DNA of 39,061 nucleotides from Verrucomicrobiota bacterium (GTDB lineage Bacteria > Verrucomicrobiota > Verrucomicrobiia > Limisphaerales > Palsa-1400). The stretch covers positions 1 through 39,061 of the forward strand of contig JBEKYR010000046.1 in the NCBI GenBank assembly GCA_049510745.1. The letters are read 5' to 3'. Positions 1-39,061 of the stretch are shown here, piece by piece; the stretch's first letter is position 1; each line of letters starts with the position of its first letter. The position numbers were made by a program, and so were the translations under genes. The notes below the pieces were generated by a model, which saw only the letters and a list, made by a program, of their open reading frames with translations, did no database searches and had not been told where the DNA came from.

Positions 1-64
1 AATTTTCCTTGCGCGGAATTCCTCAGGTGTTGCCTAAGAACCGTTGCAGTACATCCCGGGGAGC

Positions 65-107
65 GCACGCGCCTTCGCGTGCAGCGGTCGGCGCCCTCGC
101 CGACCGC
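65..107. repeat. REP-like double hairpin
   Basis: Two adjacent perfect stems: GCACGCG-cctt-CGCGTGC (65-82) and GCGGTCGGCG-ccct-CGCCGACCGC (84-107), in non-coding DNA. Confidence 0.7.
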
Positions 108-374
108 TTCTTCGCTCTCCTATCCAAATTGTATAGGTCATCGCTCCGCGGTAAGGCCGCGTTAGGATTTGGGATGACGCGAAAACACTTTCCACCCGTC
201 CAACTGCTCCCATCGGATCGCCCATTCGTCGGATTCGTCGGCCCCGTCCCGAAATTCTTCGCCTCCCTCGTGGTATCTGTGTCAATCTACGGTAGTGCCT
301 TAATTTGGATTTCCGATTGCGGTCAACGAGTTGCGCGTGAAATTGCTGCATGGAAGTATAAGAAAAACAAAATA

Positions 375-1250
375 TTATTTCACTATTACATAAATAAGGC
401 ACTCGCCTGCATGCACATAATGCGTATCGCGTTGCCACTCGCATTTTATTCCAATGTCTTCCAAGCAGTATTTTATCGCTGCATAAACTTGGGGTTCATT
501 CGTGCTCACTTTTGTCGGCATGAGGAAGCCATTTGGAAGTTTCTGCCCCCATATCGTAATCAAATCGGGCAAATCATTGGTTTCATAGGAAAAAAAGAGC
601 AAATCGGCGTTATTAGTGTTTTCAAGGTGCGTTGTCACGAAAAGGGTGCTGTCTCGATTAATTTGCCAAGGCCCAGCATCCGCGTTGGCCGTGAAGCCTG
701 CCATCGTCAGAGTTTCTCTCAAATCGCTGGCAAAATCTTCTGTGTCCCGCCCTTCTTGTCCAATCAATATCTTAATTGGTACTTTGGGAATAAACTGAGC
801 TAAAAATATGAAATTGGTTCTTTGCTCCATCCTTATTCTTCTTGGCTGCATCTTGGCCTCCATCTCATCGGCCTTAACGCGGAATGATTGCGCTTCCTTC
901 TCAGCACGTTCCGCCCGCTCATTTGCTTCGGCAACGTCACGGCTTAATTGTAGCGCCTCTGGAATGGCATGGATTAGCCCGAACACATCCATCGTGACGC
1001 CGATTGCCACAATTATGGCGAACAGTTTCTCTCGATTCTTATGCTCGGAATGTTCTTCAGACAGCAGCAGCATCCATTCCCCAATGCACCCGATTGAAAC
1101 CAATATCGCTCCGAATATCTCCCAAGAAATCCAGAACCAACCCCATTGGAAAACAAATCCTATCACAGCAGTTAACGCGATGGCGATAACAGCGCAAATC
1201 GCTTTGGCTGTGCTGCTCATGTTTGAAATATGGATTTTTGAAAATTGCAT
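375..1250 (-). CDS. Hypothetical membrane protein (about 3 N-terminal TM helices, coiled coil, soluble C-terminal domain)
   Basis: 291-aa ORF with three hydrophobic segments followed by a coiled-coil-like stretch (DVAEANERAERAEKEAQSFRVKADEMEAK). Visibly AT-richer than the neighbouring genes. The start could be 1250 or 1220. Confidence 0.75.
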   Translation of the reverse strand: MQFSKIHISNMSSTAKAICAVIAIALTAVIGFVFQWGWFWISWEIFGAILVSIGCIGEWMLLLSEEHSEHKNREKLFAIIVAIGVTMDVFGLIHAIPEALQLSRDVAEANERAERAEKEAQSFRVKADEMEAKMQPRRIRMEQRTNFIFLAQFIPKVPIKILIGQEGRDTEDFASDLRETLTMAGFTANADAGPWQINRDSTLFVTTHLENTNNADLLFFSYETNDLPDLITIWGQKLPNGFLMPTKVSTNEPQVYAAIKYCLEDIGIKCEWQRDTHYVHAGECLIYVIVK

Positions 1251-1574
1251 TCCATGACAAAAAAGATTAACACCTAATTTGACATTTTTAAAATGTGTGC
1301 AATTTTCCCATCGTTAACGGTGCGTAAGCGAACGGGTAAACCGGCGTTCCTTACAATCCCCGATTCGGAGTCCGAAACCCCGCGCATCCATGTTTTAGGT
1401 CATGTGCTCGTTTTACTGCCAGTCGCCGGCGAAAGCAACGCCTTTCGTATCCACTCCGAATTGGGCTGGGCCGCCCGCCGTATTGCCTCATTAACCCGTT
1501 TTGCCCAAATCCTTGCGTCCTTGAATCGTTGCCTGCAACAGTGAAAAATCACGGAATTCCAACAGGATTTTGTC

Positions 1575-1735
1575 CCGCAGAAGGCTCTGAGAGCGCAGAG
1601 AAAAGAGTTTTGACAGGACCTGCAGGATTAAGAATGGATTCAGAAAAGAGGATTTCCATCTTCATCCTGTCCATCCTGTTCATCCTGTCCGTCTTTTTTG
1701 GTTGCGGCTGGCCACGCTACGTCTTTGCGTTAAAG
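1575..1735. repeat. Nested inverted short-repeat element
   Basis: Three tandem 9-mers CATCCTGT(C/T) at about 1663-1689 face degenerate inverted copies (GACAGGAcc, tgCAGGATt) at about 1612-1630. These lie inside a CGCAGA(A/G)-type left arm (about 1575-1603) and a CTTTGCG right arm (about 1723-1729). Confidence 0.6.
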
Positions 1736-1812
1736 TGTTTGCCCCAATTTGGCAATCAGGATTATTTTGAAGTCGGATCTCATTCACACCGTCCAATTTG
1801 CCTGAATCATTT

Positions 1813-3195
1813 ATGAACGAAACAATCGGTCCCACCACACGCCGTGAATTTATCAAGACAACCGGCCGCATCGCCGCCGCCTCCGCCCTGGCGGGAATAG
1901 CCATTCCGCACGTGCATGCCGCCGGCAACGAGACCCTCCAAGTGGCGCTCATCGGATGCGGCGGACGCGGCACCGGAGCGGCGGGCCAGTCCATGTCCGT
2001 CAGCCGTGGCCCGGTAAAACTGGTCGCCATGGCGGACGTTTTTGAAGACCGGCTCAAGAGCAGCCATGACACTCTGGCCCGCGATTTTTCCGCCGGCATG
2101 GATGTGCCCCCGGAACGCCAGTTTATCGGATTTGACGCTTACCGGCACGCGATGGATTGCTTGAAGCCCGGCGATGTGGCGATCTTCACCACACCCCTGG
2201 CGTTTCGGTGGGTGCATTTTACTTACGCCATTCAAAAGGGGCTGCACGTCTTCATGGAAAAGCCTCTGACAGCCGATGGCCCCACTTCCCGCCGGATGCT
2301 CCAGTTGGCGGAGCAGGCGACCGCCAAGCGCCTCAAAGTCGGCGTGGGATTGAATTCCCGCCACAGCCGGGCCTTGCAAGAACTGGCGCATCGCATACAG
2401 GACGGTGAAATCGGCGACCTCATTCTCATGCGCGGCTACCGCGTGGTGCAGCCGGCGGGGTCGTGTTTTTCGCCGCGCAAACCCGCTGGAATTACGGAAG
2501 TGGCCTATCAAATCCAGCGTTTTCACAGCTTCCTTTGGGCCAGCGGCGGGTTGTTCAGCGACTTCAACATCCACATCATCGACCACTGCTGCTGGATGAA
2601 AAACGCCTGGCCGATCAAGGCCCAGGCAATCGGCGGGCGGCACTATCGGGGCAACGATGTCGATCAGAACTTCGACAACTACGCGGTGGAATACACCTTT
2701 GCCGACGGCGCCAAACTGATGATGGACGGGCGCTGTGTCAAGGGCTGCCAGGACATTTACTGCAGCTACGCGCACGGCAGCAAAGGCCTGGCGATCGTCT
2801 CCAAGGCCGGCGACTGCGGCATGCCCTCCAGCACTTACCACGGCCAGAACCCGGATCGCGCCAAGTTGATCTGGACCTCCCAAGTCAGCCGGGACCAGCA
2901 AAATCCCTATCAAAACGAATGGAACGACCTGGTCGATGCCATCCGCGATGACAAGCCCTATAACGAAGTCACGCGCGGTGTCGAGGCCAGCGTCGTGACC
3001 TCGATGGGCCGCATGGCCGCCCATACCGGCCAGGAAATCACCTATGAGCAAATGCTCAACCACAAGCACGAATACGCGCCGGACGTGGACAAAATGACAA
3101 TGGACGGCCCTGCCCCGGTCATGCCCGACGCCAGCGGGCGCTATCCGATTCCGCAGCCGGGCATCGTGACCGACTCGGAGTACCGGCCGGGGTGA
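1813..3195 (+). CDS. Gfo/Idh/MocA family oxidoreductase with Tat signal peptide
   Basis: Twin-arginine motif TRREFIK, a hydrophobic helix and a VHA cleavage site; Rossmann motif ALIGCGGRG; family motif HVFMEKP. ATG at 1813. Confidence 0.9.
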   Translation: MNETIGPTTRREFIKTTGRIAAASALAGIAIPHVHAAGNETLQVALIGCGGRGTGAAGQSMSVSRGPVKLVAMADVFEDRLKSSHDTLARDFSAGMDVPPERQFIGFDAYRHAMDCLKPGDVAIFTTPLAFRWVHFTYAIQKGLHVFMEKPLTADGPTSRRMLQLAEQATAKRLKVGVGLNSRHSRALQELAHRIQDGEIGDLILMRGYRVVQPAGSCFSPRKPAGITEVAYQIQRFHSFLWASGGLFSDFNIHIIDHCCWMKNAWPIKAQAIGGRHYRGNDVDQNFDNYAVEYTFADGAKLMMDGRCVKGCQDIYCSYAHGSKGLAIVSKAGDCGMPSSTYHGQNPDRAKLIWTSQVSRDQQNPYQNEWNDLVDAIRDDKPYNEVTRGVEASVVTSMGRMAAHTGQEITYEQMLNHKHEYAPDVDKMTMDGPAPVMPDASGRYPIPQPGIVTDSEYRPG

Positions 3196-3211
3196 GGGCG
3201 GGAAGGGGGCG

Positions 3212-3931
3212 TCATCTACGCAACAAATTATACTTTACGATGCAGCGGAGGGCGCTGAAACCGTCGCGCCAGCCGATTTTTTTGCCCTCGGCGTAGGTGC
3301 GGCCATGATAGGAGATGGGCACCTCGTAAATGCGCAGGTTCATCTGGCTCACCTTGGCCACGATTTCCGGCTCGAATCCGAACCGGCTTTCCTCGATGGC
3401 GATTTTCTGAATCACCTCGCGCCGGAACACTTTGTAGCCGACTTCCATGTCCGAGAGGTTGACGTCCGTCGCCATGTTGGAAAGGGTGGTCAGGAGCCGG
3501 TTGCCGACGGAATGCCAGTAGTAAAGCACACGGTGCGCTCCGGCCCCCAAGAACCGCGAGCCGAAGACCACGTCGGCTTGGCCCCGGAGTATCGGTTTGC
3601 ACAACACGGCGTATTCCGACGGGTCGTACTCGAGGTCGGCGTCCTGCACGATGACCAGCGGGGCGGTCACCTGCGCAAAACCGGTGCGCAAGGCGGCGCC
3701 CTTGCCCTGGTTGAGCGCGTGACGGAAAAGGCGCGCGCGCGGTTCGGCCGCGGCCAATGGCTGAAGCGCTTCCCAGGTGCCGTCGTCGGAGGCGTCATCG
3801 ACGATGAGGATTTCGCGAACGAGCGGCTGGGCGGCGACGGCTTTGACAACGTGGGCGATGGTGGCGGCTTCGTTGAACACGGGAATGACAACGGCCAGGC
3901 TCGGCGGCGGCGGTGGTTGGGGCGCATTCAT
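3212..3931 (-). CDS. Glycosyltransferase family 2 (DPM1-like)
   Basis: Motifs VVIPVFNE, IVDDASDDGT, NQGKGAA, QDADLEYDP and GKKIGWRDG. Its start overlaps the larC stop (ATGA). Confidence 0.92.
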   Translation of the reverse strand: MNAPQPPPPPSLAVVIPVFNEAATIAHVVKAVAAQPLVREILIVDDASDDGTWEALQPLAAAEPRARLFRHALNQGKGAALRTGFAQVTAPLVIVQDADLEYDPSEYAVLCKPILRGQADVVFGSRFLGAGAHRVLYYWHSVGNRLLTTLSNMATDVNLSDMEVGYKVFRREVIQKIAIEESRFGFEPEIVAKVSQMNLRIYEVPISYHGRTYAEGKKIGWRDGFSALRCIVKYNLLRR

Positions 3932-5160
3932 GGGGGCGGCGGGGCCGCGGCCAGCGCCGCGTCAAAGACGGCTTTCAAGGGCACGTTGGCCTGTTCGGCC
4001 AGTTTTTTGCACGACTCGAATTCCGGCGCGGTTTGCACGATCCGTCCGTCGAGCCGGCCGATTTTCAGGGTGACCTCGCCGAAGGGGGTGCGCACGGTCT
4101 GGAATTCGCGCCAGAGCTTGCGGCGCTCGGTCAGCCAGCGGCGCACGCCAAAGGCGCTGGTGTGGCGCAGAATCCATTCGCAGAACCGGTCCGCCTCCGG
4201 CGGCGCGCACAACAGGCTGAGCCGGACGCCCGGACGGTTCTTTTTCATTTGCACCGGCGTGTAACAAACGTCCAGCGCCCCTGCGGCCATGGCCTTGTCA
4301 ATAAAATGTCCCAAAACCTCGGGGCTGGCGTCATCCAAATTGGTTTCCAGGACGGCGACCGTGTCGGTTTCCCAGTCGTGGGCGGCGGCGGCGGCCGTTT
4401 CGCCCAGGATGGCGCGCAACAGATTGGGGCGCGTCCGGTTGTCGCGTCCGCCCACGCCAATGCCGACGCGCGTTGGGACGAGGGCGTCCATCGGCCCGAA
4501 TTTTTCGACCAACTCCGCCAGCAAGGCGGCGCCGGTGGGAGTGAGCAATTCGTGCGGCTCCTCGCATTGGGAGATGGGCACGCCGCGCGCCGCCAGGACC
4601 TCGAGCGTGGCGGGCGCAGGGATGGGAAACCGGCCATGGGCGCAGTCGATCCATCCGGTTCCATCGACCACCGCGCCGGCCAGCAGGCGGGGCTTGCCGA
4701 GCATTTCGAGGGCGGCGCACGCGCCGACAATATCGACAATCGAATCGACCGCGCCGACTTCGTGGAAATGCACCTGGGCGGCGGGCAGACCGTGGATTTT
4801 GCCCTCCGCCACCGCCAGGCGATGAAACACGGCGGTCGATTTGGTCTTGACCCACTCCGACAACCCGCTCTCCGCGATCAAGCGCGCAATGTCCGCAAAA
4901 GTCCGGCCATGCTCGTGCTCCTCTTCGTGTGTGTGTTTGTGTTCAGGCCCATGCTCGTGGTGATGCTCCAGGTGAACATCAAACTTCACTCCCTCGATTT
5001 CCTGCCGTTTGGCGCGGGAGGCGCGCAGGTGGTAGCCGTGCAATGGGAGTTTTTGCAGTTCCGCTGTCAACGGCTCCAAGCCCACCCCAAGGTCGAGCAT
5101 CGCGCCCAGGAACATGTCGCCGCTGAGACCGCTGAAAATGTCGAGATAAAGCGTTTTCAT
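3928..5160 (-). CDS. larC: Nickel-pincer cofactor biosynthesis protein LarC (nickel insertase)
   Basis: Motifs LYLDIFSGLSGDMFLGA, a His-rich linker, VHFHEVGAVDSIVDIVG, ELLTPTGAA, ETNLDD, MKKNRPG and PEFE. Confidence 0.93.
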   Translation of the reverse strand: MKTLYLDIFSGLSGDMFLGAMLDLGVGLEPLTAELQKLPLHGYHLRASRAKRQEIEGVKFDVHLEHHHEHGPEHKHTHEEEHEHGRTFADIARLIAESGLSEWVKTKSTAVFHRLAVAEGKIHGLPAAQVHFHEVGAVDSIVDIVGACAALEMLGKPRLLAGAVVDGTGWIDCAHGRFPIPAPATLEVLAARGVPISQCEEPHELLTPTGAALLAELVEKFGPMDALVPTRVGIGVGGRDNRTRPNLLRAILGETAAAAAHDWETDTVAVLETNLDDASPEVLGHFIDKAMAAGALDVCYTPVQMKKNRPGVRLSLLCAPPEADRFCEWILRHTSAFGVRRWLTERRKLWREFQTVRTPFGEVTLKIGRLDGRIVQTAPEFESCKKLAEQANVPLKAVFDAALAAAPPPP

Positions 5161-5175
5161 GTCGAACGAGCGCCG

Positions 5176-5937
5176 CTAGGGTTCGCCGGCGCAGAGGGCG
5201 TTAATCTGGCTGGCGGCGTAACCGGCGCCGAACCCGTTGTCGATATTGACCACCGTCACCCCGCTGGCGCAACTGTTGAGCATGCTCAAAAGCGGAGTCA
5301 AGCCCGCAAAATTGGCGCCGTAGCCGACGCTGGTCGGAACAGCGATGACGGGACGGCTGACCAATCCGGCGATGACACTGGGCAAGGCGCCTTCCATGCC
5401 GGCGACCGCAATCACAACGTGGGCGCGCCGGAACAACTCCCGGTGATTGAGCAGCCGGTGCAGGCCCGCGACGCCCACGTCATAGACCCGCTCGACCCGA
5501 TTGCCCATGATGTCGGCCGTGACGGCCGCCTCCTCCGCCACCGGCAAATCGCTCGTGCCGGCGCAAACCACCGCGATGGGGCCGGGCCGTTTCGGCAGCG
5601 GTTTGGATTCCAGGGTGACGCAGCGGGCGGTTCGGTGGTGGCGGGCGGATTTGAACTTTTTCTTGAGGGCGCGGACCTGCTGGTCATTGACGCGGGTGAT
5701 CAGCACGCGATCCTCGTGCTCGGCGATTTTCGCCGCGATCCGCACCACCTGCGCGGCCGTTTTCCCGGCGGCATAGATGACTTCGGGAAAACCCTTGCGC
5801 AAGGCGCGATGGGCATCGACCTGCGCAAATCCAAGGTCCGCCACCGGGGGCGTCTGGAATGCGGCGAGCGCATCGGTCACACTGGTTTTGCCGGCGCGAA
5901 CCTTTTCCAAAATTTGAATGGCATCAGCGGTTGTCAC
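5176..5937 (-). CDS. larB: Nickel-pincer cofactor biosynthesis protein LarB (PurE-like carboxylase/hydrolase)
   Basis: Motifs DAHRALRKGFPEVIY, AGTSDLPVAEEA, DVGVAGLHRL, AGMEGALPSV, PTSVGYGA and VVNIDNGFGAG. The GTG at 5937 is preferred over the TTG at 5958. Confidence 0.92.
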   Translation of the reverse strand: MTTADAIQILEKVRAGKTSVTDALAAFQTPPVADLGFAQVDAHRALRKGFPEVIYAAGKTAAQVVRIAAKIAEHEDRVLITRVNDQQVRALKKKFKSARHHRTARCVTLESKPLPKRPGPIAVVCAGTSDLPVAEEAAVTADIMGNRVERVYDVGVAGLHRLLNHRELFRRAHVVIAVAGMEGALPSVIAGLVSRPVIAVPTSVGYGANFAGLTPLLSMLNSCASGVTVVNIDNGFGAGYAASQINALCAGEP

Positions 5938-6073
5938 AACGCGGCCAAAATACACCAAGCCGCCGCAGCGTCACGCGGGAAAATCGGAAATGATCGATGT
6001 AGGGTTTGGCCCTACAGAAAAATCCATAATTCGCCTTGCAGACAGGGGAGCGGAGCTTCCTTAGTGTCGGGAG

Positions 6074-6125
6074 CGCAGTAGAGTTAGTTTTCATGGGGCG
6101 CCCCGGGTGGGGCGCCTGTTTTTTT
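6074..6125 (+). ncRNA. Candidate small RNA of about 50 nt
   Basis: A promoter-like CAGACA-17-TAGTGT (6039-6067) is followed by a short stretch ending in an intrinsic terminator. No + strand CDS lies upstream, and the downstream gene has its own promoter-like site. Confidence 0.45.
6097..6125 (+). terminator. Rho-independent terminator
   Basis: Perfect 8-bp stem GGCGCCCC-gggt-GGGGCGCC followed by TGTTTTTTT. Confidence 0.8.
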
Positions 6126-6159
6126 CCCCCGCATGGAGTCGATGCGCCCAATCGCGCCG

Positions 6160-6188
6160 TTTACAACGGCGCGCGGCGGTTCTATCTT
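6160..6188 (+). promoter_or_regulatory. Sigma70-like promoter giving a probable leaderless mRNA
   Basis: TTTACA-17 nt-TATCTT, ending 6 nt before the ATG at 6195. No Shine-Dalgarno sequence. Confidence 0.55.
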
Positions 6189-6194
6189 CCACTC

Positions 6195-6779
6195 ATGGAC
6201 CGGTTGCAACAGGCCCTCGATCGATTTGACGCCGAGAACGCGCGGGACCCGAACGTGGAGATGGCCGGGGGCGCCGGCTATCCGCGCGAGTTGCTCTATG
6301 CGCGGCGGCTGACGGACTGGGTCTTGAAGCTGGCGCCGGAGGCCTCCGAGGGCCTGCGTCTGGCCGCGCGCTGTCAGCACCTCTGCCGCTGGATGATTCC
6401 GCGCGAAACGCAACCGTTGACGCGCGCCGGCTACCTGCGCTGGCGCAACGAGCTGAAGCAGTTCCACGCCCGCCGCTCCGCCGGGATTCTGCGCGAGGCC
6501 GGTTATTCCGCGGAGATGATCGACCGGGTGCGGGACTTGAATCTGAAGAAGAATTTTCCGGAGGACCCCGAGAGCCGGATTTTGGAAGACGCGCTTTGCC
6601 TGGTGTTTTTGGAATTTCAATTCGCCGGCCTGGCGCGCAAGACGGACGAGGACAAAATTCTCAACGCGGTGCGAAAAACCTGGCAAAAGATGACGCCGGC
6701 CGCGCGGGAGCGGGCGCTGGCGTTGCCGCTGGGCGCAAAGGAGAGGGAATTGATCCAACGGGCCTTGCGCCAGGCTTGA
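6195..6779 (+). CDS. DUF4202-like protein
   Basis: Pattern FDAENARDPN, ELLYARRLTDW, LAARCQHLCRW, GYLRWR, LEDALCLVFLE and KTWQKM, recognised as DUF4202. Confidence 0.8.
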   Translation: MDRLQQALDRFDAENARDPNVEMAGGAGYPRELLYARRLTDWVLKLAPEASEGLRLAARCQHLCRWMIPRETQPLTRAGYLRWRNELKQFHARRSAGILREAGYSAEMIDRVRDLNLKKNFPEDPESRILEDALCLVFLEFQFAGLARKTDEDKILNAVRKTWQKMTPAARERALALPLGAKERELIQRALRQA

Positions 6780-6891
6780 TCCTCTTCCCCGAGGCCAAGA
6801 CGGGGAATCAGATTGCGGCATCAAGTTCTTCGAACGAAGGATTGGCATTGATTTATTGAAGGGTTCCGGTCGTGCGCGCGCCCTTGCTTTT

Positions 6892-7145
6892 ATGAGTTCG
6901 GAAAAAATTGTTGTTTGCGGCGGCGGCGGATTCATCGGCGGCCATTTGGTGGCCGATTTGCGCCGGAACGGTTGCACGGACATCCGGTCCGTCGATATCA
7001 AACCCATCGCGGAATGGTCCCAGGTGTTTCCAGGCGCGGAGAGCCGGGCATCCGATTGCGCGACGGCTTGGAGAAGACGTACGGCTGGATTTACGATCAG
7101 ATGGCGCAACAGGGCAAGGACAAGGGGGCTGCGGGGCGCGGGTGA
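6892..7145 (+). pseudogene. NAD-dependent sugar epimerase remnant (GDP-mannose 3,5-epimerase-like) with a large internal deletion
   Basis: The N-terminus MSSEKIVVCGGGGFIGGHLV...VDIKP..EW.Q is joined out of frame at about 7040 to the extreme C-terminus EPGIRLRDGLEKTYGWIYDQM. The catalytic core is missing. Confidence 0.85.
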
Positions 7146-7200
7146 ATCAAGCTTGGCCATGGGGATGCGGCCCCGGAAATGGTCCGGGGTGAAGGTGCGG

Positions 7201-7230
7201 CCACAGATTAACACAGATGCGCACAGATAG
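7201..7230. repeat. 3 x 10-bp tandem repeat NCACAGATNN
   Basis: ccacagatta acacagatgc gcacagatag. Confidence 0.75.
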
Positions 7231-7260
7231 GGAAATCGTGGTTGAGGTTTTCTTTTTTTG

Positions 7261-7399
7261 GCACGATTCAGCACGATTTGGCACGATTGGGCACGATTTG
7301 GCACGATTGGGCACGATTGACTCTGTTGGAGGGGCATTTTCATTTTTTGGCACGATTTGGCACGATTCAGCACGATTTGGCACGATTTGGCACGACTGC
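7261..7399. repeat. 10-bp tandem repeat GCACGATTNN in two blocks (6 + 5 units)
   Basis: Six units at 7261-7320, a 29-nt spacer, then five units at 7350-7399. An inverted core AAATCGTG lies at 7233-7240. Confidence 0.95.
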
Positions 7400-7404
7400 A
7401 GGGC

Positions 7405-7498
7405 AAGTATGAAGTCAGAAGGGTGAAGGATGAAGGATGAAACTTGGAAGGGCAAAACGACCGATGGGGCGAATGGGACGTATGGGACGGATGGGCGG
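7405..7498. repeat. 7-bp (AAGGATG-type x5) and 9-bp (NATGGGACG-type x4) degenerate tandem repeats
   Basis: aagtatg aagtcag aagggtg aaggatg aaggatg (7405-7439); gatggggcg aatgggacg tatgggacg gatgggcgg (7463-7498). Confidence 0.8.
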
Positions 7499-7667
7499 TT
7501 GGATTGGAGGGGTCTCCGATCCACGGGCCGGTGTTGACCGCCTGCCGCACGCTGCACGCTGCATTCTTGGTTCATGCTCCCTCAATTTAAGCACAGGTCT
7601 ATCAAGAGGAAAAACCTATGGAAGGAGGATTTACAATAAAAAGAGGATAAAAGAGGAGTTAACCGCA

Positions 7668-7808
7668 TCCTCCTTCGCTGAAGCTATGGAGGACGGGGAG
7701 GGCGCAGAGATGAACAAATTGTCGGGAAGACGCTCGCGCGTGGGGAGCGCATAGAGAAGGAGTTATGGGGTTTTTTGCCGCAGAAGGACGCAGAAGGACG
7801 CAGAAGCG
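7668..7808. repeat. REP-like hairpin plus 3 x 10-bp CGCAGAAGGA repeat
   Basis: TCCTCC-ttcgctgaagctat-GGAGGA (7668-7693); cgcagaagga cgcagaagga cgcagaagcg (7779-7808). Confidence 0.7.
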
Positions 7809-7888
7809 GGCGGGGAGTTGGCCCGAAAAGCCACGATTATTTGAATCCAGGCACTGTCCCTTGGCCTCTTGCTGACACCCTGAAAGAC

Positions 7889-8140
7889 TCAGGCGGGGTC
7901 CAACGTGGCCTTGATTCTGCCGACGCAAACATTCCGTCGTTTTGCGAGGTCGTGTTCCCAGATGCGGATGACCCGCCAGCCGTTTTTCCGCAGCGTTCGA
8001 TTCACTTGGCGGTCCCGGAACTGGTTCGCCGCGAGTTTCTTCTTCCAGAATGGGCGGTTGGTCGCCGGGGTGGTGGAATGTTTCGGGCAGGCGTGCCAGA
8101 AACAGCCGTCCACGAACACAACCAAGCGCGCTTCACGGCT
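7889..8140 (-). pseudogene. vsr: 5'-truncated very-short-patch-repair endonuclease
   Basis: The C-terminal half is intact (RLVVFVDGCFWHACPKH...NRPFWKKKLAANQFRD...GWRVIRIWEH). The N-terminal RS..MSRIRS..T..E and G.PDFVF segments are not found upstream. Confidence 0.8.
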
Positions 8141-8208
8141 GGGACGGGCCTCAGAATACTCTGCGGGCTGCGCAGGCGGAATGGCTGGCGCGGAGTTGTA
8201 CAATTCAT

Positions 8209-8238
8209 TGGACAATGCTGTGGCGAAAGAACTAAGAT
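8209..8238 (+). promoter_or_regulatory. Sigma70-like promoter of the methyltransferase operon
   Basis: TGGACA-18 nt-TAAGAT, ending 8 nt before the GTG at 8247. A near-palindrome GAGTTGTACAATTC (8193-8206) abuts the -35 box. Confidence 0.5.
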
Positions 8239-8246
8239 TCGTGGCA

Positions 8247-9386
8247 GTGAATAAACCCAAAGTCATCGACGTTTTTGCCGGAGTCGGCGGGCTGAGCCTC
8301 GGAGCGGCGCGAGCCGGTTTCACGGTGGCATTGGCGGTGGAACTCGACAAGCACGCTTTGGCGGCGCACAAAAGGAATTTTCCGAACGTCAAACATCTCC
8401 CGGCTGACGTCGCCACGCTCGACGGCGATAAACTGCTGGATCACGCTGGAATCAAGGCGGGAGAACTCGGTGGTCTTGTCGGCGGGCCCCCCTGTCAAGG
8501 ATTCAGCGTCATTGGCCATCGTCGCGTTGCCGACGCACGCAACAATCTCTTCCGGAAATTCTTTGCTTTGGTCGCGGAGTGCCGACCGAAATTCTTCCTG
8601 GCGGAAAATGTCCTAGGTATTCTCGACGAGCAATACGCAGACATCCGCGACGAGGCCTTTGGCTTGGTACCGCGGGACTATGTGCTGCTCGACGCCATGC
8701 GCTTCAAGGCGAGCGATTTTGGTGCGGCAACCAGCCGGGAGCGAGCGTTTTTCGTCGGCTATCGCGCCGATGCGGTTGGTCCGATTTCCGAATCCGATTT
8801 CGAGGCCGTGAAGGTAAAGCGAGCCGTGACTGTCGCGAGGGCGCTACGCGGATTGCCGCCGCGCGTTTATTCTACATGGCTGAGTGAGGAACAGGGCTGG
8901 CGCAGCGTCAGCACAATGCCGAAAAGCAATTTCTCTGAAAACATCGTCAACGGTATTCCTCAAGACATCGGCGACCCGGAGGCGATTCGGCGGTTTCGTG
9001 AGGAGCGCATGGTTTCGGGTTGTCTCGGAACGCGTCACTCGACCGGAGTGGCCGCTCGATATGCCCGACTAAAGCCCGGCGCGCAGGACAAAACGTCGAA
9101 AGCAATCCGCCTCAGAGCTGACGGCTTGTGTCCGACGTTGCGCGCGGGCACGGATGCAGAACGAGGCAGTTACCAAGCCGTGCGGCCAATCCATCCCACT
9201 GCAGCGCGCGTGATCACCCCGCGGGAAGCAGCCCGCTTGCAAGGCTTCCCCGATTGGTTTCAATTTGCCCCGTCCAAGTGGCACAGCTTCCGCCAAATCG
9301 GCAACAGCGTTAGTCCATTTGTGGCCGCAGCGGTGTTGTCTGTTCTCTTCTCAAAACTCCAAGATTATGAGTTTTCCACCCGTTAA
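8247..9386 (+). CDS. DNA (cytosine-5)-methyltransferase
   Basis: Motif I DVFAGVGG, IV GGPPCQGFS, VI ENV, VIII variant TSRER, IX ITPREAARLQGFP and X RQIGNSV. The start is probably GTG 8247 (or 8241), not 7905. Confidence 0.95.
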   Translation: MNKPKVIDVFAGVGGLSLGAARAGFTVALAVELDKHALAAHKRNFPNVKHLPADVATLDGDKLLDHAGIKAGELGGLVGGPPCQGFSVIGHRRVADARNNLFRKFFALVAECRPKFFLAENVLGILDEQYADIRDEAFGLVPRDYVLLDAMRFKASDFGAATSRERAFFVGYRADAVGPISESDFEAVKVKRAVTVARALRGLPPRVYSTWLSEEQGWRSVSTMPKSNFSENIVNGIPQDIGDPEAIRRFREERMVSGCLGTRHSTGVAARYARLKPGAQDKTSKAIRLRADGLCPTLRAGTDAERGSYQAVRPIHPTAARVITPREAARLQGFPDWFQFAPSKWHSFRQIGNSVSPFVAAAVLSVLFSKLQDYEFSTR

Positions 9387-10692
9387 AGCGTCACCTACAA
9401 AAAGATTGTTTCTCGAAGCACTCACGCGCGACCTCGAATTGGAGGACGCAGTTCATGATCTGGTGGACAATTCCATAGATGCCGCCAAGCGCACGACCGG
9501 AAAAGGTGCCTTTAGCGGCCTGTATGTGAAAATTAATTTCACCAAGGATCGATTTAAAATCAGCGACAACTGCGGCGGCATAGACCTGAAAACAGCGTCT
9601 GAAGTATTATTTCGACTTGGAAGACCAGCCTCGCGTAAAACGGTTGCGGGCGAAGTGGGTCGCTTTGGAATCGGTCTTAAACGTGCAATTTTCATGATGG
9701 GAAGAAATGCCTTGGTGGAATCCTCTACCGCCAACTCCCACTTTACTGTGCCGATATCCGTAAACGACTGGAAAAAGAATGACGACGGCGACTGGGACTT
9801 TGCATTCGATATTTACGAAGAAAACATTCCAGTTCAGAAAGAGAAAATCGGCACTCAGATTGAGGTTTGGAATCTTTACGCAGGTATTGCCAATGGATTT
9901 GCACAAGATGGTTTTGTAGGAGAATTGATTTCGAATCTTCAGAAGAAACACAAACCGGCGTTGGAAAAAGGAATGGCCATCGAAGTGCAAAACACATGGT
10001 TGACTTCTGAACCATATACAGTTAAGGCATCTGACTTTCTCAAACCCGCCATTCGACAGTTTGAAATTAAAGGGAATGCCGGGAAGCCGTCGGTGAGCAT
10101 TAAGTTAATCGCCGGCGTCGAGGAATCAAAGCCCGGCGAATCCGGTTGGTATATTTCGTGTAACGGACGATTTATTTTAGTGGCGGATAAGACTCCAAAG
10201 ACCGGATGGGGAGAAGTGGGTGACGTCAAGATCCCAAGAATGCACCATCAGTTCGCCCGTTTTCGCGGTTTTGCCTTTTTTGATTGCGACGACCCAGAGC
10301 GACTGCCTTGGAACAGTTCAAAAACGGGTGTGGATGTGGAATCACAGGTTTACGGCAAAGCTCGCCGAATTATGATCGAGACAACCCGACCTATTATTGA
10401 CCGTCTGAATGAACTTGATGCCGAATCTGATGCCGATGAGAGACCTCTCTTCGATGCTATCGAAACGGCAGACTCAAAAAGCGTCACTGCTCTTATTGCT
10501 GAATCTGCCGGCGATTCGAGCTTTCATTGGGTAGGCCGAACCGATCTCAATAAGCCAGAAAGGCCGGTGAGGATTTCATATACTCGACCTCTCAATAAGG
10601 TGCGCGAGGTCAGAGAGAAACTCGACGTCGAAGCCAATCGAGAAGCCGGAGAGGGCACTTTCGATTACTTTTATGAGCACGAAATCCGATAA
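9367..10692 (+). CDS. GHKL (MutL/MORC-type) ATPase
   Basis: Bergerat-fold motifs DLVDNSIDA, ISDNCGGI, GRFGIGLK and GTQIEV, then an S5-like region (GWYISCNGRFI...LPWNSSKTG). Overlaps the methyltransferase stop by 20 nt. AT-richer than the flanks. Confidence 0.88.
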   Translation: MSFPPVKASPTKRLFLEALTRDLELEDAVHDLVDNSIDAAKRTTGKGAFSGLYVKINFTKDRFKISDNCGGIDLKTASEVLFRLGRPASRKTVAGEVGRFGIGLKRAIFMMGRNALVESSTANSHFTVPISVNDWKKNDDGDWDFAFDIYEENIPVQKEKIGTQIEVWNLYAGIANGFAQDGFVGELISNLQKKHKPALEKGMAIEVQNTWLTSEPYTVKASDFLKPAIRQFEIKGNAGKPSVSIKLIAGVEESKPGESGWYISCNGRFILVADKTPKTGWGEVGDVKIPRMHHQFARFRGFAFFDCDDPERLPWNSSKTGVDVESQVYGKARRIMIETTRPIIDRLNELDAESDADERPLFDAIETADSKSVTALIAESAGDSSFHWVGRTDLNKPERPVRISYTRPLNKVREVREKLDVEANREAGEGTFDYFYEHEIR

Positions 10693-11677
10693 ACGACCAA
10701 GTTTTGAAGATGTCCATTACCTTCTCAGGCCCGCCAAAAATGTGCAGCGAAAAATGATCTGCGAGGCGCTTGCGCGGCTAGAATTTTTAAGGCCGTTATC
10801 TGAGTACCGCTACATAGGCTTCGGTGCTATTTATTTTGGTGATTTCTCACTTTTTCACCGGCGATTGGGAATAGATAAAATGACCACAATAGAAGGAAAT
10901 TTATCCGCGGAGGAACGAGTCCGGTTTAATAGGCCGTTTGATTGCATCAAAGTCGAAATGGGGCTGTCTACGGCCGTGCTGCCCAATCTTAATCTTGAGG
11001 GGCAACCTAATATAATATGGTTCGATTATGACGGTGTACTTAAGGATTACGTCAGAATTGATGTTCGGGCACTCGCAGCGTCCGCAGCGCCCTGTAGCGT
11101 AATAATTGTAACGCTAGATGCCCGATGGAAGGCTCTAGTCGAAACAGTGGAGTCTGTTGAAGCGCCAAACCCGGAAGAATATAAAGCGCTTCCCTTGCCT
11201 GAAAAGATCACTCAGCTAACAGGTGATAATCGCTTTTTGAAAGCAGACTTGGTTGGAGATAATCTTACCGAAACATATCGGCAGTCAATGCAGGCAGAAA
11301 TGGAAAACGGAATTTCCGAGCGCAATCGCGAATTGACTGAGAGCGGGAACACAAATCCGATTCATTTTAAGCAGTTATTTAATTTCAGGTATCAAGACCA
11401 GGCAGAAATGATGACGGTCGGGTGGCTAATCTACTCTGACGAGGACACTCCAAAAGTCAACGCGGCTCAATTCCACAAGATGGATTTTTACTGTGATGGC
11501 GAGAATTATTTCAGGATCAGAGCGCCGAAACTGACATTTCACGAGGTGAGGCAGTTGAACCGCTATTTACCGTGTGCTAATCCAACATCGATACCAGTTC
11601 CGGTTTCAGACGAATACAAAACCGATTACACAAAAATTTACCGATACTTTCCTTCTTTCGCAGAAGCTGATATCTAA
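10673..11677 (+). CDS. Putative SAM-dependent (O-)methyltransferase-like protein of unknown substrate
   Basis: Rossmann-like pattern YRYIGFGAIYFGDF, TTIE, IIWFDYDG and FRYQDQAEMMTVG; N-terminal YLLRPAKNVQRK and C-terminal YRYFPSF. Overlaps the ATPase stop by 20 nt. The fold call is from recall and was not computed. Confidence 0.7.
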   Translation: MSTKSDKRPSFEDVHYLLRPAKNVQRKMICEALARLEFLRPLSEYRYIGFGAIYFGDFSLFHRRLGIDKMTTIEGNLSAEERVRFNRPFDCIKVEMGLSTAVLPNLNLEGQPNIIWFDYDGVLKDYVRIDVRALAASAAPCSVIIVTLDARWKALVETVESVEAPNPEEYKALPLPEKITQLTGDNRFLKADLVGDNLTETYRQSMQAEMENGISERNRELTESGNTNPIHFKQLFNFRYQDQAEMMTVGWLIYSDEDTPKVNAAQFHKMDFYCDGENYFRIRAPKLTFHEVRQLNRYLPCANPTSIPVPVSDEYKTDYTKIYRYFPSFAEADI

Positions 11678-11684
11678 GCTCTCC

Positions 11685-12092
11685 GTGGATTTTCTTACCA
11701 AGCAACGACGATCATCCTTGATGTCGCGGATTCGGTCACATGGGAATGCCGCCACAGAACTTCGGTTCATACGCCTAGTGAAAAGTTCAGGCATTACTGG
11801 GTGGCGGCGACGGTATCGGATTCATGGAAGGCCGGATTTCGTCTTTTTGAAATTGCGAGTGGCTGTATTTGTTGATGGTTGTTTCTGGCACGGCTGCCCT
11901 CGCTGCTACAGGGAACCGAAAAGCAACCGCGCTTTCTGGCGGCGGAAGATCGCTGCCAATCGCAGGCGAGCTTTGATCGTCAACCGTGAGTTGCGAAAAT
12001 CCGGATGGCTGGTGCTGCGGGTTTGGCAGCACGAATTGAAGCGCAAGAACGAATCGCGGTTGCTGCGGCGAATCGAGAGGGCATTTAATTGA
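11685..12092 (+). CDS. vsr: Very-short-patch-repair endonuclease
   Basis: Motifs RSSLMSRIRSHGNAATE, GRPDFVF, VFVDGCFWHGCP, FWRRKI and GWLVLRVWQHE. GTG start 7 nt after the previous stop. Confidence 0.93.
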   Translation: MDFLTKQRRSSLMSRIRSHGNAATELRFIRLVKSSGITGWRRRYRIHGRPDFVFLKLRVAVFVDGCFWHGCPRCYREPKSNRAFWRRKIAANRRRALIVNRELRKSGWLVLRVWQHELKRKNESRLLRRIERAFN

Positions 12093-12141
12093 AATCACGC
12101 TTGCCGCGAGGCCGCGTCGAGTGCAATCCTGGTATCCCCAG

Positions 12142-12990
12142 ATGCCTGAGGACTGGTCACGAGAAGAAGTGGAAGCCACCGTGTCGGACTACTTCGACAT
12201 GCTGGCAAAGGAGCTTCGCGGCGAGGATTTCAACAAGGCCGAGCACAACCGCAACCTTCAGAGGTTTCTTGTGAACCGAACCCGGGGTGCGATTGAGAAA
12301 AAGCACCAAAATATCAGCGCCGTGTTGATCGAGCTCGGTTATCCGTACATTGACGGTTACAAGCCGCTCCGAAATTACCAAGAACTTCTCTCCGAAGTCG
12401 TTGAGGAACGTCTGGTCGGTGCCGTTGGCTTGCATCGAGCCGCTGCCGCCGCGGTCAAGCGGGCCGTGGAACGACCTCCCGTTGTCGGCGACGTGCTGGG
12501 AATCCTGGTCAACCCACCTCGCCAGGAGGAGGATAAACCGACGCTCTATGAGAGCGCGGCGCGCATTTGCAGGCCCGTGCGAAGAAACTATCTTGAGATT
12601 GAATCGCGGAATCAAACTTTGGGACTGGCCGGAGAAAAACTGATTTTGGAGTTTGAGCACAAGCGATTGTGGCAGGCCGGCAAGAAGGATTTGGCCGACC
12701 GAATCGAACACGTCGCCGCCACGGCAGGCGATCACTTGGGGTTTGATATTTTGTCTTTTGAGACGGACGGCCGTGAAAGGCCAATCGAAGTCAAAACGAC
12801 GCGGTTCGGGGCGCTGACTCCGTTCTTTGCGTCGAGGAATGAGGTTGATGTTTCCGAGGCCCGAGACGCCGAGTATCAGCTTTACCGTCTGTTCAATTTC
12901 ACTCAACAGCCGAAACTTTTCGTTCTGCCAGGCTCACTCCGTAAATCCTGCTCGCTCGATCCAACGCAATTTGCGGCGCTGCCTCGTTGA
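12142..12990 (+). CDS. DUF3883 (NOV-C)-type PD-(D/E)XK nuclease domain protein
   Basis: N-terminal domain DWSREEVEATVSDYF...KHQNISAVL...GYKP; C-terminal GLAGEKLILEFE, GFDILSF and IEVKTT. Confidence 0.82.
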   Translation: MPEDWSREEVEATVSDYFDMLAKELRGEDFNKAEHNRNLQRFLVNRTRGAIEKKHQNISAVLIELGYPYIDGYKPLRNYQELLSEVVEERLVGAVGLHRAAAAAVKRAVERPPVVGDVLGILVNPPRQEEDKPTLYESAARICRPVRRNYLEIESRNQTLGLAGEKLILEFEHKRLWQAGKKDLADRIEHVAATAGDHLGFDILSFETDGRERPIEVKTTRFGALTPFFASRNEVDVSEARDAEYQLYRLFNFTQQPKLFVLPGSLRKSCSLDPTQFAALPR

Positions 12991-13029
12991 GCATTCATTT
13001 TAGCGGAAAAAGTGTGCCATTTGAGCAAA

Positions 13030-13070
13030 GCGAGCGCCGGCGTCTGCCGGTGTTGCGCCTGCGGCTCGTA
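13030..13070. repeat. REP-like hairpin at the right edge of the island
   Basis: GCGCCGGC-gtct-GCCGGTGT stem with an outer CGAGC/GCTCG pair. Confidence 0.45.
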
Positions 13071-13116
13071 ACTGGTCGTTGCGTTGCGAGGGGCGGGCGG
13101 TGTAGTTTTGGGGGTG

Positions 13117-14064
13117 ATGGATATTGTCGAAAGACCGCCTGTTGCGCCGGATTCCTCTTTTTGGGAGGAGTTTGAGAGGTATTGGGCGCGGGTGCCGGAG
13201 AAGGGCTTCTTTCTGGGCTTGCTGGCGGGGTGGTGCGTGCTGTTTCAGTTTTTCGGGATCAGTTCGTTTAATTTCAATACGACCACGCCATCGCTGTTTG
13301 TCTGGATGTATCATGCCTGGAATACGACGGCGCTGGATTCGAGCCAGGGGAACTTGATTCCGCCGGTGGTGGCTGTTTTGTTGTGGGTGAAACGGAAGGA
13401 GTTGGCCGCTTCGATGGCCGGACCGTGGTGGCCGGGGCTGGCGCTGACGGGGCTGGCGTTGTTGTTGCATGTGTTCGGGTTTTTGGCGCAGCAGCCCCGG
13501 GTTTCGCTGGTGGCGGTGTTCCTGGGCCTTTATTGCCTGGTGGGATTGGCGTGGGGTTGGAGGATGATGAGGGCGAGTTTTTTCCCGTTTTTTTTGTTCG
13601 CTTTTTGCATGCCGCTGGGGACGTTTGTGGAGGGTCTGACGCTGCCGCTGCGGTTGCTGGCGACGCGGCTGACGGCCCTGGCGTGCGGTTTTTTGCTGGA
13701 CATCCCGGTGGTGCAGCATGGGACGGCGCTGTACGATCCGAGCGGGAAAATCAATTTTGACGTGGCGGCGGCGTGCAGCGGCATCCGGAGTTTTGTGGCG
13801 TTGCTGGCGGTGACGACGATTTTCGCGATGTTGACTTACAGGTCGGTATGGAAACGGGCGGGGATGATCGTGCTGACGATTCCGCTGGTGGTGTTTTGCA
13901 ACGTGGTGCGGTTGGTGGCGATTGTGCTGGCGACGCAGGCGTTTGACAAACAGGCCGGATGGTTTGTGCATGAGTGGTTTGGGTTCGTGACGTATCTGCT
14001 GGCCATCGGGTGTCTGCTGGCCGTGGGGCATTGGCTGAGAGAGGAACCCGGCCCGGCCGCATGA
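13117..14064 (+). CDS. Exosortase (EpsH/archaeosortase family)
   Basis: Polytopic membrane protein with catalytic-triad motifs VAAACSGIRS (Cys), NVVRL (Arg) and FVHEWFG (His). Confidence 0.92.
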   Translation: MDIVERPPVAPDSSFWEEFERYWARVPEKGFFLGLLAGWCVLFQFFGISSFNFNTTTPSLFVWMYHAWNTTALDSSQGNLIPPVVAVLLWVKRKELAASMAGPWWPGLALTGLALLLHVFGFLAQQPRVSLVAVFLGLYCLVGLAWGWRMMRASFFPFFLFAFCMPLGTFVEGLTLPLRLLATRLTALACGFLLDIPVVQHGTALYDPSGKINFDVAAACSGIRSFVALLAVTTIFAMLTYRSVWKRAGMIVLTIPLVVFCNVVRLVAIVLATQAFDKQAGWFVHEWFGFVTYLLAIGCLLAVGHWLREEPGPAA

Positions 14065-14828
14065 ACAGGAGCAAATGGGTGCTTTTTGGCGCGGCCTTGG
14101 GGATGATGGCGGCGGCGGCGGGGTACTTGGGGCAGATGGGCCACGTTCACCGGCTGGGAGCGCCGGGGGTGCGGGTGGGGCCGGTGGCGCTTTACGGCGA
14201 GCAGGGAGAGGTGGTGGCGCGAGAGAGTGTGCTGCTGCCGGAGAAGGTGCTGGGAGGAACGGGGACGAACCTGCCGATCACCGTGCCGGAGCTGACCACC
14301 CTGCCGAAGGACACGACGTTTGGGCGGCGGCTGTATCGGCTGCCGGACGGGTTCGAGGCGATGATCAACGTGGTGTTGATGGGCACGGACAGGACCAGCA
14401 TTCATCAGCCGCAATTTTGCCTGGTGGCGCAGGACTGGATCATTGATCGAACGGAACGGGTGCCGTTGCATATCGAGCGGCCGCATCCGTATGACGTTCC
14501 GGCGATGAAGTTGACGGCATCGACGCGGGTGCTGGATGAGCAGAACCAGCCGAAGATGGTGAGCGGGATTTACGTTTATTGGTTTGTGACGGCGGACAAG
14601 ATCACGGCGGAACAGGGGGCGCGAATGTGGTCGATTGCCAGGACGATGGTGGAGAAGGGGGAGTTGGAGAGGTGGGCGTATATTGCGTATTTTGCTTCTT
14701 GCCAACCGGGGCGGGAGGAGGCCACATTTGAGCGATTGGAACGATTCATCCGGGCCTCCGTGCCGGAGTTCCAAGTGGTGACGGGCAAGCCGTCCGGGCG
14801 GTCCGCGCCGGTCGCGGCCCGGCCATGA
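14061..14828 (+). CDS. Exosortase-associated EpsI-like protein
   Basis: N-terminal anchor, LPKDTTFGRRLY, SIHQPQFCLVAQDW and YVYWFV. ATGA overlap with the exosortase gene. Confidence 0.85.
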   Translation: MNRSKWVLFGAALGMMAAAAGYLGQMGHVHRLGAPGVRVGPVALYGEQGEVVARESVLLPEKVLGGTGTNLPITVPELTTLPKDTTFGRRLYRLPDGFEAMINVVLMGTDRTSIHQPQFCLVAQDWIIDRTERVPLHIERPHPYDVPAMKLTASTRVLDEQNQPKMVSGIYVYWFVTADKITAEQGARMWSIARTMVEKGELERWAYIAYFASCQPGREEATFERLERFIRASVPEFQVVTGKPSGRSAPVAARP

Positions 14829-14891
14829 AGCAGGAGCTCGCCAGCGGCATTGAAGCCCGAGTGCAGCCCAACGATTGTGAAATAAATCAAG

Positions 14892-16289
14892 ATGTTGCGT
14901 CGCGACCGCCAACTGCGCCTCCAGGTCTATCAATTCATTGATGGAGGCGTCTTCGCGCTGGGCCTGTGGCTGGCCCATCTGATCCGCTATCATTGGAAGG
15001 GGTTGCCGTTTTTGTCCCATGAGGTTGATCCGATCACGCCGTTTGTGCCGGATTATTTCTGGCTGTTTCTGGTGGTGATTCCGATGACGCCGCTGATTTT
15101 GGAATGGCAGGGTTTTTACGAGCGGCCGGTTTTTGCGCCGGTGCGGGAGATGTTGTGGCAATTGGGCAAGGCGTGCGCGATCTGCTCGGTGGGGCTGATC
15201 TTGATCCAGTTCATGTTAAGGCGGGAGGGGGCGCGCGGGGTGTTTGTGTTGTTCGGTTTTTGCAGTTTTGGGTTGATGTTCTTGAAGGAGGAATTGGTGC
15301 GTCTGGCTTACAAGAGCAAGCTGGGGCAGGCGCAATTCCGGCGGCGGGTGATTTTGGTGGGAACGGCCGAGGATACGCAGCGATTGCGGCTGGAGATCGG
15401 GCAGGAGATGCAGGAATTGGAGATTTGGGGGGAATTCGACTTGAACAAGACGTCGAGCGAGGAATTGGTGGCGTGCTTCCATGAACATTCGATCAACGCG
15501 GTGGTGATAGCGGCGCGGCACACGTTGTTCGGGCAGGTGGAGCAGGCGATTCACGCCTGCGAGGTGGAAGGGATAGAGATCTGGCTGCTGGCGGACTTTT
15601 TCAAGACCCAGGTTTCGCGCACCAGCGTGGACGATTTCCACGGGCGTCCGGTGCTGGTGTTTCACAGCGGGCCGGAGACGCCGATGCCGCGGCTGATCAA
15701 ACAGATCGTGGACCTGGTGGGGGGGCTGGTGTTGCTGGCTTTTTTTTCGCCGTTCATGGCGGTGGCGGCGGTGCTGATCAAAGCGACGTCGCCGGGGCCG
15801 GTCTTGTTCCGGCAGCAGCGGGCGGGGTTGAACGGGAAGCCGTTTGTCATGTATAAATTTCGGTCGATGGTGAGCGATGCGGAGCAGTTGCAGGGGGAGC
15901 TGGCCGCGTTGAACGAAATGTCCGGCCCGGTCTTCAAGGTGAGCCGCGATCCGCGGGTCACGCCGGTGGGGAGGGTGCTGCGCAAATTCAGCATTGACGA
16001 AACGCCGCAATTGTTCAATGTCCTGCGCTTTGAAATGAGCCTGGTCGGGCCGCGTCCGCTGCCGGTGCATGAGGTCAAGCGGTTCGATGACCTGGCCCAC
16101 CGGCGGCGTTTGAGCGTGCGGCCGGGCCTGACCTGCACGTGGCAGGTGTCGGGGCGGAGCGACGTGACGGATTTCAAGGAATGGGTGAGGATGGACCTGG
16201 AGTACATCGACCATTGGTCGCTGGGTCTGGACTGTAAAATTCTTTGGCGCACCATTTGGGTGGTGCTGCTGGGCAAGGGGGCGCGTTGA
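14892..16289 (+). CDS. Polyprenyl-phosphate glycosyl-1-phosphate transferase (WcaJ/WbaP-type priming transferase)
   Basis: N-terminal TM helices, then YKFRSM, DPRVTPVGRVLRKFSIDETPQLFNVL, MSLVGPRP, RPGLTCTWQVSGRS and DLEYI. Confidence 0.93.
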   Translation: MLRRDRQLRLQVYQFIDGGVFALGLWLAHLIRYHWKGLPFLSHEVDPITPFVPDYFWLFLVVIPMTPLILEWQGFYERPVFAPVREMLWQLGKACAICSVGLILIQFMLRREGARGVFVLFGFCSFGLMFLKEELVRLAYKSKLGQAQFRRRVILVGTAEDTQRLRLEIGQEMQELEIWGEFDLNKTSSEELVACFHEHSINAVVIAARHTLFGQVEQAIHACEVEGIEIWLLADFFKTQVSRTSVDDFHGRPVLVFHSGPETPMPRLIKQIVDLVGGLVLLAFFSPFMAVAAVLIKATSPGPVLFRQQRAGLNGKPFVMYKFRSMVSDAEQLQGELAALNEMSGPVFKVSRDPRVTPVGRVLRKFSIDETPQLFNVLRFEMSLVGPRPLPVHEVKRFDDLAHRRRLSVRPGLTCTWQVSGRSDVTDFKEWVRMDLEYIDHWSLGLDCKILWRTIWVVLLGKGAR

Positions 16290-16300
16290 ACGTCTGAATT

Positions 16301-17290
16301 ATGGCACAAAAAACCAGAAGCAAGGGCGGACAACCTGTCTCGGTCGTGACCGGCGGCGCGGGTTTCCTCGGCTCGCACCTGGTGGATCACCTGCTGGGGC
16401 AGGGCCACAAGGTGGTGGTGATAGATAATCTGGTGACGGGATCGGTGGACAACATCGCGCATCTGGCGGGCCGGGCCGATTTCAAGTTCATCCTGCAGGA
16501 CGTGACGGAGTTTCTGTTCCTGGAGATGGCGGTGGATTATGTGTGGCATTTTGCGTCGCCGGCCAGTCCGATAGATTATTTGGAGCTGCCGATCCAGACG
16601 CTGAAGGTGGGGTCGTTGGGGACGCACAAGGCGCTGGGCCTGGCCAAAGAGAAAGAGGCCCGGTTCCTGCTGGCATCGACCTCCGAGATATACGGCGATC
16701 CGCTGGTGCATCCGCAGCGGGAGGATTACTGGGGCAACGTCAACCCGATAGGACCGCGGGGCTGTTACGACGAATCCAAGAGGTTTGCCGAGGCGCTGAC
16801 GATGGCCTATCATCGGGAGCATCATGTTGACACGAGGATCGCGCGCATCTTCAACACTTATGGGCCGCGGATGCGCCTGCACGACGGGCGGGTGGTGCCC
16901 GCCTTTGTCAGCCAGGCGTTGCGCCAGCGGCCGCTGACGGTCTTTGGGCGGGGCAGCCAGACGCGCAGTTTTTGTTACTGCCAGGATTTGATCGACGGGA
17001 TATACCGATTGATGATGAGCCGGGGGAACGAGCCGGTCAATCTGGGCAATCCGACGGAACTGACGATGCTGGAATTTGCGCGGGAAATCATCCGCGTCAC
17101 CGGGTCGCGGAGCAGAATTGTCTTTAAACCGCTGCCGCAGGATGATCCGCGGCAGCGCCGGCCGGACATCAGCCGGGCCCGGGCGCTGTTGGGGTGGAGG
17201 CCGCGGACATCGTTAGGGGAAGGACTTGTCAAGACGATTGAGTACGTGCGGGGCAAAATCGGAAGGGAGAGGGGCGTTGGATTGCGGTAA
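16301..17290 (+). CDS. UDP-glucuronate decarboxylase (UDP-xylose synthase-like SDR)
   Basis: Motifs [57 protein letters not shown] and [11 protein letters not shown]. Confidence 0.92.
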
Positions 17291-17291
17291 A

Positions 17292-17310
17292 TTCACGCAA
17301 AATGCGTGAA
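17292..17310. promoter_or_regulatory. Inverted repeat, possible operator or hairpin upstream of the pilus/secretin operon
   Basis: Perfect TTCACGCA-aaa-TGCGTGAA directly after the preceding stop codon. Confidence 0.4.
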
Positions 17311-17552
17311 ATTGGTGCGGAAAACCGGGCGGCTGAAAGGCCGCGTCAAAAAAAGAAGCGCCCGACTGTGGGTTGAGCCGGCGGACGGGGCGGGCGGCGC
17401 GCTGGCATGTGGCAAGCTGAAGAGAAGTTTCTTAATCAAAACGATTGACCACAGGGTGAATATGCAGTAACTAGCACGCACTTTTTACATGAGAACTGGA
17501 GAGGCGGCAGAAATCAGATGAGACGGAATCGCGCGCGGCGCAGGCGGATGCA

Positions 17553-19454
17553 ATGCTAAATTCGAAATCATTCCTGGCAGTCGATTTTGGAGCGGGCAGC
17601 TTGAAGCTGGCCGAGTTTGAACCGAATGAAGCCGGTGGATTGCGCCTCAAGCAGTACGGAATCAAGTCGCTGGGAATCGAGGTGACGCAAGACCCGGCGG
17701 CGCGGGAGGCGGCGATGCAAAGGGTGCTGCAGGAATTGCTGGCGGAGAAGCCTTACAGCGCGCGGCAGATCAACGCCTGCGCGCCCGGGTTCCATGTTTT
17801 CTCAAAATTCGTCAAGCTGCCTCCGGTGGACACGTCGAAAGTCACGCAGATCATCCGCTACGAAGCGCAGCAGAACGTGCCCTTTCCGCTGGACGAAGTG
17901 GTGTGGGACTATCAGATTCTGGGCACGTCGGCCAACAACGAGCTGGAGGTGCTGCTGGTAGCTGTCAAGTCGGAAATAGTGGAAGGGTTGTTTCGGGTGG
18001 CCGAAGGGGCGGGGCTGCGTTTGAAGCTGGTCGATGTGTCGCCGGCGGCGCTGTGCAACGCGTTTCGTTACAATTACGGGGATTTGGAGGGATGCACGAT
18101 GTTGCTGGACGTGGGGGCCAAGACGAGCAACCTGCTGTTTTTTGAGAAGGGCAAGGTGTATTCGCGCAGCATCAACATCGGCGCCAATTCCATCACGCAT
18201 GACTTCGCCAATGAAACGAAGATGAAGTTCGCCGAGGCGGAGGCGGTCAAGCTGGACAAAGGCTCGGTGAGCCTGGGGGGCGCTTACGAAGAGCCGGAGG
18301 ACCCGCAGGCGGCGGCCATTGCCAAGATCGCGCGGCAGGTCATGACACGCCTGCACATCCAGGTCAACCAGACCATTCAGTTCTTCCGCGGGCAGCAGGG
18401 CGGGTCGGCGCCGCAACGGTTGTTCCTTTCGGGCGGGGCGTCGATCATGCCCTACACGGCGCAGTTTTTCGCGGAGAAACTGAACTTGCCGGTGGATTAT
18501 TTCAACCCGTTCCGCAACATCGAGATCGATCCGTCGCTGGATTTGGAGCAACTGTCCAAGCACGCCCACTCGTTTGGCGAGGTGGTGGGGCTGGGGCTGC
18601 GCGATTTGGCCCATTGCCCGGTGGAGTTGAATTTGATGCCGAAAAGCTCGATTCAGCGGCAGGAATTCGCCCACAAGAAACCGTACTTGGTGGCGTCGAT
18701 TTTCAGCCTGGCGCTGGTGGTGTTCGCCATCTACCTGGCGGAAAGGCGGATTGGCGAAGCGCTGCGGAAGAAGGTCGAAGATACCAAACAGCCGCTGGCG
18801 CAGTTAACGGCCCAGAGCCAGCAACTGCAATCGGCCTTGAACGACCGCGAGCAGTTGAAAAAGCAGGCCGACCAAATGAAGGAGCTGGCGGACACCCGGT
18901 TTTATTGGAGCCGGGTGTTAACCGAACTGCGGCGGGTTTTGATGCAGGCCGAGGCCAGCGAAAAAGCCGCCTTGAGAACGCCGGAGAACGGCGGGACCAA
19001 CACCGATGTGGGGGTTTGGGTGGAGAACTTCAATCCGGAGGTTCCGAACGGAAGTCCCTTTGCCGCCGGCGTAGAAGGGGGGAGCGCAGGTTTCAGCGCT
19101 CCCGGGGGGTTTGGGTACGGCAGAATGGACCCCCGAATGAGGGGCTATGGCGGGTTCGGGCGCCCGCAGCAGGGGCCGACGGGGCCGCCGAGGGTGGTGC
19201 CAGGGATGGCGGTGGTGGTCGGAGCCAACGAGATCGCGAAAATCAACCTGACGTGCCGGGCGGTCAACCGCCAGAATCTGTCGCCGATGGCGAACGAGCA
19301 CCTGGCTTTTGCAGTGCAGCGGGAGTTGAACAAAAGCCCCTCCTTCAAGGAGGCCACCTTCAGTCAGCAAGCCGAGCTGACGATGGACGGCAACAATACA
19401 AACACGTTCACGTTTTCAATTACGGTCACGCTGGCGAAGCCCTTCAAGCTCTAG
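17553..19454 (+). CDS. pilM: PilM-PilN fusion (Amuc_1101-like)
   Basis: Actin-like PilM motifs AVDFGAGSLK, EAQQNVPFPLDEVVWDYQ, LLDVGAKTSN and FLSGGAS. These are followed by a PilN-type ELNLMP motif, a TM helix, a coiled coil and a periplasmic domain. Confidence 0.88.
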   Translation: MLNSKSFLAVDFGAGSLKLAEFEPNEAGGLRLKQYGIKSLGIEVTQDPAAREAAMQRVLQELLAEKPYSARQINACAPGFHVFSKFVKLPPVDTSKVTQIIRYEAQQNVPFPLDEVVWDYQILGTSANNELEVLLVAVKSEIVEGLFRVAEGAGLRLKLVDVSPAALCNAFRYNYGDLEGCTMLLDVGAKTSNLLFFEKGKVYSRSINIGANSITHDFANETKMKFAEAEAVKLDKGSVSLGGAYEEPEDPQAAAIAKIARQVMTRLHIQVNQTIQFFRGQQGGSAPQRLFLSGGASIMPYTAQFFAEKLNLPVDYFNPFRNIEIDPSLDLEQLSKHAHSFGEVVGLGLRDLAHCPVELNLMPKSSIQRQEFAHKKPYLVASIFSLALVVFAIYLAERRIGEALRKKVEDTKQPLAQLTAQSQQLQSALNDREQLKKQADQMKELADTRFYWSRVLTELRRVLMQAEASEKAALRTPENGGTNTDVGVWVENFNPEVPNGSPFAAGVEGGSAGFSAPGGFGYGRMDPRMRGYGGFGRPQQGPTGPPRVVPGMAVVVGANEIAKINLTCRAVNRQNLSPMANEHLAFAVQRELNKSPSFKEATFSQQAELTMDGNNTNTFTFSITVTLAKPFKL

Positions 19455-19456
19455 GT

Positions 19457-20452
19457 ATGGCCTGGCTTAAACGAAACCTTTACTTCGTCATCACGTCCGC
19501 GATCGGCCTGGCCGTCACGGGATACTGCGGTTTTTTGCTCTATACGGCGCTGGGGGAGAACAGGGGGGTGAGCGACGAGTACGGCACCACCCTCAACAGT
19601 TTGCGGGAGTTTGAGCAGAAAACGCCCGCTGTCAACAAGCAGAACATCGCGAGCGCCAAAGAAGATCAAGAACGTGTGCGGGCGTTTTTGGCGGATTTCC
19701 GCAAGGCCTTCCTGCCCTTTCCGACTCCGCCCAAAGTGAACGAGCTTGAATTCAAGGATTATCTGCTGAAGACCATTTATGAACTGGGCCAGGAGGCGAC
19801 CAACGCCGGCGTGCTGCTGCCCCCCGGCTACAGCTTCTGTTTTTCCCAGCAAAAGGACAAGTTGAGTTACAGTCCCGAATGCATCGCGCCGTGGATGCAG
19901 CAGTTGGAAGAGATTAAAGCGATCGTGCATATTCTGTTCCGGGCCAAGATCAATTACCTGGAAGAGGTGCAGCGCTGCCCGGTTTGCTCGGATGAAGGAG
20001 GGGGAAGCGAATACATTCAAACCTCCAGCGTGAGCAATCAGTGGGGCGTGGTCACACCCTACAAAGTCATGTTCCGCGGTTTCAGCACCGAGATTGCCGC
20101 TGTGCTGGCCGGCTTCGCCGCCTCGAGCAATTGCTTCATCGTCAAAGACATCGATGTCACCCCGTCCAGGGCGCCGCTGCCCCAGGTGGTGCCGCCGCCG
20201 GCGACGCCGGCGACGCCCCCGCCGGTCTATGTGGCCGCGCCGCAGCCCACCCCCTTTCAGATGAGTATGGAAAGGGACATGCGCGGGCGCGGGCGCCCGG
20301 GAACGCCAGGAGGGTACCCTGGAGGATACATGAGGCCGCTGCCGCAAGCCGCGCCGGCGGCGGCGGCGCCGGCGCCGGCCGGGCCGGAAACCATTCTTAC
20401 GGAAAGCCTGTTATTCGTCACGCTTGTGGTGGACGTGGTCAAACTCAAATAG
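19457..20452 (+). CDS. Amuc_1100-like / PilO-like pilus-associated protein
   Basis: N-terminal TM helix, coiled coil, PilO-like alpha/beta region (PYKVMFRG...FIVKDIDV) and a Pro-rich insertion. Starts 2 nt after the pilM stop. Confidence 0.72.
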   Translation: MAWLKRNLYFVITSAIGLAVTGYCGFLLYTALGENRGVSDEYGTTLNSLREFEQKTPAVNKQNIASAKEDQERVRAFLADFRKAFLPFPTPPKVNELEFKDYLLKTIYELGQEATNAGVLLPPGYSFCFSQQKDKLSYSPECIAPWMQQLEEIKAIVHILFRAKINYLEEVQRCPVCSDEGGGSEYIQTSSVSNQWGVVTPYKVMFRGFSTEIAAVLAGFAASSNCFIVKDIDVTPSRAPLPQVVPPPATPATPPPVYVAAPQPTPFQMSMERDMRGRGRPGTPGGYPGGYMRPLPQAAPAAAAPAPAGPETILTESLLFVTLVVDVVKLK

Positions 20453-20463
20453 CCGGAGAACTG

Positions 20464-21237
20464 ATGGAATTCCTCAAGCGACATTACGAAAAAATCATAT
20501 TGTGCCTGGTTTTGCTGGGCCTGGCGGGGGCGGCGATGTGGATGAAGGCGCAGATGACCCCGGTTCCCGAGGCGGCGGCGCCCGTCCTCTCGCGGTCGAA
20601 GTCCGCGCCCCTGGTGCCCATCAATCTGGTCACGGACCAACTGGCCCTGGCGCAAATCACCAACCCGCCGCCCATTATCCTATCGGGGGAGCAGAATTTG
20701 TTCAACCCCGTGACGTGGAAGCGAAAACCCAATGGCGAACTGATCAAGATTTTCAAGTCCGGGCCGGAGGCGCTGACGGTGGTGGACATCACGACCAATT
20801 ACACCATCGTGTCCTACGATCGCTCCGGCGGGAGCAATATCTACGTGATGACCTTCCAGCAGCATGCCGACCCGGCCCATCCCGGACGCAAAAGGACCGA
20901 ATTGGCCAAGAAGGATGAAAAGACAAAATCGGGCCTTTACATCATCCGCGGCATCAAAGGTGCTCCGGAAGATCCCACGGACCTGGACTTGGAGATACCC
21001 GAAACGGGGGAGACGGTGAGCGTCTCCAAGGACAAGCCGTATATGCACGCGGACAGTTACATCGCGGACCTGAAATACGATCCGGAGTTGAGGACGCTGC
21101 CGAAAACGCATGTCAACGATACGATGACGCTGGACGGGGAGGTCTATAAAGTTGTTGAAATCACCGGCAATAGCGTTAGAGTGCAGTCCTCTAAAACGAC
21201 CAAAGTGAGCGAGATCAAATGGAAACAAGGCCCGTGA
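20464..21237 (+). CDS. Amuc_1099-like pilus system protein (PilP/GspC position)
   Basis: MEFLKRHYEKIIL membrane anchor, NLFNP motif and a beta-rich C-terminus. Located between the PilO-like gene and the secretin. Confidence 0.65.
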   Translation: MEFLKRHYEKIILCLVLLGLAGAAMWMKAQMTPVPEAAAPVLSRSKSAPLVPINLVTDQLALAQITNPPPIILSGEQNLFNPVTWKRKPNGELIKIFKSGPEALTVVDITTNYTIVSYDRSGGSNIYVMTFQQHADPAHPGRKRTELAKKDEKTKSGLYIIRGIKGAPEDPTDLDLEIPETGETVSVSKDKPYMHADSYIADLKYDPELRTLPKTHVNDTMTLDGEVYKVVEITGNSVRVQSSKTTKVSEIKWKQGP

Positions 21238-21275
21238 CGGAGACGGGGAACTGGATTTTTAAAGTGAAACGACAC

Positions 21276-24017
<2,742 letters not shown>

Positions 24018-24079
24018 GGGGGTGGCTTGAATTGCCGGCGCACGCGGACGGCAACGCCGCACCAAACTGAGTGTATTTC

Positions 24080-25015
24080 ATGCCAAGCAATCCGACATCT
24101 GAATCTGCGGCGGCGGAACGATTGCTGATTGTGGATGGGCACGCCTATGCGTATCGGGCGTTCCATGCCATTCGCGGGCTGTCTTCGCCGACGGGAGGGG
24201 CGACCAACGCGATCTACGGCTTCATTCGGATGCTGGGCAAGTTGGTTGCCAGGGCGAAGCCATCGCACGCGGTGGTGGTTTGGGACGGCGGCCTGGCCCC
24301 GGAAAGAATGAAATTGCTGCCGGAGTACAAGGCGCAGCGCCCCCCGATGCCGGCCGCATTGGAGGAGCAACTGGACGAGATCACCGCCTATTTGCGGGCG
24401 GCGAACATGGCATCCTTCATGCAGGAGTCCTGCGAAGCGGATGATTGCATTGCCGCCCTGACGCAACAGGCGGTCGCGGCGGGTTGGGAGGTGGTGATAG
24501 CCAGTTCGGACAAGGACTTCATGCAACTGGTTTCGCCGCGCGTTTGGCTGCTCAATCCCAATGACAAGACGGAAGCTTTTTGGGGAGCGGAGGAGGTTCG
24601 GGCCAAAACCGGCGTGGAGCCTGCGCAGATGGTGGATTGGTTGAGCTTGGTGGGAGACTCGGTTGACAATATAGCCGGGGTTCCGGGCGTTGGCCCCAAA
24701 ACTGCTGCGGATTTATTGCGCCAATTTGGTTCCATTGAGGAGATGTATCGGCGGCTGGCGGAAGTCCGCCTGGAGCGCGTGCGGGCGGCTTTGGCAGCGT
24801 CCGCAGAATTGGTCCGCCGCAACCAGGAATTGGTCCGGTTGAAAAGCGAGACGCCTTGTGCGGTGTCATTGGAGGTGTTGGCGATAAAGCCCGGCAATGA
24901 TGAAGCGTTGCGCCAGCTCTTTACCCGTTGGGGATTCGAATCCCTGCTCCGTGAACTGGAGGAAGCGCGGATGGGGGCGGGCGAATTGTTCGAGGAAAAG
25001 GCAGGCGTCGCATGA
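24080..25015 (+). CDS. Stand-alone 5'-3' exonuclease / flap endonuclease (Pol I N-terminal domain family)
   Basis: Motifs IVDGHAYAYRAFH, VWDGG, YKAQR, EADD, SSDKDFMQL and the H3TH motif GDSVDNIAGVPGVGPKTA. The ORF ends without polymerase domains. Confidence 0.92.
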   Translation: MPSNPTSESAAAERLLIVDGHAYAYRAFHAIRGLSSPTGGATNAIYGFIRMLGKLVARAKPSHAVVVWDGGLAPERMKLLPEYKAQRPPMPAALEEQLDEITAYLRAANMASFMQESCEADDCIAALTQQAVAAGWEVVIASSDKDFMQLVSPRVWLLNPNDKTEAFWGAEEVRAKTGVEPAQMVDWLSLVGDSVDNIAGVPGVGPKTAADLLRQFGSIEEMYRRLAEVRLERVRAALAASAELVRRNQELVRLKSETPCAVSLEVLAIKPGNDEALRQLFTRWGFESLLRELEEARMGAGELFEEKAGVA

Positions 25016-25080
25016 GTGTCCGCGGCCGCCGGCAAGGCGCGAAATATGCCAATAAACACCGCAAAATCTCAAAGATTGCG

Positions 25081-25109
25081 TGGACAGAGAGAGCTTGTTC
25101 TGATATAAA
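25081..25109 (+). promoter_or_regulatory. Sigma70-like promoter of the surface-protein operon
   Basis: TGGACA-17 nt-TATAAA with an extended -10 TG, ending 11 nt before the ATG at 25121. Confidence 0.6.
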
Positions 25110-25120
25110 GGATTAATCAT

Positions 25121-26380
25121 ATGTCCGTAATGTTGCGTGTTCCCGGAAGTCTTTGGTTGGGGGTATTTCTCGCTGGTTCGGTGGCGCTGTTGGGGCAGAA
25201 TTCTGTCGTGCGCCAGGGCGGCGAGTTTTCGATCCTGGGCAGCGTTCCGGGCGACCAGGTCCGGCCGAGCTTGTCGTTGTCGTCATCGGCAGGGGTGATC
25301 GTCTGGCAGGACAACATGGTGGACAAGCACGGGGCGGGAGTGGGCGGGGCGCTCTTGAACACCGGCTTTGGCGCCTCCCGCATCTTCCGGGTCAATAAGA
25401 CCGCGACGGGCGATCAGATCAAGCCAAAGGTCCAACTCCTGGCCAACAATGACCTCATTTGCGTTTGGGAAAGCGCGGTGGCCGGGACGCCGGACATTTA
25501 TGCCCGCCTGGCAAGAGGGCCCAAAGGCGGCGACGCCTACGGCACCAATTTTTACACCATTGACCTTCGGCTCAACTCCTACACCGCGGATCAGCAGACC
25601 GATCCAGCGGTCACGGCCTTGCCGGATGGAAGCGCCATTGTGAGCTGGCAAAGTTATGGCCAGGACGGGAGCATGTGGGGGGTTTATGCGCGAAGGGTGC
25701 TGGCCACCGGGAAGACGCCGGCCAAAGAGTTCCTGGTCAACCAATACACCGCCTACAACCAGCGCAGCCCGGCTGTGGCCACCCTGGCCAACGGCCAGTA
25801 CGTCATCGCCTGGATTTCCGAGCAGGAGCGGTTTTTGAACAGTGTGGACGTTTATGCCCGCATCTTCACGGCGGCGGGCGTGCCGGTGACGGACGAAATC
25901 CCGGTCAACTCCTGCACCAACATCTGTGACAGTCCGGCGGTGGCCCCCCTCAATGACGGCGGGTTTACCGTGGTATGGGCGCAAAAGGATTCCGTGGTGC
26001 TGACCAACAGTTGGGATGTGTGGGGGAGGGCCTTTTCGGCGGGAGGGAATCCCGAGGTGAGCGATTTCCGGATCAACACTTATTTGTACGGCGATCAATA
26101 CCGGCCGCAGATCGCGGCCGGGCCGTCCGGCAGCCTGGTCGTTTGGACGAGCATGGGGCAGGACGGCTCGCGCGAAGGAGTTTTTGGCCGTTTTTTACAG
26201 GGGGGAACACAAGTTTCGGGCGACGAGTTGGCGGTCAACACCACGACCGTCAGCCAGCAGATTCATCCGGCGGTGGCGTGGAACGGGGTGGATCATTTTC
26301 TGGTGGTCTGGTCGAGCTTTGTGGGCGCGGCCGGTTTTGATCTTTATGGGCAGGCGTACGTTCTGAGCACCTTGCCGTAA
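25121..26380 (+). CDS. Secreted repeat protein, probable 7-bladed beta-propeller
   Basis: Signal peptide, then seven repeats of (E/D)F.VN..T...Q..P.V......F.VVW. Confidence 0.85.
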   Translation: MSVMLRVPGSLWLGVFLAGSVALLGQNSVVRQGGEFSILGSVPGDQVRPSLSLSSSAGVIVWQDNMVDKHGAGVGGALLNTGFGASRIFRVNKTATGDQIKPKVQLLANNDLICVWESAVAGTPDIYARLARGPKGGDAYGTNFYTIDLRLNSYTADQQTDPAVTALPDGSAIVSWQSYGQDGSMWGVYARRVLATGKTPAKEFLVNQYTAYNQRSPAVATLANGQYVIAWISEQERFLNSVDVYARIFTAAGVPVTDEIPVNSCTNICDSPAVAPLNDGGFTVVWAQKDSVVLTNSWDVWGRAFSAGGNPEVSDFRINTYLYGDQYRPQIAAGPSGSLVVWTSMGQDGSREGVFGRFLQGGTQVSGDELAVNTTTVSQQIHPAVAWNGVDHFLVVWSSFVGAAGFDLYGQAYVLSTLP

Positions 26381-26399
26381 TGAGTGAACAGCGAATCTT

Positions 26400-27899
26400 A
26401 TGATGCGAACTTTCATCAAGAGCGCGGGCCTGATCCTGGCCTGGGCAGCGGTGCAGCCGGTGTGCGCCTTCAGCCTTTGGGGGCCGTTGGAGGCGTGGCA
26501 GACAGCGACCATGGACTACGGTAACCGCTACTACTACCTGAACGTCGAGGAAGACACTGGGATTGGCGTTTCAGAAAACGGAGGATCGAAGAACTTTGGC
26601 GAGGGGTCCAGGCTGACCACGCCGATTGTGACGTATGCGTTTGATCCGACGTTCCTGGAGTACTTCGGTACCAAGGGGGTGGCCGCCGTCGATTCGGCCA
26701 TGAAGCTGCTCAACGGCCTTCCCAGCGCCTCGAGCGCCAACCTGAACAAGTTCCTGACCGATGGCAACGAGCAGTTCAATTACAGCGCCCAGGCCATGTC
26801 CCTGCTGGATATGAAATCCGTTGTGATGTGGCTGATGCTTGAGCACATGGGGTTGCTCGGGGAAACTCACGTGTGGGACCTGCGCACGCGCATCCCTTAT
26901 GGCACTGTCCCCTGTAATTTCGACTATTTTGTCATCAATCGCAGTTTTGATCCCGTGACCTACAATCCCAGTTCGTATGTTAACGGAAGAAATTATGCTT
27001 ATTCCATTTGGGACGGCTGCACGGCGGGCATCCAGGTGGCCGATGCGATTGAGACGGCGGCCGACGCGACCCAGCCTCGATTCACCGCGGTGGCGACCCC
27101 GGAGGGCCTGCAGTTGGGTGGTTTTTATCTCAACGTGACGCGCGACGACATGGGCGGCCTGAAGTACCTTTACCGGAAGAGCAATTATGCCAATCAAGGC
27201 TTGGACACGGACGCGACAGCGACGCCCTTCAGCAGTTTGATCAGTTCGTGGGAGCCAGCCGTTTCCAACGCCCCCATCACCACCGTGGCCGGCACCTTCG
27301 CCGGGTTGGTGGGGGGAGTGGAGAAGGTCACGTTCGTGAAGGTCCCCTATGACTCCGTTTTGGGCACCGCCTTTTCCAACAGAGTTTTCACGTATAAGAT
27401 CCCGTGGATCACCAATTCAACCCTTCGCCGGCTCACCGTAACGCGGACGGTGGTCGCGCCGGACGTGCTTTTCACCGCGGCGGACCTGGTCGTGAACGCC
27501 TTTCCACCCAATGACGAGGCGGTGACGCGGTCGGGGAACTTTATTGCCAACAACGTGGTTTCCGCGGGCGGGGGGATCACGCCGAGCACGATCGCGGCGC
27601 CGATGGTGATCACGTTTAACAAGGTTGGGGCAATCTATTACAATGTCAATCCTGGTTTCCTGGATCCTTATAACTTCGAGATGTACCCGATTTTCATTTG
27701 GGGGTCGTTTGACGGTTCGACCAACGCGCCGGTGGTCTTCCCGGTGGGTTCGAGTATTGAGCAATTGGAGCAGCAGGTTTTGCAAGGGGGCGCCGCGGTG
27801 CCCGCGGGAACGTGGAACCCGATCTCGCTGACCAATACCACGGGCACTGCGACGGGCGGAGGGACCGGCGGAGGGGGCGGCGGAACAACCGGAGGCTGA
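26400..27899 (+). CDS. Secreted protein with a possible degenerate matrixin-like domain and a Gly/Thr tail
   Basis: Signal peptide (cleavage near VCA/FS), LDMKSVVMWLMLEHMGL and VTRDDMGGLKYLY; C-terminus TTGTATGGGTGGGGGGTTGG. Confidence 0.8.
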   Translation: MMRTFIKSAGLILAWAAVQPVCAFSLWGPLEAWQTATMDYGNRYYYLNVEEDTGIGVSENGGSKNFGEGSRLTTPIVTYAFDPTFLEYFGTKGVAAVDSAMKLLNGLPSASSANLNKFLTDGNEQFNYSAQAMSLLDMKSVVMWLMLEHMGLLGETHVWDLRTRIPYGTVPCNFDYFVINRSFDPVTYNPSSYVNGRNYAYSIWDGCTAGIQVADAIETAADATQPRFTAVATPEGLQLGGFYLNVTRDDMGGLKYLYRKSNYANQGLDTDATATPFSSLISSWEPAVSNAPITTVAGTFAGLVGGVEKVTFVKVPYDSVLGTAFSNRVFTYKIPWITNSTLRRLTVTRTVVAPDVLFTAADLVVNAFPPNDEAVTRSGNFIANNVVSAGGGITPSTIAAPMVITFNKVGAIYYNVNPGFLDPYNFEMYPIFIWGSFDGSTNAPVVFPVGSSIEQLEQQVLQGGAAVPAGTWNPISLTNTTGTATGGGTGGGGGGTTGG

Positions 27900-27913
27900 A
27901 GATGGAGTTACCT

Positions 27914-30900
27914 ATGAAGCCATATATTGCGACGGTCTTTCTCGGCTTGGGCGTCTGCCATAGCGCCTGGGCCAAGCCGGCTGAGTTGTGGCAGAACGAC
28001 GGCGTGGTCACGGTCAGTCCGGTGGTGGACGCGGTTGGATTCTACAACGCCGGCGATATTGAGATCGAAACCGTTACCGGTTACAGCGCGACCAACGTCA
28101 ACAACATTTACGGCAATGGGTACAGTGTGCTGCCCTTCTCGACCAAGGATACCTTGTATTTCACCAACACGTCCAGCGGCACGATGATTGGAGAGCCGGG
28201 CTTTCGCTTCGACACCATCACCTCGACCTCCCGGCACAACGCCAGCAGGTTCCTCAACCAGGGCACCATCCTGGGCGTGGACACGGAAGCCACCCTGGTT
28301 ACTTTCAGCACGCCGGGCGGAACGACTTTTGTGGCGGTGGATACGGAGAGCCAGCCCATCCCCTCCCAAATAATGGTCCATGCGACCAACATCGTGAACC
28401 AGGGGACGATGGCGGTGGGCAATTACGGGCTGCTGCAATTGGAGGGCAGGAACGTCACCAATTCCTATGCTTCCCTTCAGGCGGGGGGCGTCAATTCGGC
28501 CGGAGTCATCACCGGAGGGACCAACCTTCAGCAAGTGTACGCCGCGGAGATTGACACGACATCGCGGCAGGAGAATTGGGTGATCGCGGGAAGCACCACT
28601 TACTTTTACCTCAATCCACCCTATGTCTATGATGTGTTTTGGGGGATTTCCAACACCCTGACGCTGGAGTTGGACAGTTTGGCGCCTCCGACCGTTCCCG
28701 GCATCAACGTGGGGGTTCGTGGATATACGGGAAGCGGCACGGTCTCCTTTCCGCTCAATCTCAACGCGCAATCCTTCGCGGCCTATGTCTATTCCAACGC
28801 CATACCGACGCCGACGAACGTCTATTATGACATCGTCTTCGTCAACACTAATTTTGCGGACGCGAACCTCTCGGCCCAGGTCGGATTCACCCAGCTTCCT
28901 GAGACCCAGGTTCTCAACTATCTGCCTCCCAACGACGCCAATGGGACGGGCGTGATCGTGCAGTTCAGCGAGCCGGTGTATGATGTCATCACCGGTGACA
29001 CCGTGACCAATGCCGTTTATCTGATGGACGGCGGGGCCTCGCTGGGGACGATGACCCTGTCCCGTAATGCCGGCAACGCTGACAGCACGTTCCGGCCCAA
29101 TGCCTTCGAGGTGACGACGGGGACTCCCAGTGAATGGCTGGCCGCCCTTCCGGCGAACATTCCGTACGATCGTTCCCTCATTTATACTAACGCACCAGGA
29201 GTGGAAGGGGATCAGAACGGGGCTTTTAACACGAAAGTGGCCTACACGGTGGGAGAGTATGGGGTCCAGATCGGGCGGAATCCCGAGGAAATGACCGGCG
29301 TTTTCAGCACCGGCACCGCCACGAACACGCTTAGTTTGCTGGAATCCGGCGTGGTCAACTTGCCTGATCCCACCAATGAGCCGGGGCGCATCGAAATTAC
29401 GGCCGAGAACCTGGAGCTGACCAAAACCCGCCTGCGGGCCGAGGGCATGGTCGTTCTCAACGTCACCAACCTGGTGGGCGGGGGCAGCAGTTCATCGGAT
29501 TGGGGCCTGATCAACAGCTCCCTGGGCGCGACCAACGGCAAGCTGGTCATTTCCAACCTCTATCCGACCACCTTCCAGCGCGTGCGGGGCGACATCTACG
29601 CCTGGACGGCGTCGTGGCAGAACGTCTTCACCAACGCATCGGTGACCAACAACGTTCATGTTCACTTGCTGGTGGTGGATCAGAACCTCCGGGGCACCTT
29701 CCAATCCACCATTCGCGACCTGAAATTGAGCGGCAAAAAATCCATCAGCGTGCAGGACAACCTGTACGTGGTGAACAGCGACCTTTTTGAGACGACGAAT
29801 CTCACTTTGAACGGCACGGTCCGATTCACCCAAAACGCGGCGGATTTCACCTCCAAGAACATGCCGGAAACGAAGAATTTCTTTGTCAACAGCAATGGCT
29901 ATGTCACCGCGGACAGTTCCCTGGTGGTGGGCTATGACCTGGCCAAGGGACAAACCGCGCCGGGCAAACGAAAGTACTCGATTGAGACGGTCACAAACTT
30001 TGGCACCCTCATTTCCACCGCCCCCCTGTTCGAGACGCCCATTTTTGAAAATGACGGGATCATTTACGCCGACAATGGCGGCTCGTTGGTGGTGGAGGCC
30101 AACGCCATCGGGCTGGGCTTGGCTCTGACCAATTCCACCAATCTTCTGGGCAATTTCACCAACTATCTGGCCGCGGACGGCAATGTCACTCTCTCCGCCG
30201 AAACCATTCGCGCGACCAATTCGATTATTTACGCCGGGATGGGGGAAGAGGGCACGCTGACTCTGGACGCTCCCGAGCGTTTGACCGACTTCGTTCCCGG
30301 CCTCCCCAGCACCAACAGCGCCCTGACCGATGTCAACTTCTGGCAGGTGACCGGGGGATTCTCCCTGCCCGTAAAACCACTGACGGGCGACCTGTTTGGC
30401 ACGGAGATTGAAACCATCGCCACTGGGTTTAACATCGCCAACCACGTGTGGGCGGGAACGGACCTGGGGAGCAACGTGGCGGGCTTTGTCAACAACGTCG
30501 TGATCGGCCATTTGAAGTTGTCGCTGCAGTCCGCGAACGCCGCACTGCATTTCTCCGGCGCCGGAACCAAGAACGGCATGTATGTGGACTATCTGGAACT
30601 GGATCTGACCTCCCAGTTCGGCAACGATTACCGGGACGGGTTGGTGATTGATCCCAATTTGACCATTTACTTTGCCGACGCGAACGTGGACCCGCTGAAG
30701 TTGGAGGATGCTTATCCCAACCGCCTGGTGTGGGTGCCAACTTTTGCCGGCCCCAACAGCACGGTGGCCGTTCCTTACAAAAACAGCACCAACGTCTGCC
30801 TGATGAACGCCGCCCTGGCCAATAGCCAGGACATTGCCTTTTTCCCAGGCGCCCAGCCCAACTACTATAACCGGCCTTACGTCTTGAACGACCCCAATAA

Positions 30901-32203
30901 TCCGACCAACATTTATCCTTGCCCCGGTGAAGAATCGACGGCTAGGGCCTTCCTGATCTCCCGCTCCGGAACCAACGCCACGATTGCGACGATTTCGGTG
31001 AACGGGAAAGGAAGCATTTCCCCCGCTCTCCAACCGGGGCAATTGGCGCTGGGCAATTCGTACACTCTCACCGCCACCGCGGCCAAGGGCTGGGTCTTTA
31101 GAGGATGGGAGACCAGCGGGTTGAGCGGGAGCGAGAACGTCCATTCCAACGTCTTGAGCTTCACGCTCCAGGCGAACACGACGATCGTGGCTGATTTCGT
31201 GACCAACCCGTTCGTTTCATTGAAGGGCGTTTACAATGGCTTGTTTTACGACCCCAACGAGATCAATCCGGGCAGTTCCGGCTATGTCACCCTGGCTCTG
31301 GGCAAAAACGGGGCTTACTCGGGCCGATTGTTCCTGGGGCCGGAGAGTTACGGATTCAGTTCCAAGTTCGACGGCTCGGGCGGCGGCCAGGCGGTAGCCA
31401 AACACGGCTCGAAGATGCTGGGGGTGAGCCTCCAGTTGGATACCACCGGCGGGACCGACCGGATTACAGGCCAGGTGGGCAAACTGGGATGGAATGCCCA
31501 GTTGTGGGCTGATTTGGGATTGACGTGGACGGCCAAGAAGCCCTCGCCGCTGGCGGGCAGGTACACCGCGTCGCTGCCGTGGACAAACGTGGACGGCCTC
31601 TCCGCGGGCGACAGCTACGCCACGGCGACGGTCAACAAGTTGGGGCTTTTGTCCGCCATTGGCGGCTTGGCGGACGGGGCGACGTTCAGCCAGTCGGCGC
31701 CCGTCTCCAAATATGGCCAGTGGCCGTTCTACGCCTACATTGGCTCCGGGAAAGATTTGATTTTGGGCTGGGTGGCGGTCAGCAGCAACGGATTAAGCTC
31801 AACCAACGTCGTCTGGACCAAGGGCACGAACAACGGCCGGTATTATAACGAAGGGTTCACCAACGTTCTCCAATTGATCGGATCGCCTTATCAGGCGCCG
31901 TCCAATAACGCCCCCGCGCTCGAGCTGACCAACCCGGTCGTGGTTCTGAGCGGGGCGGACTTGCCGCAGACTTTGACCAACGCCGTGACGTTGGGGCAGA
32001 ACCAGATGAGCTACACCTCGTCCGGGGTGACTTTGAACATCAAGGCCGCCGTGGGAAGCTTTAACGGACGATTGTTCAATACGAGCACCGGGAAGATCGA
32101 GAAGATGTCCGGCGTCGTATTGCAGAACACGAACAGCGCGCGCGGCTTTTTCCTCGGCACGGGCACGAACGAAAGCGGCGGCGTGCTGCTGCGGGGCAAC
32201 TAA
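27914..32203 (+). CDS. Large secreted Thr/Asn/Gly-rich surface protein (about 1430 aa) with an InlB-B/Flg_new-like repeat and a beta-rich C-terminal module
   Basis: GGAG ribosome-binding site, signal peptide ending AWA, a long beta-rich body, ISVNGKGSISP...YTLTATAAKGWVFRGW...IVADF, and a C-terminal module ending GFFLGTGTNESGGVLLRGN. Confidence 0.88.
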   Translation: MKPYIATVFLGLGVCHSAWAKPAELWQNDGVVTVSPVVDAVGFYNAGDIEIETVTGYSATNVNNIYGNGYSVLPFSTKDTLYFTNTSSGTMIGEPGFRFDTITSTSRHNASRFLNQGTILGVDTEATLVTFSTPGGTTFVAVDTESQPIPSQIMVHATNIVNQGTMAVGNYGLLQLEGRNVTNSYASLQAGGVNSAGVITGGTNLQQVYAAEIDTTSRQENWVIAGSTTYFYLNPPYVYDVFWGISNTLTLELDSLAPPTVPGINVGVRGYTGSGTVSFPLNLNAQSFAAYVYSNAIPTPTNVYYDIVFVNTNFADANLSAQVGFTQLPETQVLNYLPPNDANGTGVIVQFSEPVYDVITGDTVTNAVYLMDGGASLGTMTLSRNAGNADSTFRPNAFEVTTGTPSEWLAALPANIPYDRSLIYTNAPGVEGDQNGAFNTKVAYTVGEYGVQIGRNPEEMTGVFSTGTATNTLSLLESGVVNLPDPTNEPGRIEITAENLELTKTRLRAEGMVVLNVTNLVGGGSSSSDWGLINSSLGATNGKLVISNLYPTTFQRVRGDIYAWTASWQNVFTNASVTNNVHVHLLVVDQNLRGTFQSTIRDLKLSGKKSISVQDNLYVVNSDLFETTNLTLNGTVRFTQNAADFTSKNMPETKNFFVNSNGYVTADSSLVVGYDLAKGQTAPGKRKYSIETVTNFGTLISTAPLFETPIFENDGIIYADNGGSLVVEANAIGLGLALTNSTNLLGNFTNYLAADGNVTLSAETIRATNSIIYAGMGEEGTLTLDAPERLTDFVPGLPSTNSALTDVNFWQVTGGFSLPVKPLTGDLFGTEIETIATGFNIANHVWAGTDLGSNVAGFVNNVVIGHLKLSLQSANAALHFSGAGTKNGMYVDYLELDLTSQFGNDYRDGLVIDPNLTIYFADANVDPLKLEDAYPNRLVWVPTFAGPNSTVAVPYKNSTNVCLMNAALANSQDIAFFPGAQPNYYNRPYVLNDPNNPTNIYPCPGEESTARAFLISRSGTNATIATISVNGKGSISPALQPGQLALGNSYTLTATAAKGWVFRGWETSGLSGSENVHSNVLSFTLQANTTIVADFVTNPFVSLKGVYNGLFYDPNEINPGSSGYVTLALGKNGAYSGRLFLGPESYGFSSKFDGSGGGQAVAKHGSKMLGVSLQLDTTGGTDRITGQVGKLGWNAQLWADLGLTWTAKKPSPLAGRYTASLPWTNVDGLSAGDSYATATVNKLGLLSAIGGLADGATFSQSAPVSKYGQWPFYAYIGSGKDLILGWVAVSSNGLSSTNVVWTKGTNNGRYYNEGFTNVLQLIGSPYQAPSNNAPALELTNPVVVLSGADLPQTLTNAVTLGQNQMSYTSSGVTLNIKAAVGSFNGRLFNTSTGKIEKMSGVVLQNTNSARGFFLGTGTNESGGVLLRGN

Positions 32204-32240
32204 TCAGACGCGCCTGAGCAAGCAACAAAAGTTAGATGTT

Positions 32241-35200
32241 ATGTCAATAGTGCAACAAGAAATACTGAGGCGGGCAGCCCGGGCTGGCAGGGCGCTCTGG
32301 GCGGTGATGGCTTTCTGTTTTGGGAGCGCGCTCCAGAGCCAGGCCCAAGTTCCACCGCCCAATGACAATCTGGCCAGCGCCCAGGCGCTGGTCGGCGCCG
32401 TCGGCACCGTGACCGGCACCAACCTTTACGCCACCGCCCAACCGGGCGAACCGGCGCCCTATCCGGGCAACCCGGCCCAATGCTCCATTTGGTACCTCTG
32501 GACGGCGCCCTTCACCACCACGATCGATTTCAACACCCGCGGCAGCACGGACCCTTACGGAAATCAACTGGACACGGTCCTGGCCGTTTACAGGCTCACG
32601 AGCGGCACCAATGTGGCGTTTACCAATTTGACCTTGGTGGCGCAGAATGACGACGACCCGAGCGGCGGCGTGGTCAGCCGCGTGGATTTCCGCGCCACAT
32701 TGGAGACGATGTATCTGATTCAAGTGGACGGGTCCGTCAAGTACACCGGCACGGGGACCAATGCCCAGGGCTACATCCTGTTGAACTGGGGCAACAGCCT
32801 GGTGGCGGGCGGATTCGGTTTTTCCGCCCAGACCTTTCCGATTGGCAGCGCGGACGATTACATCGTGGACAACTTCAATGGCGTGCTCAACCCGAGCTTG
32901 CGCAATGAGCAGGTCAACGGCGCGCCCAACGCGCGCATCACCGTGACGCGCAGGGGCGGCTATACGGGGAGATGCGAAGTGCAAATGAACTTTGTCGCCG
33001 GCCTCTACACCAACATTTACGAAACCAACTACTACATCACCAACATCTTTATTACCAACTACTCGGCCGCCGGCCTGCCGACGAGTTTCACCAACGTCAT
33101 GATGACCAACACCGTGGCGATCAATAATTTTCAAGACAATTATTATGGCACGTATATGTATCTGCCGCTGGATTTCGACGCCTTCCAGGCCTGGACCAAC
33201 AACAACGGGACGATCCTGCCCCCATTTTCCACGAACCTGCCCCTGGGCACCTACGGTTTGCCGCAGTTCTTCACCAACTTCCCCTGTCCCGCCCCCCCGA
33301 TTCCCAACTCGGGCACCACGGTCAACTCGGATGGGAGCAGCGTTTATGGAATCACCAATGTGCTTTGCCTGAGCGTCGTCACCAATGTGATTGTGCCGGC
33401 GGCGATCAATGGCGTTCACTACACGGCCCTGAGCACCAATTTGACGTTCGATGATTTCCAAATGAGCCAGGATGTCTATGTGCAGATCAACCCGTACCTG
33501 AACACCATTTCCCTGCCTGCCGGCGATGAGATCCTTGATTATGATACCCCCGGCCCGGAGGACTCCATCATAGCGCGCGAGTACCCCGGCTTGGTTGACC
33601 GCAATTACACTTACGCGGGATTGAATGCCAACGTGTTCGTGACGCTGACCAACGCGGTTTTGGACCCGCAGGAGAACCCGGATATTCTGGCCCCCACCAT
33701 CAGCCAGTCGGCGGCGGCGGTGGACGTGCTCAATTACTGGGGCAGCCCGACACCGGGTTACACCAACAACCCAAACCTGGTTTATATCAACTTCGAGCGG
33801 CAGACCTACCGAGTCAACAAGGACGCCGGGGTGGCGGTGCTTTGGGTGCAGCGGACGGTCCGCGGCGCCGGCGCCAGCCACGTGGTCAACTATACGATTG
33901 ACTCCGCGCATACGGGCCTGACGGTGATCGATTACAACACTTGGGCGGCCGTGGCCGGCGCGGATTACGCCGCGCCCTCCAACAGGGTGGATCAACCTGT
34001 TTTTGATTTCAGGTTGCCGACCAATACGGACTGGAACGGCATTTATGGCACATTGACCTTTCCCCAGGACATCTTGAACGCCCAGCCCATTTATATTCCG
34101 ATCGAAACCAATGGCGCGGCCGAATTTGACCAGGACATCCTGGTGCAATTGTTTCTCACGACAGGCAACGCGCAGGCCGACGCTTCCGCGACGCCGCCCG
34201 CGACGCTGGGGAACATCATCAACGCCCATCTGACGATCAACTTCGACAACACTGCCGCCAACATCCAGCCGGGCGGCGCGGTGGACCGCACCTACAACGT
34301 GGATAATGTCAACAATTCCTATCCGCCGAACAATCAGATTCCGGGCACGCCGAGCGGGCAGGTCAACGCGGTGGCCATCCAGCAAGACGGGCTGGCGGTG
34401 ATCGGCGGGGAGTTTACGGATTACGACACCTACTCCCTCAACTACATGGCCCGGGTGCAGACCAACGGCTTTTTGGATCCGAACTTTTCGGGCTTGGGCA
34501 GCGGCCCCGATAATTATGTCAATGCCGTGGCGATCGACGCCGTGGGAAGGATTCTCATCGGGGGCAATTTTTCCTCGGTCAACGGCACCAACGCCTCTCA
34601 CATCGCCCGCTTGAACAACGATGGCTCGCTGGATGCCAGCTTCGTCACCGGCTACGGCTTCAGCGGGAACGTGCGGGCGTTGGCGGTCGATGCCAGCGGC
34701 AACATCCTGGTCGGCGGCGACTTTACGTCCTTCAACACGACCAATTGCAATCATATTGCGCGCTTGCTGCCCAGCGGCGGGCTGGACCCCTCGTTCCTGC
34801 CCAGCTCCGGCGCTCCCGGATCGGGCGCAAACCAGACGGTCCGGACCGTGGCCATTGACAATAATAACAACGTCGTCTTGGGGGGTGATTTTACGCAGGT
34901 CAACGGCACCAACTGGAACCGCCTGGCCCGCTTGCTGCCCAGCGGCGCTTTGGACAGGTCCTTCAATCCGGGCACGGGCGCCGACGGCTCGATTTTTTCC
35001 CTGGCGGTGCAGCCGAACAACGCCATTATCATTGGCGGCATCTTTCAAAACTTCAATCTGACCGCCCGCAGCGGCATCGCCCGCGCCACTGCCAGCGGGG
35101 CGTCGGACACGACGTTTGATCCGGGCACGGGGGTCAACGACGCGGTTTATTCCGTGTTGGTGCAGCCGGACGGGAAGATTTTGGTTGGGGGACAATTCAC

Positions 35201-38200
35201 CAGTTTCAACACCACGCGGCGCATTGGCGTGGCGCGGTTGCTGCCGCAGGGGTGGATCGACACCAGTTTCATGGACACGTCCTACAACCAATTCGCGGGC
35301 ATCATCAACCATTACTACAACACCAACGCGTATGACCCCGGCGACTTCCCGGCCTATTCCAATTTCCGCAATTCCATCCTCGCCATGGGCCTTGAGCCGA
35401 CGGGCAATGTGATTGTCGGGGGCTCCTTTTCGCGCGTGGGCGGCGGGTTTACGCGGGATGACGTGCGGGTGCGCATGAACGTGGCGCGTCTCATTGGCCA
35501 GCCGACGCCGGGGCCGGAATTGGGCGGCCTTGGCAACTGCCCCGGCAATATCACCCTGACGCAAAACCCCTACACGGTGGATGACTTCGCCAAGCAACTT
35601 TATGTCACCCTGCAACGCGTCAACGGAAGCCTCGGTCCGGCCACGCTCACCCTGGGAACCAACACCTCGGAGCCGGGGCCGGGGGCGGCTTCGCGAGCCG
35701 ACTTCGGATTATCCACTGCCACCGCTACTTATGGAGACATTTGGAACAACTGGTTCATCTACCCCGTCCCCAGTTATGGCTGGCGGGTGGCTGACGGTTA
35801 CTACGGCTTTAACAATAACATCCAATCTTTGAACGATTTCGGGGCATCGACGCTGTATTTGAGCATACATAATGATCTGGCCGCGTCGCAGAACTTGTTT
35901 GCCGGCCTGTCGCTTTTGAACCTCAATGCCTACGGGCTGATGACGCTGGGCGGCCAGCCGATTCCGCTCTTCCCTGCCTTGGGGCAATACGGGGCGAAAT
36001 TGGAGATCATCAATGACAACTTCCCGCCCGGCGTCCTGGGCTTCGGAGCGACCAACTACACCGTGACCGACACCGGCGGCTTTGTCACGATCAGCGTGCT
36101 GCGCACCAACGGCAGCGCCGGTGTTGCCACCGTCCAGTTTTCCACCCAGCAGGGCTTCACCAACGGCACGGGAACCAACGTGGCGACGCCCGGCAATGAT
36201 TTCATCTCGACCAACGGCACGTTGAATTTTCAAGGCGGGCAGACCAGCAACGGCTTTACGGTGCAGATCAGAGATCACAACAACCTGGTGCCGACGAAGT
36301 ATTTCAACGTGGTGCTGACCGCCCCCACCGTGGCGGGCTTCGACACCAACGTGCCGCCGGTGTTGCAGACCACGGCGGTGGTGGAAATCATCGACGGGAA
36401 CTTCCTGCCGGGACATTTGGCGTTCAGCCTGCCCGCTTACAGCGTGTTGAAAGGCACGCCGTCCACGGTGACGGTCAATCGCATCGGGGGGGCCAATGGC
36501 GTGTTGATGGTGCAGTGCGGCACCAGCGATGGCACGGCGACCAACGGGATAAATTATACGGGCGTCACTAATCTACTGACGTTTGGGAACGGGAGTATCA
36601 CCCCCCAAACCATGACCATCCAGACCCTTGACGACAAACAGGTGGAAGGGGACAAGCTGGTGAACATCTCCCTGTTCGGCGCGACAAATCAAGGCGTCGC
36701 CAACTCGTTGAGCAATAATGAAATCATCGCTTTTCCGAGCAATGTCGTGCTGACCATCCACGACATTGATTCTTACGGCTCCTTCAATTTCTCGGCGCCC
36801 AACTTTAATATCCTGCAAAACGCCGGCCAGGCCCTTATCACCGTCATCCGCACGGGCGGAACGGTGGGGTCGGTTTCGGTGAACTTTGCGACTTTCAACG
36901 GCACCAACGCCACGGCCCCGTACCAAACGGCGCTGGCCGGAACCAATTATGGCGCCACCAACGGGGTGCTCTCCTTCGGGCCGGGAGTGACCAGCCAGAG
37001 CTTTATCGTGCCGATCTATTACACACCCGCTGAAACCAACGCGGCCAATCGCCTGGTTAATTTGGTCCTCTTCGGCGGCAGCCCGGCCGGTGTGTCCAAT
37101 CAATTCCCGAAGACGGCCACCTTGACCATTCTGGACAATCAATTGGTTCTCAGTCCGGCCGGGTCGGTCGATCAAACCACGGCCAACGGCGCCGGCTTCA
37201 ATGACTATGTGGTTTCGCTGGCCTTGCAGCCCAATGGCGACATCCTGGCGGGCGGCAACTTCACCTTCTTCAATCAATTCCCGTTCAATTTCGTGGGCCG
37301 GCTCAATCCGGACGGTTCCTATGACAACACTTTTCTGTTCTCGCAGGCGGGGGCCAACAGCAATGTCAACCAGGTCCTCAGCCAGACACCCAGCGGCAAC
37401 CAAACCAATGGCAACATCATGATTGTGGGCGGCTTTTCACAAGTCGATGAGGTCAACCGGTCCGGCATTTGCCGCTTGAACCTGGACGGGTCCCTGGACG
37501 AGACCTTTAATCCAGGCGGCGGGGCCGACGGCGCGGTCTATGCGATTGCCCAATACGGGACCAATCTGGCCAGCGTGTCCAATTACTATGTCATTGGCGG
37601 CGCCTTCGCCAACTACTACGGAACTTCTTCCAGCGGCGTTGCCCGGCTGACGCCGGCGGGAACTTTGGACCCCAATTTTAGCGTCGGGGCGGGGGCCAGC
37701 AGCAGCAACAGGACCGTCCGGGTTGTGGCAATTGACGCCAATAATAATATCCTGGTCGGGGGCGATTTCACCTCCTTCAACAACGTCCCCCATCACTACC
37801 TGGTGCGGCTGAACGTCTCTGGATCGGTCGATTCCAATTTCGTCGCCTTCGACGGCATCCATGCGGACATTAACGGTTCGGTCCGCGCCATTCAAATTCA
37901 GCCCGACAGCCGGATTCTCATTGGCGGCTCGTTCACGGCCGTCAACGGGAGCAATTATAATTATATCGCCCGGCTGAATAACGACGGGACGCTGGACACC
38001 AGTTTCAACGTCGGCGCGGGCTGCGATAACAGTGTTCTGGCCATCACGCTGGATTCGCAGAACCGCATTCTCCTGGGCGGGGTCTTTACCCATGCCAGCG
38101 GCGTCACCCGCAACGGCATCACCCGGCTGAATCCGGACGGCACGGTGGACCCGACGATCAACTTCGGGTTCGGCGCCAACGGTTTTGTCGATACGATTGT

Positions 38201-39061
38201 CATTCAGCCCAACGACGAAATCGATGTCGGCGGCGGATTCACGACCTTTAACAATATCCCGGAAAACAATTTCGTGCGGCTCTACGGCGGGGCCATCTCC
38301 GGGGACGGCTCGATCCAGTTCAGCCAGGGCACTTATGGCGTCCTGGAGAACGGCACCAACGCCACCATCAGCATCCAGCGCATCGGCGGCGAAGGCACCG
38401 CCGCCCAACCCACCGTCAGCGCGGTGTTTTCCACCGCCGACGGCACCGCAGTGAACGGAAAGGATTACATTGGAGTGACCAACACGGTGACGTTCCCGCT
38501 GGGGGAGACCTTCCGGGCCGTGACGGTGCCCATAATCAACGGCACCGCCGTTGGGGGCGATCCGACGGTCAACCTCAACCTGTCGGACTCCGTCTATGCG
38601 GCGATCGGGCCGCAAACCAGCGCGCAATTGATCATCACCAACGTCAATACCGCCGTGGCCTTCTCGGCCGGGTCTTATGGCCAATCGGCCAACGCTTCCA
38701 GCGGCGTAGCCGCCATCCCGGTGGTGCGGTTGGGCAATTCAAACAACACCGTTGCGGTGACCGTTTATACGGGATCCAATGGAACGGCCACGCCTTACGT
38801 GAACTTCGTCCCGGTTACCAACACCCTGACCTTCTATCCGGGGACGCTGACCAATTACTTTTTGGTCCCGATTCTCAATTCGCCGACCATGTACAGCGAC
38901 ATGACGGTGGACCTGGAAATGAACGACGCCTCCAACGCCATCGTCGGCGCTCCGAGCAGCGCGTTGCTGACCATTGGCGCGGTGGTCAACGGACCGGGCG
39001 TGCTGGCGTTCTCGCAAACCAACTACACCGTCAGCGAAGGGGCGACCAACGCGCTGATTAC
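32241..39061 (+). CDS. Giant adhesin-like protein, 3' incomplete (more than 2270 aa): PPC-like domain, multiple Calx-beta-like domains and two Delta-60/DUF5122-type repeat blocks
   Basis: I translated the start as MSIVQQEILRRAARAGRALWAVMAFCFGSALQSQA-QVPPPNDNLASA...SIWYLWTAP. The same frame reads VLAFSQTNYTVSEGATNALI at the window end, and the ORF track lists no closed ORF in this frame. G.LD.SF....G....V.A.A.Q.DG.I..GG.F repeats occur at about 34270-35500 and 37155-38290. Confidence 0.92.
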   Translation, partial: MSIVQQEILRRAARAGRALWAVMAFCFGSALQSQAQVPPPNDNLASAQALVGAVGTVTGTNLYATAQPGEPAPYPGNPAQCSIWYLWTAPFTTTIDFNTRGSTDPYGNQLDTVLAVYRLTSGTNVAFTNLTLVAQNDDDPSGGVVSRVDFRATLETMYLIQVDGSVKYTGTGTNAQGYILLNWGNSLVAGGFGFSAQTFPIGSADDYIVDNFNGVLNPSLRNEQVNGAPNARITVTRRGGYTGRCEVQMNFVAGLYTNIYETNYYITNIFITNYSAAGLPTSFTNVMMTNTVAINNFQDNYYGTYMYLPLDFDAFQAWTNNNGTILPPFSTNLPLGTYGLPQFFTNFPCPAPPIPNSGTTVNSDGSSVYGITNVLCLSVVTNVIVPAAINGVHYTALSTNLTFDDFQMSQDVYVQINPYLNTISLPAGDEILDYDTPGPEDSIIAREYPGLVDRNYTYAGLNANVFVTLTNAVLDPQENPDILAPTISQSAAAVDVLNYWGSPTPGYTNNPNLVYINFERQTYRVNKDAGVAVLWVQRTVRGAGASHVVNYTIDSAHTGLTVIDYNTWAAVAGADYAAPSNRVDQPVFDFRLPTNTDWNGIYGTLTFPQDILNAQPIYIPIETNGAAEFDQDILVQLFLTTGNAQADASATPPATLGNIINAHLTINFDNTAANIQPGGAVDRTYNVDNVNNSYPPNNQIPGTPSGQVNAVAIQQDGLAVIGGEFTDYDTYSLNYMARVQTNGFLDPNFSGLGSGPDNYVNAVAIDAVGRILIGGNFSSVNGTNASHIARLNNDGSLDASFVTGYGFSGNVRALAVDASGNILVGGDFTSFNTTNCNHIARLLPSGGLDPSFLPSSGAPGSGANQTVRTVAIDNNNNVVLGGDFTQVNGTNWNRLARLLPSGALDRSFNPGTGADGSIFSLAVQPNNAIIIGGIFQNFNLTARSGIARATASGASDTTFDPGTGVNDAVYSVLVQPDGKILVGGQFTSFNTTRRIGVARLLPQGWIDTSFMDTSYNQFAGIINHYYNTNAYDPGDFPAYSNFRNSILAMGLEPTGNVIVGGSFSRVGGGFTRDDVRVRMNVARLIGQPTPGPELGGLGNCPGNITLTQNPYTVDDFAKQLYVTLQRVNGSLGPATLTLGTNTSEPGPGAASRADFGLSTATATYGDIWNNWFIYPVPSYGWRVADGYYGFNNNIQSLNDFGASTLYLSIHNDLAASQNLFAGLSLLNLNAYGLMTLGGQPIPLFPALGQYGAKLEIINDNFPPGVLGFGATNYTVTDTGGFVTISVLRTNGSAGVATVQFSTQQGFTNGTGTNVATPGNDFISTNGTLNFQGGQTSNGFTVQIRDHNNLVPTKYFNVVLTAPTVAGFDTNVPPVLQTTAVVEIIDGNFLPGHLAFSLPAYSVLKGTPSTVTVNRIGGANGVLMVQCGTSDGTATNGINYTGVTNLLTFGNGSITPQTMTIQTLDDKQVEGDKLVNISLFGATNQGVANSLSNNEIIAFPSNVVLTIHDIDSYGSFNFSAPNFNILQNAGQALITVIRTGGTVGSVSVNFATFNGTNATAPYQTALAGTNYGATNGVLSFGPGVTSQSFIVPIYYTPAETNAANRLVNLVLFGGSPAGVSNQFPKTATLTILDNQLVLSPAGSVDQTTANGAGFNDYVVSLALQPNGDILAGGNFTFFNQFPFNFVGRLNPDGSYDNTFLFSQAGANSNVNQVLSQTPSGNQTNGNIMIVGGFSQVDEVNRSGICRLNLDGSLDETFNPGGGADGAVYAIAQYGTNLASVSNYYVIGGAFANYYGTSSSGVARLTPAGTLDPNFSVGAGASSSNRTVRVVAIDANNNILVGGDFTSFNNVPHHYLVRLNVSGSVDSNFVAFDGIHADINGSVRAIQIQPDSRILIGGSFTAVNGSNYNYIARLNNDGTLDTSFNVGAGCDNSVLAITLDSQNRILLGGVFTHASGVTRNGITRLNPDGTVDPTINFGFGANGFVDTIVIQPNDEIDVGGGFTTFNNIPENNFVRLYGGAISGDGSIQFSQGTYGVLENGTNATISIQRIGGEGTAAQPTVSAVFSTADGTAVNGKDYIGVTNTVTFPLGETFRAVTVPIINGTAVGGDPTVNLNLSDSVYAAIGPQTSAQLIITNVNTAVAFSAGSYGQSANASSGVAAIPVVRLGNSNNTVAVTVYTGSNGTATPYVNFVPVTNTLTFYPGTLTNYFLVPILNSPTMYSDMTVDLEMNDASNAIVGAPSSALLTIGAVVNGPGVLAFSQTNYTVSEGATNALI

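Follow-up and report, generated by a model that had tools for sequence, protein, structure and literature searches.

The occurrence of GHKL ATPases in predicted restriction-modification (R-M) systems has been known since 2008, when paraMORC GHKL ATPases were predicted in R-M systems together with cytosine methylases and Vsr; in the passages of that paper that concern them, the paraMORC/MORC operons also contain SF2 helicases and nucleases of the RE-fold, HNH or HKD type, and those passages do not name a methyltransferase-fold partner (Iyer, Abhiman and Aravind 2008; PMC2292703). The locus described here resembles the operons of those passages in its ATPase of GHKL and S5 type, its mobile operon, its cytosine methylase and its Vsr (PMC2292703), but differs from them in that the ATPase belongs to a two-gene pair that comes without a helicase and without a constant nuclease and has a methyltransferase-fold partner instead. 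Another described system, MzaABCDE (MutL-like, Z1, AIPR), is linked to Dcm and has a GHKL ATPase, as is the case here, but our locus has neither a Z1 nor an AIPR gene, and the match of its GHKL ATPase to MzaB is weak (23.7 bits against a cut-off of 850 with NCBIfam, E 5.4e-4 with PADLOC). BREX and DISARM likewise join a methyltransferase-type protein and an ATPase in a modification-linked operon, and BREX is a methylation-linked defence that is not known to use a nuclease. These systems, however, comprise five or six genes rather than two, and no PADLOC BREX or DISARM model matches the methyltransferase-fold protein, which we call MT35. We found no publication on the family of this protein (Methyltransf_35, PF20553) and none that describes its pairing with a GHKL ATPase, and no PADLOC or NCBIfam model covers the two-gene pair.

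The window, a stretch of 39,061 nucleotides from a Verrucomicrobiota bacterium (contig JBEKYR010000046.1), carries the features listed in Table 1. The first gene encodes a C5-cytosine DNA methyltransferase whose open reading frame matches PF00145 (E 1.3e-52, residues 119-481 of the 493-aa frame), TIGR00675 dcm (E 2.5e-43) and PADLOC MTase_II (E 6.3e-92), and whose translation shows PPCQGFS, ENV and QIGNSV. Its stop overlaps the start of the GHKL gene by 20 nt, and the GHKL stop overlaps the MT35 start by the same length. The Vsr gene matches PF03852 with E 9.9e-19 over the long frame and E 9.5e-15 over 11721-12092. The R-M-like operon described in the earlier note is borne out by this arrangement, in which MT35 lies between the Dcm and Vsr genes and behind the GHKL ATPase gene. 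The NOV_C/DUF3883 gene gave no tblastn match across 80 related loci; it is a neighbour and no conserved part of the module. The GC content dips to 0.47-0.51 at the block against about 0.6 in the flanks, no DNA match to positions 8181-11677 was found in the five nearest relatives, and a single genome among 201 of the order carries the PF20553 family; the block is strain-specific and mobile. A promoter and terminator scan was not decisive, with 12 terminator-like sites, about the 10.8 that chance predicts, and eight promoter-like sites against 3.8.

Table 1. Features of the locus and of the MT35 protein (positions are those of the window; residues are those of MT35)
Feature	Residues	Position	Strand	Remarks
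Dcm C5-cytosine DNA methyltransferase		8181..9386	+	Frame open from 7905; start Met at 8181 inferred
GHKL ATPase, S5/transducer-like middle and small helical C-terminal domain		9367..10692	+	441 aa from ATG at 9367
MT35, PF20553 (Methyltransf_35) protein		10673..11677	+	ATG start, 334 aa; predicted class-I SAM-methyltransferase fold
Motif-I-like glycine loop, YIGFGA	47-52	10811..10828	+	After strand 1 (46-49)
Motif-II-like acidic end of strand 2, TTIE	71-74	10883..10894	+	Strand 2 is 69-74
Motif-IV position, WFDYD	116-120	11018..11032	+	End of strand 4 (113-118)
Variable, gap-rich segment	~121-240	11033..11392	+	Motif IV to end of strand 6
Vsr very-short-patch repair endonuclease		11721..12092	+	Frame open from GTG at 11574; start Met at 11721 inferred
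NOV_C/DUF3883 protein, PADLOC candidate PDC-S36		12121..12990	+	PF13020 E 5e-18; PDC-S36 E 7.2e-105

The MT35 reading frame proposed in the earlier note is real, with the strand, start and length given in Table 1. The same note had called its product an orphan, a description that does not hold because MT35 is a full-length member of PF20553 (E 2.1e-87, 293.8 bits against a cut-off of 27), its residues 10-333 corresponding to positions 2-308 of the 309 in the profile. A genome search repeated this match, all 96 close homologues found for MT35 carry PF20553, and a search with the family profile returned 2373 representative clusters (50% identity) from bacteria, archaea, phages and plasmids. The best 150 of the 2373 profile matches are 298-453 aa long, and 6853 word-sharing candidates included no longer or fused form of MT35, a result of little weight. 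Although MT35 differs in no respect from the family, which is labelled 'Putative O-methyltransferase', the label is a name and not an assayed activity. None of the families in PADLOC-DB v2.0.0 matched MT35 at E ≤ 0.1. We drew no lead from the look-alikes of MT35 in the ESM Atlas, which are clusters without names, mostly viral, at 0.91-0.92.

The AlphaFold model of MT35 (pLDDT 91.9, pTM 0.90) has seven strands with flanking helices, strands 6 and 7 forming a hairpin (230-241 and 245-255), and from this model MT35 is predicted to have the Rossmann-type fold of class-I SAM-dependent methyltransferases. The earlier note had described the protein as methyltransferase-like and had proposed structure prediction as a check; the outcome agrees with that description, the model being neither a nuclease nor another non-Rossmann fold. 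A Foldseek search of the PDB with the model gave 162 matches at E ≤ 0.001 with probability 1.00, and nearly all of the matches listed are SAM methyltransferases, one being SCL3 (6kpd), a GRAS-domain plant protein. In a wide structural search independent of Foldseek, all 50 matches listed were entries with the class-I SAM-dependent methyltransferase fold. The closest solved fold among them is that of Trm1 (3axt_A; Z 14.1, rmsd 3.9 over 213 residues spanning 10-328), followed by RsmD-like Rv2966c (Z 13.0) and RlmJ (Z 12.7), and many solved methyltransferases lie at Z 12-14. Although these tRNA and rRNA amino-methyltransferases are the nearest folds, MT35 has no detectable sequence kinship with them: hhalign gave a probability of 0.4% against an RsmD profile built from an alignment from 20 related genomes and 0.1% against two archaeal Trm1 sequences, and a PDB sequence search with the PF20553 family profile returned no match at E ≤ 10. 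Furthermore, Trm1, RsmD and RlmJ have a proline-containing motif IV, in place of which MT35 has D-Y. The top Foldseek rows were the cation-dependent, catechol-type O-methyltransferases Rv0187, TomG and COMT (6jcl, E 1e-5; 5n5d; 7cvx). As in these enzymes, strand 4 of MT35 ends in Asp and strand 5, in most members of the family, in Asp or Asn, but the TM-scores are low (0.3-0.48, at 10-14% identity), and the genomic context of MT35 is DNA modification rather than small-molecule biosynthesis.

We determined the conservation of MT35 in an alignment of 36 sequences with 27-89% identity to the query. The three strings singled out in the earlier note, YIGFGA, TTIE and WFDYD, are all present and are the most conserved columns of the protein, and this conservation across homologues indicates that they are not there by chance. 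They occupy what we take to be the textbook places of motifs I, II and IV. In the glycine loop, Y47 and G49 are invariant and F50 and G51 are at least 90% conserved; E74 at the end of strand 2 is at least 90% conserved and is kept in all five distant members. W116, D118 and Y119 are invariant, whereas D120 is not conserved; all five distant members keep D118 and have Y or F at position 119. Further invariant or near-invariant residues are R19, K22, R26, D57, H62, R82, N86, Y240, D242 and E291. Members of 25-28% identity, encoded in a DISARM operon, on a Pf phage and on a viral contig, keep the conserved residues, as do two closer members from viral contigs (31% and 39% identity). The cleft is thus conserved, and it may bind SAM. 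In the variable segment the mean share of the top residue falls to 0.25-0.44 (lowest at 161-180), compared with 0.56-0.70 in residues 21-120, and the segment is a candidate specificity element.

The earlier note was also right that MT35 has the catalytic motif of neither the C5 nor the amino DNA methylases, its motif IV being the invariant D118-Y119. A scan of the whole protein found neither [DNS]PP[YFW] nor the looser [DNS]P.[YFW] nor ENV, and PF00145, the profile of C5-cytosine methylases, gave no match. The dipeptide PC does occur twice, at 140-141 and 300-301 (column 141 is C in 3 of the 36 homologues), but neither copy comes after strand 4, and therefore neither is a C5-methylase motif IV. 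We also considered a Toprim-like E...DxD site and rejected it, given that D120 is not conserved and that the predicted fold is methyltransferase-like.

The partner matches PF13589 (HATPase_c_3) with E 7.8e-15, and in 37 sequences its residues D34, N35, D38, D67, N68, G71, G98, G101, G103 and K319 are invariant. Its model (pLDDT 90.4) shows the N-terminal and middle-domain fold of Hsp90 and MORC2, and Foldseek matched it to TRAP1/Hsp90 and to the DNA-bound MORC2 ATPase (9cdj_B; E 6.2e-14, TMq 0.48); none of the matches listed is a nuclease. As in ATPases of the paraMORC type, the GHKL motifs (N35, D67, G98/G101/G103, K319) are combined with an S5/transducer domain and an adjacent Dcm. The ExxxH motif of paraMORC2 is not evident in the conserved columns, and we therefore assign the ATPase to no paraMORC subfamily. 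At least 90% of the sequences have Asp at residue 31 of the N-box, presumably the place of the catalytic Glu of MutL; ATP turnover may therefore be slow. To our knowledge, the prokaryotic GHKL ATPases of the MORC type remain biochemically obscure. A prediction of the complex of the ATPase, SAM and MT35 scored 0.00 against a mark of 0.32; it was run without controls and weighs neither way.

The gene pairing of MT35 with the GHKL ATPase is obligate, in that the partner is almost always present. In 79 of 80 genome loci a GHKL homologue immediately precedes MT35 on the same strand (the locus without one is a contig of 1121 bp), and the distance from the GHKL stop to the next start ranges from a 41-nt overlap to an 8-nt gap in 77 of the 79. 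The pairing recurs in all seven IMG/VR viral contigs, in one Microvirga plasmid and in the Pf phage PfAC20, the paper on which scored the cassette as an 'incomplete' R-M system; a second plasmid copy of the pair is split. Integrases, a resolvase and transposases are among the neighbours. Dyadobacter luteus (L036) and Paenibacillus humicus (L076) are cultured carriers.

The pair is linked to genes that mark DNA. A Dcm methylase stands beside the pair in 51 of the 80 loci, and a Dcm-like match lies in 52; of these 52 loci, 44 have the match adjacent and in the same orientation (upstream in 25, downstream in 19), the hit-to-hit gap being 250 nt or less in 43 of these, and Pfam confirms 48 Dcm genes as immediate neighbours of the pair. 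In another set of loci, 20 of the 80, the flanking genes are those of Dnd phosphorothioation, and in two of these loci (L051 and L056) the pair comes after a full DndH restriction gene. On the Microvirga plasmid it lies inside a DISARM operon, between drmMI and drmA, among DrmA, DrmB and DrmC. In four fully flanked loci (L008, L011, L055 and L064), neither a Dcm nor a Dnd gene occurs within two open reading frames of the pair on either side. Among the 148 + 46 flanking frames we found no helicase and no constant nuclease, and no other restriction gene is a fixed neighbour of the pair. Mapped on the MT35 tree, the Dcm/Dnd label requires a minimum of seven changes (shuffled mean 17.6; none of 500 shuffles as low), which hints at swapping of the Dcm and Dnd partners, but well-supported branches force just one change; a cyanobacterial clade (L016, L022, L055 and L064) stands alone. 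Our literature searches found no publication that joins HATPase_c_3 and phosphorothioate and nothing relevant on GHKL with phosphorothioate and restriction, and the main text of a 2024 reappraisal of Dnd neighbourhoods contains no mention of GHKL, MORC or HATPase (PMC10853773). An identification of the pair with PbeB and PbeD of the Pbe system was dropped: PADLOC PbeC models match neighbours strongly, yet no PADLOC model of any kind matches MT35, and the reannotation of PbeA-D as other domains (PMC10853773) also speaks against it.

The earlier note had placed MT35 in the effector slot of the operon. This view is weakened, as MT35 is one half of a pair with the ATPase and complete DndH and DISARM DrmABC sets adjoin the pair elsewhere. 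Where such restriction genes stand beside it, the pair is not the sole candidate effector and may be an accessory.

One hypothesis for these observations, which we prefer only tentatively, is that MT35 and the GHKL ATPase form a complex that acts, in an ATP- and SAM-dependent manner, as the restriction counterpart of the neighbouring Dcm methylase. The action supposed for MORC-type ATPases is that of an ATP-driven clamp on DNA. By analogy, the GHKL ATPase, with MT35 bound to it, might close round DNA in this way; where the host mark is missing, MT35 would then examine or methylate the DNA at a base or at a backbone position. The invading DNA would be blocked rather than cut by a classical nuclease, or a nuclease recruited in trans would cut it. 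Against this hypothesis, neither protein matched a nuclease family in Pfam, NCBIfam or PADLOC, no nuclease fold was among the structural matches listed for either (a novel active site is still possible), and no killing step is evident. Moreover, 5-methylcytosine, phosphorothioate and DISARM methylation are three unrelated marks that one cleft could hardly read, and the four loci named above have full flanks with no Dcm or Dnd gene nearby. A bolder form of the hypothesis, to which we give a slim chance, is restriction by methylation, in which the MORC-like clamp would hold unmarked DNA while the SAM-dependent partner modifies it, with no nuclease involved; replication-blocking methylation of base or backbone would stop invaders without cleavage, and one two-gene engine could plug into 5-methylcytosine, phosphorothioate and DISARM marking alike. 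If the pair does restrict DNA, it represents a restriction chemistry without a recognisable nuclease and a simple bacterial model for the response of MORC-type ATPases to DNA marks. If it does not, it is a second writer or a regulator common to three unrelated DNA-marking systems.

Alternatively, MT35 might be catalytically active and methylate DNA or RNA of the host as a second mark, the GHKL ATPase serving as its loader, in a pure modification module without restriction that could, for example, protect a mobile element from the restriction systems of other hosts. We consider this unlikely, yet it has several points in its favor: the invariant or almost invariant residues number about 20, well above what a cofactor pocket alone would require; the searches revealed no known nuclease domain or fold; the nearest folds belong to enzymes that methylate RNA or small molecules; and the cassette travels on a Pf phage, viral contigs and a plasmid, near genes of mobile elements. 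However, the D-Y motif IV is unlike that of any characterised DNA methylase, and a second writer explains neither the strict need for an ATPase partner nor the constant linkage to another marking system.

The structural resemblance to tRNA and rRNA methyltransferases, the four loci without a nearby marking gene and the cyanobacterial clade that stands alone could also be explained by a self-contained, toxin-like abortive-infection pair, in which MT35, once triggered, modifies RNA (tRNA or rRNA) or a protein and in which the operons with marking genes reflect co-mobility. This explanation seems improbable to us, because the profile comparisons revealed no sequence kinship to RsmD or Trm1, and because the linkage to Dcm, with its consistent orientation, its short gaps and the overlap of the Dcm and GHKL genes in the window, is tighter than co-location in a defence island.

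The earlier note had suggested that MT35 could bind SAM or SAH as a sensor of SAM depletion in phage anti-restriction. In this reading MT35 would not be catalytic and would signal the loss of the cofactor, caused for instance by a phage SAM lyase, to the ATPase as the effector. The conserved cofactor-side motifs I and II and the missing classical catalytic motifs fit this suggestion, but Dnd phosphorothioation is not known to use SAM, and the 20 Dnd-linked loci therefore make such a sensor less likely. In addition, the invariant residues extend beyond the cofactor motifs (D57, H62, R82, N86, Y240, D242 and E291), and the ATPase shows no evident downstream effector; we regard the sensor as very doubtful.

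Least probable of all is a MutL-like accessory of repair or maintenance, which would not be an immunity effector and would deal with lesions caused by the linked modification, for example T:G mismatches from deamination of 5-methylcytosine or breaks at phosphorothioate sites: MutL-type GHKL ATPases assist Vsr repair according to the passages of the 2008 paper cited above (PMC2292703), and Vsr is near the pair in 22 of the 80 loci and HhH-GPD glycosylase genes in 12, but more than half of the Dcm-linked loci have no Vsr, the methyltransferase-fold partner has no obvious role in repair, and the cassette is sporadic and mobile, as expected of selfish or defence genes.

MT35, the methyltransferase-like protein of interest, is encoded by an open reading frame that begins with ATG and specifies 334 aa, as the earlier note had described. 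All three motif strings quoted there (YIGFGA, TTIE and WFDYD) were located in the translation, so that this observation can be counted as confirmed. The protein also proved to be devoid of the (D/N/S)PP(Y/F/W) motif of amino-methyltransferases and of motif IV of C5-methyltransferases: the PC dipeptide occurs twice (residues 140-141 and 300-301), neither copy being conserved or positioned after strand 4, and C is found at column 141 in only three of the 36 aligned sequences. ENV was searched for in the translation and is absent. The description of MT35 as an orphan did not hold, as it is a member of PF20553 (Methyltransf_35, "Putative O-methyltransferase"), the Pfam model of which matches its whole length (E 2.1e-87, 293.8 bits, cut-off 27). 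NCBIfam and PADLOC scans of MT35 gave no match. A word-indexed search returned 96 homologues, all 96 belonging to PF20553 and named "hypothetical protein" or "O-methyltransferase" in their sources. A profile built from 36 of them matched 2373 representative clusters at E ≤ 0.001, including 1284 at E ≤ 1e-30. The best 150 of these 2373 matches are all 298-453 aa in length; longer or fused forms were sought and none was found, which is weak evidence. A literature search for Methyltransf_35 or PF20553 found no paper with the family name or accession.

Positions of features in the window and of motifs in MT35
Feature	Position	Strand	Remark
MT35 gene	10673-11677	+	
YIGFGA	MT35 residues 47-52		after strand 1
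TTIE	MT35 residues 71-74		end of strand 2
WFDYD	MT35 residues 116-120		end of strand 4
NOV_C/DUF3883 protein, stand-alone	12121-12990	+	directly after Vsr; PADLOC candidate PDC-S36, E 7.2e-105
Short stretch just upstream of the island	about 7697-7748		
Strong GC and AT skew	13001-14000		
Two giant ORFs	27812-39059	+	

The AlphaFold model of MT35, for which the 36-sequence alignment served as input, is confident (pLDDT 91.9, pTM 0.90). Strands at 46-49, 69-74, 92-96, 113-118 and 143-149 alternate with helices; after them come a long helical insert, a hairpin formed by 230-241 and 245-255, and a small C-terminal region. The Foldseek comparison that the earlier note had proposed as a check yielded methyltransferase-fold entries; among the PDB matches listed, the neighbours are nearly all SAM-dependent methyltransferases, the exception being the GRAS-domain plant protein 6kpd, and the scores are weak (E about 1e-5, TM 0.3-0.48). 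In a wide search independent of Foldseek, the top match was the tRNA methyltransferase Trm1 (Z 14.1, rmsd 3.9, 213 residues spanning 10-328), followed at Z 12-13 by a group containing the RsmD-like Rv2966c, a spermidine synthase and RlmJ. All 50 entries listed have the class-I SAM-dependent methyltransferase fold, one spermidine synthase and one bifunctional sulfoxide synthase among them. The MT35 profile matched no PDB sequence, and neither RsmD nor Trm1 reached a probability of 1% in profile-profile comparison. The predicted kinship of MT35 to solved methyltransferases is structural only.

The 36-sequence alignment shows Y47, G49, D57, L60, H62, R82, N86, P88, W116, D118, Y119, Y240, D242, P285, T288, E291, Y323 and P327 to be invariant, and R19, K22, R26, F50, G51 and E74, among others, to be at least 90% conserved; conservation is lowest in residues 121-240. 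With the strands placed from the model, we take the YIGFGA, TTIE and WFDYD positions to be those of the class-I cofactor loop, ribose-binding acid and catalytic motif, respectively. Members encoded in a DISARM operon, by a Pf phage and on a viral contig, only 25-28% identical to MT35, retain the conserved residues with Y or F at position 119, as do two closer ones, both from viral contigs (31% and 39% identity). Because so many polar residues are fixed, we infer a functional active site, not a scaffold in decay.

The pairing of the MT35 gene with that of a GHKL ATPase is obligate. Among the best 80 of 129 relatives, drawn from one-genome-per-species contigs, 79 have an ATPase homologue directly upstream in the same orientation, the sole unpaired locus being a 1121-bp contig. 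The spacing ranges from a 41-nt overlap to an 8-nt gap in 77 of the 79, most commonly with a shared ATGA or TGATG. The pair is intact in all seven related IMG/VR contigs and is also carried by a Microvirga terrae plasmid, and the filamentous Pseudomonas phage PfAC20 has the ATPase, MT35 and a cytosine methylase as accessory genes. A Sinorhizobium pSymA copy of the pair is split and truncated. In this disrupted module (L082, S. meliloti, NZ_CP021824.1, 1743-6813), the ATPase and PF20553 genes are about 3 kb apart, the latter aligns only from MT35 query residue 52, and Dcm and Vsr lie further along on the opposite strand.

In the window, the ORF upstream of MT35, read from the ATG at 9367, encodes a 441-aa GHKL ATPase (HATPase_c_3) with 20-nt overlaps at both ends, its start with the Dcm stop and its stop with the MT35 start. 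The model (pLDDT 90.4) is similar to Hsp90/TRAP1 in their N-terminal and middle domains, and to the DNA-bound MORC2 ATPase (9cdj_B, E 6.2e-14); no nuclease was found among its listed structural matches. In 37 sequences, the ATP-binding residues N35, D67, the G98/G101/G103 loop and K319 are invariant, and Asp occupies the usual position of the catalytic Glu.

DNA-marking genes commonly accompany the pair. A Dcm-like gene is present in 52 of the 80 loci and directly adjoins the pair on the same strand in 44 of them (25 upstream, 19 downstream); with Pfam, 48 Dcm genes were confirmed as immediate neighbours. Vsr was found in 22 loci, HhH-GPD glycosylase genes in 12, and Dnd phosphorothioation neighbours (DndA, DndB/DGQHR, DndC, DndD, DndE) in 20. 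In four Dnd loci (L047, L061, L070 and L071), dndC-dndD-dndE precede the pair on the same strand; there, the gene immediately before the ATPase (about 3070-4620) encodes a DndE domain fused to a HerA/FtsK-like ATPase, with mad8-like and DndH-like PADLOC matches. A full DndH restriction gene precedes the pair on its own strand in two loci, directly in L051 and with a KAP-type NTPase gene between in L056, and the Microvirga plasmid has the pair between an MmeI-like DISARM methylase and drmA. Further candidate effectors in Dnd-linked Bacillota are the SIR2_2 proteins upstream of the ATPase in L060, L065 and L073, ThsA-like in PADLOC, and the KAP/QatA-like NTPase before the pair in L056 (2801-4642). 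No marking gene was seen beside the pair in nine of the 80 loci, five of them cut by a contig end; L008, L011, L055 and L064 have full flanks yet no linked marking gene. On an MT35 tree of 81 rows (80 loci plus the window), the Dcm/Dnd label needs at least seven changes versus a shuffled mean of 17.6, and all 500 shuffles needed more. This hints at partner switching, but a single change is required if only well-supported branches are counted. In L028, the PF20553 gene is followed by one (6961-8367) whose 468-aa product has a HATPase_c domain at its C-terminus and is reminiscent of HEF_HK, a histidine-kinase-like family associated with paraMORC and R-M loci (PMC8011034).

One tentative reading, which we favour, is that Dcm-ATPase-MT35 is an R-M-like cassette with the ATPase pair in place of the restriction enzyme, because the three genes form a tight operon in either order, are mobile and have no other constant partner. 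This agrees with the available text of the 2008 paper that predicted paraMORC ATPases for R-M (PMC2292703), a model restated in the accessible part of the Tiamat preprint. We hold it with reserve because neither the ATPase nor MT35 showed a known nuclease domain or fold, because the pair also adjoins complete restriction sets (DndH, DrmABC), and because one cleft could hardly read three unrelated marks. That the pair is an active second writer is unlikely, and an independent abortive system acting on RNA or protein seems more doubtful still. The SAM sensor proposed in the earlier note is improbable, and a MutL-like maintenance factor is the least probable role. As to the R-M-like cassette, the PfAC20 genes were scored as an incomplete R-M system, methylase only, in the available portion of PMC11878078, and the main text of the Dnd neighbourhood reappraisal (PMC10853773), as far as accessible, makes no mention of GHKL, MORC or HATPase.

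The block in the window is foreign. GC drops to 0.47-0.51 over 9-12 kb, the flanks being at about 0.6; the MT35 family is single-copy in this genome, the order having one carrier among 201 genomes; and the flanks, with their LarB, DUF4202 and exosortase genes, have matches in the five nearest relatives, but 8181-11677 has none. The operon order is Dcm, ATPase, MT35, Vsr and then the NOV_C/DUF3883 gene. The last was found in none of the 80 related loci and is therefore treated as a neighbour rather than as part of the module; the same-family genome G003 has a stretch 68% identical to it at the DNA level. NOV_C is a PD-(D/E)xK nuclease domain in Tiamat, according to the accessible part of the 2026 Tiamat preprint, and the protein in the window could be a one-gene defence candidate in its own right or serve locally as a nuclease partner.

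The island is closely preceded by about 40-50 bp that match many contigs of the same-genus genome G001 (84-94% identity) and look like a dispersed short repeat. The GC skew of 0.31 and AT skew of -0.37, both strong, fall on the gene for the exosortase EpsH membrane protein and are probably an effect of codon or amino-acid composition. The giant ORFs lie downstream of a PilM/secretin cluster, one encoding 1463 aa and the other, which runs off the window end, more than 2273 aa; they contain DUF5122 beta-propeller, Calx-beta and InlB B-repeat domains.
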